Assembly: GCA_035529395.1 (NCBI GenBank)
Contig: DATKWT010000091.1
Coordinates: 135-64,134, forward strand
Length of the DNA stretch: 64,000 nt
From: Dehalococcoidales bacterium
Lineage (GTDB): Bacteria; Chloroflexota; Dehalococcoidia; Dehalococcoidales; Fen-1064
Direction of reading: 5' to 3'
Part shown: piece after piece, positions 1-64,000 of the stretch
Position numbering within the stretch: the stretch's first letter is position 1
How the letters are laid out: each line of letters begins with the position of its first letter
Notes under the pieces: model-generated
What the model was told of the DNA's origin: nothing
The model's input: only the letters and a program-made list of their open reading frames with translations
Databases searched by the model: none
Translations under genes and position numbers: made by a program

Positions 1-20
1 TCTGGGGGTGTCCCCCCAGA
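1..20. repeat. GC-rich hairpin at the window edge (8-bp stem TCTGGGGG/CCCCCAGA, 4-nt loop)
   Basis: Read directly from the sequence. It may extend beyond the window. Function unknown. Confidence 0.5.
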
Positions 21-31
21 TATAATCTTTC

Positions 32-55
32 CCCCCTTCCTGGCCAGGAAGGGGG
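32..55. repeat. Perfect 24-bp palindrome CCCCCTTCCTGG|CCAGGAAGGGGG
   Basis: Read directly from the sequence. It resembles in style the CTGG..CCAG-core hairpins at 13518-13550 and 21464-21484. Confidence 0.5.
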
Positions 56-360
56 ACAGGGGGATGGTCGAAAAGGTTTTTCATCATCCTGTTAGAGCCA
101 GTGTCATTGGCTAAATAACTATATATAGGAAGCACTACACTAGCTGGTATTTCTGCAATTGAGTATCACCTCTCGTTAGTAATAACTGCCTTCCAAGTAG
201 ACATAACTCTAAAAACAAATCACGCCTGGTTAGTCTCGAATTGTTTCTCCTATATTTTCTTTGTCTGGTTTATTGCCATTGAGGCTGTTTGTCACTAATG
301 TACTGGAAGAGTACAGGGTGATTGACAACAGGGCAGCCCCGAAAGTAACATGAAGTACGG

Positions 361-1524
361 ATGTTGTTACTGCTTCTGGCGATAAGGAACCTTACCCGCC
401 GTCGTGTGCGGACGATACTCACCGTTATGGGCGTGGCCATAGCCATATCCTTCACCGTGGGTATACTCAGCATCAGTGAAGGCTTCATGGCGTCCTTTGA
501 AAACTCCATGGCACAGCAAGGCACCGACATTATTATTGTCCCCAAGGAAGCCGAAGCATATCCCTATCCGGATGTCGCCGCGTTTGTTGGCAGCTTCTCA
601 GAGGAAACTTTGCGTGAGATAGAGCAATATGAGAACGTCAGGGCCGTGTACCCTGTCCTGACGGCGGTACCTATGACGATGCCGATGGATAAAATTGGGG
701 CTATTCCCATCTTGAATGGCGTTACTCCGGCGTATTTCAGCGATGTAGCACCCTATCTGCGGCTCAGCTCCGGGCGGCTGATAACGGGTGACGACCAGAA
801 TGTACTGGTAGCCGGTTCCGGAATAGCGGATGTGGCCGGTCTTGAGCTGGGCGGTACCATGGAAATCCGGGGCATTCCATTCGAGGTTGTCGGTATCCTC
901 GAACCCAGTGGCGGTATGGATGACGGCATGATCTTCACTCCTCTGGAACCCTTGCAGAAGGCTTATGACAAAGAAGGCCAGTTGACCTATGTCCCGGTGA
1001 AAGTGGACGATGTTGCCAGGGCGGAAGAAACCGCTGAAGGAATCAGCGAGAAGTGGCCCGGTGTTTCAGCCCAGACCATGACATCAGTGATTGATAAGCT
1101 GGTTGACTTGGTGGGGATTGTAAGAGCAGCCCACATGGGCATGTCAGCCGTTGCTCTCCTGATTGGCATCCTCTTTATTCTATCGACCATGCTGATGGCA
1201 GTCGGTGAGCGAGTGAGGGAAATCGGCACCATGAGGGCTATCGGCGCCCACCGGGGCTTCATCTTTCGGATGATAGTCATGGAATCACTGGCGACCAGCT
1301 TGATTGCCGGTGGTATTGGCTGCCTTGGAGGCTATCTGCTGTCACAGGGTATTACCTACGTTCTGTCCGAGTTCATGGGACTAACCTATTTTGCCCCCGT
1401 GGTTAATGCGCGTATATTTGGAATCGGCCTGGCGATAGCCCTTCTGGTCGGGATGCTTGCCGGCCTCTACCCGGCGTGGCGCATATCAAAAACGAACATA
1501 GTACAGGCGTTGCGATATGAGTGA
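361..1524 (+). CDS. ABC transporter permease, FtsX/MacB-LolCE type
   Basis: 387-aa ORF with an N-terminal TM helix, a large extracytoplasmic loop and a C-terminal multi-TM FtsX-like region. It overlaps the downstream ATPase gene by 8 nt. Confidence 0.8.
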   Translation: MLLLLLAIRNLTRRRVRTILTVMGVAIAISFTVGILSISEGFMASFENSMAQQGTDIIIVPKEAEAYPYPDVAAFVGSFSEETLREIEQYENVRAVYPVLTAVPMTMPMDKIGAIPILNGVTPAYFSDVAPYLRLSSGRLITGDDQNVLVAGSGIADVAGLELGGTMEIRGIPFEVVGILEPSGGMDDGMIFTPLEPLQKAYDKEGQLTYVPVKVDDVARAEETAEGISEKWPGVSAQTMTSVIDKLVDLVGIVRAAHMGMSAVALLIGILFILSTMLMAVGERVREIGTMRAIGAHRGFIFRMIVMESLATSLIAGGIGCLGGYLLSQGITYVLSEFMGLTYFAPVVNARIFGIGLAIALLVGMLAGLYPAWRISKTNIVQALRYE

Positions 1525-2209
1525 TATTATTGTTGAAACCAGGGACCTTTCCAGGGCGTTTCGTGTCGGTAGCCAGGAAATCATGGCCCTGGACAGCCTC
1601 AGCCTGCAGATAGCGAAGGGTGAATTCGTGGGCATTATGGGGCCGTCCGGTTCGGGTAAGACGACACTCCTTAACCTGCTTGGCTGTCTTGACCAACCGA
1701 GTAGCGGCAGTATAGTTTTCGAGGGGCAGGATATCTCAGGGTTAAACGAGCGTGAAATTGACGACCTGAGACTGAAGAGAATGGGATTTATCTTCCAGAC
1801 GTTTAACCTGATGCCAACCTTCACAGCCCTGGAAAACGTGGCTTTCCCGATGGAGATTGCCGGAATACCGCGTGATGAGCGGACAGAAAGAGCCCGGCAG
1901 CTCCTCAGGCAACTGGGCCTCATCGAGAGGATACACCATAAGCCACGAGAGCTCAGCGCAGGTGAGAATCAGCGAGTGGCAATAGCCAGGGCGCTGGCCA
2001 ACAATCCATCGGTCATCCTCGCTGACGAACCGACGGGGAATCTGGACTCCAGGACCACGGAAGAAATTTCTCAACTTCTCAGTGAACTTAACACGGAGTA
2101 CCAGGTGGCCATTATTCTGGTAACCCATGATGCCAGCGTTGCCCAGGCAGCCTCCAGGCGTCTGTGGATGATTGATGGCAGGCTGGACCACGATCCAGAC
2201 TCGCGGTAG
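1517..2209 (+). CDS. ABC transporter ATP-binding protein (MacB/LolD-like)
   Basis: Walker A GPSGSGKTT, signature LSAGENQRV, Walker B ILADEPTGNLD and an H-loop THD. Confidence 0.9.
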   Translation: MSDIIVETRDLSRAFRVGSQEIMALDSLSLQIAKGEFVGIMGPSGSGKTTLLNLLGCLDQPSSGSIVFEGQDISGLNEREIDDLRLKRMGFIFQTFNLMPTFTALENVAFPMEIAGIPRDERTERARQLLRQLGLIERIHHKPRELSAGENQRVAIARALANNPSVILADEPTGNLDSRTTEEISQLLSELNTEYQVAIILVTHDASVAQAASRRLWMIDGRLDHDPDSR

Positions 2210-2520
2210 TGCCGCCAGTTTGAACTAAGCCTCATCATACGGTGCCGGAAGGGCAGCACCCCAACCACTGTCAGTGTGCGAACCGCCAATCAGGTAAGAT
2301 TCGTCTTTGGGTGGGGTGTACTTCAACGGGAGCAAACGTTGCGACTACGAATACTGCTCAGCGATTCTAGTACCCCTTACTTCATCTCTGCACCTTCTAG
2401 ACTTGCAGTCAGAGGGCGGTCAGATTGAAGTCATGTCACATCTTGGAACTAGAGTCTGACCCTGTAGCAGGGGTTGTCAATACCCCAAATTGAGAGGACC
2501 CCTGCCCATGCGGAACGTAG

Positions 2521-3225
2521 TTACAACTTTGGAGGGGGAGGTGGTGTCTCTTCGTCTGGCTTAAGTGGCATTTCCTTCCAGGATTTCCACCACAGGATTC
2601 TCAGATGGCGGCCTTTGGCGTAGCGAATGTAACCTCTATTTTCAAACGCTCTTTGAGCCGTCAGGTTATTCGTGTCCCTTGCAGCTCGTATTAAAGTAAT
2701 TCCCCTCTCCATGAGAAATTGACATTTTTTGTAGGCAGAATTAGTGCTCAGTCCCATTCTCCTGTATTTTGGGATTGTCCGTTCACCGCCAGCACATGCT
2801 TCTTTCTTGTCGAAGTTGACTCGGTAGGGTATATCATTAAAGGTTTTCTTGGCTGACTCAGTGGTAGCCATCCAGGTTATATGTGCAAGCTCTCTCCTAA
2901 TGAAAAGGCACAAAGCTATCGCTCCCTTGTCCAATCTCTGGCGGTCATTGATATGATAGGAGCGGAAGTCCTCAAATTGAGTAGCCAGTTCATCGGCCTG
3001 CTCATTTGATGTCACAAAATGGTAAGTCAAATCCGGAATGTCAGGCACAAAGTCACTCGCATCTAGCCCTTCGCTCTCGAGTGAAAGCTCGCTAAGGTAG
3101 TACGTCTTATAGACGAAGATATAGTCTGCCAGGAATGCGAGCCCTCTTCTGAATAAGGCTGGGAATCCTTCAATTCGGGAAATAGTCTTCATGGTCCTAT
3201 ATAGCATGGTCAGTCTGTGTATCAT
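2521..3225 (-). CDS. Putative GNAT-family N-acetyltransferase
   Basis: 234-aa ORF. It has a motif-A-like YRRMGLS and a motif-B-like NLTAQRAFENRGY. A sampled 60-nt stretch is 42% GC, against about 60% in neighbouring genes. The exact start is uncertain (several Met near the N-terminus). Confidence 0.5.
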   Translation of the reverse strand: MIHRLTMLYRTMKTISRIEGFPALFRRGLAFLADYIFVYKTYYLSELSLESEGLDASDFVPDIPDLTYHFVTSNEQADELATQFEDFRSYHINDRQRLDKGAIALCLFIRRELAHITWMATTESAKKTFNDIPYRVNFDKKEACAGGERTIPKYRRMGLSTNSAYKKCQFLMERGITLIRAARDTNNLTAQRAFENRGYIRYAKGRHLRILWWKSWKEMPLKPDEETPPPPPKL

Positions 3226-3415
3226 CGCAGTCCTTCGATGTCTTCTCTTTACTCACGTTGAACGGCACGAACTGCCGCATTATCCAGTGCTTTCAGTACC
3301 CTTCTATTACTTCATTTACTTCATTGGCCTCCCAAACCAATATCTTGTTTTCAGGCCAGTTGCCTATGAGGTACGAAAGTTTAGTCCTTCACCGGGGGTC
3401 TGTCAATACGGCGAC

Positions 3416-3444
3416 TTGACATGCAGGCAAATCAGAGTTAGTAT
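3416..3444 (+). promoter_or_regulatory. Sigma-70-like promoter upstream of the DUF134 gene (TTGACA-17 nt-TAGTAT)
   Basis: -35 TTGACA at 3416-3421, 17-nt spacer, -10 TAGTAT at 3439-3444, 47 nt upstream of the ATG at 3491. Confidence 0.55.
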
Positions 3445-3446
3445 TG

Positions 3447-3466
3447 TTATGGGCATATGACCATAA
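3447..3466. promoter_or_regulatory. 20-bp near-perfect palindrome TTATGGGCATATGACCATAA (operator candidate)
   Basis: 9 of 10 positions pair. It starts 3 nt after the -10 hexamer, so it covers the expected transcription start. Confidence 0.45.
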
Positions 3467-3490
3467 GTCAACAAGGAGAACCAGCGGATA

Positions 3491-3982
3491 ATGGTAAGAA
3501 TGGGCAGGCCACCGCTCTGGCGTCGAGTTAACAACATACCTGATGTGCCCTACTTCAAACCGGCCGGGGTACCGCTGACCGCACTGGAAGAGGTACAGTT
3601 GTCGGTTGAGGAAGTAGAAGCAATTCGCCTGAAGGACCTTGAGCGTTTAGCACAAGAGGGTTGCGCTCAAAGGATGAGTGTCTCGCGTACCACCTTTGCT
3701 CGTATCCTGACTTCAGCCCGGCAGAAGATGGCTGATGCTTTACTCCATGGTAAGGCGATTAGAATTGATGGCGGTAATTTTCAATTGGCCCTGCAGCATT
3801 TCAGGTGCAATCGTGGCCATGAGTGGGATGTTCCGTTTGAAGTTATGGTAAATACGCCCCCACGGTTCTGCCCTGCCTGCAACACACAAAATATCCTGAG
3901 CACTCAGCTTCCGGGCCCGGGAAGAGGCAGGTCTGGCCGAGGAAGACGCCATAGAGGCGGGCGCAACTGGCAGGAGGTGTAG
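3491..3982 (+). CDS. DUF134-family putative DNA-binding protein with a C-terminal zinc ribbon and Arg/Gly-rich tail
   Basis: The N-terminal part matches the DUF134/UPF0251 pattern (GRPP..R....P....FKP.G....L..V.L..EE.EA.RL.D...L.Q...A..M.VSR.TF.R.L..AR.K.A.AL..G). Downstream lie C..GH..//..CPAC and the tail PGPGRGRSGRGRRHRGGR. Confidence 0.75.
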   Translation: MVRMGRPPLWRRVNNIPDVPYFKPAGVPLTALEEVQLSVEEVEAIRLKDLERLAQEGCAQRMSVSRTTFARILTSARQKMADALLHGKAIRIDGGNFQLALQHFRCNRGHEWDVPFEVMVNTPPRFCPACNTQNILSTQLPGPGRGRSGRGRRHRGGRNWQEV

Positions 3983-3983
3983 A

Positions 3984-4454
3984 GTGGAAACGCAGTTGGT
4001 ACCGGCCGAGAGCAACACAGGTGGGAAACCGAATGCTCGCAGCACAGAACAGCGCAGGATAATCCTGAGAATTATTCAACAGGCCGGTGGACACCTTGAT
4101 GCGGATGATATCTACCGCCTGGCCCGGAAAGACTTGCCTGTCATCAGTTTGTCTACCGTGTACCGTACCCTGCAATTATTCCGGAAATTAGGGCTAATTG
4201 AAGAGCATCAGTTCAGTGACATGCGGCGGCGTTATGAAAGTGTGCCCCGCGCGAAGCATCATCACCTGGTATGCCTGGGCTGCGGTCGGGTGCTTGAGTT
4301 CAACTGCCCATCGACGGAGCGATTGAAATCCAGGATAAGCCGGCAAGAAGGATTCGAGGTTACTGACGCCGAAGTACGTCTCGAGGGCTACTGTCCCGAA
4401 TGTAGAAGTCGCCTATCGGATAGAATGATTGATACTGAACAGGGCAATAAATAG
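3984..4454 (+). CDS. Fur-family metalloregulator (paralogue 1)
   Basis: Winged-helix segment SLSTVYRTLQLFRKLGLI, HHHLVCLGCG and a C-terminal CPEC (structural Zn site). GTG start lies 5 nt after GGAGGT. Fur, Zur and PerR cannot be told apart from sequence alone. Confidence 0.85.
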   Translation: METQLVPAESNTGGKPNARSTEQRRIILRIIQQAGGHLDADDIYRLARKDLPVISLSTVYRTLQLFRKLGLIEEHQFSDMRRRYESVPRAKHHHLVCLGCGRVLEFNCPSTERLKSRISRQEGFEVTDAEVRLEGYCPECRSRLSDRMIDTEQGNK

Positions 4455-4468
4455 AGGAGGTGAGCGAA

Positions 4469-4666
4469 ATGCCGTTTGAAATGGGACCTGCCGGATGGGC
4501 TTATACCTATCCATATGCTTACCGTCACTATATTCCATCACTCCTGGTATGGCCCTGGCGGGGTTACCGCGGTTGTGGCTGGGGTCGTGGCAGGGGCCGC
4601 GGATTTGGTCGGCGCTGGTTTGCCCGCAACTGGTACCCCGGTGGTAAATCTACATATGAGGTATGA
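4469..4666 (+). CDS. Small aromatic and Arg/Gly-rich protein (65 aa), function unknown
   Basis: AGGAGG lies 8 nt upstream of the ATG at 4469 (the ORF track starts at the GTG at 4460). It contains WRGYRGCGWGRGRGRGFGRRWFARNW. It is the first of a run of Gly/Arg-rich genes. Confidence 0.45.
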   Translation: MPFEMGPAGWAYTYPYAYRHYIPSLLVWPWRGYRGCGWGRGRGRGFGRRWFARNWYPGGKSTYEV

Positions 4667-4735
4667 ATGCCGAAAAGTAAACAGGACATTGTTTCGAAAA
4701 AGGTTTGAAGCGCTCAGAGAACAGGAGGTTGGAAA

Positions 4736-5083
4736 ATGCCTAATGGATTTGGTAGGGGGTTCGGCTTCGGAAGAGGCAGGGGGTTTGGCTTTAGAGGAAG
4801 CTCTCCCTCCTGGCCGTACGTTGGCAGGGGTAGAGGTGGACTGCCGAGGAGTGCCTACTTCATGGGCGGTGTCGGTATGCCACCGGCCTGGGACTACCCA
4901 CAGCCCCAATACATGGGGCCCCAATACATTGGGGCGCCATCTGCACCGGGCAATGTTCCCTTTTCGCCTCAGATGACCAGAGAAGAGGAACTCAGCTATC
5001 TACAGGACCAGGCAAAAGGAATAACGGAACAACTCGACGGGATTGAGACCAGGATGCGTGACCTGGAAAAAGAAAAGGAATAG
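4736..5083 (+). CDS. DUF5320-like Gly/Arg-rich protein with a C-terminal coiled coil
   Basis: AGGAGG precedes the ATG. N-terminus is MPNGFGRGFGFGRGRGFGFRG. It shares APGNVPFSP and the heptad tail EEELSYLQDQAKGITEQLDGIETRMRDLEKEKE with the next gene. Confidence 0.65.
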   Translation: MPNGFGRGFGFGRGRGFGFRGSSPSWPYVGRGRGGLPRSAYFMGGVGMPPAWDYPQPQYMGPQYIGAPSAPGNVPFSPQMTREEELSYLQDQAKGITEQLDGIETRMRDLEKEKE

Positions 5084-5135
5084 GACACCACTTATCACAA
5101 TATAGACTAAAACAGTTGGAAAAAGGAGGCGAACA

Positions 5136-5432
5136 ATGCCAGGATTTAACGGTACCGGCCCGAGGGGAATGGGGCCAATGACAGGCGGTGGACGGGGTTT
5201 TTGCAGTCCCTGGGGAAGAGGGGCTTATCAACGCGGGTATGGTGTTCCGCGGACGGCGTATGGTAATCCCTACTACGGGGCCTGGCCAGTTGCTCCCGGT
5301 AATGCACCCTTTGCTCCTGGTGTAGGCCGTGAGCAGGAGCTTGGTTTTCTGCAACAGCAAGCTCAGGTCATGAAGGAGCAGCTGGAGCAAATAGAGGTCA
5401 GAATACAAGAGATAGCAATCGAGAAGAAGTAA
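5136..5432 (+). CDS. DUF5320-family protein
   Basis: N-terminus MPGFNGTGPRGMGPMTGGGRGFC matches my recollection of the DUF5320 signature (MPRGDGTGP.G.GP.TGRG.G.C). C-terminal coiled coil is EQELGFLQQQAQVMKEQLEQIEVRIQE. AAGGAGG RBS. Confidence 0.7.
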   Translation: MPGFNGTGPRGMGPMTGGGRGFCSPWGRGAYQRGYGVPRTAYGNPYYGAWPVAPGNAPFAPGVGREQELGFLQQQAQVMKEQLEQIEVRIQEIAIEKK

Positions 5433-5441
5433 GGAGAGGTT

Positions 5442-6038
5442 ATGAAGATTGCGATTTCAGCAACAGAACCCACTCTCGAAGCCGAGGTAGACCCTCGCTT
5501 CGGGCGCTGTCAGCATTTCATTATTGCTGACTCTGAAACGATGGAGTTTGAAGCCGTCGATAATACCAGTGCTATGGCTTCAGGTGGGGCAGGAATCGCC
5601 ACTGCCCAGGTGATTTCCAGCAAGGGTGTACAGGCTGTGCTCACCGGTAATTGCGGTCCAAACGCTCATCAGGTGCTCTCGGCCGCCGGGATTCAGGTGA
5701 TTACCGGCGCATCCGGCAAGATAAAGGATGCTATTCAGGATTACGTGGCCGGTAAGTTCCAGGCTAGCTCACAGGCTAACGTGCCTGACCACGCCGGAAT
5801 GAATGCTGTTCCTGGCATACAATCTGGCGGAGGTTCCGGTATGGGCAGAGGCATGGGCATGGGCATGGGCCGTGGTATGGGTATGGGAGCCGGAATGCCA
5901 TCACCAGTCAACCAGACACCGCCGCCCCAGACACCGGAGCAAAACCTCAAGACACTCAGGGAACAGTCGCAAGCACTGGCACAACAGCTGGCTGAGATGC
6001 AGCGTAAGATTGAGGACATGGAAAAGAAAGAGAAATAA
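5442..6038 (+). CDS. NifX/NifB-like (dinitrogenase FeMo-cofactor-biosynthesis domain) protein fused to a (GM/GR) repeat and a DUF5320-type coiled coil
   Basis: The N-terminal ~105 aa carry DPRFGRC.HF, GGAG, VLTGNCGPNA and AGI.V, as in NifX-like carriers. The C-terminus is GGGSGMGRGMGMGMGRGMGMGAGM followed by PEQNLKTLREQSQALAQQLAEMQRKIEDMEKKEK. Confidence 0.8.
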   Translation: MKIAISATEPTLEAEVDPRFGRCQHFIIADSETMEFEAVDNTSAMASGGAGIATAQVISSKGVQAVLTGNCGPNAHQVLSAAGIQVITGASGKIKDAIQDYVAGKFQASSQANVPDHAGMNAVPGIQSGGGSGMGRGMGMGMGRGMGMGAGMPSPVNQTPPPQTPEQNLKTLREQSQALAQQLAEMQRKIEDMEKKEK

Positions 6039-6071
6039 GCAAACTCATTTAAACAAACGGGAGGTGCGATT

Positions 6072-6302
6072 ATGCCCAGAGGAGACGGAACCGGACCCCC
6101 TCAGGGTGGTGGTCCGGGTGCGGGGAGAGGTATGCCCGGAAGAAGCAGGGGTGCCGGGAGAATGGGGGGAACACGTGCCGGAGCCGGTCCTGATGGTGAG
6201 TGTGTCTGTCCGGGTTGTGGTGCCAGAGTATCACATCAGGTGGGTGGACCCTGTTACAATATGAGTTGCCCCAGATGTGGGACCAAGATGGTGAGAGCAT
6301 GA
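6072..6302 (+). CDS. DUF5320-like N-terminus fused to a 4-Cys zinc ribbon (76 aa)
   Basis: MPRGDGTGPPQGGGPGAGRGMPGRSRGAGRMGG followed by CVCPGCG..(17)..CPRCG. GGGAGG RBS. Its stop overlaps the next start (ATGA). Confidence 0.65.
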   Translation: MPRGDGTGPPQGGGPGAGRGMPGRSRGAGRMGGTRAGAGPDGECVCPGCGARVSHQVGGPCYNMSCPRCGTKMVRA

Positions 6303-7165
6303 TAATAGCGGTGGCCAGTGGCAAAGGGGGAACGGGCAAGACATTGGTGGCTACCAGTCTTGCCCTCTCCTTGGAAGACAGAGGGGGAGTACAGATCCTG
6401 GATTGTGATGTGGAGGAGCCTAATGCCCATGTCTTTCTAAAGCCACGATTTGACGGCAGCGAACCTGTCAGTATTCCGATACCCAGGGTAGATGAGGAAA
6501 AGTGCACACACTGTGGCAAATGTGCCGAGGTCTGTGCATTCAATGCCATTGCGGTACTCGGTCAGTACGTGATGGTCTTTCCCGAACTCTGTCACGGTTG
6601 CGGTGCCTGTAGCTACCTCTGCCCGGAAAATGCCATCACCGAGGAGTACAGAGAAATTGGCGTTGTCGAATGGGGGTATTCGGATGGCGTTGAGTTTGCC
6701 CACGGTAAACTCAACGTAGGCGAGGCTATGGCCCCGCCTGTGATTAAAAAGGTAAAACAACGTGCCAATCGTGATGGTTCGGTTATTCTTGATGTTCCCC
6801 CGGGCACATCCTGCCCGGTGGTGGAAGCAGTTGGGGACAGCGATTTCTGCATCCTGGTAACGGAACCTACTCCATTCGGACTTAATGACCTCATTCTGGC
6901 GGTAGAGACGGTGAGAGAACTTGGCGTACCGTGTGGGGTCGTACTAAATCGTGCCGGGGTAGGGGATAATAACGTTGAGCAATACTGCCAGCGGGAGAAT
7001 ATTCCGGTCATGCTTACTATCCCTTTGGATACGGATATCGCACGTCTTTATTCCAGAGGGGTAACTCTGGTTGAAGGGATGCCGGAGTGGAAGAAGGATT
7101 TCGTCGGGCTGTATAATCAGATTGGAGATATTGTAAGTGAAAGAACTGGTAGTCCTGAGCGGTAA
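6299..7165 (+). CDS. MinD/ParA-type P-loop ATPase with an inserted 2x[4Fe-4S] ferredoxin domain (copy 1)
   Basis: Start taken at MIIAVASGKGGTGKT (deviant Walker A), which is the ATGA overlap with the upstream stop. The track's 6200 start adds 33 aa that overlap the upstream gene. Cluster motifs are CTHCGKCAEVC and CHGCGACSYLCP. Confidence 0.85.
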   Translation: MIIAVASGKGGTGKTLVATSLALSLEDRGGVQILDCDVEEPNAHVFLKPRFDGSEPVSIPIPRVDEEKCTHCGKCAEVCAFNAIAVLGQYVMVFPELCHGCGACSYLCPENAITEEYREIGVVEWGYSDGVEFAHGKLNVGEAMAPPVIKKVKQRANRDGSVILDVPPGTSCPVVEAVGDSDFCILVTEPTPFGLNDLILAVETVRELGVPCGVVLNRAGVGDNNVEQYCQRENIPVMLTIPLDTDIARLYSRGVTLVEGMPEWKKDFVGLYNQIGDIVSERTGSPER

Positions 7166-7997
7166 AGGGGGAACGGGCAAGACCAGCATCGTCGGTTCCT
7201 TTGCCTCTCTGTCTAAGAGCAAGGTTCTCGTCGACTGCGATGTAGATGCTGCTGACCTTCACCTCATCCTGAACCCGACCGCACGGGATAAGCACGAGTT
7301 CTGGAGCGGACAGGTTGCCTTTATCGATAGAGAGAAGTGTAACGAGTGCGGCTTGTGCCAGGAGCTGTGTCGTTTCGATGCTATCAGGGATTTCAAGGTT
7401 AACCCCGTTTCCTGTGAAGGCTGTGGTTTCTGCTCTCACATATGCCCGGTGGAAGCCATAACCATGGAGGATAACCTGTCCGGACAGTGGTTTATCTCCG
7501 ATACCGGGTATGGTCCTCTGGTGCATGCCAGGCTGGGAATTGCCCAGGAAAACTCAGGGAAGCTGGTGGCTCATGTAAGGCAACAGGGCAGGAAACTTGC
7601 CGAAAAGGACGGGATAGATTACATTGTTAGTGATGGGCCGCCCGGTATTGGCTGTCCGGTAATCTCATCCCTGTCCGGAGCTGGCCTGGCTCTATTAGTA
7701 ACCGAGCCAACACTTTCGGGGATACATGACCTGGAGCGAGTAATCGGTGTCTGCCTTCACTTCGGTGTTCCGGTAATGGTGTGTATCAACAAGTACGACC
7801 TGAATGAAGATAACACCCACCGAATTGAAAGCTACTGTCTTGAACAGGGGCTGGAAATAGCCGGCAGGGTTTCATTTGATAATGCAGTTACGGAGTCAAT
7901 CGTACGGGGTATTCCTGTGGTGGAATATACCCGGGACAATGTCACGCACGAGATAGAATCGCTGTGGCGGTGCGTCAAGAACAAACTGGAAGGGTAG
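7137..7997 (+). CDS. MinD/ParA-type P-loop ATPase with an inserted 2x[4Fe-4S] ferredoxin domain (copy 2)
   Basis: VLSGKGGTGKT, CNECGLCQELC and CEGCGFCSHICP. It overlaps copy 1 by 29 nt. Confidence 0.85.
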   Translation: MKELVVLSGKGGTGKTSIVGSFASLSKSKVLVDCDVDAADLHLILNPTARDKHEFWSGQVAFIDREKCNECGLCQELCRFDAIRDFKVNPVSCEGCGFCSHICPVEAITMEDNLSGQWFISDTGYGPLVHARLGIAQENSGKLVAHVRQQGRKLAEKDGIDYIVSDGPPGIGCPVISSLSGAGLALLVTEPTLSGIHDLERVIGVCLHFGVPVMVCINKYDLNEDNTHRIESYCLEQGLEIAGRVSFDNAVTESIVRGIPVVEYTRDNVTHEIESLWRCVKNKLEG

Positions 7998-8013
7998 AAG
8001 GGGATAGTGTGCC

Positions 8014-8196
8014 ATGCCAATATACGAGTATGAATGCATGAAGTGCGGCCAGAAGTTCGAGCTCCGCCGGAGCATGGCCGACAGTGGCAAGGATACACAG
8101 TGTCCCAGGTGTGGGGCCGAGGACTCACGGCGTGTCTTCTCGGTATTTGCCACGGGTTCTTCGGTTGGTGCCTGCGCTCCAGGCGGTTCCACCTGA
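8014..8196 (+). CDS. FmdB-family (CxxC_CxxC_SSSS) zinc-ribbon protein
   Basis: MPIYEYECMKCG...CPRCG, the typical N-terminal signature of this family. Confidence 0.75.
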   Translation: MPIYEYECMKCGQKFELRRSMADSGKDTQCPRCGAEDSRRVFSVFATGSSVGACAPGGST

Positions 8197-8262
8197 AGCA
8201 TCAGCCAGTGAGGCAGGTTGTCTCACCCGGGATAAGGGAAGTCTGAAAGGAGGAATAAAGTC

Positions 8263-8499
8263 GTGCCGCTCTATGACTTTGAATGCCGGGATTGTGGTAG
8301 AGTATCAGAGGTGCTGCTTCGTATTTCCGGGCAGGTAGCTCATTGTTCTGAGTGTGGCAGTGCCAACGTGGAACGGCTTATCTCGGCATCATATATGATA
8401 AAGACGGATGTGTCAGGCCCGGGTACCACCTGCTGCGGACGGAGCGAGCGCTGTGAGGCGTCTCCTTGCTCCACCGGAGATGTGTGCCGCAGAGGTTGA
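8263..8499 (+). CDS. FmdB-family zinc-ribbon protein with a Cys-rich tail
   Basis: MPLYDFECRDCG...CSECG plus the C-terminus TTCCGRSERCEASPCSTGDVC. GTG start lies 8 nt after AGGAGG. Confidence 0.7.
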   Translation: MPLYDFECRDCGRVSEVLLRISGQVAHCSECGSANVERLISASYMIKTDVSGPGTTCCGRSERCEASPCSTGDVCRRG

Positions 8500-8626
8500 A
8501 GGAATGGTCCTGCTTAACCTTGACCCCGGGAATCCCGCGAGGGGAAACGGGTGGCAGTGAAAATACAGGTTAAACCGGAAAACCGGAACACGAGTTAATA
8601 TTGATTGGAAGAATTTGGAGGTGCCT

Positions 8627-8965
8627 ATGAGGTACGCAGTACCGGTAAACAATGGTATATTATCACCACACTTCGGTCACTGTGAGCATTTTGCCATGCT
8701 CGATGTTGACGTCGAAAAAAAGGAGATACTCAAGAATGAGCTTGTGCCGTCACCGGGCCATCAGCCGGGTCTTCTTCCGCAGTGGCTGGCCGACCAGGGG
8801 GTCTCGGTAGTAATTGCTGGTGGTATGGGTTCGCGCGCCCAGGACCTTTTCCAGCAGAACCGCATCCAGGTCGTTATCGGTGCCCAGGAAGGTGACCCGG
8901 AGAAGGCGGTGCTGAGCTATCTGCATGAAGAATTGGCTACCGAAGATAACATATGTGACCACTAA
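8627..8965 (+). CDS. NifX/NifB-like (FeMo-cofactor-biosynthesis domain) protein, copy 2
   Basis: Start at the ATG 5 nt after GGAGGT (the track starts at a TTG at 8615). Motifs are PHFGHCEHF, VIAGGMG and IQVV.G. Confidence 0.8.
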   Translation: MRYAVPVNNGILSPHFGHCEHFAMLDVDVEKKEILKNELVPSPGHQPGLLPQWLADQGVSVVIAGGMGSRAQDLFQQNRIQVVIGAQEGDPEKAVLSYLHEELATEDNICDH

Positions 8966-8994
8966 AGGATGAAAATGGGAATAGAGGAGTATAG

Positions 8995-9999
8995 ATGGTA
9001 ACTGAGGAGCAAGTAAGAGAAAGCCTGGAGGGAGTGCTTGTACCCGCTATCAAACGCAGTATTATCAGGCTGAATCTGGTGCGTGAGGTAGCTATCACTG
9101 ACGGCAAAGTCAGGATTGTTCTGGCTTCGACGGGGCTGATTACGGGTGCTCAGGACTGGGTTAAGGACCAGGTTGTGGAGGTCGTGAAGAAGCTGCCCGA
9201 AGCTGGCGAAGTAGAAGTAGAATTTGTTGAGGCCACGCCGGCTGAGTTAAATGAGATTGGTCATGTTATTGCGATAATGAGTGGGAAGGGTGGTGTAGGC
9301 AAGTCGTTGATGGCCAGCCTTACTGCCATCTCACTGAGACGACTGGGCTATGAAGTAGGTATCCTGGATGCTGATATCACCGGCCCCAGTATACCCAGGA
9401 TGTTCGGCATCAATACCCGGCCTGGCGGTAACGAAAGTGGCATGTTACCGGTCCTGTCAAAATCAGAGATTGAAGTCATGTCCATCAACCTTCTTCTGCC
9501 CAGCGAGGACGACGCTGTTATCTGGCGTGGTCCACTTATCGGCAAGGCGATTACCCAGTTCTGGGAAGAAGTGCTCTGGGGCAAGCTTGATTACCTGATT
9601 ATCGACCTTCCACCGGGAACGGCCGACGCTCCTCTTACAGTGATGCAGACACTACCTATTTCCGGTGTAGTTATTGTTTTCACGCCTCAGGACCTGACCG
9701 CAATGGTTGTCAGAAAAGCCGTAAACATGGCGCAGAAAATGGAGAAGCCAATCCTGGGAGTAGTCGAGAACATGGCCTATCTATATGTCCCTGAGATAGA
9801 TAAGAAGATTGAGCTGTTCGGTAGCAGCCAGGGGGAGGAGATGGCCCGGGTATCCAATGCACCGTTCCTGGGACAGTTGCCCATAGACCCGGAACTGGCA
9901 AAGCTATGTGACGAGGGGAATGTTGAGCGATATAGTGCCGAGTTAGTAGATAACCTGGGTAAGTCTCTTTCCGAGGCGACATCAGGCGATAAAGCATAA
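8995..9999 (+). CDS. Mrp/NBP35/ApbC-family Fe-S cluster carrier ATPase with an N-terminal DUF59-like domain
   Basis: The N-terminal ~85 aa are MIP18/DUF59-like, followed by [21 protein letters not shown] and IIDLPPGT. Confidence 0.85.
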   Translation: MVTEEQVRESLEGVLVPAIKRSIIRLNLVREVAITDGKVRIVLASTGLITGAQDWVKDQVVEVVKKLPEAGEVEVEFVEATPAELNEIGHVIAIMSGKGGVGKSLMASLTAISLRRLGYEVGILDADITGPSIPRMFGINTRPGGNESGMLPVLSKSEIEVMSINLLLPSEDDAVIWRGPLIGKAITQFWEEVLWGKLDYLIIDLPPGTADAPLTVMQTLPISGVVIVFTPQDLTAMVVRKAVNMAQKMEKPILGVVENMAYLYVPEIDKKIELFGSSQGEEMARVSNAPFLGQLPIDPELAKLCDEGNVERYSAELVDNLGKSLSEATSGDKA

Positions 10000-10015
10000 G
10001 TCAGGAGGTTGTGCT

Positions 10016-10465
10016 GTGGCTGTATCACGGGAAAAGCTCGAAGAACTGCTCAAGCAGGAGATGAGGAAGATTTACTCCGAGACAGTTATCGACCACAGCA
10101 TGCACCCGAGAAACACCGGTAATCCTGGTGACGCCGACGGTTATGCGAAAGTAACCGGTCCCTGTGGCGATACCATGGAAATGTGGCTCAAAGTAAAAGA
10201 TGACATAATCCGTGATGCCAGTTTCATGACCGATGGTTGTAGCACAACCATTGCTGCCAGCAGCATGGTTACCGAGATGGCGAAAGGCAGGACTGCGGGC
10301 GAGGCCCAGAGGATTAGCCAGCGGGATATCCTGGATGCTCTGGGTGGGTTACCTGAGGACGGCGAGCACTGTGCCCTTCTTGCCTCAGATACGCTGAAGG
10401 AAGCGATAAGGGACTACCTCGCCATGAAAAGAGAGCCGTGGAAGAAGGGCTACCGGCAACACTAG
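10016..10465 (+). CDS. IscU/NifU-N-type Fe-S scaffold protein
   Basis: Three scaffold Cys in context (GPCGD, DGCSTTIA, HCALLA). GTG start lies 7 nt after AGGAGG. Confidence 0.85.
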   Translation: MAVSREKLEELLKQEMRKIYSETVIDHSMHPRNTGNPGDADGYAKVTGPCGDTMEMWLKVKDDIIRDASFMTDGCSTTIAASSMVTEMAKGRTAGEAQRISQRDILDALGGLPEDGEHCALLASDTLKEAIRDYLAMKREPWKKGYRQH

Positions 10466-10485
10466 CTGAGCAATAGTATAATCCG

Positions 10486-10541
10486 GACTCTCCAGGTCAG
10501 TATACCGGGAACTCATCGGACTGGCATGGAGGGTCTTTTTT
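10486..10541 (+). terminator. Rho-independent terminator candidate after the IscU gene
   Basis: Imperfect 16-nt arms GACTCTCCAGGTCAGT / ACTGGCATGGAGGGTC (3 mismatches) followed by TTTTTT. Confidence 0.5.
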
Positions 10542-10684
10542 CTATCATCACCCTGTCTACTCCCGCTGGACAACATCCAACTCAGAACCCGCGCTTGATT
10601 AAACTTTCTGTATCTGCTATCCGTGGGTGTTCAGTGCTATCTGAAGCGTGTGACGTGGTATTATACCCCGATTTATAGCAGGAA

Positions 10685-10713
10685 TTGACATAGCTATACG
10701 GGTTGTTTATAAT
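10685..10713 (+). promoter_or_regulatory. Consensus sigma-70 promoter (TTGACA-17 nt-TATAAT) upstream of Fur paralogue 2
   Basis: Both hexamers match consensus exactly with a 17-nt spacer, 36 nt upstream of the ATG at 10749. Confidence 0.7.
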
Positions 10714-10748
10714 AGTAGTTGGGAATGAGACGCATTAGCGATACTTAA

Positions 10749-11174
10749 ATGACTACAAAGAGCATTCGTAGAGAACTGAACGTACCGGGACTGAGAGCTA
10801 CTAACCAGCGGCTTCTGGTGATGCAGATAATACAACATGGGCAAGGGCACCTGGATGCTGATGAAATCTATCGTCGGGCCCGAGAGAAAAACCCCCGCCT
10901 CAGCCTGTCCACCGTTTATCGTACCCTGCAAACTCTTAAGAAATATGGTTTGATAGAGGAGCTTCATCTTGATGAGGGGCATCACCATTATGAGAAGCGG
11001 ACTGCCCAGCACCACCACCTGGTCTGTCTCGGGTGTGGCAGGGTCGTTGAATTCCGGTACCCGTTAGCCAGCCTGATAAAGAAGAATGTCAGAGAAGCCA
11101 GAGAATTTAATATTACCAGTAGCGAAATCAGAATGACGGGCTATTGCCCGAAGTGTCGTCAAGAGAGGGAATAG
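10749..11174 (+). CDS. Fur-family metalloregulator (paralogue 2)
   Basis: SLSTVYRTLQTLKKYGLI, HHHLVCLGCG and a C-terminal CPKC. It lies immediately upstream of feoAB. Confidence 0.85.
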   Translation: MTTKSIRRELNVPGLRATNQRLLVMQIIQHGQGHLDADEIYRRAREKNPRLSLSTVYRTLQTLKKYGLIEELHLDEGHHHYEKRTAQHHHLVCLGCGRVVEFRYPLASLIKKNVREAREFNITSSEIRMTGYCPKCRQERE

Positions 11175-11249
11175 CGTACGGGCAAGCTCTTTGTGACACA
11201 GTGTATTTTTACTCGGAACTATAAAGGCTGGGTGTAACCAGAGAAATGG

Positions 11250-11582
11250 ATGCGGTACATGTTCAGATTCGGGGGCAGGTTCAGACATGGATTTCAGGGC
11301 AGGTTCAAACGTGGATTTGGGTGGGGTGAAGGGCAACTAACTCTAGCGCGAATGCAGACCGGGCAGAGCGGCATAGTGGTCCAGGTACTGTCCGGACATG
11401 GTGTGATTAAGCGTCTTGGTGCTCTGGGACTCAGACCTGGGCTGAGAGTTACCAAGGTTAATTCTTCATTCATGCGGGGACCGGTAACGGTACAGTTCGG
11501 TAATACCCAGGTAGCTATTGGCTTCGGCATGGCCAGCAGGATAGTGGTGGAACCGATAGAATCCCGGAATGAAAGGCCATAG
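11250..11582 (+). CDS. feoA: FeoA-domain protein with an Arg/Gly/Phe-rich N-terminal extension
   Basis: FeoA SH3-like core (LA.M..GQ.G.VV.V....G...RL.ALGLRPG..V.......GP....FG...VAIG...A..I.V). The ~29-aa N-terminus is MRYMFRFGGRFRHGFQGRFKRGFGWGEG. Confidence 0.75.
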   Translation: MRYMFRFGGRFRHGFQGRFKRGFGWGEGQLTLARMQTGQSGIVVQVLSGHGVIKRLGALGLRPGLRVTKVNSSFMRGPVTVQFGNTQVAIGFGMASRIVVEPIESRNERP

Positions 11583-13329
11583 CGTGGTGACCAGCAACAG
11601 CAGCAAGAGCACTGGCATCAAGAGAGTGCTGCTGATGGGTAACCCCAATGTGGGCAAGAGTGTCATTTTCTCCCGTCTGACTGGCACCCGGGTGATTGCT
11701 TCTAATTATCCGGGCACCACGGTAGGCTACAGCCAGGGGTTCATGAACCTGGGGGAAGACAGGGTCGAGGTTATTGATGTACCCGGTACCTATACGCTGG
11801 AACCAACCAGCGAGGCTGAAGAAATAGCCTCCGAGATGCTCAACACCGGAGACTTAATCATAAATGTGGTTGACGCTACCAATCTGGAGAGAAATCTTTA
11901 TCTGACTCAGCAATTATTGGAACGGGACATACCGCTAGTAGTGGCGCTCAATATCTGGGATGAGACCGAACATCGAGGAATACATATTGAGCTGGATAAG
12001 CTGAGGGAACGCCTGGGGGTGCCGGTTATTCCCACCGTGGCGGTAAGCGGTCAGGGGATAAAGGAACTCGTTACCAGTATTGTCAGCGCAACTTCACCTG
12101 ATACTCCTGCCCGCAGCTATGATGAGCGCTGGGCTACTATTGGCGGTATTATCAGCCAGGTCCAGCGCATTACTCATCGACATCATACCTGGCGGGAGCA
12201 CCTCGGGGATGCCAGCGTGCAGCCATTAGCCGGTGGCATCATAGCCTTAGTTGTTCTTGCCGTTGCCTTTCTGGTAGTCCGCTTCATCGGGGAAAACCTC
12301 ATCGGTTATGTGCTTGAGCCCCTGTTCGACACTCTGTGGGCGCCGGTGGTATTGAGGTTAAGTGACATCCTCGGCGGTTCGGGATTTTTCCATGATATCC
12401 TGATTGGTAAGATTGTTGGTGGCGAAGTCAACTTTGTTGAATCATTTGGCTTGTTGACCACCGGGCTCTTTGTCCCCTTTGGCATGGTGTTGCCTTACAT
12501 AATATCTTTCTATCTGGTGCTGGGCATGTTCGAGGATACAGGTTACCTGCCGCGGCTGGCAGTTCTGATGGATACCCTGATGCACCGTCTGGGCTTGCAC
12601 GGCTATGCAATCATTCCGAGTATGCTGGGTCTGGGCTGCAATGTACCGGCTGTTCTGGCCACCCGCATCCTGGAGAGCAAGAGGGAGAGATTCATTGCGG
12701 CAACATTGATATCTATTGCCATACCCTGTGCTGCCCTGCAAGCAATGATATTCGGCCTGGTGGGGGAGCAGGGGGCGCAGTATGTGGCCATTGTCTTCGG
12801 GACACTGTTCGTAGTCTGGATTATTCTGGGAGTAATAATAAACCGCTTCGCCAGAGGATTCAGCCCCGAGTTGCTGATAGAGATACCACCCTATCGTATG
12901 CCACCGTGGCGGACCGTATTGCAGAAGCTGTGGATGAGGGTCAACGGTTTCCTGAAAGAGGCTATCCCCATAATCCTGGGTGCTGTGCTGGTAATAAATA
13001 TACTCTATACTTTGGGGATATTTGATGCTATCGCTGATTTTGCATCACCTGTGGTAACCGGTCTCCTGGGACTACCCAAGGAGGCTGTAACGGCCCTGGT
13101 TATCGGTTTCCTGCGTAAAGATGTAGCCCTGGGCATGCTCGCTCCCCTGGGAATGAGTGCCAACCAGCTGGTCGTTGGTAGCGTTGTCCTGGCCATGTTC
13201 TTCCCCTGCGTGGCTACATTTGTAGTTCTTCTGAGAGAGCTCGGGGTTGTCAATATGCTCAAATCGGTGGCAATAATGATTGCCACCGCATTACTGGTGG
13301 GAGGGGCACTAAACCTGATTCTGCAGTAG
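11569..13329 (+). CDS. feoB: Ferrous iron transporter FeoB
   Basis: The N-terminal G-domain has GNPNVGKS and DVPGTY, followed by a polytopic membrane domain. It overlaps feoA by 14 nt. Confidence 0.9.
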   Translation: MKGHSVVTSNSSKSTGIKRVLLMGNPNVGKSVIFSRLTGTRVIASNYPGTTVGYSQGFMNLGEDRVEVIDVPGTYTLEPTSEAEEIASEMLNTGDLIINVVDATNLERNLYLTQQLLERDIPLVVALNIWDETEHRGIHIELDKLRERLGVPVIPTVAVSGQGIKELVTSIVSATSPDTPARSYDERWATIGGIISQVQRITHRHHTWREHLGDASVQPLAGGIIALVVLAVAFLVVRFIGENLIGYVLEPLFDTLWAPVVLRLSDILGGSGFFHDILIGKIVGGEVNFVESFGLLTTGLFVPFGMVLPYIISFYLVLGMFEDTGYLPRLAVLMDTLMHRLGLHGYAIIPSMLGLGCNVPAVLATRILESKRERFIAATLISIAIPCAALQAMIFGLVGEQGAQYVAIVFGTLFVVWIILGVIINRFARGFSPELLIEIPPYRMPPWRTVLQKLWMRVNGFLKEAIPIILGAVLVINILYTLGIFDAIADFASPVVTGLLGLPKEAVTALVIGFLRKDVALGMLAPLGMSANQLVVGSVVLAMFFPCVATFVVLLRELGVVNMLKSVAIMIATALLVGGALNLILQ

Positions 13330-13517
13330 CCACAACCTGCTGCAAGGGTTGGTGACATCAGTATCTGATATAAGGTCCACGGAGAGCGGGGATGTCCAAT
13401 CCCCCACAAGTTTCTACCTTAATCAGGAAAAGGAAACCACCCCGAATAAAGCCCTGGTGCTCTCGTTCCAATAGAAGGCTGACACAACTCCCTGCATGGA
13501 GGGGAACTTTTCTTCTT

Positions 13518-13550
13518 GTGTGGGAAGCTGGCAAAGCCAGCTTCCCACAC
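13518..13550. repeat. Perfect hairpin with a 15-bp stem: GTGTGGGAAGCTGGC-AAA-GCCAGCTTCCCACAC
   Basis: Read directly from the sequence. It shares the 13-nt core CTGGCAAAGCCAG with a hairpin inside MITE-like copy A (21464-21484). Confidence 0.6.
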
Positions 13551-13564
13551 ATATAGATATCGCC

Positions 13565-13585
13565 CCTTTCTCCAGAGGAGAAAGG
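13565..13585. repeat. Perfect 9-bp hairpin CCTTTCTCC-AGA-GGAGAAAGG
   Basis: Read directly from the sequence, within the 468-bp feoB/13798 intergenic region. Confidence 0.5.
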
Positions 13586-13657
13586 CGTAAGGGGAGTGAG
13601 GCATTGCCCCACGAGGAGGCCGCCAGTCCCATAGTTAACCGTACAGGTACTCTCCGG

Positions 13658-13710
13658 TGGCAACCAGCGTCGGTTGTACTGGAGTGTCACTTATGTCCTG
13701 GACACCGCAC
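13658..13710 (+). repeat. Conserved ~52-nt non-coding element, copy 1 (family 2)
   Basis: About 77% identical, with one gap, to 56695-56746. Shared blocks are TGGCA.CCAGC, TGGAGTGTCAC and ATGTCCTG. It lies 10 nt upstream of a TTGACA at 13720-13725. Confidence 0.6.
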
Positions 13711-13797
13711 AACAACCGTTTGACATTCATCACGGCTAAATGCTAGCCTACCTTGGTTTTCCCCGTAGAATAGAAGGTATGTATCAGGAGGTTTACA

Positions 13798-14832
13798 ATG
13801 TGGGACGAATCAAAATGTGACCTGTGTGGTGATTGCCTGGTGAAGTGCCGTTATACCGATTATGACAAAGATAAAGCCGTATCTGAAATCAAGCTGCTCA
13901 TGGAGGGCAAAGACGCCGAGATACTGCACACGTGTATCACCTGTATCGCCTGTAATGATTACTGCCCAACCGGGGCCGACCCTTCAAACCTTATCTTCAA
14001 GATGCAGGAAAAGATAGGTACCTGTCCTCTAGTAGTTTCAATGAAACCAAATCTGGATAGAATTGCCCAGGGACTTGAGGGAAAGGGAGAGACCGGCGAA
14101 CTGATACCGGGCGACTCTGATAGACCTGTCCTGTCACTCGATTCCTTCGGTTTACGGTTGATACCCGATGGTACCCTCGACAGCCAGATATTCAAGGGTA
14201 TGACTGTGGTCAGGGGCGGTGAGTATATGTCTCTCGTCGGCTGTGTGCACTTTGGTGGCGAGAGCTTTGTTGAGCGGTATGCCCGGAGCGTCATCGACAA
14301 GCTGGCTAGTTTGGGCAAGGATATCGTCTACTTTCACAATGAGGGCTTTGCCCTGGTACACGTCCGGGCCAGGGAGCGCGGCATCATCGCTCCCTTCAAA
14401 TACATGCACCTCTTCGAGTACCTGCGCAACTACCTGAGAGAGCACCAGGGTAGCATCACCAGGCTCGGTAAGAAGGTTGCCTACCAGGCCAATTGCGCCA
14501 CCCGGTACGTGCCGGAGCAGGATGCCTTCCTTGACGAGGTCTTGGAGTTAATTGGTGTAGAGAGGCCGACAAGGCAATACGAGCGATTGGATGCGCTTTG
14601 TTGCGCCGGACCGATTATGGCTGCCAATAACAAGCTGGCGATTGATATCCAGGAGAAAAATATCAGGGATGCTATCGATTGTGGTGCTGATGCCATGATA
14701 ACCTCCTGCCCTATGTGTGATTTAGTGTTACAGCAGCCTACATCACAGCATAGTCTACCCAAGATACCTATCTCTGAACTATGCCGTATGGCCCTGGGTG
14801 AGAAGCCGTTCCCCGAATCGACCCCGGCCTGA
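13798..14832 (+). CDS. (Fe-S)-binding oxidoreductase, HdrD/GlpC-like, with a CCG-type cysteine motif
   Basis: N-terminal ferredoxin-like CDLCGDCLVKC and CITCIACNDYCP. The C-terminal motif is C-x34-CC-x34-C-x2-C (NCATRY...LCCAGP...SCPMC). Confidence 0.75.
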   Translation: MWDESKCDLCGDCLVKCRYTDYDKDKAVSEIKLLMEGKDAEILHTCITCIACNDYCPTGADPSNLIFKMQEKIGTCPLVVSMKPNLDRIAQGLEGKGETGELIPGDSDRPVLSLDSFGLRLIPDGTLDSQIFKGMTVVRGGEYMSLVGCVHFGGESFVERYARSVIDKLASLGKDIVYFHNEGFALVHVRARERGIIAPFKYMHLFEYLRNYLREHQGSITRLGKKVAYQANCATRYVPEQDAFLDEVLELIGVERPTRQYERLDALCCAGPIMAANNKLAIDIQEKNIRDAIDCGADAMITSCPMCDLVLQQPTSQHSLPKIPISELCRMALGEKPFPESTPA

Positions 14833-14919
14833 GTGTAGAAGGATATCAGGAGTATCCGGCGTCCTCCGCTACCATGATAACCGGAACCTGATGTCGGGAA
14901 GACCTTCCGGAGGTTAAAT

Positions 14920-16848
14920 ATGTCTCAAGAATTCAAGCATCTTTTTTCACCCATCAAGCTGGGGCCGATGACAGTACGCAATAGAATAGTCTCATCTTCC
15001 CACGCCACCAATTTCCACTCAGTGGTCGGCCCTATCACCGATAGGGCGTTCCATTACTATTTATCCAAGGCGAAGGGTGGGTTGGGGCTCATCGTGACCC
15101 AGTTCACTGTACCTATGGCGCTTCAGAGTGATGCTGCGATCCCCACCTATAGGAATCTAGCCGACGCCATTCACCAGGAGGGTACGAAGCTGATGGTGCA
15201 GCTGGTGCTCCCCGGGAAGTTTGGGAGTTCAGATACATATGGGGGAACGCTTTCATCTTCATCGCCAATACCAGCCACGACTCCCTACAGGGGTACGGGG
15301 GAAGTGCCTCGCCAGATGGAAATCGAGGAGATAAAGGAGGCAGTCCAGGGATTTGCTGATGCCGCCAGGAGGGCATGTGAAGCCGGTCTTGACGGCGTGG
15401 AAATAAGTCTTGCCGTCGGTTTCCTGTTCTCCCAGTTTATATCGCCTGTCTTTAATCAGAGAACCGACGAATACGGTGGCAGCCTGGAGAATCGACTCCG
15501 TTTTCCTATCGAGACCATCGATGCCGTCAGAGATGCTGTCGGGAAGGACTTCGTTGTTGGTATCAGGTTGACCGGGGACGAGTTTCTCGAGGGTGGCATT
15601 GACCTGGAACTGGCCAAACTGAATGCCCAGAGATTAGAGGCCACCGGGAAGCTGGACTACATCAGTATCTGTGCCGGCACTTTCTTTAATCCGGAAGCAC
15701 ATATTCCTCCCATGTATTTTCCTCTGGGATGTTTTGTTTACCTTGCTGCTGCCATTAAGGAGGCGGTGAATCTACCGGTGATGACGGTGGGTAGAATAAA
15801 TGATCCGGTGCAGGCGGAGAAAATCCTGGCGGACAATCAGGCAGACCTGATAATCATGAATCGGGCTACTATCTGCGACCCGGAAATGCCAAAGAAGGTC
15901 CAGGAGGGCAGGCTTGATGAAATACGTAAGTGTACCGGCTGTAACGAAGGTTGTCTCGGCAGGTGGGTCCAGGGTCTTCCCATAACCTGTGCCTATAATC
16001 CTGAGGTGGGTCGGGAGAGTGAGTTTGCCATAACGGAGGCACCCGTCAAGAAAAAGGTAATGGTCATCGGTGGGGGTGCCGCCGGTCTGGAGACAGCCCG
16101 GGTGGCTGCGTTGAGGGGTCACCAGGTATCCCTGTACGAAAAGGGAAGCGAATTGGGTGGGCAACTGAATATAGCGGTCAAAGCCCCGATGAGGGATGAT
16201 TTCCTCGAGGTACCTCGTTACTATACGCACCAGATGAAGCTTCTGGGAGTGGACGTCAACCTTGAAACCGAGGTAACTTCGGAAATGGTTGAGTCAATAA
16301 GTCCGGATGCCGTGGTGGTGGCAACGGGTTCCCTGCCCTATCTAACAACAATACCAGGTGTTGAGGGAGCCAATGTTGTCGAGGTGCGCGAGTTGCTTCA
16401 GGAGAAGGTAGAGGCGGGGCAAAACGTGGTCGTTATTGCCGGAGAACAGCATATCCAGGCGTTGAGTGCGGCTGATTTCCTGGCGGAGCAGGGGAAGACG
16501 GTAGAGCTACTGACTGATGGGCTCTATCCCGGTGCGTTGCTCGACCCGGCGACGCTAATGGTTGTATTGCCCAGACTGCTGGCCAGGGGGGTTAAGATAA
16601 CCCCCAGCACTGGAGTGAAAGAGATAACAGAAAACGCAGTAGTTGTCTTCAATGCTTTCACCAGGGAGGAGAGAAGAATCGAGGGTGTCGATACGATGGT
16701 AATTGCCACCGCTGGCAGGGCCGACGACAGGCTCTATCGTGCTCTAAAGGGCAAAGTGCAGGAGCTGCACGCGGTTGGTCACTGTATATCGCCACGCAAG
16801 ATGATTACCTCGGTTCTCGATGGAGCTATGGTGGGACGGATGCTGTAG
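14920..16848 (+). CDS. NADH:flavin oxidoreductase of the 2,4-dienoyl-CoA reductase / enoate reductase family
   Basis: An OYE-like N-terminal half, the 4Fe-4S motif CTGCNEGC..(11)..C, then VMVIGGGAAGLE (GxGxxG) and a second dinucleotide-binding fold. Confidence 0.85.
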   Translation: MSQEFKHLFSPIKLGPMTVRNRIVSSSHATNFHSVVGPITDRAFHYYLSKAKGGLGLIVTQFTVPMALQSDAAIPTYRNLADAIHQEGTKLMVQLVLPGKFGSSDTYGGTLSSSSPIPATTPYRGTGEVPRQMEIEEIKEAVQGFADAARRACEAGLDGVEISLAVGFLFSQFISPVFNQRTDEYGGSLENRLRFPIETIDAVRDAVGKDFVVGIRLTGDEFLEGGIDLELAKLNAQRLEATGKLDYISICAGTFFNPEAHIPPMYFPLGCFVYLAAAIKEAVNLPVMTVGRINDPVQAEKILADNQADLIIMNRATICDPEMPKKVQEGRLDEIRKCTGCNEGCLGRWVQGLPITCAYNPEVGRESEFAITEAPVKKKVMVIGGGAAGLETARVAALRGHQVSLYEKGSELGGQLNIAVKAPMRDDFLEVPRYYTHQMKLLGVDVNLETEVTSEMVESISPDAVVVATGSLPYLTTIPGVEGANVVEVRELLQEKVEAGQNVVVIAGEQHIQALSAADFLAEQGKTVELLTDGLYPGALLDPATLMVVLPRLLARGVKITPSTGVKEITENAVVVFNAFTREERRIEGVDTMVIATAGRADDRLYRALKGKVQELHAVGHCISPRKMITSVLDGAMVGRML

Positions 16849-16896
16849 CACAACCCTGGGATGGCTCTGGATGTTCTGCATGAAAGGACAGTTGAG

Positions 16897-17193
16897 ATGA
16901 ATTTACGAGTGAAGGAAGCTCTCTGTATCGGCTGCGGGCTGTGTGTTGAGAATTGCCCCCAACAGGCCATTTCACTTCAATCGGGCCAGGCCCGGATTGA
17001 CCGGAGCAGATGTAATGAATGCGGTCTTTGTCGTGACGTATGCCCGCGAATGGCAATCATAGAATTGGTCCCGGTATCAACGGAGGAGCTGTATGCTACT
17101 ATTGCTTCACTCAGGCAAAGGACGAGTAATATTATAGAGAGAATTGAGAGCATACATTCCGGTAATGCCGGCCCTGAGACAGGCAGAGATTAA
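16897..17193 (+). CDS. 2x[4Fe-4S] ferredoxin-domain protein
   Basis: CIGCGLCVENCP and CNECGLCRDVCP. Start taken at MNLRVKE (the track begins 12 codons earlier). Confidence 0.75.
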   Translation: MNLRVKEALCIGCGLCVENCPQQAISLQSGQARIDRSRCNECGLCRDVCPRMAIIELVPVSTEELYATIASLRQRTSNIIERIESIHSGNAGPETGRD

Positions 17194-17219
17194 TGATGTC
17201 AGAAAGCGGGGGTAATGAA

Positions 17220-18551
17220 ATGAAAGTATGCATCGTTGGTGGTGGTGGTGGTGCAAACAATGCCGCCAATGTTATTCGGAGTCTTGATAAGGAAGCCCGG
17301 ATAGACATCTTCACCAACCGTGGCGAGATAGGCAATCTACCCTGCGAAATCCCCTTTGTCCTGAAAGGGACTCTGCCATCCTGGGAGAGCAGCTTTGCTT
17401 TCAGGGACAGGTTCTATAAAGAGAGGGATATCGGAGTCCACCTCGATACCGAGGTTACTGAAATCCTCAGAGACGAAAAACGTATTATAGCAAGGGGGGA
17501 AATCTACCATTACGATAAGGTGGTTCTGGACACGGGGGCAACTCCGGTAATTCCGCCCATTCCCGGGCTTGATGGCCACAATGAATTTACACTCAGCACC
17601 GGTCTAAGACCTGCCAGGGTCTTTGAGGAAGCAATCCCCGGGTATACCAGTGCGGTCGTCATCGGTACAGGGCAAATTGCCCTGGAGACGGCTGCCATTC
17701 TGCAAGCCAGGGGCTACCACCATGTCTATCTGGTGGGCAGGTCTGATCGTATCCTTCGTACTTACCTGGACGAAGAAATGGTCGGTGTAGTCGAAGAGAG
17801 AATCAGGGAAAACGGTGTAGAACTTATCCTGGGTGCCGGGAACCTGAGGGTAGCCACCAGGGGAGAGAAAAAGCTCCTCTACCTGGCGGATAGAGAGCTT
17901 GAGGTAGACATTATCTTTCTTGCTGTCGGCGCTGAGCCTAATAGCAGTCTGGCGCGGAGGGCGGGTATTGAGATAGGAGACACCGGGGCTGTTGCTGTTA
18001 ACGAGTACCTGCAGACAAGCGACCCGGATATCTATGCTATCGGTGATTGCATGGAGAACCGGGACACACTAACCGGTACCAAACGACGCTACCAGACGGC
18101 AACTAACGCAGCGAAAACAGGGAGAATAGCCGGCAGAAACCTGGTCCTGGGGAACGTTATTGCCTATCAGGGGACAGTGATGACATTCATCACCGAAATC
18201 TATGGATGCGAAGTCGGAACGGTTGGACTCACTGAGGACTATGCCCGGGAGCAGGGGTTTGATGTTGTCACCAGCATGACAACCAGTTCGACGCGACGCC
18301 GGACTTTTGGTGGTAGACCTGTCAATATCAAGCTTATTGCCGACCGCAAGTCCCGTACCCTGATTGGAGCACAGATTACCTCGGAGGAAATGGTTGCGGG
18401 CAAGATTGACAGGCTGGCTGTGGCTATAGCCGAGAAGGTTCCGCTGCAACGATTGTCTCTAATCGACACCTGCTATTCACCGACGGTAGGTGCTGGATAT
18501 GAGGCAGTGACCATGGCGCTGGACGCACTTCTTGAGAAGGTTGCCGGTTAG
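17220..18551 (+). CDS. FAD-dependent pyridine nucleotide-disulfide oxidoreductase (CoA-disulfide reductase / NADH oxidase family)
   Basis: KVCIVGGGGGANNAA, a single candidate redox Cys in NLPCEIPF, VVIGTGQIALE and DIYAIGDC. Start at MKV, after GGGGGT. Confidence 0.8.
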   Translation: MKVCIVGGGGGANNAANVIRSLDKEARIDIFTNRGEIGNLPCEIPFVLKGTLPSWESSFAFRDRFYKERDIGVHLDTEVTEILRDEKRIIARGEIYHYDKVVLDTGATPVIPPIPGLDGHNEFTLSTGLRPARVFEEAIPGYTSAVVIGTGQIALETAAILQARGYHHVYLVGRSDRILRTYLDEEMVGVVEERIRENGVELILGAGNLRVATRGEKKLLYLADRELEVDIIFLAVGAEPNSSLARRAGIEIGDTGAVAVNEYLQTSDPDIYAIGDCMENRDTLTGTKRRYQTATNAAKTGRIAGRNLVLGNVIAYQGTVMTFITEIYGCEVGTVGLTEDYAREQGFDVVTSMTTSSTRRRTFGGRPVNIKLIADRKSRTLIGAQITSEEMVAGKIDRLAVAIAEKVPLQRLSLIDTCYSPTVGAGYEAVTMALDALLEKVAG

Positions 18552-18574
18552 CAACGACAGCCAACGTACCGGCT

Positions 18575-18603
18575 GAAAAGTAAAATGTCCGCACCTGGCG
18601 GAC
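18575..18603 (-). terminator. Terminator candidate downstream of tRNA-His
   Basis: Hairpin GTCCGC-5 nt-GCGGAC at 18587-18603, followed on the minus strand by ATTTTACTTTT. Confidence 0.5.
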
Positions 18604-18622
18604 ACGATAGCGGTAGTTTGTA

Positions 18623-18699
18623 TGGGGTGAGTGAGGGGATTCGAACCCCCGATCTCCAGGGCCACAACCTGGCGCCTTAACCGCTAGGCGACACCCACC
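18623..18699 (-). tRNA. tRNA-His (anticodon GTG)
   Basis: Manual cloverleaf. It has an extra G-1 paired with discriminator C73, an acceptor stem GTGGGTG/CACTCAC, a D stem GCCT/AGGC and an anticodon stem CCAGG/CCTGG with loop TTGTGGC. The T arm is GGGGG-TTCGAAT-CCCCT and CCA is encoded. Confidence 0.9.
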
Positions 18700-18776
18700 A
18701 CGGAAAAAATACTTTATGTCTGAAACAGACATAGCCATTATACCTGAACGTAGTATACGCTTTCAATGCGCGTAAT

Positions 18777-18805
18777 TTGATTTAGCCAGTACCGATTGGT
18801 ATACT
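18777..18805 (+). promoter_or_regulatory. Promoter candidate TTGATT-17 nt-TATACT for the CoA-transferase genes
   Basis: Hexamers and spacing read directly from the sequence. Confidence 0.5.
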
Positions 18806-18891
18806 CGTGGGTAACCCCACCCCAGGGAAGACCGTCCCCATGTGCGGGACGGTTTCTGACATATTCCCACGGAACGGAGAAGGGAGAGACT

Positions 18892-20088
18892 GTGGAGCAG
18901 GCTCTGTCCGGCGTCAGGGTACTGGATGTAACTCACTACATTGCCGGGCCCTACTGCACCAAGCTGCTCGCCGACTATGGCGCCGAGGTGGTCAAGGTGG
19001 AAAGGCACGGTACCGGTGACGGCGCCAGAAGGATTGGCCCCTTCTACAAGGATGACCCTCATCCGGAAAAGAGTGGCCTGTTTCTCTACCTGAACACCAA
19101 CAAACGCGGTGTCACTCTGAACCTGAAGTCTGAGACCGGGATTAGAATATTCCGGGAACTGGTGGTAGACGCTGACATCCTCGTGGAGAACTTCAGCCCC
19201 AGGGTGATGGCGTCTCTGGGTCTGGACTATGAGAGTCTGGAGAGGATAAACCCCGGTCTGGTTATGACCTCCATTTCCAACTTCGGGCAGACCGGTCCCT
19301 ACCGAGACTACAAGGCCACCGAGATTGTCGCTGATGCTATGGGTGGCTGGATGAGCATCATCGGCCACCCGGACCGCGAGCCACTTAAACCCGGCGGGAA
19401 CCAGGCGCAGTTTGTCAGCGGTCTCTTCGGATGTGTCGGTACAATGACCGCTTTCCACGGTCGGGAGTTGACCGGAGTCGGACAACACGTGGACATATCC
19501 CTGATGGATGCCGTGCTCTACATCCAGATGAATATTACGCAAATATATCACTACCACGAGAGGGTTACCAGCAGAATCGGCAATATGGTACTGCCCCCAC
19601 CCGGTTCGATACTACCCTGTCGGGACGGCTATATCGGGGCTATCGCCGTTACGAACAGCCAGTGGCAATCCCTCTGTGAGTGGATGGGGAAACCGGAGCT
19701 AGCCAGCGACGAGAGGTTCCTTACCAGAATCCACCGCACCGAGAATGTGGACGAGCTTATTGCTACGTTAATTCCCTGGCTACTCGAGCATGACCAGGAG
19801 GAACTGCTGCGCGAAGCGCAGAAGCGAAGGATTCCTTTTGGAATCCCGGCTGGGGCCGACCGGTTACTCAACTCTGAGCATCTCAACGAGAGAGGCTATT
19901 TCGTAGATGTTGAGCATCCCGTTACCGGAAAGGTCAGGTATCCCGGTGCCCAGTTTGGATTGGGTGATTTGCCCTATGAATTAAAGCCGGCGCCGCTGCT
20001 GGGTGAGCATAACGAGGAAATCTACTGCCATCGTCTCGGTTATAATAAAAAAGACCTGGTGAGGCTGCGAGAGACGGGCGTTATTTGA
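18892..20088 (+). CDS. Family III (CaiB/BaiF) CoA-transferase, paralogue 1
   Basis: LSGVRVLDVTHYIAGPYCTKLLADYGAEVVKVE is the typical N-terminus. Start taken at the GTG after GGAGAAGGGAGAG. The track's TTG at 18796 would sit inside the promoter. Confidence 0.85.
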   Translation: MEQALSGVRVLDVTHYIAGPYCTKLLADYGAEVVKVERHGTGDGARRIGPFYKDDPHPEKSGLFLYLNTNKRGVTLNLKSETGIRIFRELVVDADILVENFSPRVMASLGLDYESLERINPGLVMTSISNFGQTGPYRDYKATEIVADAMGGWMSIIGHPDREPLKPGGNQAQFVSGLFGCVGTMTAFHGRELTGVGQHVDISLMDAVLYIQMNITQIYHYHERVTSRIGNMVLPPPGSILPCRDGYIGAIAVTNSQWQSLCEWMGKPELASDERFLTRIHRTENVDELIATLIPWLLEHDQEELLREAQKRRIPFGIPAGADRLLNSEHLNERGYFVDVEHPVTGKVRYPGAQFGLGDLPYELKPAPLLGEHNEEIYCHRLGYNKKDLVRLRETGVI

Positions 20089-20120
20089 GCAATTCCACGC
20101 CTCGCGGAGGGATAGAGAAA

Positions 20121-21407
20121 ATGCCTGGACTGCCGCTGGAAGGACTGCGGGTACTTGACCTCTCCATGTGGTTTGCCGGACCCATGGGCAGCCGGTTGCT
20201 GGCCGACATGGGGGCTGAGGTAATCAAGATAGAATCGCTGGGACACATCGACCCGTGGCGAGGGCCTGCCAGGGTTACACCAATACTTATTGAGCGGATG
20301 CCGGAGTTGGCATCCGTTGAAAAGCCGTACAATCGTTCGGCCGGCTTCAACCTGCAGAACCGGAACAAGTATGGAATCACACTCGACCTTCGTACCGGGC
20401 GGGGCAAAGAGGTGTTCATGAAGCTGGTTGAAGTCAGTGACGTTGTCCTGGAGAACTATAGCCCCAGGGTCATGGATAGCCTGGATATTGATTACCCGGT
20501 ACTCACTGAAATCAACCCCCGGCTCATTATGATGTCATTGCCGGCCCTGGGCAGGACCGGCCCGGACAGGGACCATATTGCCTTCGGGCAGACGATAGAC
20601 TGCATGAGCGGTATGGCGTATCTCACCGGTTATCCTGGTGAAGAGCCGATGTTGCAGAGCGGGCTGTCCTACGGCGACCCACTGTCCGGGATGAACGCCG
20701 CTTTTGCTGTACTGTCAGCCCTGCACTACCGCCGGCGTACGGGCCGGGGAATGCATATTGACCTCTCACAGGTAGAAGGTCTTATCTCGTTCAACGCGGA
20801 TTCCGTGATGGACTACACGATGAACGGACGGGTACGTGAGCGAATGGGAAACCGCCATCCCTCGATGGCGCCCCACGGCTGCTATCGCTGCCGGGGTGAA
20901 GATAACTGGGTGGTGATTGCCGTCTCTTCAGACGCAGTCTGGGAGCGGTTCTGTCAGGCGCTGGAGCAGCCGCCCTGGACAGAGGATACCCGGTTCTCAA
21001 ACCTGCCGGGCAGGTACCGCCACCAGGATGAGCTGGACAGGCTGATAGAGGTCTGGACTGTGCAGCATGACCACTACGATGTAATGCGCATCCTGCAGCG
21101 GGCAGACGTCCCCGCTGGGCCGGTGCTCAACGCCAGGGAACTGACCGAGGAGCCGCATCTAAACGAACGGGGCATCTTTGAAACAGTCACCCACCCCGAA
21201 GCGGGCACGCATCCCTATATCGGCATGTACGCCCGGTTCTCAAAGACACCGGGGAGTATAAGGATGCCCGCTCCGTGCCTCGGTGAGCACAACCGCTATG
21301 TTTTCGGGGAAATACTCGGCATGTCTGAGGAGGGGATTTCGGAGCTGGAAGAGCTCGGTATAATCGGCACCGAAGCCCTGCCGGAGCAACAGGGGGGCAT
21401 GTTTTAG
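20121..21407 (+). CDS. Family III (CaiB/BaiF) CoA-transferase, paralogue 2
   Basis: LEGLRVLDLSMWFAGPMGSRLLADMGAEVIKIE. ATG lies 8 nt after GGAGGG. Confidence 0.85.
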   Translation: MPGLPLEGLRVLDLSMWFAGPMGSRLLADMGAEVIKIESLGHIDPWRGPARVTPILIERMPELASVEKPYNRSAGFNLQNRNKYGITLDLRTGRGKEVFMKLVEVSDVVLENYSPRVMDSLDIDYPVLTEINPRLIMMSLPALGRTGPDRDHIAFGQTIDCMSGMAYLTGYPGEEPMLQSGLSYGDPLSGMNAAFAVLSALHYRRRTGRGMHIDLSQVEGLISFNADSVMDYTMNGRVRERMGNRHPSMAPHGCYRCRGEDNWVVIAVSSDAVWERFCQALEQPPWTEDTRFSNLPGRYRHQDELDRLIEVWTVQHDHYDVMRILQRADVPAGPVLNARELTEEPHLNERGIFETVTHPEAGTHPYIGMYARFSKTPGSIRMPAPCLGEHNRYVFGEILGMSEEGISELEELGIIGTEALPEQQGGMF

Positions 21408-21609
21408 TACCTGGTTGCAGAAATACCTAGTATGTTCCGCGGGGTGAGACCCTTCGGCTTCGGCCTGCTGGCAAAGCCAGCAGGTAAGTTCAGGGTGACA
21501 CGCCGTTGGCATGTCATTCTTGAGCAACACGCCGTTGGCTTCAGTGGCACGCCACTCGCCTCAGTGGCGCAGAATCTGAATGTTGCGCGGATTTGTGCAA
21601 CCAGGTACT
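21406..21609. mobile_element. MITE-like non-coding repeat, copy A (204 bp)
   Basis: 19-bp terminal inverted repeats AGTACCTGGTTGCAGAAAT / ATTTGTGCAACCAGGTACT with 1 mismatch. Both ends are homologous to copy B at 26925-27055. It carries extra internal segments, including the hairpin at 21464-21484. The left TIR supplies the AG of the upstream TAG stop. Confidence 0.7.
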
Positions 21610-21691
21610 GGAGATGGTATATAATTCACGTGGGTGCGGAACCATAGTGTAGAATAACCAATGCATTAAAAAGAAGATTGGAGAAATCCAG

Positions 21692-23002
21692 ATGAAGGCT
21701 GTACTGGAAGGTATCAAGGTTCTGGACGTTTCCCAGGTGGCCGCTGTGCCCATGTGTGCCCGGCATCTGGGTGACTTCGGTGCGGATGTGATTCACGTGG
21801 AGCACGCCACCAGGGGCGATTCATGGAGGGTGCTTCAGGCGGGATATGGTGGCGGTGCCGGTGTGCCCTCTGAAATCAACTACAACTGGGAAGCCTTCAA
21901 CCGTAACAAGCGCAGTCTGGCGGTGGACATTTCCCATGAGTCGGGCAGGGACATAATATACAAGCTGGTCAAGGAGACGGACGTTTTCGTAACCAACCTG
22001 CGTCTCCCAGAGAAGGAGAAACACGGGGTGAGCTATGATGCCCTGCGCCGTATCAACCCGAAGCTTATCTACGCTTGCCTGACCGGGCATGGCAAAAAAG
22101 GGCCCAACCGTGAGACCCCGGCCTATGATACCACCGTCTACTGGGGGAGGTCGGGGGTCACCAGCACTCTGACCGTCCCCGGACTCTCGGGACCGGCCCC
22201 ACGCCCGGCGTTTGGTGATGTTGTTGCCGGTCTCGGGCTTGCCTTTGGCATTGTGATGGCCCTCTACCACCGTGACAAGACCGGGATAGGCCAGGAGATT
22301 GACACCTCCTTATTGCATACCGGCATCTACCAGTTGACCTTCGACGTTTCGGCTGCTCTGGCTACCGGGCAGGATATCGTGGAGTACAGGCTCAATCCCC
22401 CCGAGGTGCTGGATGAAGAGTTGATGAAGCGCCGGAACGAGCTCATTGGTGAGGCCCAGGAAGCAATAGTACGTCTCGGCGAGTTCTACCGGGAGAACTC
22501 ACCCAATCCCCTGGCGAATCGTTACACCACGAAAGACGGCAAGGTAATCGGTTTCAATGCGCTGCAGTCGGACCGGTTCTGGGCGGAGTTCTGCCGCGTA
22601 ATCGAGCGTCCTGACCTTGAGGAAGACCCGAGGTTTATATCAAGTGAGGCCAGGACCGAGAACAAAGGTGAGCTATACTCTATCCTGCGGGACGCCTTTA
22701 TCACCAGGACTCTCGATGAATGGACACCTCACCTAGTCGGGTTGCCGTACGCTCCCATACAAAACACCGTGGATGTTGTCAATGATGTCCAGGCAGAGGC
22801 AAACAACATGTTCCTGCCCGTTGACCACCCTACATACGGACCGATGAAGGTAATCGCCAATCCCGTAAATCTCAGTGAGACCCCGGCCACATACCGACTC
22901 CCGTCTCCGGAGTTCAGCCAGCATACAGAGGAGATTCTCCTGGAACTGGGCTATAGCTGGGAGGATATCGCGCGACTCAAAGAAGAAGGGACCATAGCCT
23001 GA
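21692..23002 (+). CDS. Family III (CaiB/BaiF) CoA-transferase, paralogue 3
   Basis: LEGIKVLDVSQVAAVPMCARHLGDFGADVIHVE. GGAGAA RBS. Confidence 0.85.
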   Translation: MKAVLEGIKVLDVSQVAAVPMCARHLGDFGADVIHVEHATRGDSWRVLQAGYGGGAGVPSEINYNWEAFNRNKRSLAVDISHESGRDIIYKLVKETDVFVTNLRLPEKEKHGVSYDALRRINPKLIYACLTGHGKKGPNRETPAYDTTVYWGRSGVTSTLTVPGLSGPAPRPAFGDVVAGLGLAFGIVMALYHRDKTGIGQEIDTSLLHTGIYQLTFDVSAALATGQDIVEYRLNPPEVLDEELMKRRNELIGEAQEAIVRLGEFYRENSPNPLANRYTTKDGKVIGFNALQSDRFWAEFCRVIERPDLEEDPRFISSEARTENKGELYSILRDAFITRTLDEWTPHLVGLPYAPIQNTVDVVNDVQAEANNMFLPVDHPTYGPMKVIANPVNLSETPATYRLPSPEFSQHTEEILLELGYSWEDIARLKEEGTIA

Positions 23003-23115
23003 AAGTTACCGGGGTCGTTCCTGCCTGGGGCAGCATAGTCGGGAAAAGCGGCTAATAATAGCAGTGATTGTGTGGCTGGAATGCACCCGGATGATTCGTG
23101 GCGGGGTGGGTGTGG

Positions 23116-23820
23116 CTAGTTGAGGAAGGCGGTCACTTCGGCTAGCGCGCGGATTCGAGGGCAGTCGTTCACTTCCGGGTAGGCATCGTTACGGTCGAGG
23201 AGTACCGGGTTGATACCCAGGTTCCTGGCACCGACGACGTCAACACTGTACTGGTCACCGACATGCAGTGCCTGTTCAGCGGTCACGGAGGCGTGCTCCA
23301 GGGCGGCAAGGAACACAGGGGGATGGGGCTTTTCTGCTCCCACTTCAGCGGAAGTTACCGTGAAATCAAGATAGGGCTCCATGCCCAGCTCACGGCATAG
23401 TGAGTTTATATCCCGGTTGAGGTTGGTCAGCAGACCGAGGGTGAGGTCGCGTTTCTTCAGGACTTTCATGGTGTCCAGCACGTCATCGAAGAGGACGAAT
23501 TTCAGCCCGGCGTACAATTCGCGCGTCCGGGCTAAGATTTTATAGGGCATATCTCCTGAGACCTGGACACCGGCCCTCTCCAGCATCCTTTGCTGCTGGC
23601 GGATGAACATGTTCGTCCGTTCCTCGCCAGTCATGTCCTGCCATGACACAGCAGCGTTCTCTTCGTAGAACTCCCTGTCTGCGACCACCAGGGCGGGCCG
23701 GATATCATCAGGTGACACGTTTAAGCCAAGCTCCTCAAGAACTTGGCTTAGTAGTTGCTCGCGGGGCGGATGGTATTGTGCCAGTGTACCGAACCAGTCG
23801 AAGAACACCGCTTTTATCAC
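23116..23820 (-). CDS. HAD-superfamily hydrolase
   Basis: Motif I is FFDWFGTL (DxxxT), with GLLTN and a C-terminal VGDQYSVDVVGA. Confidence 0.75.
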   Translation of the reverse strand: MIKAVFFDWFGTLAQYHPPREQLLSQVLEELGLNVSPDDIRPALVVADREFYEENAAVSWQDMTGEERTNMFIRQQQRMLERAGVQVSGDMPYKILARTRELYAGLKFVLFDDVLDTMKVLKKRDLTLGLLTNLNRDINSLCRELGMEPYLDFTVTSAEVGAEKPHPPVFLAALEHASVTAEQALHVGDQYSVDVVGARNLGINPVLLDRNDAYPEVNDCPRIRALAEVTAFLN

Positions 23821-23833
23821 AACGGCTCCTCGA

Positions 23834-24094
23834 CTATTCGTCTTTAATACCCAAGTCAGTAACGTAGTCTACGGCGTTCTGAACGGTGAGAATCTTCTCG
23901 GCGTCTTCGTCAGGTATCTCGACCTTCTTGTCCGGAGAGCTGAACTCCTCCTCAAGAGACATTACCAGCTCTACCAGGTCCAGAGAATCGGCGCCCAGGT
24001 CATCGACGAAACTGGACGAAGGCAGCGCATCGCTCTCACCAACGCCGAGTTGCTCCGCGACTATCTTCCGTACGCGCTCTAGTATAGTTGCCAC
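23834..24094 (-). CDS. acpP: Acyl carrier protein
   Basis: [20 protein letters not shown] contains the phosphopantetheine-attachment Ser motif (DSL). Confidence 0.9.
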
Positions 24095-24118
24095 TTTCTA
24101 CCTCCTTCCGGAAATTAG

Positions 24119-24529
24119 TCATCTGCTGACGAGAGTGCTCACTGCACCCAGGACCCCATTCACGAACCTTGAGGAACTGTCACTGCCAAATGTCTTGGCG
24201 AGTTCAACTGCCTCATTAATGGCTACCTTGACCGGGACCTTACTCTCCAGTAGCATCTCATATATTGCCAGTCTCAGTATGCTTCTGTCAACTACCGAGA
24301 GTTGCTCCAGTGGCCAGGCAGAGGCAAAACGCCGTATGTGCTCGTCAATTTTCTCCTGGTTTCGTGTGATGCCATTGACGAGTTCCCGGGCAAAGTCCTT
24401 GTTCATCTCCGAGAGGTCGCTTTCAGCCAGGAGATGGGCCAGGGCCTTTTCCGCATCATGCCCGGCGGAGCTGATTTCGCACAGGGCCTGGAAGGCGGCC
24501 ATTCTTGCTCTACGCCGTGCTCCCGGCAT
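24119..24529 (-). CDS. nusB: Transcription antitermination factor NusB
   Basis: ARRRARMAAFQAL, RLAIYEM, VAINEAVELAKTFG and FVNGVLG align by eye with E. coli NusB. Confidence 0.85.
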   Translation of the reverse strand: MPGARRRARMAAFQALCEISSAGHDAEKALAHLLAESDLSEMNKDFARELVNGITRNQEKIDEHIRRFASAWPLEQLSVVDRSILRLAIYEMLLESKVPVKVAINEAVELAKTFGSDSSSRFVNGVLGAVSTLVSR

Positions 24530-24614
24530 ATCGGTAGTCCCCTCGTCTGTCTGTCTTACTAACTGACTTTAGCAGAAGCGCAGTGCGAGGTCAATTCTGA
24601 TATCTCTACCCAAT

Positions 24615-24646
24615 AGAAAGGGGGCAGGATTCAAACCCTGCCCCCT
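24615..24646 (-). terminator. Rho-independent terminator after fabG
   Basis: Perfect 10-bp stem AGGGGGCAGG / CCTGCCCCCT with an 8-nt loop, followed on the minus strand by TTTCTATT. Confidence 0.65.
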
Positions 24647-24650
24647 CTAT

Positions 24651-25403
24651 CTACATCTTCCCCAGGGAAATCCCCCCGTCAACCGTGAGCACCTGCCCTG
24701 TGATATAGTGTGCTTCTTCTGAGGCGAGGAACGCAACCGCCTCGGCGACATCTCGGGGAGTGCCCAGGTAGCCGAGCAGTATCTGGTCGGCCATGGCCTG
24801 CCTGCGCTCTTCGGGTAAGTGCTGGGTCATCGTAGTGTCTATGAAGCCGGGAGCTACCGCGTTGGCCGTAATCCCGCGGGAGGCTACTTCCTTGGCGACG
24901 GTGCGGGTGAAGCCGATGATGCCTGCCTTCGCCGAGGCGTAATTGGCCTGTCCGGCGTTGCCGATGAGACCGACAATGCTGGCGATACTGACGATTCTGC
25001 CCCAGCGCTGCTTCATCATGGGTCTCAGTACCGCCCGGGTGCAGAGGAATACGCTCTTCAGATTCACTCCGAGCACTTGGTCCCAGTCGTCATCCGACAT
25101 CCGCATTATGAGCTGGTCCCTGGTTATACCGGCGTTGTTTATCAGGATATCGACTTTTCCGTAGTTACTGGTGACAGTCTCTACCATACGGGTGACTTCA
25201 CTTGAATCGCTGATATCGGCGGGAACAACCAGGCTTTGCTGTCCCATTTTCCTGATTTCTTCGGCCACGGCTTCAGCCGGTTCCATATCACCGACGTCGT
25301 TAATGACGACGGTGGCACCGACTTCAGCCAGTTTCAGGGCGATAGCTGCCCCGATGCCGCGGCCGCTGCCGGTGACTATAGCTACCCTATCGGAAAGGTC
25401 CAT
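24651..25403 (-). CDS. fabG: 3-oxoacyl-[ACP] reductase (SDR)
   Basis: TGSGRGIG, NNAG and YASAKAG catalytic motifs, in a fab gene context. Confidence 0.85.
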   Translation of the reverse strand: MDLSDRVAIVTGSGRGIGAAIALKLAEVGATVVINDVGDMEPAEAVAEEIRKMGQQSLVVPADISDSSEVTRMVETVTSNYGKVDILINNAGITRDQLIMRMSDDDWDQVLGVNLKSVFLCTRAVLRPMMKQRWGRIVSIASIVGLIGNAGQANYASAKAGIIGFTRTVAKEVASRGITANAVAPGFIDTTMTQHLPEERRQAMADQILLGYLGTPRDVAEAVAFLASEEAHYITGQVLTVDGGISLGKM

Positions 25404-25613
25404 TTGTTACTCCTTGAACTCTATTTCCTGGCTCGGGGCGGCTATGAGGGTTGCCCGAGACGTTGCGTACTATTAGTATAGTACATTGCGACTTCGGATT
25501 CACCCGTTGGTTGATAACCGGTTTCAATACTGACTGCCACTGCGAGCGAAGCGAAGCAATCCGGGGTGGAGTGTGAGATTATTTCGGCCGGTCCTATATG
25601 TGCTCAGTGAGCA

Positions 25614-25643
25614 TTGACAGTCTCCGAGTTCAGGCGGTACCAT
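25614..25643 (+). promoter_or_regulatory. Promoter candidate TTGACA-18 nt-TACCAT upstream of the RdhA homologue
   Basis: Hexamers read directly from the sequence. The -10 is weak. Confidence 0.35.
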
Positions 25644-25693
25644 TGTGAGACCTGTGGATGAGTTGTAAGAACGCGTAGAGTTGGAGTGACGAT

Positions 25694-26926
25694 ATGAAGA
25701 GACTGACCCTTGACCAGTGGGAGAAGAAGTATATTGCCGGTACGGTCGAGAGGTTTGACCAGAAGTATCAGATGTTCAACAGGCCGGCCTGGGACCCGGA
25801 GATGAAAGAGTTGCTGGAGGACTGGTCATTCGGTGGCGAAGCCAGGGAGAGACCGGGCTATACTTTGCTTGACCACGCACTGAAACGGGCGAGCTCACGC
25901 ATCACACAGCTAGCGGTGTTCAATATGTACAAGCCCAACCCCAGCCCGGTGACAATGGCAATAACGGCGGCGATGGCAGGTGCATACTCGCGTCGTCAAC
26001 CCATGCCGGAGAAACCTCGTGAGAGGATGAAGATTGATGTCAGTGACTCGGAGGTACTGACGCGTAATGTGAAGAAAGTGGCCCGGTACTTTGGAGCCGA
26101 CCTGGTGGGTGTCTGCCGGCTGGACCGGCGGTTCGTGTATTCACACACCTACGGAGGGAACACATTTGAGGGTGCGCGTGAGTCTGAAGTGGACGCAGAC
26201 GGATCCCGGCCGCAGGAAATACCCGGTGAGTTTCAGTACGCCATAGTCATGGGATTCGAGATGGATTACGACCTCATGAAGTACTTCCCGACCTATGTTG
26301 CCGAAACCACTACGGCAATGGGTTACAGCAGGATGGCCATTGCCAATGCCCACCTGTCCGCCTTCATTCGGGGGCTGGGGTTCAAGACCATTGACTGTAG
26401 CATCAATGATGTTGCCCTTTCGGTACCACTGGCAATGCAGGCAGGGCTGGGTGACATCGGACGGAACGGGATACTGATTACACCACAGTTCGGGCCTCGC
26501 CTGAGGTTGAGCAAGGTGTTTACTGACCTGCCGCTGATTGTCGATACGCCGGTTGATTTCGGGGTCACCGAATTCTGTAAAGCCTGTATGAAGTGTGCCG
26601 AGATGTGTCCATCACAGGCCATTTCCACCGGGGAGAGGACCTCCGAGCCAAACAACGTGTCCAACGTGACTGGTGAAATGAAGTGGTCGATTGACCCTGT
26701 CAAATGCCGTATGCACTGGGGGCGTACGGATAAGTCATGCACCATCTGCGTTGCCTGCTGCCCCTACAATAAGCCGGATACCCTGTTCCACCGGGCGGTC
26801 CTGCGTCTTACCGACTACCTGAGGTGGACGGATTCTCTCTGTGTCCGGATGGACAAATTGCTCGGTTACGGCAGACCGGCCCGGGTAGCGGACTTCTGGG
26901 AGGAGTGGCAGCCCCGGCGGCACTAG
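25694..26926 (+). CDS. Reductive dehalogenase homologue (RdhA-like) without a TAT signal
   Basis: The C-terminal motifs are DLPL..D.PVDFG..EFCKACMKCAEMCPSQAI and W..DP.KC..(9)..CTICVACCPYNKP, the two RdhA Fe-S motifs. The N-terminus MKRLTLDQWEKKY has no RRxFxK. No rdhB-like ORF is adjacent. Confidence 0.85.
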   Translation: MKRLTLDQWEKKYIAGTVERFDQKYQMFNRPAWDPEMKELLEDWSFGGEARERPGYTLLDHALKRASSRITQLAVFNMYKPNPSPVTMAITAAMAGAYSRRQPMPEKPRERMKIDVSDSEVLTRNVKKVARYFGADLVGVCRLDRRFVYSHTYGGNTFEGARESEVDADGSRPQEIPGEFQYAIVMGFEMDYDLMKYFPTYVAETTTAMGYSRMAIANAHLSAFIRGLGFKTIDCSINDVALSVPLAMQAGLGDIGRNGILITPQFGPRLRLSKVFTDLPLIVDTPVDFGVTEFCKACMKCAEMCPSQAISTGERTSEPNNVSNVTGEMKWSIDPVKCRMHWGRTDKSCTICVACCPYNKPDTLFHRAVLRLTDYLRWTDSLCVRMDKLLGYGRPARVADFWEEWQPRRH

Positions 26927-27055
26927 TACTCAGTTGCAGAAACACCATGTAGTATGTTCCGTGGGGTGAGACCCTTCTCTACACTCAGGGTGACGTGCCA
27001 CTAGCCTCAGTGACGCAGAATCTGAATGTTGTGCGGATTTGTGCAACTAGATACC
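26925..27055. mobile_element. MITE-like non-coding repeat, copy B (131 bp)
   Basis: Its left ~60 nt and right ~70 nt are homologous to copy A. It begins in the TAG stop of the RdhA homologue and ends 10 nt from the fabD stop on the opposite strand. Its TIRs are more degenerate (13/18). Confidence 0.7.
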
Positions 27056-27065
27056 AGGGAAGGCG

Positions 27066-28001
27066 TCAGGACTGCTCTGCGAGGGCCTGGACGGCTTCGG
27101 CGTCCCCGATATTCAGCGTCTCCACGCTTCGGTCTATGCGCCTCATCAGGCCGGTAAGAACCCTGCCGGGCCCGATTTCGATGACGCTGGTGACACCGTT
27201 CTCAATCATGTACTCGATGGAACCCTGCCACTGAACGCTGTTGCATAGCTGTTCCAGGAGTTCTGACTTGACTGCCTCCGCAGTGGTCATCGGTCGGGCG
27301 GAAGTATTGGCGATTATGGGTACAGCGGGCTCACGGAAGGTCAGGGTGGGAATAATCTCGGCCATTCCGTCTACGGCGGGCTGCATCAGCGGGGTATGGA
27401 AAGCACCACTCACCTGAAGGGGGATAGCGCGGGATGCACCCTTCTCTTTGGCCAGCTCTACCGCTCTGTCAATATTGTCAGTGGCCCCGCTGATTACCAG
27501 TTGTCCGGGGCAGTTGATATTGGCTAACCGGGTGTCTGTTTCCTGGCAGATGCCGGTCAGTACCGGCTCGTCCAGTCCGATGATTGCTGCCATCGTGCCG
27601 GGTCGTTCCAACCCGGCCTGGTACATCAAACGGCCCCTCTCGCGGGCGAGGTAAACGGTATCGGCGAAGTCAAGCACGGCTGCCGCAGCCAGCGCGGTGT
27701 ACTCCCCGAGGCTATGGCCGGCCACGAAGGTTGGTGGCGGCAGACCCTTGCCTGTTTCCTGGGCCGCCTTCAGGCAGGCAAAGCTCACCGTGACCAGCGC
27801 CGGTTGCGCGTTGACTGTCTTGCGGAGCTCGTCCTCCGGTCCTTCGAAGCAAAGCCCGGAGAGAGAGAACCCCAGCCTTTCGTCGGCCTGTTCAAAAACC
27901 GTTCTCGCTACGGGGTAGCTCTCGTAAAGGTCACGTCCCATGCCGACGGACTGGGAACCTTGCCCCGGAAAGACATAAGCCACTCTCTTTGTATCGACCA
28001 T
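27066..28001 (-). CDS. fabD: Malonyl-CoA:ACP transacylase
   Basis: FPGQGSQ and the GHSLGEY active-site motif. Confidence 0.9.
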   Translation of the reverse strand: MVDTKRVAYVFPGQGSQSVGMGRDLYESYPVARTVFEQADERLGFSLSGLCFEGPEDELRKTVNAQPALVTVSFACLKAAQETGKGLPPPTFVAGHSLGEYTALAAAAVLDFADTVYLARERGRLMYQAGLERPGTMAAIIGLDEPVLTGICQETDTRLANINCPGQLVISGATDNIDRAVELAKEKGASRAIPLQVSGAFHTPLMQPAVDGMAEIIPTLTFREPAVPIIANTSARPMTTAEAVKSELLEQLCNSVQWQGSIEYMIENGVTSVIEIGPGRVLTGLMRRIDRSVETLNIGDAEAVQALAEQS

Positions 28002-28003
28002 TA

Positions 28004-28954
28004 TTAGCCACCTGTCTGCAGGCTTCTGAGGCGCGCTATCACTGCCTCGGCTTCAGCCACCATCTCTTCTATGATTATCCTGACCGGCTTGATTTCATGT
28101 ATCATGCCGGCAATCTGCCCGGCCAGCAGCGAGCCATCGTCGACATCGCCGTCAATCAGACCGAGGTGCATTCTGCCCTCGCCGAACATACTCAGTTCCT
28201 CGGACGAGACCCCGGACTCTTCCAGTGCCAGAAACTGCTCGGTGAGACTGTTCTTCAGACTACGGAGAGGCAGGCTGGTAGTGCGGCCGGTGATGACCGT
28301 TGACCGGTCGTGAGCCTCGAGGACCTTCTGCTTGTAGCCGGGGTGGGCAATGGATTCCTCGCTACAGGCGAATCGCGTCCCGATTTGTACACCCTGGGCA
28401 CCGAGGGCCAGGGCTGCCGCCAGACCACGCCCATCGGCAATACCTCCGGCGGCAATCACCGGTATGCTGACACTATCGACCACCTGGGGCACCAGTGCCA
28501 TGGTCGTCGTTTCCCCGATGTGCCCTCCCGATTCCATGCCCTCGGCGACAATGGCGTCGACACCGGCTTCCTCTAGTCGCTGTGCCGGCCTGACGCCGGC
28601 CACGACCGGCATTACCTTCATCCCTAGCTCTCTGAGAGCGGGCACAAATGCCGTGGGGTCACCGACGCCGGTGGTGACCACGGATACCTTCTCTTGGAGG
28701 ATTATGGCGATAACCTCGTCAGTATACGGCGATGTCAGCGGGAGGTTGATGCCAAAGGGCCTGTCGGTGAGTTCCCGGGTGAGGTGTATCTGCTGCCTGA
28801 CCCAGTCAGGCTGGTAGTAGCCGGCACCGATAATGCCCAGCCCTCCGGCATTGGAGACCGCCGAGACAAGCTCGGCAGTACCGAGGTGAGCCATCCCTCC
28901 CTGGATGATGGGATGCTCTATGCCGATAAGGTCACAGATTACGGTCTTGAGCAC
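28004..28954 (-). CDS. fabK: Enoyl-[ACP] reductase II / nitronate monooxygenase family
   Basis: NMO-family TIM barrel (PIIQGGM, GGLGIIG, EGMESGGH, AAGGIADGRG) in a fab context. Start trimmed to the GTG 7 nt after GGAAGG, because the track's 29044 start overlaps rpmF by 77 nt. Confidence 0.75.
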   Translation of the reverse strand: MLKTVICDLIGIEHPIIQGGMAHLGTAELVSAVSNAGGLGIIGAGYYQPDWVRQQIHLTRELTDRPFGINLPLTSPYTDEVIAIILQEKVSVVTTGVGDPTAFVPALRELGMKVMPVVAGVRPAQRLEEAGVDAIVAEGMESGGHIGETTTMALVPQVVDSVSIPVIAAGGIADGRGLAAALALGAQGVQIGTRFACSEESIAHPGYKQKVLEAHDRSTVITGRTTSLPLRSLKNSLTEQFLALEESGVSSEELSMFGEGRMHLGLIDGDVDDGSLLAGQIAGMIHEIKPVRIIIEEMVAEAEAVIARLRSLQTGG

Positions 28955-28967
28955 GGCCTGGCCTTCC

Positions 28968-29168
28968 CTAGCTGGTCTTTGGTTTCGGGCTCTTGATTTC
29001 GACGACTTCCCGTCCTGCATAGCTGCCGCACGTGTGACAGACATGGTGTGGCAGTTTCGGGCTGTGGCACTGTGGGCAGGTTACCAGGGCTGGGGCGGAC
29101 AGATGGTCATGGCTGCGCCTTCTTCCCCTACGTGCCTTGGTAATCTTTCTCTTTGGCAGGGCTCCCAT
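28968..29168 (-). CDS. rpmF: 50S ribosomal protein L32
   Basis: GALPKRKITKARRGRRRSH and a CPQC...CHTCG zinc ribbon. Confidence 0.9.
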   Translation of the reverse strand: MGALPKRKITKARRGRRRSHDHLSAPALVTCPQCHSPKLPHHVCHTCGSYAGREVVEIKSPKPKTS

Positions 29169-29232
29169 AGTCTACTCGCTTTCTTTCCCCTGACTATGCC
29201 CCTCGGGCATAGTCAGGCATCGTTAGGCATTT

Positions 29233-29754
29233 TCAGGCGTTGTTATCGGCCACGGCCAGTTTGCACAGTCCGCTCCATCGGGGGTCGATTTCCTGCTGTG
29301 GACAGTCACACGGTCCCAGGTTGAGGTTGTGACCGCACGTGGGGCATAGACCGGTGCAATTCTCCTGGCACAACGGCTTCATCGGGATAGCCAGTACTGC
29401 ATACTGGCGTATTGCCTCGGCAAGATCAAGGATATGGTGTTCATCGATGGTAAAGTACCCGGACCGGTCCGGCAGGGACAGTGGTGCTCCGGTGAGCACA
29501 TCCGTTGTGGGATAGTACTCTTCCTCAACATCCAGGGTTAGTGCCAGGGGGCACGAGCGCAGGCAGCGGCTGCAGGTGACTGCAATCTCTGTACGCAGGG
29601 TACCACGAGCCAGGATTCCCCGGTCGGTGCGGACCAGATTGAATCTACCCTCGACATGACTCTCCTGGTTGGCAATATCAACCGTTTCGTCTACATCGTA
29701 GCTTCGTGTTGACCCGATGGCTTCCTTGAGCTGCTGGGAAACGTTTATCTGCAT
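29233..29754 (-). CDS. yceD: YceD/DUF177 family protein
   Basis: Cys pairs CSRCL and CPTCG, a C-terminal DPRW..L, and the conserved position upstream of rpmF. Confidence 0.8.
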   Translation of the reverse strand: MQINVSQQLKEAIGSTRSYDVDETVDIANQESHVEGRFNLVRTDRGILARGTLRTEIAVTCSRCLRSCPLALTLDVEEEYYPTTDVLTGAPLSLPDRSGYFTIDEHHILDLAEAIRQYAVLAIPMKPLCQENCTGLCPTCGHNLNLGPCDCPQQEIDPRWSGLCKLAVADNNA

Positions 29755-30010
29755 CTGTCCTGGCCGCTCCTCCCGGGAACGTGTGGGATACTTCCTCTGG
29801 TGGGTCTGCGGACCTGCCTCATGGTATCCGGCAGTAGTTGTGTGACCAGACTTAATTATAGGCCGTGGGGCTTGTCTGCGTCAACCGGGAAGGGAATGGG
29901 TTACGACGTGCCAGGTTCACTATCTTCCTGGAGAAAGCATTGGTCAACCTCGTGAAGCGCCTCATGCTCATTCGCTCTGAATATTAATACAGGTAGTGGG
30001 AAAAACCCAC

Positions 30011-30038
30011 TTGACAAATAATCCCACCGTGATAGAAT
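30011..30038 (+). promoter_or_regulatory. Promoter TTGACA-16 nt-TAGAAT of the TA module, flanked by GTGGG/CCCAC repeats
   Basis: The repeats run GTGGGaaaaaCCCAC (29995-30009), CCCAC (30023-30027) and GTGGG (30054-30058), bracketing the hexamers. They are candidate antitoxin operators. Confidence 0.55.
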
Positions 30039-30065
30039 GTGTATGTAAGTCAGGTGGGTAGGTAT

Positions 30066-30365
30066 GTGGTGACTATAATAAAGAATGCAGATTTCACGGG
30101 GATAGCCAAGAACGTGAAGCCAGATGCTAAAAGGCGAGTGATTTTACCTCAAGGATTGGTAAGAGAAGGTATCATTTACCACATATATGCCAATAGCTTT
30201 GGGCAAATTGTTTTAGACCCACAAGTAACTATACCTGCATCTGAGGCATGGATATTTGAAGATAAGAGTGCTCTAGCTACGGTTGACAGGGGTATGGTTG
30301 AGTCAGCTAACGGACAAGTAATAAATCGGGGTTCATTCGCAAAATACATAAAAAATGCACCGTAA
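30066..30365 (+). CDS. Putative antitoxin (SpoVT/AbrB-like)
   Basis: A small ORF overlapping the toxin gene by 11 nt. The RRVILPQGLVREG segment resembles the AbrB-type looped-hinge motif. Start is uncertain, because the track's GTG at 30039 abuts the -10. I prefer the GTG at 30066 after AGGTGGG. Confidence 0.5.
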   Translation: MVTIIKNADFTGIAKNVKPDAKRRVILPQGLVREGIIYHIYANSFGQIVLDPQVTIPASEAWIFEDKSALATVDRGMVESANGQVINRGSFAKYIKNAP

Positions 30366-30681
30366 ACTACGTTTTACCCCTACTGCTGATGAGCAACTTG
30401 ACAGAATAGAGAATGACCCTTCGCTAAAAGGTGTCCTCAAGCAAGTCAGAAAAACACTGGGATATCTAGAAACAAACCTTCGAGCTAAGTCTCTACAAAC
30501 CCATGAGTTTGAGTCACTGACAACGCGTTATGGGAAAAAGGTTTTTGAGGCTTATATTCAACAAAGAACTCCAGGGGCTTATAGAATATTCTGGCATTAT
30601 GATCCCGATGAGATAGACAAAAATGGTGAGCGTGTAGCTATCATTACCATAGTAACCATAACCCCACATCCCGAATCCTGA
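30355..30681 (+). CDS. Putative RelE/ParE-superfamily toxin
   Basis: 108 aa with the pattern F...A..QL..I, AYRIFW and a C-terminal ITIVTITPHP, typical of RelE/ParE-fold toxins. A sampled 60-nt stretch is 43% GC. Confidence 0.55.
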   Translation: MHRKLRFTPTADEQLDRIENDPSLKGVLKQVRKTLGYLETNLRAKSLQTHEFESLTTRYGKKVFEAYIQQRTPGAYRIFWHYDPDEIDKNGERVAIITIVTITPHPES

Positions 30682-30690
30682 ACAGCTAGA

Positions 30691-30780
30691 TTACTTCCCC
30701 CACCTGGTTAGCGACGATTTCCTTGCTATTTCCTTACGTTTTTCAGGCGATAACTTTGCAACCTCCTGCTGAGAAATGGG
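30691..30780 (-). pseudogene. Possible gene remnant (29 codons, no start codon)
   Basis: The minus-strand reading frame is PISQQEVAKLSPEKRKEIARKSSLTRWGK*, bounded upstream by TAA. The S/PE.R.EIARK...RW tail recalls small mobile-element-associated proteins. This call is weak. Confidence 0.2.
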
Positions 30781-30937
30781 TTAAGGCAGTGATTTAATAT
30801 TACCGAGAGATATTGATGATGTTGGTGGAGAGAAGGTGAGTGGGGCATTGGTCGCAGGCTTGTCATTGTCTGAGGTTAATCCTTGATGTATTATGGATAC
30901 AGAACCGGAGGAACATGGTAGTTTCAGGTAACCACAA

Positions 30938-31930
30938 ATGAGTATGCCGTATACGGTCGGTCCAATCAGGCCTCCATCGGAGGCGTACTCGCTGCTGGTA
31001 AGGGTCACGGAGAACTGTCCCTGGAACCGGTGCGAGTTTTGCTCTGTCTTCAAGGATCAGAAGTTCCGGATACGTCACATCGAAGAGGTTAAGGAGGGAA
31101 TCCTGGCTGTCCGGAGGCTGGTAGAGGACACGTACCGGTGGTCGGAACGCGGTGGTTATACCGTTGGCCAGGTTGCCCAACTCAACGGTATCCTCTGGCT
31201 CCAGGATGACGGTGTCAGGAACGCATTCCTCCAGGACTCGGACAGCATGATAATGAAGACCGAGCCTCTTGCCGAGATACTGGAGTTTCTCTGCGGGACG
31301 TTTCCCACGCTGGAAAAGGTGTGTACCTACGCCCGGGCAAAGACCGTTTACCGGAAGAAGCCCGAAGAGCTGAAGCGGTTGCGAGATGCAGGGCTTTCCC
31401 GACTTCATATTGGCCTGGAGACCGGTGATGACGACCTCCTGGCCTATATTCAGAAGGGCGTCACCGCTGCTGAGCAGATACAGGCCGGCAAGAAGGCGGT
31501 CGAGGCTGGTTTTGAGGTCTCGGAGTACGTCATGCCGGGGTTGGGAGGTAGGGAGCGCTGGGAGCAGCATGCCCTGAACTCGGCCCGGGTGCTGAATGAG
31601 GTCAACCCCCGGTTCATCAGGCTACGCACCTTTCATCCTGCTCCGGGGACACCGATACACGAGAAAGCCCGGCGCGAAGAATACCACGTCCAGTCTATCG
31701 AAGGTGTTCTGAAGGAGATACGGACGTTTGTGGAGGCCCTTGATGTGACCTCCGAGTTGATTACCAGCGATTTCGCCTGGAATTTCTACCTGGGGGAGAT
31801 TGATGGTAAGCTCCCTGAGGAGAAGGAAAAGGTACTCGCGGAGATTGACCGGGCGCTGGCCTACTGGCAGGCGGAGGGGGAGCCCAGGCGAAACCCGTTC
31901 ATGGGAAACCTGAACCTGGAGCTAAATTAA
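30938..31930 (+). CDS. Radical SAM domain protein with CX4CX2C cluster spacing
   Basis: GPIRPPSEAYSLLVRVTENCPWNRCEFC. The Cys triad is spaced 4+2 rather than the canonical 3+2. Elp3-like glycine-rich region HIGLETGDD. Confidence 0.75.
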   Translation: MSMPYTVGPIRPPSEAYSLLVRVTENCPWNRCEFCSVFKDQKFRIRHIEEVKEGILAVRRLVEDTYRWSERGGYTVGQVAQLNGILWLQDDGVRNAFLQDSDSMIMKTEPLAEILEFLCGTFPTLEKVCTYARAKTVYRKKPEELKRLRDAGLSRLHIGLETGDDDLLAYIQKGVTAAEQIQAGKKAVEAGFEVSEYVMPGLGGRERWEQHALNSARVLNEVNPRFIRLRTFHPAPGTPIHEKARREEYHVQSIEGVLKEIRTFVEALDVTSELITSDFAWNFYLGEIDGKLPEEKEKVLAEIDRALAYWQAEGEPRRNPFMGNLNLELN

Positions 31931-31942
31931 GGCTGTATTGTA

Positions 31943-32557
31943 ATGAATGCACCCGTCGGGATAACTGTCTATTCAGACTACATCTGACCCTGGTGCTATG
32001 TCGCGGCAGTTCGGCTGCAGAGAGTCAAAGAGCGGTACGGTGATAGTATCAACATCACCTTGAAGAGCTTCCCTCTGCTGATTGAGAATATACCGGGGAG
32101 GCCGATTTCGCCACACAGTACCGAGGCCCGTGAGCGCGCCAACAACGAAGAAGAGGTCTTCCGGCAGTGGGATGAGAATCTGCCCTATCCTTCCTCCAGC
32201 ATGCCGGCCCAGATAGCGGGCAAGTGCGCCTTACTCCAGGGCAAAGAGGCGTTTGGGCATTTCCACGGTGCTGTCTTCAAAGCATTCTTCCGGGACTGCC
32301 GTGATATCAGTGATGGGGAAGTCCTGACCAGCCTGGCCGCAGATGTCGGACTTGATGTTGAGCGGTTCCGGGCAGATTACAGTAGCGGCTCACAAGAGAA
32401 CGAGGTCCTGGCCGAATACGAAGAAGGCCGGAGTGAGTACGAGGGTTGGGGGGTTCCCCTGGCGATAATCGGCGGCCGGTTTCCACTCGTTGGGGCGGTC
32501 CCCATTGAGATGTACCGTCGGGCGATAGACCTCTGCCTGGCGAGGCAGCGAGTCTGA
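31943..32557 (+). CDS. DsbA/FrnE-family thiol:disulfide oxidoreductase, candidate selenoprotein (in-frame UGA at 31985-31987)
   Basis: Translation from the ATG at 31943 gives MNAPVGITVYSDYI-[TGA]-PWCYVAAVRL. It continues in frame into the track ORF 32060-32557. The TGA sits exactly where family members have the first Cys of the CPWC redox motif. Confidence 0.65.
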
Positions 32558-32796
32558 GTCTCCGGACTGCTCCACCCGGGAGAAGTACACTGTTCCGGGC
32601 GTTCTGGAGTAGTTCAGGCTCTCAAAGACTGTTATCGAAGCAGTGTTCTCCTCCTCAATCGGGCAAGCCAGCACGAATCGTGCCCAAATTAAGCGTAAAT
32701 TCTGATATTTGTGGTAGAAAAGCCGTCTGAAGGTATTGACAGACAAGGGATAAATAGTTTATCATGCAGACCTAGTAAGGAAAGGAGGTCGGGTTG

Positions 32797-32937
32797 ATGG
32801 AAGCATACTGTGTGAAATGTCGTGCCAAGCGTGAAATGAAAGACGCCAAGCCCATCACCATGAAGAATGGCAAGCCAGCAACTCAAGGTGTATGCCCCAC
32901 TTGCGGAACCAAGATGTTCCGAATAGGCAAGAGCTAG
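32797..32937 (+). CDS. Small zinc-ribbon protein (46 aa, DUF5679-like)
   Basis: Below the ORF-track size cutoff. AAAGGAGG lies 8 nt upstream of the ATG. Sequence is MEAYCVKCRAKREMKDAKPITMKNGKPATQGVCPTCGTKMFRIGKS. Confidence 0.7.
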   Translation: MEAYCVKCRAKREMKDAKPITMKNGKPATQGVCPTCGTKMFRIGKS

Positions 32938-32968
32938 AGCTACTCCGGGAGTTTCAGGATAAATATTA

Positions 32969-33004
32969 GGGAGCGGGTAACTGTAAATAACGGTATCCGC
33001 TCCC
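32969..33004. terminator. Hairpin between convergent genes (bidirectional terminator candidate)
   Basis: GGGAGCGG...CCGCTCCC is an 8-bp perfect stem, extendable to 11 bp with 1 mismatch. Confidence 0.45.
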
Positions 33005-33030
33005 TTGATATTGACCGGAAGAACTGCTTA

Positions 33031-33702
33031 TTAGACCGTTACCCCGGCCTTCGGTGGTTGCTCTTCCCTGGGTACCAGAGCACCGGTCGGGCAGACTACT
33101 ATGCACTCGGCACAGTAGTCGCATCCTGAAGTGTCCATCGGTTCATCGGCAAAGGTGGTGACCCGCCGATCGAAGCCCCGGTGGGCAAAGCCGAGTACAC
33201 TGGTACCGGAGTGCTCCCGGCACACCCGGACACACCGTCCGCACAGCACGCATTTGTTGGCGTCATAGACGAACAACGGGTGGCTTGTGTCGATGGGAAG
33301 GTCGCGTTCCAGCTTTCTGAGGTGCTTTGACTTCAGTTTCACATGGAGGTGCCGGGCTATCTTCTGCAGTTCGCAGGAACCGTTCCTGGGGCAGTGAGCG
33401 CAGTCCAGGGCGTGAGACGCCATGAGAAGCTCAAAGCCCTGCCGGGCCAGACTGAGGGCGTTATCTCCCCTGGTATTGACTGTCATGCCTTCAGTTACCG
33501 TCTCAGTGCACGCTGTGACCGGTCTGTCCCTGTCCGCTACCTCAACAAAGCACAACCGACAGGCAGCCATCGGCTCGTGATTGTCCCTCATGGCGCACAG
33601 GTTGGGGATATAGAACCCGTTATCGAGGGCAACCCAGAGAAGGATTTCACCCTCGTTGGCGGTTATCTTCCGGCCGTCAATTGTCAGAGATATTGTCTTC
33701 AT
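33031..33702 (-). CDS. NuoG-N-terminal-like / HoxU-like Fe-S subunit ([2Fe-2S] plus [4Fe-4S] clusters)
   Basis: The 2Fe-2S ferredoxin-type N-terminus has C..(10)..CRLC..(13)..C. This is followed by HALDCAHCPRNGSCELQ and CVLCGRCVRVC. It has no molybdopterin or hydrogenase domain. Confidence 0.8.
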   Translation of the reverse strand: MKTISLTIDGRKITANEGEILLWVALDNGFYIPNLCAMRDNHEPMAACRLCFVEVADRDRPVTACTETVTEGMTVNTRGDNALSLARQGFELLMASHALDCAHCPRNGSCELQKIARHLHVKLKSKHLRKLERDLPIDTSHPLFVYDANKCVLCGRCVRVCREHSGTSVLGFAHRGFDRRVTTFADEPMDTSGCDYCAECIVVCPTGALVPREEQPPKAGVTV

Positions 33703-33706
33703 GTGT

Positions 33707-35623
33707 CTACTTTGCCGCGGCAGGTACTTCGCTGGGCGGCGATAATTTCACTATGGCATCGTACTGCGGTGGGCAGGCGGTCCGGCAGGTATCACATTTC
33801 ACGCACTTGTCCTGGTCGATGACCTTAATCCTCTTCTTGTTGGGGGTTATTGCTTCCACGGTACAGGTGCCCACGCAGGCGTCGCAGGAACGCTCGCACT
33901 TATCCGGCAGGATGTAGTAGGCTATAAGGTCGCGACACATCAGCGCCGGGCAGCGCCCCTCTCTAATGTGGGCCCGGTACTCGTCCTCGAAATAACGTAG
34001 CGTGGTCAGCACCGGATTGGGTGCCGTCTTCCCTAGACCGCAGAGAGAGCCGGCTCTTATGGCCTCAGCCAGCATCACCAATGTGTCAATATCTTCCTCC
34101 TTGCCCTGTCCCCGTGTGATGTCGTCGAGTATAGCCAGCATTTGCCTGGTCCCGAGACGGCAAAAGGTGCACTTGCCGCAGGACTCACGCTGGGTGAATT
34201 CGAGGAAATAGCGTGCAATTTCCACCATGCAGTCGTCCTCATCGAGGACTACCATCCCCCCGGAGCCCATCATGGCACCTGCTTCGGTCAACGAATCGAA
34301 GTCGATAGGCAGGTCCAGCGCCGATTCCGGCAGACAGCCACCGGAAGGCCCGCCAATCTGGACTGCCTTGAACTGCTTTCCGCCGGGGATGCCGCTGCCG
34401 GCGTCGAAGATGACCTGCCGCAGTGTGGTGCCCATAGGGACCTCCACGAGTCCGGTGTTGACCACCTTGCCGGCCAGGGCGAAGACGGCGGTACCCTTGC
34501 TCTTCTCCGTGCCGATGCCGGTAAACCATTCTGCCCCGTTCTCAATAATGGGCGGTACCGCGGCCAGGGTCTTGACATTGTTGATAATGGTGGGCTTTCC
34601 GTTGAGGCCGCTGGTCGCCGGGTAGGGCGGACGGTGGTGGGGTATTCCTGCTTTCCCTTCCAGTGAGGCAATAAGCGCCGTCTCCTCACCGCAGACAAAG
34701 GCACCGGAACCCTGAAACAGGCGGATATCGAAGTTAAAATCGCTCCCTAGAATGTGCCTGCCGAGGAAGCCAGCTTTGCGAGCCTGGCGGAGGGCAATCC
34801 GCACCCGCTCCACCGCCAGCGGATACTCGGCGCGGACGTAGATATAGCCGTGTTGCGCTCCGATAGCGTGGGCGGTGATGACCATTCCTTCAATCACGGA
34901 GTGAGGGTCGCTCTCAAGGATTGACCGGTCCATGAAAGCACCCGGGTCGCCCTCATCGGCGTTACAGACTACGTACCGTGGCTTTCCCGGTGCCTGACGG
35001 CATATCTCCCATTTCATTCCAGTGGCGAAACCACCCCCACCCCTGCCCCTCAGCCCCGATAATTTCACTTCGTCGATGATATCCTCGGGAGACATCTTGA
35101 GTGCCTTGTCCAGTGCTGAGTAGCCGCCGTTGGCAAGATAGTGGTCAATATCGGTGGGGTCAATGTGTCCACAGTTCCTCAGGACCACCTTCTTCTCATA
35201 GCTGGCGCGGGGGAAATCGGCGAAACTGGGAATGAAGTCGTTCTCTTCCATCGCGCCGAGAACGAATTCCAGGCAGACGTTATCGCCCACAATGAATTCT
35301 TTGACCAGCCTCTCGGCAATAACGGGGTTGACGTAGCCGTAGCAGATTGCCGGGTACCCTGGCTTGTGAATCACCACCAGTGGCTCGGCGTAACAGTGGC
35401 CCATGCAGCCGACCTCGATAACGGGGCAGTCCAGCCCCTGTCTTTTCAACTCTGCCCTGAGTGTATGGAGAATTTCCAGGGCACCGGCAGCACGACCACA
35501 GGTAGCCGTACCGACCAGTATTACGGGTTTGTCGGAGTTAAACAACTCTGTCCAGCGGGATTCGGCACGTGCCTTTATCTCCTGGAAAGAAGAGGCGATA
35601 GCGGATGATATGATTTCCTTCAC
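33707..35623 (-). CDS. NuoF-like NAD(P)H-binding flavoprotein subunit (HydB/HndC/HoxF-type architecture)
   Basis: An N-terminal thioredoxin-like 2Fe-2S domain, the NuoF core (GLRGRGGGGFATG, CNADEGDPGAF, ESCGKCTFCR) and a C-terminal 2x[4Fe-4S] region (CDACVGTC, CVKCDTCRTACP). Confidence 0.9.
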   Translation of the reverse strand: MKEIISSAIASSFQEIKARAESRWTELFNSDKPVILVGTATCGRAAGALEILHTLRAELKRQGLDCPVIEVGCMGHCYAEPLVVIHKPGYPAICYGYVNPVIAERLVKEFIVGDNVCLEFVLGAMEENDFIPSFADFPRASYEKKVVLRNCGHIDPTDIDHYLANGGYSALDKALKMSPEDIIDEVKLSGLRGRGGGGFATGMKWEICRQAPGKPRYVVCNADEGDPGAFMDRSILESDPHSVIEGMVITAHAIGAQHGYIYVRAEYPLAVERVRIALRQARKAGFLGRHILGSDFNFDIRLFQGSGAFVCGEETALIASLEGKAGIPHHRPPYPATSGLNGKPTIINNVKTLAAVPPIIENGAEWFTGIGTEKSKGTAVFALAGKVVNTGLVEVPMGTTLRQVIFDAGSGIPGGKQFKAVQIGGPSGGCLPESALDLPIDFDSLTEAGAMMGSGGMVVLDEDDCMVEIARYFLEFTQRESCGKCTFCRLGTRQMLAILDDITRGQGKEEDIDTLVMLAEAIRAGSLCGLGKTAPNPVLTTLRYFEDEYRAHIREGRCPALMCRDLIAYYILPDKCERSCDACVGTCTVEAITPNKKRIKVIDQDKCVKCDTCRTACPPQYDAIVKLSPPSEVPAAAK

Positions 35624-36174
35624 TGGTCTTTCTGTTCCTCGGATTCTCTCTCAAGCTTGAACTTGAGCAGTATCCCATCTACTTTTGTAGGCTCCACTTT
35701 GGCTTCAGGAATATCGTCAACTACGGTCACCGGTGCCATGGTGCAGCAGCCTACGCAGGCCACGGTATCAAGGTCAAACTCGCGGTCTGTCGTAGTCTCG
35801 CCTTCGTTTATCTCCAGTCGCCGTTTCCAGGCATCCAGCGTGATGTAGCCACCCTTCATGTGACAGGCTGTACCGAGGCACACCCGGATAGCGTGCTTTC
35901 CCGGCGGGTTGAGGCGGAACTGGTTGTAGAATGTCACCACTCCGTATACGTCTATCTCCGGTATGCCGAGAAATCCGGCGATTTCTTTCATAGCCTCAAG
36001 AGGAAGGTATCCGAGCCTTCCCTGGACCTTCTGCAGAATGGGAATCAGGTTACGTCTCTTACGGCTGAAACCCTTCAGGGCACGCAGGGTCTCCTGGCGG
36101 TGCCAGGCCTGTTCATCTGTGGTGCCGTCGTATGACACGCTGCTTGTTGCTTTCTTTACTATCTTTCCTGTCAT
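35620..36174 (-). CDS. NuoE-like [2Fe-2S] subunit
   Basis: LIPILQKVQ, VCLGTACHMKG and CVGCC. Start trimmed to MTGK (the track begins 23 codons upstream and overlaps the ferredoxin gene). Confidence 0.85.
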   Translation of the reverse strand: MTGKIVKKATSSVSYDGTTDEQAWHRQETLRALKGFSRKRRNLIPILQKVQGRLGYLPLEAMKEIAGFLGIPEIDVYGVVTFYNQFRLNPPGKHAIRVCLGTACHMKGGYITLDAWKRRLEINEGETTTDREFDLDTVACVGCCTMAPVTVVDDIPEAKVEPTKVDGILLKFKLERESEEQKDQ

Positions 36175-36185
36175 GTCTAAGGTGC

Positions 36186-36398
36186 TTACATCGTTACTAT
36201 CCGGATAGCCTGCATGGGACAGGCACGGACGCAATCGCCACACGCCTGACAGAGGGATGGATTGGTCATCGGTATCTCTCCAAAATGCTCCTGTTTGATT
36301 AGCTTACGGGGGCACGCTTCGGCGGCGAGGCAGATTCCATCCTCGCAGTACTCCGGGTGGCACTTCGGGAAGTCCACCAGGGCCATCTTTTCAGGCAC
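36186..36398 (-). CDS. Small ferredoxin-like protein
   Basis: One canonical CQACGDCVRACP motif plus a non-canonical C-x4-C-x4-C-x5-CP. Start is the GTG at 36398 or the ATG at 36386. Confidence 0.65.
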   Translation of the reverse strand: MPEKMALVDFPKCHPEYCEDGICLAAEACPRKLIKQEHFGEIPMTNPSLCQACGDCVRACPMQAIRIVTM

Positions 36399-36546
36399 TC
36401 GCGGCCTTCTCCTGCTTCGCTTTCTCCAGGGCTTCTTCCAGTTCCTCCAGTTGTTGCAGCATAGAGGGTTTCACCGAGTGTGCCGGCCACCTCGCCTTGA
36501 GGTCGGCTATCTCCTCTTCAAGCTGCTTAATCCTGTCCTGGACCAC
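36391..36546 (-). CDS. Small coiled-coil protein (51 aa) with an RWPAHS motif
   Basis: Below the ORF-track cutoff. GTG lies 3 nt after the Fur stop. Sequence is VVQDRIKQLEEEIADLKARWPAHSVKPSMLQQLEELEEALEKAKQEKAASA. Its stop overlaps the ferredoxin start (GTGCCTGA). I recall similar small proteins elsewhere but cannot verify this. Confidence 0.45.
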   Translation of the reverse strand: MVQDRIKQLEEEIADLKARWPAHSVKPSMLQQLEELEEALEKAKQEKAASA

Positions 36547-36549
36547 AGT

Positions 36550-36984
36550 TCAGATATCCTCTCTCTTATCCTTAAAACATTGCCGGCACTGCCCTTCGAG
36601 ATAGAACTCGGTCCTGGTAACGTTGAATCCCTGCTCCTGCTGTATGCTCCTGACCAGCTTACCGATAAGGGGGGTCCGGAACTCTATCACTCTGCCACAT
36701 TCATGGCAAACGAAATGCTGGTGTTCGGCATGACTGCGTATCTCATAGTGGTGGCTCGACCAGCCCAGTCTTTGTTCATCAACCAGGCCCAACTCCTGGA
36801 ACAGGCGCAGGCTCCGGTACACCGTGGCCAGGCTGATAGACGTATCGGCGCTGCTGGCACGACGGTACAGTTCCTTGGCGTCAATATGCCCGCTGGCGTT
36901 GCGTATCAACTCCAGGAGCAGTCGTCTCTGCGCGGTGAGAGGGTATCCTGCTATTGCCTTGTCCAGATTGCGAATGTTTCTCAT
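36550..36984 (-). CDS. Fur-family metalloregulator (paralogue 3)
   Basis: SLATVYRSLRLFQELGLV, HQHFVCHECG and a C-terminal CRQC. ATG at 36984 (the track begins at a TTG two codons upstream). Confidence 0.85.
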   Translation of the reverse strand: MRNIRNLDKAIAGYPLTAQRRLLLELIRNASGHIDAKELYRRASSADTSISLATVYRSLRLFQELGLVDEQRLGWSSHHYEIRSHAEHQHFVCHECGRVIEFRTPLIGKLVRSIQQEQGFNVTRTEFYLEGQCRQCFKDKREDI

Positions 36985-36995
36985 TCTCAACTGAT

Positions 36996-37024
36996 ATTGT
37001 ACTGCGACTCGGCTAGCGTGTCAA
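36996..37024 (-). promoter_or_regulatory. Promoter TTGACA-17 nt-TACAAT for Fur paralogue 3, with only 11 nt between the -10 and the ATG
   Basis: Read on the minus strand as TTGACAcgctagccgagtcgcagTACAATatcagttgagaATG. Confidence 0.6.
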
Positions 37025-37047
37025 TAGACCTCCGGTATGGCCCAGTA

Positions 37048-37764
37048 TCAGTCCTGCCCTGGGTGTTTGCCGGCCACGATGACGACGAACCCGGCTCCGA
37101 TGCGGAAACCAGTCTGTGGCGATTCCGCACGGGTTACTTCGTCCGGCCCTTCAAAGAGGGTTGAGACAGTATTCTGCACGGAGAAGTCACCCCGCTCGAT
37201 GAGGTTTATCAACTCATCATAGCTCCGAAAAATAGCATGGGTATAAAGTGGGTGCCCCTGGTGCTTCATCTCTTTGTATAATTGTGTCCAGGCACTGTGA
37301 GCGGGCATTACGGCCAGTACCAGTTTTCCACCGGGTACGAGAACGCGGTGCACCTCGCGCAGGACGGACAAGGGTTGTTCTATAAAGCACATGGTGGTTA
37401 TCAGGAACACCGCACCGAAACACCGGTCACCAAACGGCAGTTGCTCTCCGCGGGCCAGGAGCACGGCTGTGTCCCGTTGGGATGCGACTTCAATCATTTT
37501 AACTGCAATGTCGACCCCGGTTCCTATCCCCAGTGCTTGAGCGAATCTGCCCGTCCCCACACCTACTTCGAGCCACGGCCCGGAAAGTGAGGGCAGTACC
37601 TGCTGTAAAGACCGTAATTCAGTTTCAAAAACGAGCCTGCCTGCTTCATCGTACCATGCGTCATAGTCCGCAACGGACTCATTGAAGGGGGATGCCGGTA
37701 TACCGGGAACCCCGGTTCCCTTACCGTGTTCTGTCGGTCGGGGTGGCTCTTCAGTGTAAGGCAT
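37048..37764 (-). CDS. Class I SAM-dependent methyltransferase
   Basis: Motif I is LEVGVGTGRF, with a post-I region and PGGKLVL. Start trimmed to MPYTEE. The track's 330-aa version overlaps holA out of frame for ~290 nt. Confidence 0.75.
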   Translation of the reverse strand: MPYTEEPPRPTEHGKGTGVPGIPASPFNESVADYDAWYDEAGRLVFETELRSLQQVLPSLSGPWLEVGVGTGRFAQALGIGTGVDIAVKMIEVASQRDTAVLLARGEQLPFGDRCFGAVFLITTMCFIEQPLSVLREVHRVLVPGGKLVLAVMPAHSAWTQLYKEMKHQGHPLYTHAIFRSYDELINLIERGDFSVQNTVSTLFEGPDEVTRAESPQTGFRIGAGFVVIVAGKHPGQD

Positions 37765-38779
37765 GGCCTGTTTGTACCGGGCGTTGCTGGCACAGTTCGG
37801 TAACGAGGATGCTGAGGGCCAGCTCGGGTTCGTATTTACTCGTCTTGATGGCCAGGTCTGTCTCCAGTAACTGGCGATAGACGTACCTGATTCGCGGCAG
37901 GGAGTATCGGTTGGCTTGCTCCAGGGTCTTGCGTGCGGCGTACTCGTTGGGGATACCGAGTCGGTTGCGAAGCTCGCTGCCGGATATGCGCGGGTTATCC
38001 ACATCCTTCGCTCTGACAATGAGTCGCATCTGGCGGGCAAGCATCGCCAGGAGATGGGATGGGCTGGAGCCCTGCTGAAGGAACTGCTGGAGCAGCTTTT
38101 CCGCGGTCTGCGTGCGGAACTCGACGATAGCGTCCACCATGGCGAAAATGTTGACCTGTTGGGTGTAGCCGACCACCAGGTTGATGTCCTCTTCCTCTAT
38201 TCGTCGCCCGGCGCTGTAGAGGAGCAGCTTCTCAACTTCACTGGACATAATCCAGAGGTCGCTCCCCACCAGTCTCACCAGCAGATTAAGTGCCTGGGGA
38301 GATATGCTACCGTCTTTCTTCCTGACACGTTCCTGCACCCATGGTCTCAGTTCGGCTGGCCGCAGTAGGGGAAAGGACTGCGCCTGTGCCTTGCCGGAGA
38401 GTATTTTGAGCAGGGGATTACTGGCCTTGATATCGTCATCCAGAAGCACCACGATTGTGCTTTCGGGTATCGTCGGGATGTATTGTCCCAGCAGCTTGTA
38501 ATCTTCTGACGAGGTGGTCGTGCGCCGACCCCTGACCTGGCGCCGGGGCCTTCGATTGGGCTCGAAACGTTGCAGCAGACCCGTGATGACGACCAGGCGT
38601 TTTTCCGCCAGAAACGGCGCTGCCTCACAGACCGGCCTCAACTGGTCGACTGTGAGCTGCTGGCCTTCGAGTGTGGTGGTATTCGTTGCCAGTGTTTCCG
38701 GGTCACCGATACCGCCCTTGATGTTATCAAGTGCCCGGGTACGGGAGTAGCTATCCGGTCCTGAGAGTATATACAGCAA
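37751..38779 (-). CDS. holA: DNA polymerase III delta subunit
   Basis: The N-terminus YILSGPD....R and PF..EKRLVV follow the pattern and length typical of HolA. TTG start after GAAAGGTGA. Confidence 0.75.
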   Translation of the reverse strand: MLYILSGPDSYSRTRALDNIKGGIGDPETLATNTTTLEGQQLTVDQLRPVCEAAPFLAEKRLVVITGLLQRFEPNRRPRRQVRGRRTTTSSEDYKLLGQYIPTIPESTIVVLLDDDIKASNPLLKILSGKAQAQSFPLLRPAELRPWVQERVRKKDGSISPQALNLLVRLVGSDLWIMSSEVEKLLLYSAGRRIEEEDINLVVGYTQQVNIFAMVDAIVEFRTQTAEKLLQQFLQQGSSPSHLLAMLARQMRLIVRAKDVDNPRISGSELRNRLGIPNEYAARKTLEQANRYSLPRIRYVYRQLLETDLAIKTSKYEPELALSILVTELCQQRPVQTGHALH

Positions 38780-38812
38780 GGTTCACCTTTCCGGTTTGTA
38801 CGGGAATAGTGT

Positions 38813-40381
38813 CTAGGTGGGAATGATGCCGTGTTTCCTGGCGGGTCCTTCTTCCACTTTGTCCAGAGCCATCTCCAGGGCAGCAATCAGTGTCGGACGG
38901 GTCTCGGCAGGGTTAATAACATCGTCGATATGCAGGTGCTCGGCGGCGCGGTAGGGGTTGGCGAACTCCTCCCGGTATTCCCGTATCTTGGTCTGGAGCA
39001 ATTCGTCGGGGTTTTCGGCCGCTTGCAACTCTCGGCGATAGATTATCGGTGCGGCTCCTTCCGCCTCCATGACAGCCAGCACTGTCGATGGCCAGCAGAA
39101 AACAGCGTCGGTACCGAGGTCTTTACCGCACATCCCGAGGTAGGACCCGCCGTATGCCTTTCGGATAGTGAGGGTCAGCTTGGGCACGGTGGCCTCAGAA
39201 TAGGCAAAGAGCATCTTGGCCCCATGCCTGATGATGCCGCCCCACTCCTGGTCGGTACCGGGCATGTATCCGGGCACATCCACCAGGTTGACAACCGGGA
39301 TGTTGAAGGCGTCGCAGAAACGGATGAAGCGGGACGCCTTGTCGCAGGCGTCGATATCGAGCGCTCCCGCCTTGGACATCGGCTGGTTGGCGATAATTCC
39401 CACGGAGCAGCCATTGAGCCGGGAAAAGCAGGTGATGATGTTGGTGGCGAACAAGGGGAATAGCTCAAAGAAATTCGGCCTTCCGTCCTGGCGCTGGTCG
39501 AAGATACTCTTAATCAGCTTGTGCATGTCGTAGGGACGCCGCAGATTGGCGGGAACAATGTCGAATAGTTTATCGTCGGTACGTTCCGGACTGTCGCCCC
39601 AATCGACCCACGGTGGCGGTTCCCGGTTACTGGATGGGAGGTAGCTGAGGAGTTCCCTGATATTCTGGAAGCAGTCGGCCTCACTGTCTTCCGAACGGCA
39701 GACAACCCCGGATTTCTGCTGGGCGACAATAGCACCGCCGAGCTCCTCTTCACCGATGTCCTGACCGATTGCCGCCTTGACCACCCTCGGTCCGGTAATA
39801 AAGGCATAGCTGATGCCTTTGACCATGAAGATGAAGTCCATCAGTGCCGGTGAATAGACGCCGCCACCAGCAGTCGGTCCGAGGATAGCGCATATCTGGG
39901 GAACTACGCCGGAGGCCATGGTGTTCCTGCGGAAAAGCTGACCGTAGGCAGAGAGTGAATCGACACCGTCCTGGATTCGAGCACCACCGGAATCGTTGAG
40001 GGCTATCACCGGGTAGCCGGTCTTCATGGCACTGTCCATCAGGTCACATATCTTGCGTCCCTGCATCTCGGACATCGTGCCACCCATGCTGGTGAAGTCC
40101 TGCGCATAGATGTACACTCCGCGGCCGTCGACTTTACCGTAGCCGGTTACCACAGCATCGGCGGGTACGTCGCCGTATGAACCACCACGGCTCCTGGCGA
40201 ACATGCCGGTCTCACGGAACGTTCCCTTGTCAAGAAGCATATCAATCCGTTCCCGCGCGGTGAGCTTGCCCCGTTTCGCCTGAGCGGCAACGCGGTCTTC
40301 GCCTCCCATTTCCTTGAGCTTACTCTGACGCTGTTCCAGCTCCGCTAGCTGTTTTTCTTTCTGATTTTTGTCTTCAGTCAT
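38813..40381 (-). CDS. Acyl-CoA carboxylase carboxyltransferase subunit (PccB / methylmalonyl-CoA decarboxylase alpha family)
   Basis: 522 aa. Motifs are GGGARIQDG, the PQI..ILGP.AGGG.YSPA pattern and the C-terminus NPY.AAE....DDVI.P..TR. Confidence 0.9.
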   Translation of the reverse strand: MTEDKNQKEKQLAELEQRQSKLKEMGGEDRVAAQAKRGKLTARERIDMLLDKGTFRETGMFARSRGGSYGDVPADAVVTGYGKVDGRGVYIYAQDFTSMGGTMSEMQGRKICDLMDSAMKTGYPVIALNDSGGARIQDGVDSLSAYGQLFRRNTMASGVVPQICAILGPTAGGGVYSPALMDFIFMVKGISYAFITGPRVVKAAIGQDIGEEELGGAIVAQQKSGVVCRSEDSEADCFQNIRELLSYLPSSNREPPPWVDWGDSPERTDDKLFDIVPANLRRPYDMHKLIKSIFDQRQDGRPNFFELFPLFATNIITCFSRLNGCSVGIIANQPMSKAGALDIDACDKASRFIRFCDAFNIPVVNLVDVPGYMPGTDQEWGGIIRHGAKMLFAYSEATVPKLTLTIRKAYGGSYLGMCGKDLGTDAVFCWPSTVLAVMEAEGAAPIIYRRELQAAENPDELLQTKIREYREEFANPYRAAEHLHIDDVINPAETRPTLIAALEMALDKVEEGPARKHGIIPT

Positions 40382-40456
40382 AAGGTGCTCACTTTCTCCA
40401 TTGTCACTCGTGATACGATAATATACGGGCCGCGGGCGGCTCCTGGAGTAGGAGTC

Positions 40457-41701
40457 TTACTTCCTCTCGAAGACGGCGGCGATACCCAGTCCGCCCCCTC
40501 CGCAAATTGTCTCCAGACCATATCTTACATTACGTCGCTTCATCTCGTGCAGTAGCGTGGTCAACCTTATAGCCCCCGTAGCCCCAACCGGGTGCCCGAG
40601 GCTAATCCCGGAACCGTTAACATTCACCTTGCTCTCGCACTCCGCTTCGGACAGGCCCATTTCCTTGAGGTCCGCCAGCAACTGCCCGGCAAATGCCTCC
40701 TGTACCTCAATTAGTTCTATCTGCCCTATTTCCAGACCTGCCTTTTCCAGCGCTTTATCAACTGCCTTGGGTACTGACAGCCATGCACGTATCGGGTCGG
40801 TACCGGCAACAGCGAATGACCTGAGGTAGGCCAGTGGTTCTATATTCAACTCCTTAGCCCGGTTGCCTGAGACCAGAACCACGGCGGCGGCACCATCGTT
40901 CTCCGAAGACGAGTTACCCGCTGTGGAAACACCGCCAAGTACGGAGCGGAGTTTGGCCAGACGTTCCACCGAGGTATCACGCCGGGGAGTTTCGTCAGTA
41001 TCGACAATAACTGGCTCTCCTCGTGGCTGGGGTACCGCTACCGGGGCAATCTCTTCGGCGAATATACCCGAGTCTATGGCGGCAATTGCTTTCTGGTGTG
41101 CCCTGAGTGCCCAGAGGTCACATTCCTCGCGGGATATGGCTTCCTCCTCGGCGGCCTTATCTCCCCAGACCATCATAGACTGGAGCACACCGAACCTGTC
41201 TATTGGTTGCGACATTACCCTGCCGCGCTGTATACGGTCGTAGAGGGGCATTCCCCACGTGGCGAGACTACCGTGTCCCCGGGGCATATCTCCCGTTCCG
41301 CCGACACCCCACTTTATCGAGCCGGGGATATAGAACTCGGCACTGCTCATATGTTCGACACCACCGGCAACAACGATTTCTGCCTGTCCTGTCTGGATGA
41401 GCATACCGCCGAAGCAAATTGCATCCAAACCGGAGCAACACCGCCGGTCCAGCGTTATGCCGGGAATCTCCACCGGCCATCCGGCGCACAGGAGGGACAT
41501 CCGGGCGATATTTACGTACTCTCCGTTCTGGTAGCACTGTCCCAAAATGACCTGGTCGATGCCCGCGGGAGTAATACTAACCTTCTCAATGGCGGTGTTG
41601 AGCACCAGGGCAGCAAGGTCATAGGCTGGTACATCTCTCAGGGCACCCATGTACCGCCCGATTGGTGTTCGTACCGCACTGACGATGGCAATCTCTTCCA
41701 T
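40457..41701 (-). CDS. Thiolase (acetyl-CoA C-acetyltransferase family)
   Basis: IVSAVRTPIGRY, an active-site Cys region RRCCSGLDAI, and C-terminal NVNGSGISLGHP and CGGGG. Start at MEEIAIV after AAAGGAA. Confidence 0.85.
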   Translation of the reverse strand: MEEIAIVSAVRTPIGRYMGALRDVPAYDLAALVLNTAIEKVSITPAGIDQVILGQCYQNGEYVNIARMSLLCAGWPVEIPGITLDRRCCSGLDAICFGGMLIQTGQAEIVVAGGVEHMSSAEFYIPGSIKWGVGGTGDMPRGHGSLATWGMPLYDRIQRGRVMSQPIDRFGVLQSMMVWGDKAAEEEAISREECDLWALRAHQKAIAAIDSGIFAEEIAPVAVPQPRGEPVIVDTDETPRRDTSVERLAKLRSVLGGVSTAGNSSSENDGAAAVVLVSGNRAKELNIEPLAYLRSFAVAGTDPIRAWLSVPKAVDKALEKAGLEIGQIELIEVQEAFAGQLLADLKEMGLSEAECESKVNVNGSGISLGHPVGATGAIRLTTLLHEMKRRNVRYGLETICGGGGLGIAAVFERK

Positions 41702-41753
41702 GTGGACTATTCCTTTCGTATTCGTCCTACTACCCTGACTCAACCAGTCCGGG

Positions 41754-42086
41754 TTATCCCTGGTCTCGCTGTTCCCCATCCTGCTGGGCCCAGTTCTGCA
41801 TCATCTCCTTAATGCGTCGGGCAAGTTCGGGGCTGGCGCGCAGGCGTTGAATGAATACCGGACAGCCCTCAAGTATCGAGTTCTGGGCGGCGGTTGCCAT
41901 TCCGCCGAGGAGATTCTGTATACCACCGATATCCTCTGACGGTTGGGTACCCATCCCGGCTGTGGTTGATTCGAGTTGGCGGCGAATGTCTTCTACAGTC
42001 AACTTCATCGGCGTCGCGCAGGAGCGATACCAGGGACAGGACCTGCACTGGGCAATGCCGTGCGCTTCATCGAGAATGTCACTCAT
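41754..42086 (-). CDS. Hypothetical 110-aa protein with a CxxC-x5-C motif
   Basis: GAGGAGG RBS lies 8 nt upstream of the ATG at 42086. Contains CRSCPWYRSC. I recognise no family. Confidence 0.5.
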   Translation of the reverse strand: MSDILDEAHGIAQCRSCPWYRSCATPMKLTVEDIRRQLESTTAGMGTQPSEDIGGIQNLLGGMATAAQNSILEGCPVFIQRLRASPELARRIKEMMQNWAQQDGEQRDQG

Positions 42087-42180
42087 ATCTTGGCCTCCTC
42101 TTGGTGGATAACTGGTACACCATCTGGTGATATATAATTGTAACTCCAACAGGCGACTAATGCTAGGCCTGGTATCAGGC

Positions 42181-42861
42181 CTAATACCAGACCAGCCAGT
42201 TGCCCAGCACCAGTACTCCCATGATTACCAGCAGGCTGCCACTGACCATGTATATCACCCTGGAATAGCGATTGATTTTCTTGACCAGTGGAGCGACGAA
42301 ATCAAAGGCGATTCCTACCACCAGGAAAGGTAGCCCCAGGCCCAGGGAATAGACGGCCAGCAGGTATGCACCTTCCCAGGCCGACTGCGAAGTCCAGGCG
42401 ACGGTCAGAACGGTGCCCTGCACCGGTCCGACACATGGTGTCCATGCTACGCTGAATACTGCCCCGGTCAGGAAGGAACGCAGGTAGCCGGTGGCGATAC
42501 TCTTTGAAGGGGCCAGCCGTTTTTCGAAGTTCAGCCAGGGCACCTTGAGCGCGGCCAGCATGATTATACCGAAGAGTATCAGCAGACTACCGGCAGTCCA
42601 GCGTACCAGTGACGAACTGGGGCTGAGCACCACTCCCAACAGCCCGGCACCGGCTCCCACCCCGCTAAATATCAGTGTGAAGCCGAGGACAAAGCAGACG
42701 GAGTGCAGGAATATCGGGAAACGCTTTCTGGTGCCGGCATCGAATATTTCCGGACCATAGAGACTGGCGAAATACACAGGGACCAGAGGTATGACACATG
42801 GCAACAGAAAGGAGGACAGCCCGGCGCCAAAAGCAAATAAAAGTGAAACGTTGTCCGCCAT
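42181..42861 (-). CDS. ccdA: CcdA/DsbD-family thiol:disulfide transmembrane electron transporter
   Basis: Six predicted TM helices with the conserved Cys in LLPCVIPLVP and WTPCVGP. Confidence 0.85.
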   Translation of the reverse strand: MADNVSLLFAFGAGLSSFLLPCVIPLVPVYFASLYGPEIFDAGTRKRFPIFLHSVCFVLGFTLIFSGVGAGAGLLGVVLSPSSSLVRWTAGSLLILFGIIMLAALKVPWLNFEKRLAPSKSIATGYLRSFLTGAVFSVAWTPCVGPVQGTVLTVAWTSQSAWEGAYLLAVYSLGLGLPFLVVGIAFDFVAPLVKKINRYSRVIYMVSGSLLVIMGVLVLGNWLVWY

Positions 42862-42997
42862 CTACAAAGTAACCTGCACTAATGCTACCTGATTTCGCTT
42901 GAGATAGTCAAAGACGTGTAATCTGACCACGCTGGCGGCGATGCTTCGCAGTTCGCGCTACCGGTCGAACAGCCAGGACGCCATCGTGTGCTGTTAT

Positions 42998-43264
42998 TTA
43001 GTCCCGCACACGCCTCAGTTCAATAACCACCGGGTTCTCTGCATCGGGGCAGGCAACCGTAGTCCTGTCCGGGTCTTTTTCCCAGGGAAAGGCACCGCCG
43101 GTCTGTAACGCCATCGCGAAAGGGAAGATGGCATTATAGGCGAAGGAACATACGTTCGGTGGGGTGAGTTCTCCCACCGGGAACTCGTCGCCAACACACA
43201 TCCCGGCTTCACACGTTCCCTTCTGGCTGATTACTTTTCCTGTCACATTGAATAGTTCTGCCAT
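42998..43264 (-). CDS. Small conserved protein, TIGR04076-like
   Basis: 88 aa with KGTCEAGMCVGDEF, GGAFPWEKDPD and ACPDAENPVVIELRR. The family assignment is from memory. AGGAGG RBS. Confidence 0.6.
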   Translation of the reverse strand: MAELFNVTGKVISQKGTCEAGMCVGDEFPVGELTPPNVCSFAYNAIFPFAMALQTGGAFPWEKDPDRTTVACPDAENPVVIELRRVRD

Positions 43265-43319
43265 TGGATACCTCCTTGGTTCGAACGAAAAGAGCTACCG
43301 GCAAACCTTGACACGCAGG

Positions 43320-43964
43320 TTACGACTTCCGCGAATACCGCACCAGTTTCCAGGTGAGGACTTCGCAGAGCACGGTTACGTCCTCGGATTCGAGGTAGTC
43401 TGTAATGTTAGTATCAAACAGCATGTTCATCTGTGGTGCCAGTTCCTCGTCGCCATGCCAGAGAACGAGCGCTATCGGGACGCGATTAAAGCCGTTGATG
43501 ACCACGCCGGTATCTCCCAGGTCAATTTCTGTACCACCCACGACTTTACTGGCTTCCACCAGTAAGTCCGGCTCTCTGCCGAACCGTCTGGTGAGCTGGT
43601 CAGTGGTCCTCTTGGAGAAGGTAGGGAAGTAGACCACACCCCCGGGAAGGTCACGGTAGGTGATGAGCTTACCTGTTGCCGCGGTGCCTCTGGCCTGGGC
43701 AAGATAGCGCAACACCAGGATTTTCTCTCGCAGCGGGAGCTCGTCGGCATCCCCTTCCGGCAGGACGGTGAGGTCCGGGAATGATATGACATAAGGTTTG
43801 CCCAGGTAGTCGACAGTGACGGTAATAGCGGAGTCCGCACTCTCGTACCGGGAGTCGCTGAGGCGGGACTGCTCTTCGAGGTCTGCCGCGGTCAGACGGT
43901 CACGCACAATCCCGAAAGCAACATTCAGGTTATATACTGACCGGTTCTCGTCCACAGGCAGCAC
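43320..43964 (-). CDS. DUF3786-like protein associated with corrinoid/ACS clusters
   Basis: 214 aa with ILVLRYL, ITYRDLPGG..YFPTF..R and LFD.....YL..ED. The family assignment is from memory. GTG start after GAAGGAAG. Confidence 0.55.
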   Translation of the reverse strand: MLPVDENRSVYNLNVAFGIVRDRLTAADLEEQSRLSDSRYESADSAITVTVDYLGKPYVISFPDLTVLPEGDADELPLREKILVLRYLAQARGTAATGKLITYRDLPGGVVYFPTFSKRTTDQLTRRFGREPDLLVEASKVVGGTEIDLGDTGVVINGFNRVPIALVLWHGDEELAPQMNMLFDTNITDYLESEDVTVLCEVLTWKLVRYSRKS

Positions 43965-44015
43965 TGTCTTCCTTCTCTTTGGGAGCCCTGCAGTGGTGGC
44001 ACCCGCTGTAAACCT

Positions 44016-44060
44016 GTGGAGGCCGTCCCCGGTCGGTTATCCCGGGATTGCGGCCTCCAC
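44016..44060 (-). other. Intra-operon hairpin (10-bp perfect stem GTGGAGGCCG / CGGCCTCCAC, 25-nt loop)
   Basis: Read directly from the sequence, in the 128-nt acsE/DUF3786 spacer. Confidence 0.5.
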
Positions 44061-44092
44061 GAATTACCCATACTATCGGAGTGTTGCCGGTA

Positions 44093-44968
44093 CTACACGT
44101 CCAGCCAGGAGTGGGAGTAAAGGACCTGTCCGGTCACCACCCGCACCGACTTGGCGTACTTCGCCTCTTCAGAGTCGAGGGAAGCGAGGTCAGGCATTTC
44201 ACCATCCATTATGCGGTGAATCATGGCGACACGTTCCGACCTTTCACCACGGGCTATCTTAATCAGCTCCGCGTCGAATGCGTCCACTATCGCCGAATGT
44301 ATATTGTATTTCATGAGCATCATCAGGTAAGTGCGGTTGAGGTAGGGGCGGAGTTCGTTTGGTGTACCATTGGAGACATTGGACAGGCCCACTGCTGACT
44401 TGCCGCCAGGAGCAATCTCGTGGAGCATACTCATGAACTCCAGGCAGGGCTTGACCTGGTTCGTATCCACGTTGCTTGCCGGGGTTACGATAGGGTCGAA
44501 CCAGATAGTATCATTGGTAATACCCAACTCGGCAGCTGCCATCATAAGCTCCATGGCAATCATGCTGCGTTCGTCCTCATCTCTCGGCATACCCTCTCGT
44601 CCCCAGAGCAGCCCGATGAAGTCGGCATTATACTTGGTGGCCAGAGGCAGCTCCTCTTCCATCCTGGCCAGGGATATAGAGTTTATTAGCGCACGCCCCT
44701 TGTGGACTTTGAGGCCGGCCTCGATTGCCACGGGATTGGTACAATCGAGTGACAGGGGCATGTCAACTACCTCTTGTACTGTCTTGACTGCCCATTCCAT
44801 CATCTCGTCACCAGCCCTACGGCCAGGCCCGATGTTGATATCGAGGTAGTCCACTCCCGCTTCCTTCATGGCTCTGGCCATCTCCTGGATAGGAGCAGCA
44901 TTTCTCTCCCTGAGAGCCGGGCCGAGTGTCTTAGACATTATGTTGATGTTTTCTCCGATGAGAATCAT
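44093..44968 (-). CDS. acsE: Methyltetrahydrofolate:corrinoid/Fe-S protein methyltransferase
   Basis: Pterin-binding TIM-barrel protein (IGENIN, DYLDINIGP) adjacent to acsC. Confidence 0.85.
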   Translation of the reverse strand: MILIGENINIMSKTLGPALRERNAAPIQEMARAMKEAGVDYLDINIGPGRRAGDEMMEWAVKTVQEVVDMPLSLDCTNPVAIEAGLKVHKGRALINSISLARMEEELPLATKYNADFIGLLWGREGMPRDEDERSMIAMELMMAAAELGITNDTIWFDPIVTPASNVDTNQVKPCLEFMSMLHEIAPGGKSAVGLSNVSNGTPNELRPYLNRTYLMMLMKYNIHSAIVDAFDAELIKIARGERSERVAMIHRIMDGEMPDLASLDSEEAKYAKSVRVVTGQVLYSHSWLDV

Positions 44969-44977
44969 TGCTCCCTC

Positions 44978-46324
44978 CTAAGCTTTCCACGATTTCAGGT
45001 AGGCTGGAATGTGGGCTGCGTCCCTGGGGCCAACCATTATCTCCCAGCCGGGTAGCTCCTCTTCAATGCCTCCACTCTCCGCAGCGGCGTAACCGGGGAT
45101 TATGAGCTTCCGGTGCTTGACCTTGTCTTCGATGCCGCTCTTCTTAACGAACGGACCGATAAGGTCAGCCACGAACTTGCCTGCCGCCCAGGCGGTCATT
45201 ACGGAAAGCCCTTCGGTGTCCATTATCAGGAGGTGACTGGGTACCTTGCTGCCTTCTATCTCGCCGGAGACGATGAAGTAGGTTAATGCAAAGTTGGTGG
45301 TAACCAGTACCGGGGAGTTCTCGTTTGGATTGTTGATATCGTAGATGCCCTGTTCCGTTGCCAGTGGCCGCTGAGGGTCGGTGAAGATGTTCAGCCGTTC
45401 GACGAGTAACGGGAACAGACTCTCTCCATAGAGGTCAGAGAGAACGATGATTCCACCGTATTTAGCGACGAGCATGGCGGAAATCATTCCTTCCTTCATC
45501 GGGTTATCCGTCATCTCACAGGGGAAGGCAATCGTGGGGAATCCCAGAGGACGGAACTTGCCGGCAAGTGCCGCGTTTCGGGTGATAACCTGGTCCTCGA
45601 AGGTCTGGCGAACGGTCCTGGCCCCGGAGTCAATAACAATATCATTAACACCGGCATCCATCAGCTTCTGGGTGAGCTCGGAAAGCTCTTCGAGTCCGTC
45701 AGCCTTGACACCAATCGAGGAGGAGTTCTCCTTGACAAGCTCCGCCATGGCATCGAGGTTATCTTTGGTCGCACCATAGACCAGCGGTTTCTGGTCGGCG
45801 CACTCCTTCAGACCGGCAGCAAGAATAGTTGTGTCTTCACTCATAAGGATAAGGTTAGCATCACTGTTCTGGGCCACCTTGCTGACCAGGGCTCCGAACT
45901 TTGCGGCGTCCCCTGATTCGCTCTTGATCGCCACCAATTCGGGGCGGAGGTGCAGGCCGACTCTCTCAAACTGGAGTTCCTTGAATCTCTGAAGCCTGCC
46001 GTCAACATCCGCATCAGACATAGCATCGCTGACGAGTACGGCTACTGCCGTCGGGTTCTCGAGGCGTTTTTCGTGGCGGAACATAACCGTCTCGCCGCCG
46101 ACCTTCACCGCCTCGGGACCAGTGCCGATGGTAACTGCCCTGATGGGAGGTGCCGAGGCCTCAGCGAGTTGTTCCGTTGCCTCTTCGGAGACGTGCGGAC
46201 AGGCAGAGAGCTCCGCCTTGCCCGATGCCAGGTTCATGGCAAAGGCGAGGCAGGTGGGCACTCCACAATCGCCGCAGTTCGTCTTTGGCAGCAGTTTGAA
46301 TATCTGTATTCCGGTAAGTGCCAT
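44978..46324 (-). CDS. acsC: Corrinoid/Fe-S protein large subunit
   Basis: The N-terminal 4Fe-4S motif is NCGDCGVPTCLAFAM...C. Start at MALTG after AAAGGAG (the track adds 38 aa overlapping acsB). Confidence 0.9.
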   Translation of the reverse strand: MALTGIQIFKLLPKTNCGDCGVPTCLAFAMNLASGKAELSACPHVSEEATEQLAEASAPPIRAVTIGTGPEAVKVGGETVMFRHEKRLENPTAVAVLVSDAMSDADVDGRLQRFKELQFERVGLHLRPELVAIKSESGDAAKFGALVSKVAQNSDANLILMSEDTTILAAGLKECADQKPLVYGATKDNLDAMAELVKENSSSIGVKADGLEELSELTQKLMDAGVNDIVIDSGARTVRQTFEDQVITRNAALAGKFRPLGFPTIAFPCEMTDNPMKEGMISAMLVAKYGGIIVLSDLYGESLFPLLVERLNIFTDPQRPLATEQGIYDINNPNENSPVLVTTNFALTYFIVSGEIEGSKVPSHLLIMDTEGLSVMTAWAAGKFVADLIGPFVKKSGIEDKVKHRKLIIPGYAAAESGGIEEELPGWEIMVGPRDAAHIPAYLKSWKA

Positions 46325-46340
46325 AGTCGTGACTCCTTTC

Positions 46341-48548
46341 TTAGCCCAGTATCGAGTCCATGGTGAGGGCGGGATGTCCCTTCTCCTCGAGGAAGGGTAG
46401 AATCTCCTCTTCGGTCTCACCCACGGATTCATCGGCAATCATATCCATCAAGTTGGGTACACCCATCTCCTCAGCCCTGGCATTCAGCCTGTCTGCTATC
46501 TCTTCCTTCAGCATCTTGGGCATCCAGACTATACGCAGCAGGCCACCGTCGCCAATGATGAATTTCCTCTGGCAGATATTGTACTTGCCGTGGCCTACAA
46601 ATCCCGGGCTGCTGATGCCACCGCCGATTGTCCCGGCCAGCGTGGTGAATTTCATTCCACAAGGGGTCATACCGCTGTATTCGCGGTTGACGGTCATGAT
46701 GCCGTTGCACATCGGCAGGACTGCCGCGATGGCCTCGCAGCAACCGCAGGTGGTCATCGGGTCGTTGATAATGCTGTAGAAGTTGTAGTGGTCAATCTTA
46801 CCACGCGATGCCTGGAAGACGAAGTCATTGACACCCTTCCACTGGCCGAGCTTGGCATCGATTGTCTCACCCTTCTCCACGGGTTGGTTCGGGCCGGTGG
46901 GGTTTATCTCGAAGGATGCCTTGCAGTCCATCCAGTTATATGAACCACAGAGTCCGGTCCTCTCGGGGCTGACCACGCAGACGTGGCTGGGGGCGAAGGA
47001 CTGGCACAGCGTGCAGGAGTAGTAGGTCTCGGTGGTCTCGTCGGTCATGCCTTCAATTCTGGCGTCACGCTCGGAATAGACCGTACGTGCCTTTTCTACT
47101 ATCTCCTTCACCTTGTCTTCTTCGGTATAGAGCTTTACCTGGAGTTTATCGAATATCCGGCCGAAGTCCTGGTGGAGCTTGGCGTGGAGTAGCGCACCGA
47201 TGTGTTCCAGCTTGAAGCCCTTCTCCACGGCACCCTTGCCCACCCTTATCCAGGCGATATCTCGCTGTCCGATGTGCATCGCACCCTGGGCGTAGTTAAT
47301 CAGGTGGTGGACCTGGCGCTCCAGGATAGGCTCGTAGTCATCTTCGAACTCTCTGCCGGCAACCTCCACTACTATTGCCAGCGGCAGTTTGGAGCCAGCC
47401 TCTATGTCCGTGATGTTCGGACCGATTATTTCAACCGCACCGTCCTCGACTTCGTCCATTCTCTTGGAAGTGACCCACTCTACCATGGCAGTACGACCAC
47501 CACCGCACTCCAGGTAGATGTCCTCGCCACGTACGCGTTCGCCTTCAAAGGCCGGGCCGTAGGCTACGGGAATCGGTACGTCAGCGACGGTAACCTTGAG
47601 TCCCCGTACCTCAATTGCTTTGGCCACGATTTCATTGTGGGGTATGTTGGAGACAACGTGCTCATAGGTGCAGATACCAGTGGGTAATACTTCCGGTATC
47701 GGGGTATCCGCGATGACGGGGAAGCCCCAGTTGATGACACCAGCGGCATTGGCGTACCACTCATCGGTTACGTAGCCCAGTGGCAGTGCAAAAGCGAAGA
47801 CGCGATCTTTGTTGTAAATCAGTATCTTGCGGTAGTCCCCGGGTTCAATACCACCGAAGGACATGGCAGCACGGGTGGCAAAACCCATGGCGAATACGGC
47901 AGCGCTCGTGTCGGGACCGAAAGAGACCAGCCTTGTTGGCCAGCCAATTTGCACTCCGGCCTCAACGAGTTGCTCGGAAAAACTAACGCCATTGTATTCA
48001 CCGGCCATGAAGACATACAGGTTCTTCTCCAGGAGTTCCTGGGCAATGTTTGCGGCGATTTCTGTAGTGGGAGCAGCACCGAGTATGGCAGCAAATCCCG
48101 GGGCCGTGCCATCCACGAACTCAACACCGCGCTTTCTCAGGATAACGTCATCGGCGGCACCAAGCCAGATGTTGTCATCGTTGACATCCTCACCCTGAAC
48201 GTAGAAATTGGGATTCTCCAGGTAGCGGATAGCTTCTACCATCTCTTCTGCAAACAGCGTTGACATCCCTGCGTCAAGGGCTGGAGCCAGGTAGGGCAGC
48301 GGATGTACTTCTTTGACCATTGGGGGCAGCATGGCCTGACATCGTTTCAGAATCGGCTCCATATCCCCCAGGTTCTCTACTTTTTCACCAAGCATACCGT
48401 AGATTATGGGTAAGAAGTAGGCTGTATTTGGGAAACCCACAGGTTCTTTGGCGCTCCACTTGTCCATGGCCTCCTGCCACTTCTTCTCGGCGTTGCCGAC
48501 AATATTGTGAGCACCCCTGATAGCTGCCGAGGCAATTATCTTGGACAT
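46341..48548 (-). CDS. acsB: Acetyl-CoA synthase (ACS) catalytic subunit
   Basis: 735 aa. The A-cluster region is CTLCQSFAPSHVCVVSPER.GLCG and CGCCE. Confidence 0.95.
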   Translation of the reverse strand: MSKIIASAAIRGAHNIVGNAEKKWQEAMDKWSAKEPVGFPNTAYFLPIIYGMLGEKVENLGDMEPILKRCQAMLPPMVKEVHPLPYLAPALDAGMSTLFAEEMVEAIRYLENPNFYVQGEDVNDDNIWLGAADDVILRKRGVEFVDGTAPGFAAILGAAPTTEIAANIAQELLEKNLYVFMAGEYNGVSFSEQLVEAGVQIGWPTRLVSFGPDTSAAVFAMGFATRAAMSFGGIEPGDYRKILIYNKDRVFAFALPLGYVTDEWYANAAGVINWGFPVIADTPIPEVLPTGICTYEHVVSNIPHNEIVAKAIEVRGLKVTVADVPIPVAYGPAFEGERVRGEDIYLECGGGRTAMVEWVTSKRMDEVEDGAVEIIGPNITDIEAGSKLPLAIVVEVAGREFEDDYEPILERQVHHLINYAQGAMHIGQRDIAWIRVGKGAVEKGFKLEHIGALLHAKLHQDFGRIFDKLQVKLYTEEDKVKEIVEKARTVYSERDARIEGMTDETTETYYSCTLCQSFAPSHVCVVSPERTGLCGSYNWMDCKASFEINPTGPNQPVEKGETIDAKLGQWKGVNDFVFQASRGKIDHYNFYSIINDPMTTCGCCEAIAAVLPMCNGIMTVNREYSGMTPCGMKFTTLAGTIGGGISSPGFVGHGKYNICQRKFIIGDGGLLRIVWMPKMLKEEIADRLNARAEEMGVPNLMDMIADESVGETEEEILPFLEEKGHPALTMDSILG

Positions 48549-48582
48549 TCTATACCTCCCTTATCTCTCTCAACACAGGCAT

Positions 48583-50544
48583 TTAGGTCAGCTCGCGCCT
48601 CATCTCCATGTCATAGAGTACGCGTTCCCTGGCCTTATCAATGCCCAGGGCTTTACGTTTCTTGTCGATGTGGTCAATCATCAGGTGGGCTGCCTTGATT
48701 GGGTCCTCTTCAAATCCCCACATCCCACCGTACATGTCTTCCATTTCCTTGAACAGGAAGTCGGTCACTTCTTTGCTTCCCAGAGTGGGCCAGTTAACGC
48801 CGAATACGGTATACACTCCCGAAGCGACGAAGTACTGTCCGATGGATATTGCCTTCTCGCTCATCCACTCCGGTGCTGCTCCGGCTACCGGCAGGTCACT
48901 GATATCATCACCTAAACCGCCGTCTTTGACCATAGCGGTGGCGGCTATCAGGATACGGCTGTTGTCCACGCAGGAACCCATGTGGAGTACAGGCGGGATA
49001 CCAACCGTCTCACATACCTCTCTCAGGCCCTCACCGGCGAACTCGGCAGCTGCTTCCGGCACCAGGAGTCCTGCCTCGGCGCAGGCAATAGCGTTGCAGC
49101 CGGTGGTAACCACCAGCACATCGTTCTTTATCAGTTCCTTCACCATGGCAATGTGACCCTCATTGTGCTTGACGCGGGCGTTATTGCAGCCAACGACGCC
49201 GGCGAGACCCCTTATCCGGCCGTTAATGATGTTATCATTCAGTGGCCGGTAGGAGGCCCGGAACATGCCGCCCAGCAGGTAGTTGATGGTCTCGTGGCTG
49301 AATCCGGCAATCTGAGTAGTCTCATTGTCAGGAATGCCAACATTCCCCTTGCGATTGGGGAAGTTCTCAATAGCGGTTTTGACTATCTCCCGGGCCGATG
49401 TCAGGGCATCATGCTCGTCAAACTCGATGTGGATGGCTCCAGGTATCTTGGCCTTGGGTGAGGTGGTGATAATCTTGGTATGGTAGCACTCCGCTACCGT
49501 GGTTATGGACTGGAAGATGCACTGGACATCCACTACCATAGCATCCACGGCTCCGGTTACTATGGCCAGCTCCTGCTGCAGGAAGTTGCCGGCTATGCCT
49601 ACTCCGTGGCGCATCAGTATCTCGTTGGCAGTACAGCACATACCGGCCAGATTAATGCCCTTGGCACCTTTCGATTTGGCCAACTCCACCATTTCCGGCT
49701 CCTGGGCAACAGCTACAATTATCTCGGAAAGCAGTGGCTCGTGGCCGTGAATAATAATGTTGACCTCGTCTTTTCTGAGTACGCCCAGGTTTGCCTTGCC
49801 TAGAATAGGGGCCGGGGTGCCAAAGAGTATGTCCTGGAGCTCGGTAGCAATCATGCTGCCACCCCAGCCATCGCCAATGGCTGCCCTGACACCCTGCTTG
49901 AGCAGGTTCCTGTAGTCCTGGTCAACCCCGATGTGGGTCCGGTGCATTATCTCGACGATTTCCCTGTCAATACCCCGGGGGGCGACGCCCTGGCTTCGCC
50001 ATAGCTCCTGGCGTTTCAGTGGCGCTTTCCTCAGGGTTATCAGCTCACCCTCCTGCCGGCCGAACTCGGCCAGGGCTTTTTCACCGATATCAACGGCTAT
50101 TTCACTATTGCTGCGGTCGCCAATATCGATACCCCAGTCCAGAGCTAGCTGCAGCAGTTTCTGCTCATCCTTTATCTCGTATCCGGGGGCTTCTCCCCTG
50201 GCGGTTGCCAGGAATAACTCGGCTGTTCCCCGGCCGTGGTCGGAGTGGGCCGATGCTCCTCCGGCTATCATCCGGATGAAATTGCGGGCCGCGATGGTCT
50301 CAGCGGTAGCCCCGCATATGCCTCTTCTTTTCAGTTTTTGTTCGGGTGTTTCCTCTTTGCCTTTGGGCAAAGGTACCCGGCAGGGTCCCATAGCACAGTT
50401 CTTGCAGCAACTACCGACAGAACCTATGGGACAGGGTTTCATGGCATCAGCTCTATCGAAAGCGGTATTGACTCCGTCGGCGGTTGCCTTCTTTATCAGC
50501 TCGATAGTAGCCTGATCGATGCTTTTATTCTCTGCCTCTGACAT
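48583..50544 (-). CDS. cooS: Anaerobic Ni,Fe carbon monoxide dehydrogenase catalytic subunit
   Basis: The N-terminus carries CPIGSVGSCCKNCAMGPC. It also has HGHEP, the GMCCTANE region and GSCVDN. Confidence 0.95.
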   Translation of the reverse strand: MSEAENKSIDQATIELIKKATADGVNTAFDRADAMKPCPIGSVGSCCKNCAMGPCRVPLPKGKEETPEQKLKRRGICGATAETIAARNFIRMIAGGASAHSDHGRGTAELFLATARGEAPGYEIKDEQKLLQLALDWGIDIGDRSNSEIAVDIGEKALAEFGRQEGELITLRKAPLKRQELWRSQGVAPRGIDREIVEIMHRTHIGVDQDYRNLLKQGVRAAIGDGWGGSMIATELQDILFGTPAPILGKANLGVLRKDEVNIIIHGHEPLLSEIIVAVAQEPEMVELAKSKGAKGINLAGMCCTANEILMRHGVGIAGNFLQQELAIVTGAVDAMVVDVQCIFQSITTVAECYHTKIITTSPKAKIPGAIHIEFDEHDALTSAREIVKTAIENFPNRKGNVGIPDNETTQIAGFSHETINYLLGGMFRASYRPLNDNIINGRIRGLAGVVGCNNARVKHNEGHIAMVKELIKNDVLVVTTGCNAIACAEAGLLVPEAAAEFAGEGLREVCETVGIPPVLHMGSCVDNSRILIAATAMVKDGGLGDDISDLPVAGAAPEWMSEKAISIGQYFVASGVYTVFGVNWPTLGSKEVTDFLFKEMEDMYGGMWGFEEDPIKAAHLMIDHIDKKRKALGIDKARERVLYDMEMRRELT

Positions 50545-50590
50545 TGTGCAACTCCTCTCCTCTCCAATATTCCAGGTGGCTGTGAGCTAC

Positions 50591-51535
50591 TTATGTAGCC
50601 GTTAATTCAGCTACCATTTCCCGGACCAGCTTGATTGCTTCCGGGTGTCTCATTACTAACAGGTCCCCACCTGCCAGAAGCAGGGTCATGGCGGACATCG
50701 CTTCCAGCAGGATACCGCGCTTCCTGGCGTCTCCCATGTTCATCTCGTTATCCGGGAGGTGGACTTCCTTGGACTTCCAGACCTCTTTGGACAGGTTGCA
50801 GACGATGGGGAACTGGAGCTTGTCGTCCTGCTGTGTCAGTCCGGCCATCCTCATTCTCTCCATCACCGAATAGGCGTATTCGATACCGTAACCAATACTG
50901 CTGACGGTGGGGTCGATGACAATCTGCTTATCAGGCACGCCAAGGTTACCCAGCAGGATATTGAGCTGCTTGGCCAGGTTAATGTCTATCGGGGTGGAGG
51001 CCACCACGGTGTGTTTATAGGCTATGGCGGCGGCGCCAATACGCTTGTGGTTCGCTTCCTGTACCGGCCCGATAATCAGGCTCTTGTCCTGGCAGGCCTC
51101 GGCCACTGCCCTGAGTACCTCGGTATCCTTGTCAACATTGGCTGTCCCCCAGACGAGGAGAGGAACATCAATGGCATCAGCCACCTTCTTCACCACTGCG
51201 GCGGCTTCCTCAGCCCCGCGGTCAAGTCCGTTGGGGTCGGTGCTTTCCAGCGAAAGGGCAATCATCTCTGCCCCGTAGTCATCGATGCACTTCTTCGCCC
51301 AGGCAACGGGGTCGTCGGTCACACCGGCGAAGGGTTCCAGCGCAGCCTCAGCCCACTCCTGTGGAGGACAGTCGAGCACCTCCATAGCTATCCTTGGCTG
51401 GCGTGGCATCTCACCTTCGAACAGGTAGAACGGGTAGACGGTCTCGCCGCCGACCACTACGGCCTTGTCCCCCTTGCCGAGCGATACTTCTTTTATCTTA
51501 CCGGTGTAGGATGTTTTCGGAATATCAAAAGCCAT
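50591..51535 (-). CDS. acsD: Corrinoid/Fe-S protein small subunit
   Basis: 314-aa TIM-barrel protein located between folD and cooS. Confidence 0.85.
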   Translation of the reverse strand: MAFDIPKTSYTGKIKEVSLGKGDKAVVVGGETVYPFYLFEGEMPRQPRIAMEVLDCPPQEWAEAALEPFAGVTDDPVAWAKKCIDDYGAEMIALSLESTDPNGLDRGAEEAAAVVKKVADAIDVPLLVWGTANVDKDTEVLRAVAEACQDKSLIIGPVQEANHKRIGAAAIAYKHTVVASTPIDINLAKQLNILLGNLGVPDKQIVIDPTVSSIGYGIEYAYSVMERMRMAGLTQQDDKLQFPIVCNLSKEVWKSKEVHLPDNEMNMGDARKRGILLEAMSAMTLLLAGGDLLVMRHPEAIKLVREMVAELTAT

Positions 51536-51549
51536 CTCTGTTCCCCTCT

Positions 51550-51768
51550 CTAGGCCGGATTCTTTCTTTTTTCGCTGCCGAACCAGTCATCTGAGTACCA
51601 GTACCGCTCACCGGTCTCCAGGTACTTCAGCTTTTCTTCACGGCTGGACAGCTTTTGTCGCCATTTACCGACTTCTTCACCCTCGGGCTGGCCATCTTCA
51701 TAAGTGGGACCCAGTACCTCTACTGCGTCTCTACCCGGGGCTTTCACTTTTTCGACCTGGTATTCCAT
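51550..51768 (-). CDS. Hypothetical 72-aa charged/aromatic protein inside the WL operon
   Basis: AAGGAGGG RBS. It sits 14 nt upstream of acsD and 18 nt downstream of folD. I recognise no family. Confidence 0.5.
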   Translation of the reverse strand: MEYQVEKVKAPGRDAVEVLGPTYEDGQPEGEEVGKWRQKLSSREEKLKYLETGERYWYSDDWFGSEKRKNPA

Positions 51769-51786
51769 ATTCCTGTACCCTCCTTA

Positions 51787-52674
51787 CTAGGCCAGACCGG
51801 CAGCCAGCTTTGCTGCTCTGACCGTATTCAGCATTAACATGGTTATCGTCATCGGGCCGACACCACCGGGTACCGGCGTTATGGCGCTGGCCTTTTCCTT
51901 GACGGAATCGAAGTCAACGTCTCCGCAGAGGATTCTCTTACCTTCAGCAGTCGTACCGATCTGGTTAACACCGACATCGATGACCACGACGCCTTCCTTG
52001 ACCATGTCTGCGGTGATTGCCTTCGCTTTACCCGCGGCCACAATCAGTATATCGGCTCGCCTGGTGTGGAAAGCCATGTCTTTGGTCCGGGTGTGGCATA
52101 TCGTGACTGTGGCGTTGGCGCCCTCTTTCTTCTGAAGGAGCATGTTTGCGATTGGCTTGCCGACGATATTGCTTCTACCGACAACGACTACCTCGGCCCC
52201 TTCGGTCTGCACGCCGGACCTGATGAGAAGCTGCTGGATACCGTGTGGCGTACAGGGCAGGTAGTCCGGTTCCCCAATCATCAGCTTACCGATGTTAACC
52301 GGGTGGAATCCATCAACGTCCTTCTTGGGGTCGATTGCGATAAGCACCTCGTTCTCGTTGATGTGCTTCGGCAGAGGGAGCTGTACCAGGATCCCGTTGA
52401 TTTTGGGGTCTTTGTTGAGCCGGTCAACCAGGGTCATCAGGTCCTCTTGACTGGTGTCCTCGGGAAGGTCATATCTCTCCGAATAGACGCCCAGGTTCCC
52501 GGCCGTCTTTTCCTTCTGCCCGACATAGACCTGTGATGCCGGGTCTGCACCCACCAGAACAGTGACCAGTCCCGGTACCACATTGTGTTTCTCTTTGAGT
52601 TGGGCTATCTCTTCTTTCAACTCGGCGCGAATCTGCTTGGCGACATCGGCGCCTCTGATTATCTGTGCTGTCAT
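51787..52674 (-). CDS. folD: Bifunctional methylene-THF dehydrogenase / methenyl-THF cyclohydrolase
   Basis: PGLVTVLVG.DPAS..YV, VQLPLP, GRSNIVGKP and PGGVGPMT. Start at MTAQII, 5 nt after GGAGG. Confidence 0.9.
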   Translation of the reverse strand: MTAQIIRGADVAKQIRAELKEEIAQLKEKHNVVPGLVTVLVGADPASQVYVGQKEKTAGNLGVYSERYDLPEDTSQEDLMTLVDRLNKDPKINGILVQLPLPKHINENEVLIAIDPKKDVDGFHPVNIGKLMIGEPDYLPCTPHGIQQLLIRSGVQTEGAEVVVVGRSNIVGKPIANMLLQKKEGANATVTICHTRTKDMAFHTRRADILIVAAGKAKAITADMVKEGVVVIDVGVNQIGTTAEGKRILCGDVDFDSVKEKASAITPVPGGVGPMTITMLMLNTVRAAKLAAGLA

Positions 52675-52785
52675 TGCCCCCTCCATCATTATAGGATTTA
52701 TAGCATACGCAATACCAGTTCCCCGGTCTTTTTCCGGGTTCCCGGCACGTATTCTAACTGGCTTGAGTGTATCCTGTACCTCCTG

Positions 52786-53562
52786 CTAACGGGTAGATAT
52801 TTTCGTCTGGTCAAGGACCTGTTCCATGAGGTCTCTGACCACCTGCACCGCTGGCGAAGTATCCGGTAGTTCGAGCAGTGGTCTGAGCTCCAGGTCGTAG
52901 CGGTAAACCTCTTCGTCTTTCGGGATTATCGCAGCAAGTTCTATTCCCTGGCGCTCCAGTTCCTCCTTCACCAGTGGGTCGAGCTCGTCGGGAGCGGCGC
53001 TGATTACGGGCAGCAGTTTCTTTACTGTCAGCTTGAGGCTGGACACCAGCTCTATTATCCGGGCAATAGTCCGGACACCCTTCACGGAGTGGTTCGATAC
53101 CAGGAATAGAACATCAACGTCCTGAGTGGTCCTGCGGCTCAGGTGCTCCATCCCGGCCTCATTGTCCATGACCATGTAAGCGTAGTTGTCTGCCAGGGTA
53201 TCGGCGAACTTCTTAAGGATGACATTAGGGTAGCAGTAGCATTCCGGACCCTCGCCCCGGCCCATGGTCAGGAGGTCAATCCGGGGACTCTCCACCAGTA
53301 TCTCGTTCAGCTTGAAATCCAGGTAAAGTTCTTTCGTCATCCCCGGAGGGATGTTTATCTTGTCCCCCTGAAACTCGTCCAGCATTTTACCGACAGTCTG
53401 CCTGACGGTTAATCCCAGGCTTTCTCCGAGATTGGCATTGGCGTCGGCATCCACGGCCAGGATAGGTCCTGTGCCGCTATTCTTCAGGTAGCGGATAACG
53501 AGACTTGCCAGCGAAGTTTTACCACTGCCACCCTTCCCTGCCACCGCGATATTAAAGCTCAA
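52786..53562 (-). CDS. cooC: CooC/AcsF-type Ni-insertion ATPase (copy 1)
   Basis: Deviant Walker A AGKGGSGKT and a CYC (CxC) metal-binding motif. TTG start after AGGAG. Confidence 0.85.
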   Translation of the reverse strand: MSFNIAVAGKGGSGKTSLASLVIRYLKNSGTGPILAVDADANANLGESLGLTVRQTVGKMLDEFQGDKINIPPGMTKELYLDFKLNEILVESPRIDLLTMGRGEGPECYCYPNVILKKFADTLADNYAYMVMDNEAGMEHLSRRTTQDVDVLFLVSNHSVKGVRTIARIIELVSSLKLTVKKLLPVISAAPDELDPLVKEELERQGIELAAIIPKDEEVYRYDLELRPLLELPDTSPAVQVVRDLMEQVLDQTKISTR

Positions 53563-53596
53563 ATGGTTCTCCTACACTATGCTTATCAGGTATTGA

Positions 53597-55360
53597 CTAG
53601 AACAGACCGGACACCTTTCCGGTATTCACATCGACATCTACCTTCCGGAAGGCGGGGCTGGATGAAGTACCCGGCATCAGGCTGATGGTGCCGGCGCACG
53701 GGCAGAGGAACTTGGCCCCGGAGTAAATGAGAATATCGCGGATGGGCAGCGTCCACCCCTTTGGCACACCCTTCAGAGTCGGGTCATGGGTCAGGCTGAG
53801 GTGGGTCTTAACCATCATCGTGGCATAGTCATCGTACTGCGAGTCCCCCTCCATCTTCTTGGCCTTTTCCTCGGCATCCGCAGTCCAGGAAACGCCGTCG
53901 GCGCCATAGACGACCTTGGCAATTTTCTCGACGCGGTCCCGCAGCTTCATATCGATCGGGTAGAGGAAGTCGAAATTGGTTTCTTCCTTGCAAGCGTCAA
54001 TAACGGCATCGGCAAATTCCAGGGCACCATCACCACCGTCCGCCCAGTGGCTGGAGACAGCGCAGCGTGCTCCGGCGGCCTCGGCGGCCTTCCTGACCGC
54101 AGCGATCTCGTCCTTGGTGTCGGTGTAGAACGAGTTGATGCAGACCACCGGGTTTATGCCCGATGTCCTGATGGTATTGATGTGATGCAGCATATTGGGT
54201 ATGCCCTTTTCAACAAGTTCCACGTTTTCTTTCGTATACTCTTCGGGCAGGGCGAGACCGGCAACCACTCTGGGTCCACCGCCATGCATTTTCAGAGCGC
54301 GGATAGTGGTGGTAAGTACCGAGACATTGGGTTTGAGACCGCTGTAGCGGCTCTTGACGTTCCAGAACTTCTCAAAACCGATATCGGCGGCAAAACCGCT
54401 CTCGGTGACGTGGTAGTCGAACAGCTTCAGCCCGACACGGTCACCAATGATGGATGACTGGCCCACGGCGATGTTGGCGAACGGACCGGCGTGGACCATC
54501 AGTGGCTGATATTCGACAGTGGAGCACAGGGTGGGGTTGATGGTGTTCCGCATCCAGGCCGTCATTGCACCACCGACTCCCAGGTCCTTGGTAGTGACCG
54601 GCTTGCCTCGCCTGTCGAAGGCGACGGTGATATTGTCCAGTCTCTCGCGTAGGTCAGCGAGGTCACGCACGATGGAAAGGATGGCCATGAGTTCCGAGCC
54701 CACGGCGATACCGAACTTGGACTGCATGGTGAAGCCGTCCATTCGGCCGCCAATACCGATGATAATGTTGCGCAGACTCTGGGCACAGAAGTCCATTATC
54801 CAGCCCATCTCCACACGGGTGGGGTCTACACTCAGGCGGGGCATCCCGGTGAGTTTTTCGAGTTGGGTATCGCTATAGTTTCTCTCGTGCTGCATTCTGG
54901 CGGTCAGCGCTACCATCGCCAGATTGTGAGCGTTCATGATGTCATTGATGTCGCCGGTGAGTCCCATGGAGAACTCGGTCATCGGGATAAGCAGGGAATT
55001 GCCACCGCCGGCAGCAGTACCCTTGACGTTCATCGTCGGGCCACCGGAAGGCTGACGGAGACACCCGCCGACATTCACGCCTCGTTTGCCCAGGCCCTCC
55101 ATCAGGCCGACTGAAGTGGTGCTCTTGCCTTCTCCGAGCGGTGTGGGGGTGATGGCGGTTACCTCGATGTACTTGCCATCAGGCTTGTCCTTGAGACGGT
55201 CGATAATCTTGAGGAAGTCGAGCTTGGCTATCCTTCCGTAGGCGAGGAGCTCCTCCTTTTCCAGGCCAAGCTTGTCGCGCCACTCATCAGGGGTGGGCAT
55301 GTTCTGTTCGGCCGCTTCGGCTATTTGCCAGTCCTCCATTTTTACCGCGTCGTAAGCCAT
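53597..55360 (-). CDS. fhs: Formate-tetrahydrofolate ligase
   Basis: [16 protein letters not shown]. Start at MAYDAV after AGGGAGG (the track adds 36 aa reaching into cooC). Confidence 0.95.
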
Positions 55361-55436
55361 TGAAACCTCCCTATTATATATGTCTATTTCCTTAAAGAAC
55401 TCCGGTCCTGAACTCTCGTTTTTTCTCGCAACCCTT

Positions 55437-56228
55437 TTACTGCCTGGCAGTACCTGATACTTGAGCACCAGATATCAAAGCCTGATAAATCTCACCTATA
55501 CGGGCGGAAATCTGCGGGCTTGATTCGTGAATGGGACGGTTAGCCAGGTCTGCGTCTACCAATGCCTGGTCATAAGGAATAAAACCGAGAAACGCCATAT
55601 CGGGTAAACTGGAAGTGATAAACTCCCTGTCCGACTGATTGTGGATTTTATTACCGACTACGGCGATATTATTCACCCCGATGTCCTCGGCCAGCCCACG
55701 TATGCGGCGAGCTGTTTCAATGCTTCGCCTGCCCAGTTCAACCACGATAATCAGCCTGTCGACCGCTCTTGCGGTTCCCCGGGAGAGGTGCTCTATCCCG
55801 GCTTCCATGTCAACGATAACCACCTCGTCTCTCTGTAGCAGCAGGTGGCTGAGCAGGGCTTGCAGCAGAACGCCCTCGGCGCAGTAGCAGCCGGTACCTC
55901 CCCGCTTTATCCGCCCCATCACCATCAGTCTTATCCCGTCATGCTCGACGGCATAGGTCTCGGGAATATCATCAACCCTGGGATTCAGCTTAAAGAAGAA
56001 GCCTGACTGGCCGGGTCGTGCTCCGGTCCTTTCTTCAATAAGGTCCTCGAGCTTGGAGACAGGCGTTATCTCCTCTGGTTGTGGAAAGCCAAGGTTCGCG
56101 GCCAGATTAGCATCAGGGTCGGCATCTATCGCCAACACCGAGTAGCCAGCCGCAGTAAATGCTCTGGAAAGCAGGGAAGCTAGCAATGTCTTCCCCACTC
56201 CCCCTTTGCCACTGATAGCAATCTTCAT
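55437..56228 (-). CDS. cooC: CooC/AcsF-type Ni-insertion ATPase (copy 2)
   Basis: SGKGGVGKT and a GCYC (CxC) motif. It is the first gene of the operon. Confidence 0.85.
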
Positions 56229-56319
56229 CTATATCGTATACTAGCACAACAAAGCTGAGTCCTTCACAGGGGAAGCACTCAGCCCTGACGAAGCCTCATA
56301 TCAGCTAGCTTCCACATTT

Positions 56320-56348
56320 AGTATAGCCCACGCGATAGACCAAGTCAA
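56320..56348 (-). promoter_or_regulatory. Promoter TTGACT-17 nt-TATACT of the WL operon
   Basis: Read on the minus strand. It gives a ~85-nt leader containing a hairpin at 56254-56283 (GCTGAGT...ACTCAGC with an inner CTTC/GAAG). Confidence 0.6.
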
Positions 56349-56694
56349 ACTCCACGGGAACCCGGCTACGCTGGTACGTACCCTGCAGGCTACCGGAAAA
56401 CGTACCTGGAGCAACCGGGTGCTTATTGTCTTTATATAAGGTACCGGGTTCACCAATATCAGGCCGAATAGATTGTAATATCTTTGAACGAGGATGTCAA
56501 TCCACTGTACTGGCATTGTAGTGTACGGAATGTATCTGAACTAGCTCATCCACCGGATGGCTTAACGGTTGGCAGGCGTTCCATGTTGAGGTTCGAGCTC
56601 TCGTTCAGGCAGATAGGTGACACAACAGAGTAAGGTGTTGTGGTCACTACCCAACGGCCTATTCCTGCAGAAAAAGGGAAGATTTCTTCTTTTA

Positions 56695-56746
56695 TGGCAG
56701 CCAGCATTGACTGTATTGGAGTGTCACAATGTCCTGAATACCGACA
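56695..56746 (+). repeat. Conserved ~52-nt non-coding element, copy 2 (family 2)
   Basis: See 13658-13710. It lies 17 nt upstream of the mraZ -35 hexamer. Confidence 0.6.
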
Positions 56747-56763
56747 TTTCTATGAAAAGGGTC

Positions 56764-56816
56764 TTGACAAATGGAGAAAAGTGTGGCAAAATGGCGTGAA
56801 TTGGTGAATTGTGGGA
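56764..56816 (+). promoter_or_regulatory. mraZ promoter (TTGACA-17 nt-CAAAAT) with three TGGnn direct repeats at 10-bp phase
   Basis: TGGCG (56792), TGGTG (56802) and TGGGA (56812) start at the -10 and TSS. The arrangement resembles the MraZ operator (TGGGN repeats, 10-bp periodicity) described in E. coli. Confidence 0.55.
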
Positions 56817-56897
56817 AGAATCGTAGATACTGACCAGGACAACAGGCGGTATGAACAGAAGTTCTGTTGCCACTGATTGAACCATAGAGGTACCTTG

Positions 56898-57323
56898 ATG
56901 TTTCTTGGTGAGTTCGAATACAGGATTGACGAAAAGGGCAGGGTGCCCATTCCACCCAGGTTCCGTAAGGACCTGGTAGAGGGAGTGGTACTGAAGCCCG
57001 GGCTCGACACGTGTATTGCTGGTTACGGACTGGCAGAGTGGGCGAAAGAGGCGGAGAGAATCGCCTCTGCTACCATGTCCGCCAGCAAGCGGAGAAGACT
57101 GGGCCGGGCTATGTTCGCCACTGCCTACAACCTTACTCTGGATGGACAGGGCAGGATATCCCTGCCACCTGCCCTGCGGCAGTATGCTCAGGTCGGTGAT
57201 GAACTCATTGTTATCGGAGTCAATACGCACTTCGAACTCTGGAACAAGGAGCTATGGGAGGCAGAGAGGACTCTCAGCCTGGAGCAATCCTGGCAGATAA
57301 TGGAGGGTCTGGAGGAACATTGA
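56898..57323 (+). CDS. mraZ: Transcriptional regulator MraZ
   Basis: [23 protein letters not shown] plus a second SpoVT/AbrB repeat [13 protein letters not shown]. Confidence 0.9.
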
Positions 57324-57337
57324 GGAGTCTGCAAGTA

Positions 57338-58327
57338 ATGGCATCGACTCATCTGCCGGTACTGGTGAAGGAAGCTATCCAGGGGTTGGCAGTCCGGCCC
57401 GGAGGGCGCTATGTAGACTGCACCATTGGTGGTGGCGGACACGCCGTCGCGATTCTGGAACACAGCTCGCCCGGTGGACAGCTCCTCGGTCTCGATGCTG
57501 ACCCTGAGGCAGTGAGTATCGCCCGGGGCAGGCTGGAGACCTATCGTGATGCCGTACTGATTGCCAACGAGAACTTCGTCAGACTCCGCTCCGTCTGTGA
57601 CGAGTATGATTTCTATCCGGTACACGGAATACTTTTTGACCTTGGACTGTCTTCCTTACAGCTGGCCAGTAATGCCCGAGGGTTCAGCTTTCAGCGTGAA
57701 TCGGCGCTGGATATGCGTTTGAGCCCTGAGCAGGAGACTACAGCGGAGGATATTGTCAACACACTCACGGAGGACGAGCTTGCCAACCTGCTTTGGACAT
57801 ACGGTGAGGAAGCTCGCAGTCACCGGATAGCGCGCCGTATCGTGGAGGAGCGGCCTGTACGGACAACTTTTCAGCTTGCCAGAATAGTCGAGCTTGCCGT
57901 CGGCGGTCGGAGGGGCAGAATCCACCCGGCAACGAAGACATTCCAGGCACTGCGTATTGCAGTCAACCGGGAACTGCAGAACCTGGAGAGCGTGCTGGAG
58001 CAGGCCGTTGGCCTTCTGGGATTCGAGGGCAGGCTGGCTGTCATCAGCTACCATTCACTGGAGGACCGCATCGTTAAGCGGTTCATGCAGAGGGAATCGC
58101 GGGACTGTATCTGCCCGCCGGGTATACCGAGGTGTGTTTGCGGACACACCGCCAGTATAAGGATGGTCAACAGGAAGGTGATTAGACCTTCTCCAGATGA
58201 GGTCCAGCTGAATCCGCGCAGTCGCAGCGCCAGGTTGAGGGTTGCCGAGCGCCTGGCTGCACGGGAGGAGAATCAGTGGACCGACTCGGAGAATATTGGA
58301 GGAATACCAGGCTTTCCTGATAACTGA
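57338..58327 (+). CDS. rsmH: 16S rRNA (cytosine1402-N4)-methyltransferase
   Basis: [32 protein letters not shown] and [10 protein letters not shown]. Confidence 0.9.
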
Positions 58328-58427
58328 CACGAGATAATCGTGACCCATGCCAAAAAAGGGGGCGTTTAAGATGTAAGAGAATACCACCTGCCAGGAACAA
58401 AATCCACTTAACAATAAGGAGGGGTGA

Positions 58428-59642
58428 ATGAGTAAGTGGAATACTATATCCGCTATCGATGTTGGTACCACCAAGGTCTGCACCATAGTTGCTGAGACCA
58501 ACGAAAATGGTCTTATGCGCGTGGCTGGTGTGGGACTTGCTCCGTCCGCAGGATTACACAAGGGACTGGTGGTCAATATCAGTGATGCCAAGGACTCAAT
58601 CCGTGAATCCGTGAGAAAGGCCGAGCAGGCCAGCGGCTATCAGATTGAGTCAGCCTACGTTGGAGTTACCGGACGGCACATTAGTGCCCGCAACAACCGG
58701 GGTGTAGTCGCCATCACTCGTAATGATAGGCTGGTCCGCTCCGATGACCTCAAACGGGTCCTGCAGACTGCCCAGACTGTAAAAGTCCCCAGTGACGAAA
58801 GACTGCTCCATCTTATCCCGCGTAACTATACCGTTGATGGGCAGGAGGGGGTCAAAAACCCGGTAGGCATGCACGGGTTCCGACTGGACGTAGAGACACA
58901 CGTTATCACTGCTGCCGTGTCCTCCGTCCAGAACCTGGTCAAGTGCATCCGTGGCGTAGGGGTTGATATCGAAGACCTCGTGTTCGAGCCCCTGGCCAGC
59001 AGCGAGGCAGTGTTGAGCGAGGATGAGAAACAAGTCGGAGTCGTCATGGCTGACATTGGCGGCGGCACCACAGATATTTCCGTCTTCAAGGACGGCAGCA
59101 TCTGGCACAGCGCCATACTGCCTGTGGCCGGCTACCAGTTTACCAGGGATATCGCTATCGGTCTTGGCCTGCCCTTCGAGGTGGCCGAAGAAATGAAACG
59201 GAAGTACGGCACCGTGATGCCGGTGCACGAAGACAAGCCACAGACCGATGCCATAGCCCAGAATGGTCACAACATTTCCTACCAGAGCCTGTGTGACATA
59301 ATCCGCGCCAGAGTAGATGAGCTCATCAGGCTTATCGCGCTCGAACTGCCGCGTGCCGAGTTCGAGACACTGGTACCTGCCGGTCTTGTGCTCACCGGTG
59401 GCAGCTCGAACCTTGCCGGTATAGATGTCCTGGGTCGAGAGATACTCGGAGTCCCGGTGCGGGTAGGCGGGCCGGTCGGCATATATGGCATCTCAGATGT
59501 CCTGCACAACCCGGCCTATGCCACCAGTGTTGGTCTACTGCTCTGGGGAATGAAACCCAGGAGTGTGACGAACTGGAGGTCACGCAGCGTTGCAGGAAGC
59601 TTCCGGAACCTGGTCTTTCGCATAAGGGGCCTGTTCCACTAG
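58428..59642 (+). CDS. ftsA: Cell division protein FtsA
   Basis: Actin-fold motifs AIDVGTTKV and DIGGGTTD, with a C-terminal amphipathic segment FRNLVFRIRGLF. Confidence 0.9.
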   Translation: MSKWNTISAIDVGTTKVCTIVAETNENGLMRVAGVGLAPSAGLHKGLVVNISDAKDSIRESVRKAEQASGYQIESAYVGVTGRHISARNNRGVVAITRNDRLVRSDDLKRVLQTAQTVKVPSDERLLHLIPRNYTVDGQEGVKNPVGMHGFRLDVETHVITAAVSSVQNLVKCIRGVGVDIEDLVFEPLASSEAVLSEDEKQVGVVMADIGGGTTDISVFKDGSIWHSAILPVAGYQFTRDIAIGLGLPFEVAEEMKRKYGTVMPVHEDKPQTDAIAQNGHNISYQSLCDIIRARVDELIRLIALELPRAEFETLVPAGLVLTGGSSNLAGIDVLGREILGVPVRVGGPVGIYGISDVLHNPAYATSVGLLLWGMKPRSVTNWRSRSVAGSFRNLVFRIRGLFH

Positions 59643-59687
59643 AGGATTCTCATAAGAACAGAGTAACAAAGGAAATAGGAGGAGAAT

Positions 59688-60818
59688 ATGGCGAGAACTA
59701 CCTTTGCCCCCAATCCTGTCAAGATTAAGGTCATCGGTCTCGGTGGCGGTGGTTGCAACGCAGTAACCCGCATGGTAAGGCAGGATATTAAGGGCGTAGA
59801 ATTTATTGCCATGAATACCGATGCTCAGGCCTTGGCTATCACTGAAGCCCCGCTCCGTGTCCAGCTTGGCGATAAGCTGGTACGAGGGTTGGGTGTGGGT
59901 GGTGACCATATGCAGGGGCAGAAAGCGGCTGAGGAAAGCAAAGACGAAATCAGGGAGTACATCTCCGGGGCGGACATGGTGTTTATCACCGCCGGCATGG
60001 GTGGTGGCACCGGTACGGGGGCTGCTTCTGTAATAGCCGAGGTTGCTAAGCAGAGTGGAGCACTGACGATTGCCGTGGTCACACGCCCGTTCACCTTCGA
60101 GGGTGCACATCGTGCCCAAGTGGCCAACGACGGCATTGCCCGACTTCTGGACAAGGTGGTTGATACCCTGATAATTATTCCCAATGACCGCTTACTGGAG
60201 CTTTGCGACCATAAGACGGGCGTAGATGAGGCCTTCAGGATGGCGGACGATGTACTCAGCCACGGTGTTCAGGCAATCGCCCAGGTAATCACCGTACCCG
60301 GGATGATAAACCTGGACTTTGCCGACGTTAAGGCGGTGATGAAAGACGCCGGGCCTGCCTGGATGTCTATCGGTAAGGGGACAGGACAGCACCGTGCGGC
60401 TGATGCCGCCAAAGAAGCCCTGGAAAGCCCCTTGCTGGACGTCTCCGTGGGTGGTTCCAGAGGTGTGCTGTTCAACGTGGTGGGCAGCGACGACCTAACC
60501 CTCTTCGAGGTTAACGAGGCCGCCGAGATAATCAAGGCGGCAGTGGACCCCGAGGCCAACATCATCTTCGGCGTGGTCCACGACCCCACAATGGACAAGG
60601 AGATAAAGATAACGCTCATCGCCACCGGCTTCACCAACAAGATAGATTTGCCGGGAGACAATAAGGACGATGAGATCACCGAGTTCCTGAAGGAATGTAA
60701 GAGCGAAGACCAGCTCGATATTCCTGCCTTCCTGCGTCGCCCTCTCTACAACCAGCGGCGCGCTCCTGCGCAGTCGACTACTACGCCTCACCCGACCACA
60801 CATCCCCTCTTCCGCTAG
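59688..60818 (+). CDS. ftsZ: Cell division protein FtsZ
   Basis: GLGGGGCNA, GGGTGTGAA and a C-terminal DIPAFLRR peptide. Confidence 0.95.
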   Translation: MARTTFAPNPVKIKVIGLGGGGCNAVTRMVRQDIKGVEFIAMNTDAQALAITEAPLRVQLGDKLVRGLGVGGDHMQGQKAAEESKDEIREYISGADMVFITAGMGGGTGTGAASVIAEVAKQSGALTIAVVTRPFTFEGAHRAQVANDGIARLLDKVVDTLIIIPNDRLLELCDHKTGVDEAFRMADDVLSHGVQAIAQVITVPGMINLDFADVKAVMKDAGPAWMSIGKGTGQHRAADAAKEALESPLLDVSVGGSRGVLFNVVGSDDLTLFEVNEAAEIIKAAVDPEANIIFGVVHDPTMDKEIKITLIATGFTNKIDLPGDNKDDEITEFLKECKSEDQLDIPAFLRRPLYNQRRAPAQSTTTPHPTTHPLFR

Positions 60819-60861
60819 GTTCGAGTAACGGCGCGTGGGGTGACTGCTACCCCATGAAACT

Positions 60862-60904
60862 CAGCAGGGCTGCAGGGTGTTTCTCAGGCCTTGCAGCCCT
60901 GCTG
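60862..60904 (+). terminator. Hairpin after ftsZ (13-bp perfect stem CAGCAGGGCTGCA / TGCAGCCCTGCTG, 17-nt loop)
   Basis: Read directly from the sequence. The U-tract is weak (TTG). A second small hairpin lies at 60836-60854. Confidence 0.5.
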
Positions 60905-61047
60905 TTGCCGGGTCAGAACTCCGGCACTTCCCATTCCCGTGTTGGCCCGGACGGGGCCGCCTTCTTGCCTTATCACCATATTTCCGCACGCGTGGCCGCT
61001 TTTCTGCCGGTCGATAGCAATTGCCCACCAATCGTGATGAAAAGTGC

Positions 61048-61101
61048 TTGACAAGTACTATATGTTGTGGTTTAATGGTTGTCCTGCCCCATATATAGGT
61101 G
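61048..61101 (+). promoter_or_regulatory. nrdR-nrdJ promoter (TTGACA-17 nt-TTTAAT) overlapped by two NrdR-box-like palindromes
   Basis: Box 1 at 61055-61070 (agtaCTATATgTTGtg) matches 12/16 positions of the acaCwAtATaTwGtgt consensus. Box 2 at 61086-61101 has the core CCATATATAG. Their centres are 31 bp apart. Confidence 0.6.
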
Positions 61102-61128
61102 ATAGGATACTACGGGAGTTGGAGTCTG

Positions 61129-61668
61129 ATGAACTGTCCCTATTGCGGTTATCATGATTCGCGGGTGATGGATTCGCGCGAGGTAAATGAAGGAATACGT
61201 CGGCGTCGTCAGTGCCTCGGTTGCGGAGCGCGTTTCACCACCTATGAGCGTATTCAGCCGGTAAGCCTGTTTGTTATCAAGAAGGATAACCGGCGCGAGG
61301 TATTTAATCGGGAGAAGATGTTGAGTGGTATGCGTAAAGCCTGCGAGAAACGACCACTGCCGACCGATGTGGTGGACAGACTGGCGGATGAAATTGAGGC
61401 CGAACTGTACAATTCAGGAAGGGCGGAGATACCCGGTACGATGATTGGTGATGCGGTAATGAGGCGGTTGAAGGGTCTGGACCATATTGCCTACATCCGT
61501 TTCGCCAGTGTCTACCGTGAGTTTGCCGATATCACTGCTCTGAAGCAGGAAATTGACACTCTGATGGGTGATGAGGTCGAGGTAACGCCACCGAGTACCC
61601 AGTTGCCGCTGATGCCTGATGAGGGAGCGGGGGTGGGAGCGAGAGGACCTCAGGGGAGTGAGAAATGA
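61129..61668 (+). CDS. nrdR: Transcriptional repressor NrdR
   Basis: Zinc ribbon MNCPYCG...CLGCG followed by an ATP-cone (VIKKDNRREVFNREK). Confidence 0.9.
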   Translation: MNCPYCGYHDSRVMDSREVNEGIRRRRQCLGCGARFTTYERIQPVSLFVIKKDNRREVFNREKMLSGMRKACEKRPLPTDVVDRLADEIEAELYNSGRAEIPGTMIGDAVMRRLKGLDHIAYIRFASVYREFADITALKQEIDTLMGDEVEVTPPSTQLPLMPDEGAGVGARGPQGSEK

Positions 61669-64000
61669 ACGCACCGGAGCGCTCGCAGGATAGGCAGGTG
61701 AACCAACTCAGCCGTACCCAGATTGCGCGGGCGACGTTCCAGGCGGCGGAGAGCATGGGTATTTCGGACAGGAACCATATAGAGCGGCTCACCAGGCGGG
61801 TTATCGAGCGGCTGGAAGAGAAACGGACTACCCTTACTCAGGGTAATATGGGGCCAGTCCGGCCTCTGCCCGGGATGGAAGACCTGATGCCGAAGTCCTA
61901 CCGCCAGCAGAAACACCTGACCAGCGAATCGGAGATACTGGAGATGGTCAAGGAGTTCCTGGATGCCGAAGAACCGACACAAATTCAGGAGGTAATACCA
62001 AAGATGAAGGTTGTCAGGGATTTGAGCACCGATAGAGTAGCTGTCTCCGGATTGCACCTTACGGAGAATGCACAGCGTGTGCTTGAAAAGCGGTACTTGC
62101 GGAAGGACGGAGAAGGGCAGGTTGTCGAGCAACCGGAAGAGCTGTTCCACCGGGTAGCGCGAGCTATTGCTGCGGCAGAAGCTACCTATGGCTCCCAAAA
62201 AGATGCCGATACCTGGGAAGCAGAGTTTTACCAGGTTATGACCAGCCTGGAATTCCTGCCCAATTCCCCCACCCTGATGAATGCCGGCCGTGAGCTCGGG
62301 CAGCTATCCGCCTGCTTCGTCCTGCCGGTCGAGGACTCCATGGAGTCGGTCTTCAATGCCGTGAAGAATACGGCCTTGATACACAAGAGTGGCGGCGGGA
62401 CCGGGTTCTCATTCTCTAAGCTGCGACCGGAAGGCGACCATGTAGGTTCCACCGGTGGTGTGGCCAGTGGCCCTGTTTCCTTCATGCGTGCATTTGATAC
62501 CGCTACCGACGTAATCAAGCAGGGAGGGATGAGACGCGGTGCCAATATGGCCATCCTGAGAGTTGACCATCCTGACATCATGAAGTTTATCACGGCCAAG
62601 GATGACCCTACTGCCTTCACCAACTTCAATCTGTCCGTAACTGTCACCAATGAGTTCATGGAAGCGGTCAGGACCGGAGGGGACTACAACCTGGTGAACC
62701 CGCGTACCGGGCTGGTGGTGAAGACCCTGAACGCGAAAGAAATGTTTGACATAATCGTGGCAAATGCCTGGAAGACGGGTGACCCCGGGATTGTCTTCAT
62801 CGACCGGATAAACGAGCATAACCCCACCCCGCATCTGGGTAGTATCGAGAGTACGAACCCCTGCGGCGAGCAACCCCTGCTGCCTTATGAATCCTGTAAC
62901 CTGGGTTCAATAAACCTGGCCAGAATGCTCCATGATGTCGATGGCAAGACCGAGATTGACTATCCCAAGCTGGCAGAAACGGTAAAGGTTGCCGTCAGAT
63001 TTCTTGATGATGTCATTGAGGTCAACCAGTACCCGATACCGGATATTGCCGAGATGACCAGGCAGACCCGCAAGATAGGTCTGGGTGTGATGGGCTTTGC
63101 CGACATGCTGCTCCAGCTTGGCCTTCCCTACAATTCGGAGGAAGCGATGCAGGTGGCGCGGGATGTCATGGAGTATATACAGATCGAAGCCACGGCAGAA
63201 TCGAAGCAGTTGGCTACCGAGAGGGGAGTCTTCCCGGCCTTCAAGGACAGTGTCTACGATAAGCCCGACGGCATCAAGGTGAGAAATGCCACTAGAACTA
63301 CCATCGCGCCCACCGGCACCCTGTCTATAATCGCCGGTTGCTCCAGTGGTATCGAGCCACTCTTTGCCCTGAGCTACGTACGAAATATCCTCGATGGTGC
63401 CCGGATGGTGGAGGTAAATCCCTATTTTGAGGAGGTGGCCAGGAAGGAGGGCTTCTATTCTGACGAGCTCATGGAAAAGCTGGCTAACGGCATCAGTCTA
63501 CATGATATTGAGGGTATCCCCGACCATGTGAAGCGATTGTTTGTCACTGCCCACGAGATTAGTCCGGAGTGGCATGTACGGATGCAGGCTGCTTTTCAGA
63601 AAAACACCCACAATGCGGTATCCAAAACGGTCAACTTTCCACGCCAGGCGACCAGAGAGGATATCGCCAACGTTTATAATATGGCCTACGAGCAAGGGCT
63701 GAAAGGAATAACCACTTACCGTGACGGTAGCCGTGAGAATCAGCCGATGAGTACCGGTGCCGCCGCGGAGGAAGCGGGGGAGACCATGATTGCCCCCCGG
63801 AAGCGGGCCAAGATGACGACCGGGATCACGGAGCGGGTACGTACCGGATGCGGGTCCCTGTATGTTACGGTAAATTCTGATGAGTACGGGATTTGCGAGG
63901 TCTTCTCGACTTTGGGGAAGTCCGGCGGGTGTGCCTCGGCACAGCTGGAAGCCACCTGCCGCCTCATTTCACTGGCGCTGCGGGCAGGCATGGACGCAGA
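61665..64000 (+). CDS. nrdJ: Class II (adenosylcobalamin-dependent) ribonucleotide reductase, 3' truncated by the window edge
   Basis: The open frame has no stop to the window end and is absent from the ORF track for that reason. Motifs are LEKRYL, LSACFVLPV, GGGTGFSFS.LRP and STNPCGEQPL. The ATG at 61665 overlaps the nrdR stop (ATGA). An alternative in-frame start at 62004 follows AGGAGG. Confidence 0.85.
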   Translation, partial: MNAPERSQDRQVNQLSRTQIARATFQAAESMGISDRNHIERLTRRVIERLEEKRTTLTQGNMGPVRPLPGMEDLMPKSYRQQKHLTSESEILEMVKEFLDAEEPTQIQEVIPKMKVVRDLSTDRVAVSGLHLTENAQRVLEKRYLRKDGEGQVVEQPEELFHRVARAIAAAEATYGSQKDADTWEAEFYQVMTSLEFLPNSPTLMNAGRELGQLSACFVLPVEDSMESVFNAVKNTALIHKSGGGTGFSFSKLRPEGDHVGSTGGVASGPVSFMRAFDTATDVIKQGGMRRGANMAILRVDHPDIMKFITAKDDPTAFTNFNLSVTVTNEFMEAVRTGGDYNLVNPRTGLVVKTLNAKEMFDIIVANAWKTGDPGIVFIDRINEHNPTPHLGSIESTNPCGEQPLLPYESCNLGSINLARMLHDVDGKTEIDYPKLAETVKVAVRFLDDVIEVNQYPIPDIAEMTRQTRKIGLGVMGFADMLLQLGLPYNSEEAMQVARDVMEYIQIEATAESKQLATERGVFPAFKDSVYDKPDGIKVRNATRTTIAPTGTLSIIAGCSSGIEPLFALSYVRNILDGARMVEVNPYFEEVARKEGFYSDELMEKLANGISLHDIEGIPDHVKRLFVTAHEISPEWHVRMQAAFQKNTHNAVSKTVNFPRQATREDIANVYNMAYEQGLKGITTYRDGSRENQPMSTGAAAEEAGETMIAPRKRAKMTTGITERVRTGCGSLYVTVNSDEYGICEVFSTLGKSGGCASAQLEATCRLISLALRAGMDA

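Follow-up and report, generated by a model that had tools for sequence, protein, structure and literature searches.

The window analyzed here is the whole stretch of 64,000 nucleotides from a Dehalococcoidales bacterium (assembly GCA_035529395.1, contig DATKWT010000091.1). It represents ordinary chromosome and includes ftsZ, mraW, CODH/ACS delta, holA and fab genes. Two family III CoA-transferase genes lie one after the other on the forward strand, at positions 20121..21407 (the start was set by comparison with 428-aa orthologues) and 21692..23002, the latter preceded by an 80-nt leader that is kept in relatives without the element described below. Between these co-directional genes lies copy A, a 202-bp element at 21407..21608 on the forward strand (nhmmer E = 5e-44), which we regard as the long form of a putative MITE. 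An internally deleted form of 129 bp, copy B, lies on the same strand at 26926..27054 (nhmmer E = 3e-37). It follows a forward-strand gene for a 4Fe-4S protein (25694..26926), which resembles reductive dehalogenase or epoxyqueuosine reductase (QueG-like), and is itself followed by a convergent acyltransferase (FabD-like) gene on the reverse strand (27066..28001). The initial annotation had already drawn attention to two elements with common ends at these places, and both are real, with boundaries that agree with ours to within 1–2 nt.

The terminal inverted repeats (TIRs) of copy A, GTACCTGGTTGCAGAAATA at 21407..21425 and ATTTGTGCAACCAGGTAC at 21590..21608 (both given on the forward strand), pair with each other in the predicted fold. 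Compared as AGTACCTGGTTGCAGAAAT and ATTTGTGCAACCAGGTACT, they are complementary at 18 of 19 positions, which agrees with the single mismatch noted initially. The TIRs of copy B are partly decayed (13/19), and this copy does not contain the ATGTCATTCTT arm. As had been observed, both copies start inside the TAG stop codon of the upstream gene. The TA that flanks copy A on the left (21405..21406, forward strand) comprises the first two bases of the CoA-transferase stop codon at 21405-21407, and the TA to the left of copy B (26924..26925, forward strand) lies within the stop codon of the 4Fe-4S protein gene at 26924-26926. On the right, copy A is flanked by TG (21609..21610, forward strand) and copy B by CA (27055..27056, forward strand), which likewise occurs at the orthologous locus L016. 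According to the table of flanks and a comparison with the empty sites at loci L021 and L022, the TG would be the second copy of the TA, altered by one transition, and the CA may be read in the same way.

Pairwise alignment of the two copies showed that they have the left ~55–60 nt and the right ~70 nt in common, and that two internal blocks make copy A the longer one by 73 bp; the initial description of these blocks, one with a hairpin and one with a duplicated ACACGCCGTTGGC, is thereby confirmed. The first is an optional module at 21456..21487 (forward strand; alignment columns 56–82), which is located at the apex of the first internal hairpin, encloses the hairpin CTGCTGGC-AAA-GCCAGCAG at 21465-21483, and is found in copy A and at loci L005 and L011 and is missing from the other copies. 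ACACGCCGTTGGC occurs first at 21498-21510 and again at 21527-21539. Two tandem 20-nt hairpin units CACGCCRNTSGCYTCAGTGG (21528..21567, forward strand) are found at the tip of the second internal hairpin. Their number varies: there is one unit in copy B and there are two in copy A, L001 and L016.

The similarity of the two copies is far above the level expected from shuffled sequences: the window contains two matches to a 25-nt core with one N (0.00 expected), and a 17-mer occurs twice against an expectation of 0.16. The same element was also found in independent assemblies from different projects made with different assemblers. A chance similarity or an assembly artefact, in favor of which speaks nothing other than that all of the data are metagenome assemblies, therefore has a practically negligible probability. 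One consequence of the repeat is visible in the list of open reading frames, where the peptide PLASV(A/T)QNLNV(A/V)RICATRY is encoded in both ORF 21432-21647 and ORF 26995-27234. The two have it in common only because of the repeat, as the initial annotation had rightly proposed.

To find further members of the family, an exact 24-nt right-end pattern was used. It matched in two other genomes, both of them Dehalococcoidales MAGs, and in 12 metagenome contigs, among them L004, a duplicate of copy A and of the window sequence. Among these 14 loci, nine carried independent full copies, three related contigs (L006, L013 and L014) had one truncated copy in common, and L008 contained only the right end of the element, cut off at the start of the contig. 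Together with copies A and B, this gave 11 independent full copies, all from fragmented metagenome assemblies; the apparent conservation of the right end in this set is inflated, because the loci were retrieved by an exact right-end pattern. The neighboring genes are unrelated and include those for CoaE, a ComF-like protein, SDRs, CoA-transferases, DUF169, a carboxyltransferase, a methyltransferase and an archaellin-like protein. Thus, further copies do exist, in other genomes and at unrelated loci.

The consensus ends of the family are C-TA-GTACTCAGTTGCAGAAAT ... ATTTGTGCAACTAGGTAC-TA-G, with TIRs of ~20 bp, of which GTACTCAGTTGCAGAAATACC is an example stretch. Between the two consensus TIRs, 15 of 18 positions agree when counted from GTAC, and 18 of 21 agree when the flanking CTA/TAG is added. 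In the interior, a TCCGC/GCGGA helix closes two hairpins with interchangeable tip modules. The first hairpin ends in GCTACRC or, alternatively, in a 30-nt module with CTGCTGGC-AAA-GCCAGCAG; at the tip of the second hairpin there is GAGCGAAGCGAAG, AGCCGGGRCTCCGAGCGGAGCGAGGAGACAC or one or two of the 20-nt units CACGCCRNTSGCYTCAGTGG. Copies range from 129 to 202 bp, and a copy with a nested repeat reaches 301 bp; in this copy (L010), the second hairpin tip holds a complete copy of another inverted-repeat family. The coding capacity of the element is restricted to short, frame-dependent ORFs. To count copies and to detect a parent transposase that ends in the TIR, the six-frame peptides of the element were concatenated and used in a protein search. 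This revealed no relatives at E <= 1e-3, a setting in which matches of 10–20 residues could not reach significance. No match was obtained in PLSDB plasmids by blastn of a consensus-like copy, and the right-end and left-end patterns each had 0 matches in viral contigs.

Decayed members of the family were also encountered. At 137..166 on the reverse strand of the window there is a solo 30-nt left-end fragment, ATACTCAATTGCAGAAATACCAGCTAGTGT (nhmmer E = 9e-4), from which the rest of the element is absent; contig L026, which extends past the window start at this fragment, has no right half there. The fragment adjoins part of a second, unrelated inverted-repeat family at 1..103 (no strand assigned), the same family that is nested in L010. 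A small palindrome type, (C/T)GTCATTCT...AGAATGAC, is likewise found on its own in related contigs. Several contigs (L008, L017, L026 and L027) break inside repeats. Two further candidates were rejected. Two ORFs upstream of the half-copy in L014 (162 and 197 aa) had been considered as a frameshifted IS630 transposase; Pfam identified them as a response regulator and an archaellin-like protein, which makes this half-copy a simple 5' truncation. The CTAG-rich gap at 2210-2520 of the window was ruled out as a decayed copy.

The sequences at the two edges of the element bear directly on the way in which it was inserted. The left flanking dinucleotide is TA in 9 of the 11 independent copies, according to the table of flanks. 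In seven copies the flanks on both sides are identical (six TA and, at L005, one TC), and in the remaining four they differ by one transition; the search for a target-site duplication suggested in the initial annotation thus gave a positive result. The TC at L005 departs from the consensus on both sides, as is to be expected of a target duplication. The bases outside the duplicated dinucleotide are C and G, which makes the target CTAG. At such a target, a 2-bp and a 4-bp duplication are indistinguishable, because both give identical sequence, and only copies with deviating flanks are informative: L009, with CTAA on both sides, fits 4 bp better, and L002 (CTAG/CTAC) and L005 (ATCG/CTCG) fit 2 bp better.

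The 4-bp alternative would imply a MITE moved by an IS5-type transposase (IS5/IS427 group or similar), with CTAG/YTAR as the duplicated target and TAC...GTA as the true ends of the element. The target consensus of IS5 is YTAR, most copies have CTAG at each end, and the CTAA on both sides of L009 would be explained without invoking a mutated TIR. However, the flanks of L002 (TA/TA) and L005 (TC/TC) match perfectly only as 2-bp duplications, and the ends of the element look unlike the GG/GA termini that characterize IS5 groups. We consider an IS5-type origin unlikely, albeit the most serious of the competing explanations.

A 2-bp duplication is in line with what has been published on another group of transposases. 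IS630 inserts at the TA within 5'-CTAG-3' (Tenzen and Ohtsubo, 1991, as cited in PMC2170065), and ISY100 duplicates TA and now and then another dinucleotide (PMC2170065). An IS630/Tc1-mariner-type enzyme is favored because the TA duplication within CTAG is the documented target of IS630.

Insertions in the stop codon of a Pfam-validated gene account for six of the 11 copies (A, B, L003, L007, L009 and L011). Three of them abut the gene through their left end and three through their right end, which indicates that there is no preferred orientation relative to the gene. The insertions beside two SDR genes are independent, since these SDRs are only 44% identical. In the window, CTAG is strongly avoided: there are 50 sites, whereas base composition would predict 245 and a Markov estimate 100. 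TAG is the commonest stop codon (25/62). When the interiors of genes and the element copies are set aside, eight of the 22 CTAG sites of the window are stop codons. A special enrichment at stop codons was for this reason rejected, and the six insertions at stops require no extra mechanism: stop-codon insertions are frequent because of the CTAG/TA targeting, the selection against gene disruption and the large share of non-genic CTAG sites that are stops. The encoded protein is unaltered, because the target TA and the first G of the element rebuild the stop codon.

The properties of the ends also separate the element from REP-type repeats, the second of the two possibilities left side by side in the initial annotation. 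A REP/REPIN-like palindromic repeat would have been spread by a RAYT tyrosine transposase without a true target duplication. Like REP/BIME and REPIN sequences, the element is extragenic, highly structured and a mosaic of small hairpin modules, and the lone (C/T)GTCATTCT...AGAATGAC palindromes recall the CGTC-tagged REPs (PMC3733652). However, REPs are palindromes of 20–40 bp with an unpaired GTAG or CGTC tag (PMC3733652), whereas the element is much longer (130–200 bp), carries neither tag, and has true TIRs of 20 bp that start with GTAC. Its flanking dinucleotides match, the non-canonical TC/TC included, and no IS200/RAYT-like gene was present among the proteins checked. A REP/REPIN origin is therefore very improbable, and of the two possibilities it is the non-autonomous mobile element, in the form of a MITE, that finds support in the copies elsewhere, the TIRs, the duplicated dinucleotide and the empty sites described next.

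Orthologous sites without the element were found for both copies. Site A is empty at L021 (flanking proteins 95% identical) and L022 (87%, GCA_030597755.1); both have the same three CoA-transferase genes, and the upstream gene ends in ...QQGGMF* with TAG. Site B is empty at L017 (79% protein identity), which has the same convergent fabD, a spacer of 37 nt, an empty site GGCAC-TA-GG and a gene end ...WQPRRH* with TAG. The nhmmer search found no element at L017, L021 or L022. In the 98% orthologue L016, site B is filled, with one 20-nt unit more than in the window. Neither empty site forms a clean before/after pair, because the spacers beside the insertions have diverged as well. Removal of the element and one flank from site A would leave TTTTAG-AGATGG, which appears to match the relatives once their own extra segments are also removed. 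L016 and L021 are sister samples, and if they belong to one population, insertion B would be older than insertion A. These comparisons bear on two points raised at the outset. Conservation at syntenic positions, which would have spoken against a mobile element, is not observed, since the sites are empty in close relatives, and the C-termini of the upstream genes have not been redefined by the insertions, since the element-free orthologues end with the same residues and TAG.

The divergence of copy B was compared with that of its surroundings. Between the window and L016, there are 10 substitutions in the 129 nt of the element, in addition to the 20-nt indel, as against 19 in the 723 third codon positions of the two flanking genes (Fisher p = 0.007). 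The element thus evolves faster than the third codon positions of its flanking genes, and three of the changes lie in the left TIR and are uncompensated. The RNA fold of copy A is very stable (-102 kcal/mol, z = -6.5 against shuffles), whereas that of copy B is unexceptional (z = -1.8). In the family alignment (RNAalifold and pair counting), the element appears as a foldable palindrome with almost no covariation: 94.1% of the cells are paired, compared with 93.2% in shuffled alignments, and there are 4 compensatory pairs, compared with 1.8. Nothing relevant was found in Rfam, either for the window at the gathering threshold or for copy A, L007 and L012 at E-value thresholds. Terminator-like sites, consisting of a GC-rich hairpin followed by a U-tract, numbered 0 in 21300-21750 and 0 in 26850-27150, and no promoter-like (sigma-70-like) site was detected in or beside either copy. 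A possible element-borne -35 box combined with TATAAT at 21622-21627 was discarded, as the spacing is wrong and the promoter scan was empty.

These data bear on the view that the element is a selected structured RNA, that is, a 3'-UTR stabilizer, a processing site, a small RNA or an attenuator, and not selfish DNA. The stability of the copy A fold and the location of many copies directly after a coding region would agree with such a function, and the Correia and ERIC elements are known to affect mRNA processing (PMC10969869). It is difficult to reconcile, however, with sites that are empty in relatives at 79–95% protein identity, with the occurrence of both orientations relative to the adjacent gene, with divergence above that of third codon positions, and with the weak covariation, the ordinary fold of copy B and the lack of an Rfam match or a terminator signature in these searches. 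We regard a selected RNA as highly unlikely. The role of a terminator or mRNA stabilizer, which the initial annotation had thought possible, is likewise unsupported, in view of the missing combination of hairpin and U-tract, the two orientations beside genes and the rapid divergence.

A more elaborate proposal combines several of the above observations. The ends of the element, TA followed by G, together with its CTAG targeting, could represent an adaptation to the harmless colonization of TAG stop codons; the element, the second inverted-repeat family and the free (C/T)GTCATTCT palindromes could also be parts of one modular BIME-like system of Dehalococcoidales, in which the families would exchange hairpin cassettes and some copies might have been exapted as RNA structures at 3' ends. 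We put this forward as speculation, with little expectation that it is correct.

Taken together, the evidence makes it highly likely that the element is a MITE, that is, a gene-less DNA transposon derivative of 130–200 bp, which has spread in an uncultured lineage of Dehalococcoidales and was probably moved by a transposase of the IS630/Tc1-mariner type. MITEs are recognized by TIRs, direct repeats, the lack of a transposase, a stable fold and empty/filled sites (PMC3184786), and our element displays all of the generic features listed in that work other than a parent IS with the same TIRs. Further signs of mobile DNA are the nesting at L010, the truncation at L006/L013/L014 and at 166..137, the dispersal, and the occurrence of both orientations. 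The search for an autonomous partner advised in the initial annotation had a negative outcome: no autonomous element with the same TIRs turned up in the window, in any of the 28 loci that were fetched or among the viral contigs, and Pfam revealed no transposase among 18 proteins of the window.

In the mechanism that we propose for this MITE, a DDE transposase encoded elsewhere would bind the inverted repeats, excise the element and paste it into a TA. The enzyme, supplied in trans, would most probably be of the IS630/Tc1-mariner type. Surviving insertions would often lie exactly in a stop codon, where the TA and the first G of the element would remake the stop. As for the element, it is most probably selfish and close to neutral, and if it affects transcripts, for example by forming a long hairpin in read-through RNA, it would do so only incidentally.

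The present analysis provides a concrete and well-delimited MITE family for uncultured Dehalococcoidales. Contigs often end in the element or in its companion family, which helps to explain why MAGs of this group are fragmented, and the repeats produce spurious short ORFs with common peptides. Sites A and B can be used as strain markers, because the presence or absence of the element separates relatives that are 95–98% identical in the flanking proteins. The insertions in stop codons illustrate how an element that targets TA/CTAG can live at the ends of genes and leave the proteins unaltered. The current understanding of transposition is unchanged by this family.

In the literature searched, we found no description of MITEs in Dehalococcoidia or Chloroflexi, and Chloroflexi do not appear in a review of prokaryotic MITEs published in 2024 (PMC10969869). 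The family is new, real and well supported, while the kind of element that it represents is ordinary and already known. Its TA duplication and its preference for CTAG agree with those of IS630 and ISY100 (PMC2170065), and the eukaryotic counterpart of MITEs derived from IS630/Tc1-mariner elements are the Stowaway elements of plants. The ERIC/IRU sequences of Enterobacteriaceae resemble the element in that they are imperfect palindromes of ~127 bp, which often lie within transcripts at the 3' end of a gene and of which internal insertions have produced size variants; however, different species often retain an ERIC copy at the orthologous site, whereas the element is absent from relatives at 79–95% identity. 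The Correia elements (NEMIS) of Neisseria are also 100–200 bp long, have TIRs and subfamilies defined by internal blocks, and often lie beside genes; they, too, duplicate TA. They differ in having promoters, an IHF site and TIR stems that RNase III cleaves (PMC10969869), whereas no promoter-like site was found in or beside copies A and B. RUP of Streptococcus pneumoniae and Nezha of Anabaena/Nostoc, both MITEs derived from IS630/Tc1-mariner elements, likewise have a length of 100–200 bp, TIRs, no transposase gene and a very stable predicted hairpin. They also resemble the element in the TA duplication and in subfamilies with internal blocks, and the mobility of Nezha was argued, as here, from empty and filled orthologous sites (PMC3184786). 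No sequence similarity to RUP, Nezha, Stowaway or Correia has been established for the element. In comparison to RUP and Nezha, its interior is not a simple deletion remnant: it is made up of two hairpins whose apical modules are exchangeable, and one of these modules is a 20-nt hairpin unit of variable number.

Both relatives that lack copy A of the MITE, L021 and L022, carry an extra segment directly after the stop codon, at the position orthologous to window 21408, and these segments are lineage-specific and differ from each other. The segment of L021 (3788-3836) comprises 49 nt and has GGGATG repeats at its flanks; that of L022 (3788-3816) comprises ~27 nt and is flanked by GGAG/GAG. Therefore, site A is either an indel hot spot, or the segments are footprints of other events.

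Across the whole 64-kb window, GATC is nearly missing, with 22 sites versus 245 expected from base composition, and this suggests a strong restriction-type avoidance of the motif in the organism. CTAG is also depleted (50 sites versus 245 expected); the other palindromic tetramers (GTAC, CATG, TCGA and AGCT) occur as often as expected. Among the 62 predicted genes of the window, TAG is the commonest stop codon (25 genes, followed by TGA with 20 and TAA with 17), which provides a larger pool of harmless CTAG/TAG targets.

Three family III CoA-transferase genes are arranged in tandem (18796-23002), and a tRNA gene lies just upstream of them on the minus strand (18626-18698; Rfam RF00005, 63 bits). 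For the 300-aa ORF at 36262-37164 (+), no Pfam match was found at E <= 1e-5; it may be spurious or may represent a genuine orphan gene.

A second inverted-repeat family, unrelated to the MITE and ~170-240 bp in length, was also observed. It has the ends TAGCAGGCTGMTGAAAAAC ... GTTTTTCATCAGCYTGCTA and the core hairpins CCCCCTTCCTGGCCAGGAAGGGGG and TCTGGGGGACACCCCCAGA. It occupies positions 1-103 of the window and was found in the fetched contigs L010 (415-580), L001 (7630-7747), L011 (8509-8743), L013 (4729-4885), L014 (5807-5985), L017 (1-63 and 230-267) and L007 (23-62), among which it is more widely spread than the MITE; in L010, it is nested within the MITE. Contig ends are a frequent position of this family, and it appears to cause the assembly breaks there. 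Upstream of the window start, contig L026 (1-420) contains an AT-rich stretch, in which the hairpin ACAAACATCGGGATGTTTGT occurs twice, and the 3' end of a gene. The DNA of this gene, translated by eye (...DHITPWSKGG...NC..LC..CN..K), looks like that of an HNH nuclease, and the region may be an island or a defence locus adjoining the repeats.

A small palindromic motif with the pattern (C/T)GTCATTCT-loop-AGAATGAC(G) was found both as the second internal hairpin of the MITE (window 21512-21585) and as a solitary structure, at ~7768-7797 in L001 and at 8644-8665 in L011. The L011 palindrome bears a CGTC tag, in which it resembles the CGTC REP superfamily (PMC3733652).

Follow-up and report, generated by a model that had tools for sequence, protein, structure and literature searches.

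A marine Dehalococcoidales bacterium carries an intact, signal-less RdhA-type gene that is reversed within its fatty-acid synthesis gene cluster. This locus raises the questions of what the enzyme does, how the gene came to lie there, and whether the position has a meaning. We believe that the gene probably encodes a functional, non-respiratory cytoplasmic reductase of the RdhA superfamily, dependent on a corrinoid and two [4Fe-4S] clusters, and that it belongs to an old, vertically inherited cassette in a fab spacer.

Locus and identity of the RdhA homologue

On the minus strand of the window (the whole stretch of DNA analyzed, 64,000 nt), the order yceD-rpmF-fabK-fabD, followed by fabG-terminator-nusB-acpP, was found by Pfam and tblastn (Table 1). 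As the original prediction had described, fabG, which starts at 25403, and fabD, which stops at 27066, are parted by a 1.66-kb segment that carries an RdhA homologue on the plus strand. The spacers flanking rdhA are 290 and 139 nt long. No second rdhA was found in the window. A Wood-Ljungdahl cluster with a corrinoid Fe-S protein at 43-56 kb of the window points to corrinoid use in the organism.

Table 1. Features of the rdhA locus and its surroundings (positions in the window)
Feature	Position	Strand	Basis
acpP	23834-24094	-	gene order, Pfam and tblastn
nusB	24119-24529	-	gene order, Pfam and tblastn
Terminator after fabG, hairpin and U-tract	24613-24654	-	13-bp G+C stem, z -4.1
fabG (3-oxoacyl-ACP reductase), divergent from rdhA	24651-25403	-	Pfam adh_short/KR; 96% identical to fabG of the sister genome L009
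Native fabG upstream region, common to rdhA-less L009; the variable segment has its left breakpoint at the far end of this region	25404-25522	-	blastn
Degenerate palindromic intergenic repeat, 'GTCATTGCGAGCGAAGCGAAGCAATC' type	25527-25625, core 25541-25561	+	single copy in window, 0 expected by chance
Sigma-70-like rdhA promoter, TTGACA-18-TACCAT; start of conserved cassette	25614-25643	+	promoter scan 10/12
GGAG ribosome-binding site, 7 nt before ATG	25683-25686	+	read from sequence
rdhA homologue of 410 aa without a TAT leader; catalytic subunit of the cytoplasmic reductive dehalogenase type	25694-26926	+	TIGR02486, PceA match, AlphaFold model
MITE-like copy B, internally deleted and degraded; 15-nt imperfect TIRs; TA at 26927-8 and 27051-2	26929-27050	.	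alignment to copy A
fabD (malonyl-CoA:ACP transacylase), convergent with rdhA	27066-28001	-	Pfam Acyl_transf_1
fabK (NMO-type enoyl-ACP reductase)	28004-29044; gene caller start 28954	-	Pfam NMO
rpmF	28968-29168	-	gene order, Pfam and tblastn
yceD	29233-29754	-	gene order, Pfam and tblastn
MITE-like copy A, the more complete copy; TIR CCTGGTTGCAGAAAT with TA on both sides; immediately follows the TAG stop of a CoA-transferase gene	21410-21605	.	fold -105.7 kcal/mol

The product matched the TIGR02486 'reductive dehalogenase' profile at 229.7 bits (E 7.5e-68; curated cut-off 160.35 bits). Its sequence matches in the PDB were PceA of S. multivorans (4uqu, E 8e-65, far beyond chance), the RDH-complex PceA (E 2e-51) and NpRdhA (E 1e-32). 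Both RdhA Fe-S motifs that had been claimed for the protein are present, the first as C295-x2-C298-x2-C301-x3-C305-P306 and the second as C338...C349-x2-C352-x3-C356-P357, and all their cysteines are invariant in 41 homologues. Y211, N238 and R271 align to the catalytic Tyr/Asn/Arg of PceA (Y246, N272 and R305). Y211, N238 and R257 are invariant in the 41 homologues, and R271 is nearly invariant (at least 90%). The AlphaFold model has a pLDDT of 84.7 and a pTM of 0.88. It shows the RdhA fold, a nitroreductase-like corrinoid-binding core with a ferredoxin-like domain, and its core is of the PceA type. The best Foldseek hit was PceA (E 8.5e-27), followed by 8q4h (TMq 0.78), NpRdhA (TMq about 0.7), QueG and MMACHC; the top 36 PDB fold matches were all RdhA structures. 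The dN/dS of rdhA is 0.10-0.21. Its GC (0.564) and GC3 (0.696) equal those of host genes, and its codon usage is host-like. Clearly foreign ORFs, unlike rdhA in composition, lie at 30039-30681.

The gene has a promoter-like region of its own, as predicted. The promoter is kept in the relatives L003, L128 and L089, down to 79% protein identity, and the sequence further upstream is unrelated. In L094 (RdhA 90%), the upstream sequence and the promoter are unrelated. A search for an upstream in-frame start encoding a TAT motif found none: an in-frame stop lies five codons ahead of the ORF, whose ATG is the first start to follow it, and none of the three plus frames is free of stops over 25404-25693. 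The protein has a hydrophilic N-terminus, in which neither an RR motif nor a hydrophobic stretch was found. No small ORF with at least two TM-like segments, as expected of an rdhB-like gene, was found in 21-32 kb, and both spacers are too short for one. The flanking genes are fabG and fabD, and no regulator (CRP/FNR, MarR or two-component system) adjoins rdhA or lies within the cluster. No cobalamin riboswitch or other Rfam element was found. The N-terminus, the ORF scan and the flanking genes thus agree with the earlier description of a gene lacking a TAT signal (twin-arginine RRxFxK motif), rdhB and a regulator, and assignment to the respiratory-type class, which has all three, was rejected. 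As far as the sequence goes, the missing TAT motif excludes export by TAT; association with a membrane complex from inside stays compatible.

A TAT-less clade and its probable function

The RdhA protein had 1,272 matches at E<=1e-10, and those at E<=1e-30 formed 450 clusters at 50% identity. The top 120 homologues are full length, about 400-420 aa, and all TAT-less; neither a TAT-like motif nor a TM segment was found among them. In the NJ tree, the family is a TAT-less clade nested within the PceA-like radiation and distant from NpRdhA, and TAT-bearing and TAT-less sequences are interleaved. Judged by sequence, the homologue is one of a large monophyletic group of proteins of ~400-420 aa, all TAT-less, which turns up often in metagenomes of Dehalococcoidia and Deltaproteobacteria from marine and subsurface settings. 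At 28 homologue loci, the neighbors were diverse catabolic genes, including CoA-transferases, enoyl-CoA hydratases, AFOR and a sulfatase, with no conserved partner. No anchor-like gene was found among 88 neighbors. Homologues at 55-72% identity lie in unrelated neighborhoods, never beside fab genes.

TAT-less, RdhB-less RdhAs of marine Dehalococcoidia have already been described, and a non-respiratory role has been proposed for them (Wasmund et al. 2016, PMC4959651). Cytoplasmic RdhAs were also found in Desulfatiglans SAGs (Jochum et al. 2018, PMC6129605). The cytoplasmic, non-respiratory reading was thus proposed earlier for such proteins of both groups (PMC4959651, PMC6129605, PMC6797604). 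The rarity that 'orphan' implied in the original prediction was overstated, as more than 1,200 homologues form a family in which such an architecture is normal. The cytoplasmic RdhA is an ordinary member of an enzyme type known from sediment metagenomes, in an unusual place. The fab-cluster location is specific to this sub-lineage; the enzyme type itself is not unusual.

A cytoplasmic, non-respiratory corrinoid enzyme, as predicted from the TAT-less, RdhB-less homology, is the best reading of the gene. A soluble donor of low potential (ferredoxin or flavodoxin, for example) would supply electrons that reach cob(I)alamin via the two clusters, and a halide would be removed from a naturally occurring organohalide that had entered the cell. 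Instead of organohalide respiration, the reaction may serve catabolism or detoxification, or act as an electron sink that conserves no energy. For the RdhA clade, we infer dehalogenase activity, substrate, electron donor and corrinoid binding alike.

It is unlikely that the RdhA label reflects homology only and that the protein, instead of being a dehalogenase, is a corrinoid/Fe-S reductase with a different substrate, in the way that QueG reduces epoxyqueuosine. The superfamily takes in QueG and MMACHC, no member of the TAT-less clade has been characterized (PMC4959651, PMC6797604), and the gene neighborhoods indicate general organic-acid and aromatic catabolism, not halogen chemistry specifically. 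However, the whole family keeps the catalytic Tyr/Asn/Arg of PceA, the protein passes the curated RDH cut-off but falls far short of the QueG one, and identity is 30-32% to PceA versus 14-19% to QueG. A respiratory dehalogenase after all, working at the cytoplasmic face of an unrecognized membrane complex or carried along in the export of a TAT-bearing partner whose gene lies elsewhere, is highly improbable. Such a reading would suit a core that is closer to the respiratory PceAs than to the catabolic NpRdhA, and the interleaving in the tree suggests that leaders are easily gained and lost. It conflicts with the lack of a TAT motif in the protein and its 120 closest homologues, of rdhB and TM segments, and of any conserved membrane or quinol-oxidizing partner in the 28 neighborhoods, as well as with the published non-respiratory view of the class (PMC4959651).

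History of the insertion and the flanking repeats

In 80 relatives searched by tblastn, RdhA was never found near fabD (0/80), and fabD is directly followed by fabG in 45 of them (median gap 37 nt). These counts agree with the predicted insertion of rdhA into the fab operon, and the comparison supports reading rdhA as inserted into a fab gene order that is ancestral in Dehalococcoidales. The closest reference genome, the 95% sister BS750m-G43 (L009), lacks rdhA and has a fabD-fabG spacer of 165 nt. Window 25515-27064 is missing in it, and window 24652-25514 corresponds to its positions 7850-6971 at 90% (blastn). Positions 4-52 of L128 correspond to window 25474-25522 at 98%. The fabG-rdhA spacer is a variable hot spot; in L128, it holds a split ArsP/DUF318-type permease pair, which directly precedes the rdhA promoter. 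In many relatives, unrelated insertions gather in the fabD-fabG and fabG-nusB spacers.

In L089 (FabD 82%, RdhA 79% identical), an orthologous rdhA is convergent with fabD, 38 nt apart, with no MITE. The homologous stretch of L089 and the window runs precisely from the -35 box to the rdhA stop codon. The FabD tree was (((window,L003),L009),L089),(L010,L011). The dS between the window and L089 is 0.67 for rdhA and 0.89 for fabD, and that between the window and L009 is 0.16 for fabD. Because the rdhA dS of 0.67 far exceeds the fabD dS of 0.16, rdhA was probably resident before the window and L009 split. The insertion thus appears to be old rather than recent and to predate this split, and L009 most likely lost the gene. 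The evidence for gain followed by loss comes from a single short contig of 3 kb (L089) and from a one-protein distance tree, and homologous recombination moving a fabD-rdhA segment between relatives would give a similar picture.

The MITE-like copy B reported at the 3' end of rdhA is real. It fills the convergent rdhA-fabD spacer and directly adjoins the rdhA stop codon. Copies A and B are alike over 74 nt at 84%, and copy A folds with its ends pairing (z -6.5). Both show the traits of MITEs (TIRs, short, non-coding, multiple copies, polymorphism). Copy B is absent from L089, with its 38-nt spacer, and is a 165-nt variant in L003; both copies are absent from L009. A partial third copy lies in L128, so that the family shows presence/absence polymorphism at three sites. 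Any target-site duplication is putative, since collinearity of the empty sites in L009 breaks down over the last 30-50 nt. No parent transposase was identified for the repeat. Like TA-flanked MITEs (non-autonomous IS630/Tc1-mariner-type derivatives) and REP-like palindromes, copies A and B are TIR-bearing, TA-flanked, hairpin-forming, intergenic and polymorphic among close relatives; only three sites were seen. The MITE flanks rdhA on one side only, and the left flank is an unrelated repeat type. Relatives of this 'GTCATTGCGAGCGAAGCGAAGCAATC'-type repeat occur in the fabD-fabG spacers of L014, L053 and L044; it is absent from L009 and L128.

The original prediction supposed that the mobile repeat had helped to bring the gene here. 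A recent insertion of this kind, with the repeat mobilizing or capturing rdhA and delivering it into the fab operon of this lineage only, is very unlikely. Copy B adjoining the stop codon, L009 lacking rdhA together with both MITE copies, and the polymorphism at copy A, copy B and the L128 partial copy would all suit it. But the orthologue of L089, 38 nt from fabD with no MITE, largely refutes it. The same gene at the same place without repeat scars had been named in advance as the refuting case, and L089 is essentially that case. The conserved cassette also ends exactly at the stop codon, the other flank carries an unrelated repeat, the composition and codon usage of rdhA are host-like, unlike those of the foreign ORFs, and the rdhA dS is far above that of the window-L009 split. 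Since rdhA lies beside fabD without the repeat in L089, and given its host-like composition and the loss in L009, copy B probably came later and did not deliver rdhA.

We believe instead that a 1.31-kb promoter-plus-gene cassette (25614-26926) may have landed antisense in a short fabD-fabG spacer, in the common ancestor of a Dehalococcoidales sub-clade. It would then have been inherited vertically under purifying selection and lost in BS750m-G43. The two rdhA flanks would later have gained differing small palindromic or MITE-like elements, and in one relative the split permease pair. The fab location would be incidental: the cassette parts yceD-rpmF-fabK-fabD from fabG, whose conserved upstream region stays. 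That the position is functional, with the enzyme acting on halogenated acyl chains or with antisense or divergent-promoter interference regulating fabG or fabD, is extremely improbable. The rdhA-fabD adjacency has held across ~18% FabD divergence; against this, rdhA is antisense with its own promoter, the sister genome does without it, the 55-72% homologues are never by fab genes, and the spacers on both sides of fabG gather unrelated insertions. It is also quite unlikely that the fabG-rdhA-fabD interval is a standing integration hot spot in which mobile palindromes and cargo are swapped around a resident RdhA, and that the L128 permease pair and RdhA form an undescribed 'import-and-dehalogenate' module, the pair importing a halogenated substrate or exporting halide or product. 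If true, such a module would be the first handle on the physiological substrate class of a very abundant TAT-less RdhA clade.

Comparison with known systems

In sequence and fold alike, the closest matches are the PceAs of Sulfurospirillum multivorans (4uqu/4ur3) and of the Desulfitobacterium RDH complex (8q4h), at 30-32% identity, and the equivalents of Tyr246/Asn272/Arg305 and both cluster motifs are conserved. However, PceA is a respiratory tetrachloroethene reductive dehalogenase that is exported, has a TAT leader of 37 aa, and is accompanied by regulators and by the membrane anchor PceB. The protein studied here has neither leader nor partner genes, and its N-terminus is ~21 residues shorter than even that of mature PceA.

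NpRdhA/BhbA (4ras, 6zxu), catabolic enzymes of aerobes, are likewise cytoplasmic, TAT-less and RdhB-less, with a presumed catabolic role in common. The core fold of NpRdhA is the same (TMq about 0.7), but identity is only 23%. NpRdhA has ~700 aa with a large extra N-terminal domain, and the 410-aa protein aligns only to its residues 345-615; BhbA has a fused reductase, and no such domain is present here. Lys488 of NpRdhA, which has Y426 as active-site Tyr, is replaced by Arg (R271), as in PceA, and NpRdhA is a distant outgroup in the tree. Membership in the NpRdhA/BhbA-type class was ruled out by the length, by R271 at the K488 position and by the outgroup placement.

QueG is also cytoplasmic, with a corrinoid and two [4Fe-4S] clusters, and the C-terminal half of the fold is common to both. 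The QueG profile (TIGR00276) scored 67.2 bits against a cut-off of 200, with only residues ~242-367 aligning and 14-19% identity, which rules out QueG equivalog identity.

The TAT-less, RdhB-less RdhA clade of marine Dehalococcoidia and relatives, with DEH-C11, Desulfobacula toluolica Tol2 and the 'Smkt-3' metagenomic clade (PMC4959651), has the same host class, Dehalococcoidia of marine or anoxic settings. Compared by traits, it shares with the present protein the two Fe-S motifs, the lack of a TAT leader and of an adjacent rdhB, the proposed non-respiratory role and the orphan gene among catabolic genes. The fab-cluster placement differs from this published clade and is specific to the sub-lineage.

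Arrangement of the locus

The surrounding minus-strand cluster is otherwise typical and runs in the order yceD, rpmF, fabK, fabD, fabG, nusB and acpP, followed by a HAD hydrolase gene. Downstream of fabG there is a strong hairpin whose tail is U-rich. The fabG-rdhA spacer is 290 nt long. A GGAG lies 7 nt 5' of the rdhA ATG, which is the first start codon past an in-frame stop five codons upstream. An upstream exon encoding a TAT signal, or a frameshifted leader, was ruled out by stops in all three forward frames of 25404-25693. The N-terminus of RdhA is hydrophilic, and the RR motif sought in it was absent. No RdhB-like small membrane ORF with at least two TM-like segments was found at 21-32 kb of the window, and both rdhA spacers are too small. 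Rfam detected no cobalamin riboswitch or structured RNA in the whole window at the gathering threshold. At E ≤ 1, the single match in 25350-25750 was the snoRNA family sR30 (13.3 bits against a gathering score of 38, E 0.61), and this match in the rdhA leader was treated as chance. No second rdhA or paralogue was present within the 64-kb window.

Because the ORF start, upstream stops, N-terminus, spacers, Rfam results and promoter data agree, what the original prediction had observed was confirmed in full. The cluster order, the antisense RdhA ORF, the promoter-like site and the terminator-like hairpin of fabG held in every detail, as did the claimed lack of a twin-arginine signal and of an adjacent rdhB or regulator gene. 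At fabK (region from 28004), the longest ORF starts at 29044 and would overlap rpmF (28968-29168) by 77 nt; according to gene calls on an identical contig, the true start is probably the position equivalent to 28954.

Features of the window and of the compared loci
Locus	Feature	Position	Strand	Remark
Window	fabG	24651-25403	minus	start bounds interval at 25403
Window	fabD	27066-28001	minus	stop bounds interval at 27066
Window	rdhA ORF	25694-26926	plus	410 aa; sole plus-strand ORF in interval 25403-27066
Window	sigma-70-like site TTGACA-18-TACCAT	25614-25643	plus	promoter scan, 5' of rdhA
Window	degenerate palindromic repeat, GTCATTGCGAGCGAAGCGAAGCAATC type	25527-25625		past left breakpoint
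Window	MITE-like copy A	21410-21605		15-nt inverted ends, TA on both sides
Window	MITE-like copy B	26929-27050		internally deleted, degraded, TA-bracketed
Window	three tandem family-III CoA-transferase genes and Old-Yellow-Enzyme-type flavoprotein	18796-23002, 14920-16848	plus	3-10 kb upstream
Window	low-GC segment	29900-30855		about 955 nt
Window	two overlapping 108-aa ORFs	30039-30365, 30355-30681	plus	no Pfam match
Window	Wood-Ljungdahl block	43320-56228	minus	DUF3786, pterin-binding methyltransferase, both CFeSP subunits (CdhD family), ACS, CODH, FolD, two CooC-like ATPases, formate-THF ligase
L009	9-nt direct repeat GTCAGGACT	6937-6971		fabD-fabG junction
L009	209-aa protein	7932-8561	minus	fabG-nusB insertion
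L128	split PF03773 (ArsP_1/'predicted permease') halves	209-865, 871-1377	plus	two adjacent genes ending just before conserved rdhA promoter
L004	sulfatase, 58-aa ORF, rdhA, CHASE4/HAMP/PAS sensor protein	6383-10883		co-directional; also in L005 and L006

Insertion of rdhA and its age

FabD relatives identified the host as a Dehalococcoidales MAG, and the nearest species representative was BS750m-G43 (JADHXC01) from the Black Sea (locus L009; FabD 95%). The fabD-fabG synteny was checked in 80 relatives. None of their FabD loci (0/80) had an RdhA match of any length, and fabD was followed directly by fabG in 45 of them (gap 4-375 nt, median 37 nt). L009 matches the window at 90-95% over 24652-25514 and 27065-29899; in place of 25515-27064 it has about 33 nt, within a fabD-fabG spacer of 165 nt. 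With RdhA absent from all these loci, fabD and fabG directly adjacent in 45 and the segment missing from L009, rdhA is therefore an insertion relative to this gene order. At the L009 junction, two direct copies of the 9-nt GTCAGGACT flank a 20-nt stretch at the stop codon of fabD, where the window has the 1.55-kb segment; they may be a deletion scar or a small independent duplication.

The suggestion that a mobile repeat had recently helped to bring rdhA here was not borne out. In L089, a 3-kb ENA contig, an RdhA of 79% identity is convergent with a FabD of 82% identity. The two genes are 38 nt apart with no repeat element between them, so the orthologous gene occupies the same place without a repeat, an arrangement that the original prediction had itself named as counting against its reading. 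Nucleotide homology between the window and L089 begins exactly at the -35 box (25614), ends exactly at the rdhA stop codon (26926), and resumes at the fabD stop. The rdhA promoter and 5' leader are conserved in L089, L128 and the relative L003, and all sequence further upstream differs. The FabD distance tree of the window and its relatives was (((window,L003),L009),L089),(L010,L011). Between the window and L089, dS was 0.67 for rdhA and 0.89 for fabD; between the window and L009, it was 0.16 for fabD. The dN/dS of rdhA was 0.10-0.21. Its GC (0.564), GC3 (0.696) and codon usage match those of host genes, and a recent foreign origin was rejected on this composition.

The most economical history, which is based on one short contig (L089) and a single-protein tree, has four steps. 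The ancestor of the window, L009 and L089 would have gained a promoter-plus-gene cassette once, at the 3' end of fabD. The gene would then have been inherited vertically under purifying selection and lost in L009, and MITE copy B would have arrived later in the window/L003 lineage. Exchange of the segment between relatives by homologous recombination is a possible alternative. As far as these comparisons can be read, the history of rdhA, taken as gain followed by loss, is older than the original prediction had proposed.

Copy B was present at the 3' end of rdhA, as predicted. Copies A and B each start 2 nt past a TAG stop codon (that of the CoA-transferase at 20085-21407 and that of rdhA, respectively), and both are absent from L009. 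Copy A folds far better than its shuffles (z -6.5). Copy B was also considered as a structured bidirectional terminator, which was not supported, as its fold does not stand out from shuffled sequence (z -0.3 and -1.3) and the promoter and terminator scan showed nothing terminator-like there. No parent transposase of the copies was seen, and among the fab loci of the 80 relatives no MITE copy was found outside the window's own species group.

The flanks of rdhA are a hot spot. The left breakpoint, at about 25515-25522, is common to the window, L128 (RdhA 89%) and L009, and the content past it differs. The window continues with the palindromic repeat, L128 with a third, partial MITE copy followed by two permease genes, and L009 with the end of fabD. 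This permease pair was not found beside any other RdhA homologue examined. Upstream of rdhA, GGAGAGGGGG-type palindromes take up at least 500 nt in L089. The upstream region of L094 (RdhA 90%) is unrelated AT-rich sequence with a different promoter, and ARAGORN, run as an integration-site test, found no tRNA in it. The fabD-fabG spacers of many Dehalococcoidales (L012, L014, L027, L028, L036, L044 and L053) hold differing families of short palindromic repeats, such as CCCCCTCTCC...GGAGAGGGGG and GTCATTGCGAGCGAAGC...GCTTCG...AATGAC. In general, this spacer seems to be a place where small intergenic elements accumulate. The fab position of rdhA, though unusual, appears incidental and accidental: the gene lies antisense and has a promoter of its own, the sister genome lacks it, and fab genes never adjoin its homologues of 55-72% identity.

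Two other insertions were observed nearby. Between fabG and nusB, L009 has an insertion of about 970 nt antisense to the cluster, whose protein product has an N-terminus resembling a signal peptide and matches no Pfam family. The corresponding spacer of the window measures only 121 nt. The low-GC segment of the window (GC 0.41; GC3 0.33-0.35 against about 0.68 in host genes) is absent from L009, and its two ORFs look like a recently acquired toxin-antitoxin-like pair.

Identity and proposed role of the protein

RdhA scored 229.7 bits with NCBIfam TIGR02486 'reductive dehalogenase', above its cut-off of 160; with the QueG equivalog, whose cut-off is 200, it reached only 67 bits. Among PDB sequences it matched S. 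multivorans PceA best (E 8e-65; residues 110-403 aligned with 131-437 of mature PceA), then the PceA in the membrane RDH complex 8q4h (E 2e-51), and third the catabolic NpRdhA (E 1e-32). AlphaFold, with 41 homologues as input, gave a confident model (pLDDT 84.7, pTM 0.88), and a PDB fold search with this model ranked 36 RdhA structures first, with QueG and MMACHC after them. In the PDB sequence alignments, Y211, N238 and R271 align with PceA Y246, N272 and R305, and R271 also falls at the position of NpRdhA K488. The family alignment shows no variation at Y211, N238 or any of the eight cluster cysteines, and almost none at R271; both Fe-S motifs claimed for the protein are present. The protein is thus shown to have the RdhA fold, both cluster motifs and a catalytic triad of the PceA type, and to lack export, anchor and reductase modules. 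Its gene is shown to be under purifying selection and to have a conserved promoter.

We infer that RdhA carries out soluble cytoplasmic, cob(I)alamin-based, non-respiratory dehalogenation. The enzyme would be reduced by a low-potential soluble carrier, and its cob(I)alamin would remove halide from an imported natural organohalide in catabolism, detoxification or as an electron sink. The original interpretation was therefore supported in part: the cytoplasmic, non-respiratory corrinoid enzyme stands as probable, and the recent repeat-mediated arrival does not. The Wood-Ljungdahl block looks complete and includes a corrinoid Fe-S protein, so the organism has a need for corrinoids apart from rdhA.

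No conserved electron-donor, anchor or regulator partner was found across 28 homologue loci. These loci are rich in catabolic genes (CoA-transferase III, FAD oxidoreductases, MFS transporters, enoyl-CoA hydratases, AFOR and sulfatase). CoA_transf_3 was the most frequent neighbour family, yet it made up only 4 of 88 neighbour proteins. Such neighbourhoods fit an accessory catabolic role and name no substrate. The window itself has CoA-transferase and flavoprotein genes upstream (Table). The sulfatase and sensor genes around the 67%-identical homologue of L004 hint that this lineage uses organic substrates that are sulfated or halogenated.

Comparison with known reductive dehalogenases

TAT-less RdhA homologues rank among the commonest 'dehalogenase' genes in metagenomes of marine sediments and anoxic basins, and any dehalogenation by them would matter to the marine halogen cycle. 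The locus offers a clean, intact rdhA under purifying selection with a defined promoter, in the core-genome context of a Wood-Ljungdahl Dehalococcoidales bacterium, and a natural presence/absence contrast with the 95%-identical sister BS750m-G43. These features make it a suitable choice for heterologous expression, and for comparative or transcriptomic work. This contrast and the permease-rdhA arrangement in L128 are the most useful by-products.

A search of 5.8 billion proteins gave 1,272 matches at E ≤ 1e-10. The best 120 of these were 53-98% identical and almost all full length (390-440 aa), and none of the 120 had a TAT-like motif or TM segment. In a 50%-identity representative library, 450 clusters matched at E ≤ 1e-30, and about two thirds of the nearest 148 representatives were without a TAT-like leader by a simple heuristic. 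In a rough NJ tree (215-column core, no bootstraps), the query's family formed a monophyletic, wholly TAT-less clade within the PceA-like radiation, TAT-bearing and TAT-less lineages were interleaved, and NpRdhA was a distant outgroup. To our knowledge, no enzyme of the TAT-less class described in the following papers has been biochemically characterised. Wasmund et al. (2016; PMC4959651) reported an RdhA clade 'mostly derived from DEH' without TAT leader or adjacent RdhB, and RdhAs in Desulfatiglans SAGs were predicted to be cytoplasmic (Jochum et al. 2018; PMC6129605). Of 35 deltaproteobacterial RDase A genes, only 16 had a Tat signal (Liu and Haggblom 2018; PMC6299228), cytoplasmic 'catabolic' RdhAs are a recognised type (Atashgahi 2019; PMC6797604), and RDase genes with missing TAT motifs were expressed in a 2025 transcriptome study (PMC12090745). 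The protein type is not unusual, and the class is already in the literature. Compared with window RdhA, the mature N-terminus of PceA is about 21 residues longer. RdhA is a new representative of a known, abundant and biochemically uncharacterised class, and leaves knowledge of that class unchanged.

Follow-up and report, generated by a model that had tools for sequence, protein, structure and literature searches.

A Dehalococcoidales DsbA-fold oxidoreductase gene with an in-frame TGA as the probable selenocysteine codon of its redox centre

Results

Gene and reading frame

The window, by which we mean the whole stretch of 64,000 nucleotides analysed here, contains a DsbA/FrnE-like thiol:disulfide oxidoreductase gene that lies between a radical SAM protein gene and a convergent trio of NuoG-, NuoF- and NuoE-like genes (Table 1). 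For the region 31943-32557 the ORF listing gives 32060..32557 (165 aa, TTG) only. An earlier note on this DNA had proposed that this ORF is the tail of a longer frame that opens at an ATG and runs through an in-frame TGA, and re-reading of the frame bore this out. From the ATG at 31943 the frame reads MNAPVGITVYSDYI-TGA(31985-31987)-PWCYVAAVRLQRVKERYG, and past this TGA it stays open until a terminal TGA at 32555-32557, giving 204 codons with no further internal stop. TGA also closes 15 of the window's 48 complete ORFs that reach 150 aa, so this codon has not undergone genome-wide reassignment.

Table 1. Position of the DsbA-like gene, its elements and the other features of the window discussed in the text
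Feature	Position	Strand	Remarks
Full-length DsbA/FrnE-like thiol:disulfide oxidoreductase gene	31943..32557	+	204 codons + stop; probable Sec at codon 15
In-frame TGA, probable Sec codon	31985..31987	+	Homologous codon TGA in 28 loci
U-P-W-C redox motif	31985..31996	+	Equivalent of C-P-W-C in FrnE and Cys orthologues
Mechanically called 165-aa ORF, TTG start	32060..32557	+	C-terminal four-fifths of the real gene
Candidate SECIS hairpin	32001..32020	+	Core stem 32003-32007/32014-32018, loop 32008-32013, optional outer pairs
Radical SAM protein gene, probable operon partner	30938..31930	+	PF04055; 12-nt gap upstream of the DsbA-like gene
2Fe-2S/4Fe-4S NuoG-N-terminal-like, NuoF-like and NuoE-like genes	33031-36243	-	Convergent trio
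Two small FmdB-family zinc-ribbon ORFs	8014-8196, 8263-8499	+	PF09723 on identical contigs L054, L055

Protein family, fold and location

The assignment to the DsbA/FrnE family made in the earlier note is upheld by a full-length profile match that crosses the TGA. With U written as C, residues 7-195 of the window protein correspond to positions 2-190 of the 191 in PF01323 (DSBA), with a score of 81.7 bits (E = 8e-23; cut-off 25.6), and because the match begins at residue 7 the 14 residues ahead of the TGA are part of the domain. Among solved structures the best sequence match is Deinococcus radiodurans FrnE (E = 3.6e-11), in which SDIACPWCYIG stands opposite SDYI-U-PWCYVA and the GVP loop opposite GVP; P172 is invariant in the family alignment, and G-V-P would be the expected cis-proline loop facing the active site. 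FrnE in the strict sense was rejected, as the window protein ends at residue 204 and the alignment stops at residue 217 of the 260 in FrnE. The C-terminal extension of FrnE, which we take to be a tail with a redox-active CxxxxC motif, thus has no counterpart here, and the protein is FrnE-like rather than FrnE. In an NCBIfam profile search of the window protein no model, including the selenoprotein models, scored above its cut-off; the Rcas_1661 family thioredoxin-like (seleno)lipoprotein (NF041057) was discarded as a partial match of 47 bits against a cut-off of 190.

The fold was derived from an AlphaFold2 model of a Cys orthologue, P0004, which is 65% identical to the window protein and whose numbering runs approximately one residue ahead of it. 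In this model (pLDDT 92.8) a strand at residues 5-11 is followed by CPWC at 15-18, a helix at 16-35 and a second strand at 36-42, and after helix 1 a helical insert precedes the closing strands and helix, as in the DsbA fold. Foldseek aligned the model to FrnE, 2in3, SCO1869 and YjbH with TM scores of 0.75-0.79. Judged by this model, a product starting at TTG 32060 would have lost strand 1 together with the redox motif, helix 1 and the greater part of strand 2. From a reading of the sequence, the window protein has no hydrophobic leader, signal peptide or lipobox, with strand 1 starting at approximately residue 5, and the lack of a leader peptide points to a cytoplasmic protein.

The TGA codon in relatives

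A protein search yielded 144 relatives of the window protein. Those with C-P-W-C are full-length (203-206 aa), and the database matches from the Sec-type clade, among them many of the closer relatives, are all truncated products of 116-190 aa with varying starts, such as MAAVRL and VAAVRL, directly after the redox motif, or LIENIP. The DNA was compared in nine loci taken from species-representative genomes, each of them a MAG of Dehalococcoidia or Chloroflexota, and in 44 metagenome loci. The homologous codon is TGA in 28 related loci with 32-95% identity, and TAA or TAG in none; nine orthologous loci have TGT, and in six (L003, L015, L021, L022, L025 and L026) the codon is for Ser, TCA or TCC. 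Chance would not account for TGA at this one codon in 28 related loci that are independent of each other. The possibility that close relatives carry TGC or TGT while this copy has degraded, also raised in that note, is contradicted by the two closest relatives, L001 and L010 (87-95% identity), which both have TGA; L001, from Dehalococcoidales BS750m-G43, is the nearest of the genome loci at 95% identity.

Both sides of the TGA are conserved in Sec-type loci. The peptide ahead of it is kept as ..[IV]xVY[SF]DY[LIV]-U-PWC, a start codon (ATG or GTG) precedes the TGA by 13-14 codons in all Sec-type loci, and across 23 distinct Sec-type sequences pN/pS is 0.314 for the 11 codons upstream of the TGA versus 0.311 for the 30 codons downstream. 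Neighbour-joining placed the Sec forms deep in the tree as a paraphyletic group in which both the CPWCC clade and the Ser forms are nested, a pattern that fits repeated Sec loss.

The residue after the motif follows the first position, being mostly U-P-W-C-[Y/F] in Sec forms and C-P-W-C-C in the main Cys clade (codon 31997-31999 in the window), with L012 (UPWCC) and L020 (CPWCY) as exceptions. Ser substitution is also seen at the protein level, in P0033 (S-P-W-C). Among the Ser loci the hairpin described below is intact in L022 and broken in L025 and L026, and the S-P-W-C loci look like a mixture of recent and older Sec loss.

A candidate SECIS hairpin

In the descriptive model of the bacterial SECIS, the UGA is closely followed by a small apical loop that contains a G (PMC1088965). 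A 5-bp hairpin of the window, GCGGC/GCUGC with loop AGUUCG, fits this model and has its loop starting 20 nt after the UGA. All Sec-type sequences can form the equivalent structure, which spans +19 to +34 when counted from the first base of the UGA. Its core is G-C-N-G pairing with C-U-G-C, to which one to three further pairs are often added, and in its loop, R-G-U-N-C-G, GU is invariant; the four core pairs are kept in 23 distinct Sec-type sequences. The earlier note had pointed to GCAG-UUCGG-CUGC, which is indeed present at 32006-32018 with its loop 22 nt after the UGA, but the relatives agree better with a register shifted 3 nt to the left. The second 6-bp hairpin of that note also exists (GGUGAU/AUCACC, 9-nt loop), but at 32039-32059 and not at ~32052-32072; starting 52 nt beyond the UGA, it is too distant for a SECIS, and as the relatives do not share it either, it was rejected.

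Statistical tests of the hairpin gave weak results. Single-sequence folding of 31985-32050 and 31970-32090 gave structures no better than those of shuffled sequences (z = +0.28 and -0.38), the hairpin is no more stable than in synonymous recodings (p = 0.45 for the window type; median 0.28 over Sec forms), and a compensatory change was found in only one of its seven pairs. The recoding test has low power because the codons of A-A-V-R-L-Q nearly dictate the stem. Searches against Rfam, of the window at the gathering threshold and of 31900-32150 at E <= 10, returned no SECIS family and one meaningless snoRNA match. Thus, of the SECIS-like structure that the earlier note expected to score above background, a positionally conserved hairpin was found, but its score does not exceed the coding-constrained background.

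Three comparisons favour the hairpin as real. Its mean energy is -8.2 kcal/mol in Sec forms versus -5.6 kcal/mol in Cys forms, in which helix 1 reads VL[ADE][VI]RL versus VAAVRL in the Sec forms. The most distant Sec homologue, L050, has LSTVRIE at these residues, yet forms a perfect 8-bp hairpin at the same position with an unrelated stem. The same contig carries an AhpC/TSA (Prx-like) gene at L050:624-1100 (+) with an in-frame TGA at L050:753 in FYRGHW-U-PYC (PF00578, E = 1.4e-17), followed by a 6-bp GC hairpin with loop AGUUG, which together point to a second selenoprotein gene on one contig. The hairpin at 32003-32018 is likely, but unproven, to be the SECIS.

Gene neighbourhood

A radical SAM gene lies immediately 5' of the DsbA-like gene in 20 of the loci examined, of Sec, Cys and Ser type alike, and the order radical SAM gene, DsbA-like gene and then, convergently, the 2Fe-2S, NuoF and NuoE genes is common to Sec, Cys and Ser loci. 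Because the neighbourhood is identical, the Sec and Cys forms can be taken as orthologous. The arrangement is kept in many Dehalococcoidales loci. Co-orientation with the radical SAM gene at a distance of 12 nt, maintained across the clade, suggests a shared task, at whose nature we can only guess. After the NuoEF-like trio there is no catalytic formate dehydrogenase or hydrogenase subunit.

Other genes of the window were also identified. A CcdA/DsbD-type membrane thiol-disulfide electron transporter (PF02683) is encoded at 42181-42861 (-), approximately 10 kb from the DsbA-like gene. Translations read from 44093-56228 (-) identified a Wood-Ljungdahl cluster with genes for the methyltransferase AcsE, corrinoid protein subunits, ACS, CODH, FolD, two CooC-like ATPases and formate-tetrahydrofolate ligase. 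The only Pfam match of a 410-aa protein at 25694-26926 (+), which may be reductive-dehalogenase-like or QueG-like, is a double 4Fe-4S domain (Fer4_16) at its C-terminus. Exact-protein look-ups aimed at DNA beyond the window gave short contigs alone for its first gene and no contig for NrdR.

Selenocysteine machinery

No selA, selB, selD, tRNA-Sec or second selenoprotein gene was found in the 64-kb window, in a search that covered TGA read-through frames and intergenic gaps, and a tRNA scan of 53 loci (L001-L053) returned nothing. The two FmdB-type ORFs at 8014-8196 and 8263-8499 are Cys forms of a family for which UxxU selenoprotein members are listed in a 2026 review (PMC13188914). For Dehalococcoidia, MAGs carrying 46-49 selenoprotein genes have been reported (PMC13326102), and marine Chloroflexi are known to have formate dehydrogenases that contain Sec (PMC5736913, PMC4959059). 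Indirectly, selection across the TGA in many lineages would only make sense if the codon is decoded.

Discussion

Taken together, these data indicate that the gene at 31943-32557 very probably encodes a cytoplasmic DsbA-fold (FrnE-like) oxidoreductase of 204 aa in which the nucleophilic N-terminal Cys of C-P-W-C is replaced by Sec. This agrees with the earlier note, which had proposed a U-P-W-C selenoprotein of this length missed by ORF calling, and the reading draws on the conservation of the TGA and its alignment with Cys, on the conserved flanks and on purifying selection upstream. A criterion in use for bacterial selenoprotein families is a conserved in-frame TGA in at least two sequences together with at least two Cys homologues (PMC1088965); the present family has 23 distinct Sec-type sequences, and TGT in nine orthologous loci. 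In the mechanism that we propose, a SelB-type elongation factor carrying Sec-tRNA(Sec) would bind a small stem-loop within the coding sequence, for which the best candidate is that at 32003-32018 with GU in a loop 20 nt after the UGA. Sec would thereby be delivered to the UGA, and the ribosome would continue rather than terminate. The product would then cycle between selenol/thiol and selenenylsulfide (U15-C18), and this cycling may serve the reduction or rearrangement of disulfides in cytoplasmic partners.

Truncated products of 116-190 aa are all that gene callers and public databases give for this clade, and this, with no Sec machinery seen in the 64-kb window, would be consistent with a pseudogene or truncated gene in which translation truly ends at the TGA and the cell makes either no useful product or just the 165-aa tail from TTG 32060. 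However, 28 loci with identities as low as 32% retain both the TGA and its two flanks, and purifying selection acts equally on the codons upstream and downstream of it, while the downstream start of the supposed tail varies between calls and the tail itself, as modelled, would be missing strand 1, the redox centre and helix 1. As the nearest relatives, L001 and L010, also have TGA, we consider a pseudogene highly improbable. A sequencing or assembly error that converted TGT or TGC to TGA would require a change of a single base, but the recurrence of this TGA in 28 contigs, which are independent and stem from many samples and assemblers, leaves this explanation with a practically negligible probability.

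The UGA might also be read through with an amino acid other than Sec, for example through Cys that the Sec machinery incorporates under selenium shortage, by near-cognate suppression with Trp or Cys, or in response to a local recoding signal of another type. The weak SECIS statistics leave some room for this. The site is nevertheless the catalytic Cys of a CxxC centre, a classic position for Sec/Cys pairs, in a family with recognised Sec forms (PMC1088965) and a class, Dehalococcoidia, known for heavy Sec use (PMC13326102); elsewhere in the window TGA acts as an ordinary stop, and a candidate hairpin of the bacterial SECIS type lies at the expected distance. Read-through without Sec is thus very unlikely, and decoding of the UGA as Sec is the reading that we prefer.

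Selenoproteins of this kind have been described repeatedly. A "DsbA-like, UxxC, COG2761" family was reported in 2005 by Zhang and Gladyshev from the Sargasso Sea (PMC1088965), DsbA-like selenoproteins followed in 2006 from Anaeromyxobacter, Desulfovibrio and Desulfotomaculum (PMC1794560), 45 genes in 41 organisms were counted by Peng et al. in 2016 (PMC5029168), and a 2026 review has the entry "DsbA-like protein form 1, PF01323, UxxC" (PMC13188914). The window protein resembles this form 1 in its PF01323 domain, in a probable Sec as the first residue of UxxC, in having no signal peptide and in its widespread Cys homologues, and the candidate hairpin, with a G in a small loop just after the UGA, would be of the same SECIS type. 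The Dehalococcoidales clade, its radical SAM/NuoEF-like neighbourhood and the Ser-substituted members are not described in the literature on DsbA-like selenoproteins that we surveyed.

Comparison with better characterised proteins of the fold places the window protein without fixing its substrate. D. radiodurans FrnE, a cytoplasmic disulfide oxidoreductase/isomerase (PDB 5cnw, 5co3, 5xwh), shares the redox motif, ACPWCY versus I-U-PWCY, and the GVP loop. However, identity is only ~19%, and FrnE is a protein of 260 aa with Cys, in contrast to 204 aa and a probable Sec here; the window protein also lacks the C-terminal tail that in FrnE carries Cys239, for which the structure of a C239S mutant exists. 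Foldseek further links the fold to a cytoplasmic DsbA-fold group comprising YjbH (6gho), DsbM (5hfg), 2in3, SCO1869 (3gl5) and kappa-class GST/HCCA isomerase, and the modelled orthologue has in common with this group a thioredoxin domain with a helical insert. These proteins are 10-23% identical and have diverse functions, including adaptor, reductase and transferase, and for this reason do not determine what the window protein acts on. Other UxxC thioredoxin-fold selenoproteins (Trx, Grx, Prx-like and DsbG-like), of which the AhpC/TSA gene of L050 with W-U-PYC provides an example, likewise have Sec in place of the Cys that attacks from the N-terminal end of helix 1 and would share the decoding mechanism, but belong to other subfamilies of the thioredoxin superfamily, without the DsbA helical insert.

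The window gene is very probably a further member of a long-known Sec family in a class already known to be rich in Sec, and thus an ordinary selenoprotein that does not change existing knowledge of selenoproteins. What is specific to the clade is the radical SAM neighbourhood, the repeated replacement of Sec by Cys and by Ser, and the very small hairpin in the helix-1 codons. A more speculative idea, which we regard as doubtful, is that a minimal SECIS of 4-5 bp lies within the helix-1 codons for A-A-V-R-L-Q, such that RNA and protein constrain each other and both drift once Sec has been replaced by Cys (the CPWCC clade) or Ser (SPWC). If true, the clade would be a natural series for the minimum RNA requirement of SelB and for the decay of Sec sites, and would point to a dedicated selenoprotein partner for the radical SAM enzyme.

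The locus is a well-sampled case in which Sec, Cys and Ser have repeatedly replaced one another at a single orthologous position. Its main consequence is a correction of annotation: the proteins of this clade are systematically mis-called in the databases searched, so a conserved enzyme of Dehalococcoidales from marine and sediment habitats appears there stripped of its redox centre, and the truncated entries mean that the use of selenium by these abundant anaerobes is under-counted.

Follow-up and report, generated by a model that had tools for sequence, protein, structure and literature searches.

The window, a 64-kb stretch of a Dehalococcoidales MAG analysed here as a whole, carries four genes, mraZ, rsmH, ftsA, and ftsZ, arranged head to tail on the plus strand (Table 1). 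Gene identity was judged by NCBIfam equivalog cut-offs, which all four proteins exceed: MraZ scores 111 bits against TIGR00242 (cut-off 98; PF02381, E 9e-31), RsmH 333 bits against TIGR00006 (cut-off 154; PF01795, E 2e-105), FtsA 391 bits against TIGR01174 (cut-off 176), and FtsZ 400 bits against TIGR00065 (cut-off 295). The intergenic gaps are 14 nt (mraZ/rsmH), 100 nt (rsmH/ftsA), and 45 nt (ftsA/ftsZ), none of them big enough for another gene; these lengths, as well as the start of rsmH, use gene-caller starts from identical contigs. With the last base of rsmH at 58327 and the first of ftsA at 58428, the spacer between them measures exactly 100 nt, as the initial annotation had it. Its description of mraZ-rsmH lying directly before ftsA-ftsZ is likewise borne out by the ORF positions and the above-cut-off family scores. 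With nothing interposed, the four contiguous genes form a reduced dcw cluster.

Table 1. Genes and sequence features of the reduced dcw locus (positions within the window).
Feature	Coordinates	Strand	Description
Sigma-70-type promoter	56764..56792	+	-35 TTGACA 56764-56769; 17-nt spacer; -10 CAAAAT 56787-56792
Putative MraZ operator	56781..56814	+	four boxes, 10-nt period
mraZ	56898..57323	+	141 aa; transcriptional regulator with two SpoVT/AbrB-like halves; TIGR00242, PF02381
rsmH (mraW)	57338..58327	+	329 aa; 16S rRNA m4C1402 methyltransferase; TIGR00006, PF01795
rsmH-ftsA spacer	58328..58427	+	100 nt; 3' end = ribosome-binding site AAGGAGG
ftsA	58428..59642	+	404 aa; actin-like membrane tether for FtsZ; TIGR01174, PF14450, PF02491
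ftsZ	59688..60818	+	376 aa; tubulin-like GTPase; TIGR00065, PF00091, PF12327
G+C-rich hairpin	60862..60904	+	16-17 bp stem, 94% complementary inverted repeat; 44 nt past ftsZ stop

In E. coli K-12, the rsmH-ftsA interval holds ftsL, ftsI, murE, murF, mraY, murD, ftsW, murG, murC, ddlB, and ftsQ, and these 11 genes illustrate the earlier statement that the interval is usually filled with mur and fts genes. None of them lies between rsmH and ftsA in the window, which retains the two ends of the canonical cluster on the same strand, with mraZ/rsmH at the 5' end and ftsA/ftsZ at the 3' end. A tblastn search with the 11 E. coli interval proteins (E <= 1e-3) matched neither the window nor any of 86 related loci, which comprise ~1.19 Mb of flanking sequence from 80 related species. 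As positive controls, E. coli MraZ, RsmH, FtsA, and FtsZ all matched the window, with E values from 2e-17 to 4e-75. Moreover, Pfam scans of ~60 window ORFs (essentially all of at least 150 aa, plus several shorter ones) detected no Mur ligase, MraY, MurG, SEDS, PBP, or FtsQ domain. The proposed absence of peptidoglycan and divisome genes thus holds for the cluster, for the 64-kb window, and for the flanks of the relatives.

The retained division proteins keep their functional signatures. FtsA has the actin fold with the SHS2 1C subdomain (PF02491 at residues 82-161) and ends in a tail reading GSFRNLVFRIRGLFH, which by eye appears to form an amphipathic, membrane-targeting helix; a similarly basic and hydrophobic tail, again judged by eye, was seen in all 79 relatives listed. 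FtsZ combines its GTPase domain and the GGGTGTG form of the GGGTG(S/T)G signature with an FtsZ_C domain and the FtsA-binding C-terminal peptide DIPAFLRR; among relatives, 66 of 70 carry the GTP signature and 65 of 70 the peptide. In an expression network of D. mccartyi, ftsA and ftsZ (DET0342 and DET0343) are strongly linked (PMC5102406). A rival idea is that the four genes are decaying relics without a division role, en route to loss. Such a fate has precedents in Mollicutes, where M. genitalium can dispense with all four genes in vitro (PMC8475190) and where some members are described, in the accessible part of a preprint, as entirely lacking ftsZ (bioRxiv 10.1101/2025.09.01.673419). Decay is nonetheless highly improbable here: every reading frame is intact, the family matches score high, and the motifs for catalysis and interaction are retained. 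Purifying selection acts on all four genes, with dN/dS between 0.10 and 0.42 overall (mraZ 0.13-0.42, rsmH 0.21-0.30, ftsA 0.12-0.14, ftsZ 0.10-0.17), and FtsA remains 60-96% identical across 80 species.

The best FtsA matches all belong to Dehalococcoidales or Dehalococcoidia MAGs, the nearest (96% identity) from the Black Sea, which places the window in a lineage known to have no murein wall. The taxonomic guess made from the sequence therefore stands at the level of the order Dehalococcoidales and its wall-less radiation; the genus Dehalococcoides does not hold. The window averages ~55% G+C and includes a CODH/ACS cluster that has a CooS-type subunit. Gene order could be assessed in 76 related species-level genomes; 63 of them keep mraZ-rsmH-ftsA-ftsZ, and the remaining 13 lineages have ftsA-ftsZ without mraZ-rsmH upstream. 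The suggested comparison with D. mccartyi and other Chloroflexota loci yields the same adjacency in the accessible text of Wiegand et al. 2023 (PMC10608941). As the window is metagenome-derived and MAG contigs can be chimeric, the rsmH-ftsA junction might have arisen as an artefact of assembly or binning, or reflect a deletion confined to a single clone. This explanation has virtually no probability left: six independent assemblies, produced by three pipelines (ENA, JGI, and Logan) from different samples, match the window at 99.8-99.9% identity wherever they overlap it, five of the six span the junction, and 63 other species share the gene order.

Upstream of mraZ lies a sigma-70-type promoter that scores 10/12 in the promoter scan and has an extended -10 element (TG at 56784-56785). 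The position at which the initial annotation began the cluster, 56764, coincides with the -35 hexamer of this promoter. Alignment of the relatives shows TTGACA and the A/A/A/T of the -10 element to be nearly or fully invariant. Overlapping the promoter spacer, the -10 element, and the predicted transcription start are four putative MraZ boxes: GTGT (56781-84), ATGG (56791-94), TTGG (56801-04), and GTGG (56811-14). They agree with the published MraZ boxes, GTG(G/T) with 6-nt spacers (PMC12957436), and give the array of three to four direct repeats at the mraZ promoter by which such an operator is recognised. The window contains the three-box pattern once, where 0.17 occurrences are expected by chance, and a single match in 64 kb turns up in 16 of 100 shuffles. 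The case for an operator rests on conservation across species. A composite promoter-plus-box regex found 54 matches in 1.19 Mb of related DNA (both strands), and all 54 lie upstream of mraZ. The position matrix derived across relatives has TGG at -1, 9, and 19, with a further GG around position 30, in columns that the regex itself partly fixes before they are counted. The window boxes (GTGT, ATGG, TTGG, GTGG) are weaker than those of the relatives, which mostly follow an (A/G)TGG consensus.

The protein expected to bind these boxes has two PF02381 stretches whose cradle motifs, tested as D-x-K-G-R and D-x-x-G-R, read DEKGR from residue 11 and DGQGR from residue 82. Its residues D11, K13, R15, D82, and R86 coincide in identity and position with the residues through which M. 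genitalium MraZ contacts DNA, known from a cryo-EM structure (PMC12957436). When mraZ is deleted in M. genitalium, the other three genes of its homologous cluster of four, mraW, MG_223, and ftsZ, are de-repressed (PMC8475190). As to what MraZ regulates, a question raised when the locus was first described, the likely target is its own four-gene operon.

Further downstream, the rsmH-ftsA spacer contains no ORF, no promoter-like or terminator match in our scans, and no stable hairpin (folding z-score -0.34). In relatives, the true gap between these genes measures 43-161 nt in 55 of 64 loci, and it contains a hairpin of -20 kcal/mol or stronger in just 2 of 57. The situation differs past ftsZ, where a hairpin folds with a minimum free energy of -44.5 kcal/mol (76-nt stretch; z -5.4), a stability reached by 0 of 200 shuffles. 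It shows no clear U-tract, and the terminator scan did not report it; a hairpin of -20 kcal/mol or stronger, differing in sequence, occurs within 150 nt past ftsZ in 56 of 67 relatives. The transcription unit probably ends at this structure. Taken together, the conserved promoter and boxes, the MraZ contact residues, a strong hairpin after ftsZ with none between rsmH and ftsA, and the intact FtsA and FtsZ motifs make it most likely, as judged from sequence, that MraZ autoregulates one transcript that fixes the dosage of FtsA and FtsZ.

Alternatively, a dedicated promoter within or close to the 100-nt spacer could serve ftsA-ftsZ as a separate transcription unit. In that case, control by MraZ would be confined to mraZ-rsmH, and the adjacency of the two gene pairs would be left over from gene loss instead of marking a functional operon. 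Internal promoters of ftsZ exist in E. coli. The 13 lineages with ftsA-ftsZ and no upstream mraZ-rsmH imply that this pair can use its own promoter, and a few other relatives have a small ORF between rsmH and ftsA. Such independence is nevertheless unlikely for the window, given a spacer devoid of promoter-like site, hairpin, or terminator, the short and rarely structured gap in most relatives, and the control of ftsZ by MraZ in the analogous Mollicutes cluster (PMC8475190).

Neither the arrangement nor its connection with wall loss is new, both having been reported in 2023 for this wall-less group. According to the accessible text of Wiegand et al. 2023, mraZ, rsmH, ftsA, and ftsZ are adjacent in D. 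mccartyi, Dehalococcoidales, and SAR202; the authors noted the likeness to the Mollicutes arrangement and tied the adjacency to loss of the wall (PMC10608941). Palmer et al. 2023 traced loss of the DAP-type peptidoglycan pathway to a single event in the ancestor of Dehalococcoidales and the marine radiation (PMC10284905). Full loss of the core pathway is assigned to that ancestor by HMM surveys and ancestral-state reconstruction (PMC10284905 and, in its accessible portion, PMC10608941). SAR202 has also been reported to lack ftsW and ftsI (PMC11994032). Together with the FtsA relatives of the window, this order-level literature agrees with the earlier suggestion that the collapsed cluster fits a wall-less lineage. 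For the genome as a whole, lack of mur and fts genes would follow from what is published on the order (PMC10284905 and the available text of PMC10608941).

One could still argue that peptidoglycan is made and that the mur and fts genes were relocated, so that the dcw cluster is fragmented rather than lost. The examined portion of the genome is 64 kb, and ddl, bacA, bcrC, and uppS are still widespread in the class (PMC10284905). Relocation is very unlikely all the same, as neither the window nor the ~1.19 Mb of flanks from 80 related species gave a match, and loss of the core pathway has been placed at the ancestor of the group, with ftsW and ftsI missing in SAR202, by the studies cited above.

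The best explanation overall, to which we assign a probability of roughly 85%, is a single four-gene operon derived through wall loss and repressed by MraZ, in which FtsA and FtsZ constrict the membrane. An ancestral full dcw cluster would have dropped every gene between rsmH and ftsA as the lineage abandoned its murein wall, and this loss would have joined the two conserved ends of the cluster into one operon. Transcription is predicted to start a few bases past the -10 element and to run through the four genes to the hairpin after ftsZ. An MraZ oligomer would most likely bind the four GTG(G/T)-type boxes over the -10 element and the start site, repress its own operon, and so set FtsA and FtsZ dosage. 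At the protein level, the FtsZ tail would bind FtsA, whose C-terminal amphipathic helix would enter the cytoplasmic membrane. Because FtsA would in this way tether FtsZ polymers to the membrane, constriction would act on the membrane, with the S-layer outside, instead of guiding septal wall synthesis.

Among the closest known counterparts is the four-gene remnant of D. mccartyi, Dehalococcoidales, and SAR202. It has the same adjacent genes and the same missing dcw genes, and the same explanation applies, namely a wall lost in the common ancestor and an S-layer in its place (PMC10284905; PMC10608941, in the part accessible). The window comes from the same order and represents a different, uncultured member. 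The Mollicutes cluster mraZ-mraW-ftsA(MG_223)-ftsZ has the same gene content and order in a wall-less bacterium (PMC8475190, PMC12957436). At its operon promoter, M. genitalium likewise has four GTG(G/T) boxes repeating every 10 nt, and the flanking consensus in the relatives of the window, AAAGTGG, matches the Mollicutes box AAAGTG(T/G). The two systems nevertheless reflect independent losses in unrelated phyla (Chloroflexota and Mycoplasmatota). The FtsA of the window is fully canonical, whereas MG_223 is just a putative homologue; the group of the window has an S-layer according to the literature, whereas Mollicutes have a naked membrane. MraZ is a demonstrated repressor in Mycoplasma; for the window, repression would apply by inference. 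Compared with the canonical E. coli dcw cluster (15 genes, mraZ to ftsZ), the ends, the strand, and an MraZ-box operator at the first promoter are the same, but all 11 rsmH-ftsA genes are gone, and the cluster covers 4.1 kb, whereas mraZ to ftsZ takes up ~16.8 kb in E. coli.

Collapse of the dcw cluster to mraZ-rsmH-ftsA-ftsZ marks wall loss and is now known independently from Mollicutes and from Dehalococcoidales/SAR202. It would also reveal the peptidoglycan-independent parts of the cluster: an MraZ-controlled promoter, an rRNA methylase, and an FtsA-FtsZ membrane ring. The value of the window is mainly confirmatory, and the locus places the contig taxonomically. No new question is raised; the role of the Z-ring without septal wall synthesis is already under study in mycoplasmas. 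What is added here is a well-conserved map of promoter, operator, and terminator, the MraZ contact residues, and the retention of the FtsA helix and FtsZ tail. None of the open-access papers found ties MraZ boxes to the Dehalococcoidales/SAR202 group, and the accessible text of Wiegand et al. 2023 (PMC10608941) does not mention promoter, MraZ boxes, or terminator. Such a map could guide EMSA or transcript work in cultured Dehalococcoides or Dehalogenimonas.

Some Dehalococcoidales have one of two unrelated, conserved small ORFs (~70 aa, no Pfam match) directly upstream of ftsA. These lie between rsmH and ftsA in some lineages and stand in place of mraZ-rsmH in others; the window itself has neither. 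A speculative and rather improbable reading would have this wall-less clade, S-layer-bounded according to the literature, rebuild its divisome around FtsA and FtsZ with lineage-specific partners. The ~70-aa proteins would then be candidate division proteins replacing the peptidoglycan-linked late divisome, MraZ would act as the dosage switch of the core pair, and the window would represent the barest state.

The reduced dcw cluster comprises mraZ, rsmH, ftsA and ftsZ, located on the forward strand and free of wall genes. Pfam and NCBIfam profiles identify MraZ, RsmH, FtsA and FtsZ unambiguously, and the four start codons are those picked by gene callers on identical public contigs. The initial annotation had placed these genes correctly, and its figure of 100 nt for the rsmH-ftsA spacer is exact by coordinates. 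The intergenic gaps mraZ/rsmH, rsmH/ftsA and ftsA/ftsZ (14, 100 and 45 nt) leave no room for a hidden gene. In comparisons with the two nearest relatives, dN/dS values of 0.10-0.42 indicate purifying selection on all four genes and speak against pseudogenisation.

Coordinates of the reduced dcw cluster, its predicted signals and its neighbours
Feature	Position	Strand	Details
Wood-Ljungdahl carbonyl-branch and folate cluster	44093-56228	-	Complete; directly upstream of mraZ
Sigma-70-type mraZ promoter (promoter scan)	-35 TTGACA 56764-69; -10 CAAAAT 56787-92	+	17-nt spacer; TG before -10
Putative MraZ boxes	GTGT 56781-84; ATGG 56791-94; TTGG 56801-04; GTGG 56811-14		Exact 10-nt period; interleaved with promoter
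mraZ	56898-57323	+	141 aa; NCBIfam TIGR00242, 111 bits (cut-off 98)
rsmH	57338-58327	+	329 aa; TIGR00006, 333 bits (cut-off 154)
ftsA	58428-59642	+	404 aa; TIGR01174, 391 bits (cut-off 176); SHS2 1C insert
ftsZ	59688-60818	+	376 aa; TIGR00065, 400 bits (cut-off 295)
G+C-rich hairpin	60862-60904	+	44 nt past ftsZ stop; 16-17 bp stem
nrdR	61129-61668		After ftsZ
Class II-type ribonucleotide reductase	61665-64000		RNR barrel and TSCPD domain; runs past window end

Eleven public contigs in ENA, JGI and Logan assemblies carry a gene for an identical FtsZ protein. Six of these were compared with the window, showing 99.8-99.9% identity over the shared stretch. An assembly artefact at the rsmH-ftsA junction is ruled out, because five of the six, near-identical and independent, span it. 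Each of the 80 related loci supplied by a species-level GTDB scan (one genome per species) comes from a Dehalococcoidales, Dehalococcoidia or Chloroflexota MAG, with FtsA identity ranging from 96% (Black Sea MAG BS750m-G43, the closest) down to 60%. The source organism is a member of the Dehalococcoidales outside the genus Dehalococcoides; the window has a mean G+C of about 55% and carries a full CODH/ACS and folate-branch cluster. This cluster encodes a pterin-binding methyltransferase, a CdhD/AcsD-like protein, ACS beta, a CooS-type CODH, a second CdhD-like protein, FolD, a CooC-like ATPase, formate-THF ligase and a second CooC-like ATPase. The CODH subunit is reportedly missing from D. mccartyi, so the CODH in the window argues against that genus.

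In E. coli K-12, eleven genes lie between rsmH and ftsA (ftsL, ftsI, murE, murF, mraY, murD, ftsW, murG, murC, ddlB and ftsQ). Neither the window nor any of 86 related loci matched their products by tblastn (E <= 1e-3), while E. coli MraZ, RsmH, FtsA and FtsZ, as positive controls in the same run, matched the window at 2e-17 to 4e-75. The search is insensitive for the poorly conserved FtsL and FtsQ, and the gaps in the cluster are too small for either. Pfam detected no Mur ligase, MraY, MurG, SEDS, PBP or FtsQ domain in about 60 window ORFs, which include essentially all those of at least 150 aa and several shorter ones. The sole FtsX-like match in the window (361-1524) includes a MacB periplasmic domain and adjoins an ABC ATPase, a MacB-type exporter layout that is not clearly FtsEX. 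The absence of peptidoglycan and divisome genes claimed at the outset therefore holds for the cluster and the 64-kb window; that mur, mraY, ftsW and ftsI are missing genome-wide rests on order-level literature. The loss of the wall deduced from this absence was right, though already published (Wiegand et al. 2023, PMC10608941; Palmer et al. 2023, PMC10284905). According to Wiegand et al., the four-gene arrangement equals that of the wall-less Mollicutes, and the basal orders Tepidiformales and UBA6077 retain dcw genes. Peptidoglycan is present in Tepidiforma (Palmer et al. 2023), and SAR202 is reported to possess ftsZ, ftsA and ftsK and to miss ftsW and ftsI (PMC11994032). Comparison with the full dcw cluster of basal Dehalococcoidia and other Chloroflexota is drawn from the literature; neither group occurs among the best 120 FtsA protein-search matches listed, all of at least 73% identity.

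The reduced operon of peptidoglycan-less Dehalococcoidales is thus genuine, well conserved and already described. Sufficient upstream sequence was available in 76 of 80 species representatives, and mraZ-rsmH lies directly upstream of ftsA-ftsZ in 63 of them. In 55 of the 64 related loci measured, a true distance of 43-161 nt separates rsmH from ftsA. ftsA adjoins ftsZ in 77 of the 80 species representatives. In 13 more distant lineages (FtsA identity 60-66%), ftsA-ftsZ occurs without mraZ-rsmH within 10 kb upstream. These uncoupled Dehalococcoidales loci (L061, L069, L071, L076-L078 and L080-L086) share a conserved gene of about 232 aa that lies upstream of ftsA-ftsZ in divergent orientation and has a weak DUF5343 match (E 6e-4).

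Two small ORFs recur in relatives. A conserved, soluble product of about 70-85 aa (MGTAIEYQKLMTEIVYINLPGPE…ELLHGFLAEL…CNKWNIRYRE, for example) is encoded at 17 related loci, either directly upstream of ftsA (L061, L069, L071, L075-L078, L080-L086; 8410-8619 in L078) or between rsmH and ftsA (L052, L056, L057). It belongs to no Pfam family, does not occur in the window and may be a lineage-specific division-associated protein. The second, of about 72 aa (…SDPRIRMVEHIVAHYDRS..TDVRSILNETKVGAW…) and unrelated to the first, fills an enlarged rsmH-ftsA gap in three related species (L022, L023 and L031), again without a Pfam family.

A single predicted transcript spanning mraZ to ftsZ is the most economical reading of the signals around the four genes. 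The rsmH-ftsA spacer contains no promoter-like or terminator-like site and no unusual structure (folding z -0.34), and only 2 of 57 relatives carry a hairpin of -20 kcal/mol strength or more within this gap. Downstream of ftsZ, a 76-nt stretch holding the hairpin folds at -44.5 kcal/mol (z -5.4). Of 67 relatives, 56 show a hairpin of at least -20 kcal/mol strength in the first 150 nt beyond ftsZ, its sequence varying by lineage. A separate promoter (TTGACA-17-TTTAAT, 61048-61076) precedes nrdR, the next gene, and the ribonucleotide reductase gene after it; nrdR follows ftsZ within 1.3 kb in 34 of 56 relatives. Two AT-rich palindrome-like elements by this promoter (~61057-61069 and 61087-61101) resemble NrdR boxes.

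At the other end of the operon, the aligned upstream regions of relatives display a near-universal layout: TTGACA, 17-19 nt, (T/C)A(G/A)AAT directly abutting GG, and tagaaAGTGGtagaaAGTGG. A composite regular expression combining the -35, the -10 and three in-phase GG cores was run over both strands of 1.19 Mb of related DNA. It matched 54 times, always upstream of mraZ and never elsewhere. At columns left free by the expression, A is invariant at -3 and -2 (54 of 54 sites), a fourth GG appears at +30 and +31 (46 and 38 of 54), and C is almost absent from the inter-box spacers. T at -11 (51 of 54) suggests a further box in the promoter spacer. The window's three-box site, taken alone, is not significant (one match against 0.17 expected; 16 of 100 shuffles with at least one match), and the argument is carried by the cross-species pattern. 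In 31 of the 54 relatives, 19 nt separate the invariant TTGACA from the -10-like hexamer, which overlaps MraZ box 1. Sigma-70 promoters rarely have so long a spacer; the window has the usual 17 nt. The true -10 of these species may lie at a shifted position, or conservation of the hexamer may serve MraZ and not RNA polymerase.

Further upstream, there is no convincing gene in the ~535 nt that separate the cooC-like gene from the mraZ promoter (56229-56763). With a near-consensus promoter on the reverse strand (TTGACA-17-TACAAT, 56500-56472, 11/12), the leader of the fhs operon would measure about 240 nt. Rfam searches of the whole window (gathering threshold) and of 56000-61200 (E <= 1) returned tRNA-His only, and therefore no riboswitch or known sRNA in the 670 nt upstream of mraZ or after ftsZ.

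Judged from these sequence patterns, the four-gene operon is most likely autoregulated by MraZ. The cryo-EM structure of MraZ shows that D11, K13, R15, D82 and R86 contact DNA or position contacts (PMC12957436); the window's MraZ carries all five, and nearly all relatives keep them. Most bacteria possess three MraZ boxes, and M. genitalium has four, with transcription starting within box 1 (PMC12957436). The flanking consensus of the relatives, AAAGTGG, matches the Mollicutes box AAAGTG[T/G] (PMC8475190). MraZ would bind the predicted boxes across 56781-56814, block the -10 and start site, and so repress its own promoter. Through the shared transcript, it would also set the dosage of FtsA and FtsZ, by analogy with the homologous four-gene cluster of M. 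genitalium, where deletion of mraZ raises ftsZ about five-fold in RNA and 25-fold in protein (PMC8475190). Among open-access full texts naming MraZ together with Dehalococcoid-, no title concerns MraZ binding sites. An explicit map of promoter, putative MraZ operator and terminator, with its conservation over ~54 species, may be the increment over published work.

The predicted chain from FtsZ through FtsA to the membrane is intact, because FtsZ retains the GGGTGTG nucleotide-binding signature and the C-terminal peptide DIPAFLRR, and FtsA retains its 1C subdomain and C-terminal tail. The FtsZ peptide is found in 65 of 70 relatives. FtsA ends in GSFRNLVFRIRGLFH, which we take to resemble the membrane-targeting helix of E. 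coli, and a similar basic, hydrophobic tail was seen by eye in all 79 relatives listed. FtsZ together with FtsA can deform liposomes in vitro. Their likely function here would be direct constriction and scission of the membrane under an S-layer, without septal wall synthesis. An expression network of D. mccartyi connects ftsA strongly with ftsZ (DET0342, DET0343) and also ties ftsZ to the S-layer transcript (PMC5102406).

Elsewhere in the window, several unannotated ORFs match no Pfam family. Three consecutive family III CoA-transferase paralogues (430, 440 and 436 aa) occupy 18796-23002. Their neighbourhood includes an old-yellow-enzyme-type flavoprotein fused to a pyridine nucleotide-disulphide reductase domain (14920-16848), a small 2x[4Fe-4S] ferredoxin (16861-17193) and a second disulphide-reductase-type flavoprotein (17193-18551). 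A 410-aa protein (25694-26926) is recognisable solely by its C-terminal double [4Fe-4S] domain; its first ~290 residues match no Pfam family, and no dehalogenase domain was detected. In a Dehalococcoidales host, such an architecture recalls reductive-dehalogenase-like proteins. An iron and Fe-S housekeeping block (3491-13329) encodes a DUF134 protein, two Fur-family regulators, a NifB/NifX-like protein, two ParA/MinD-like ATPases with ferredoxin inserts, an Mrp/NBP35 Fe-S carrier, NifU and FeoB.
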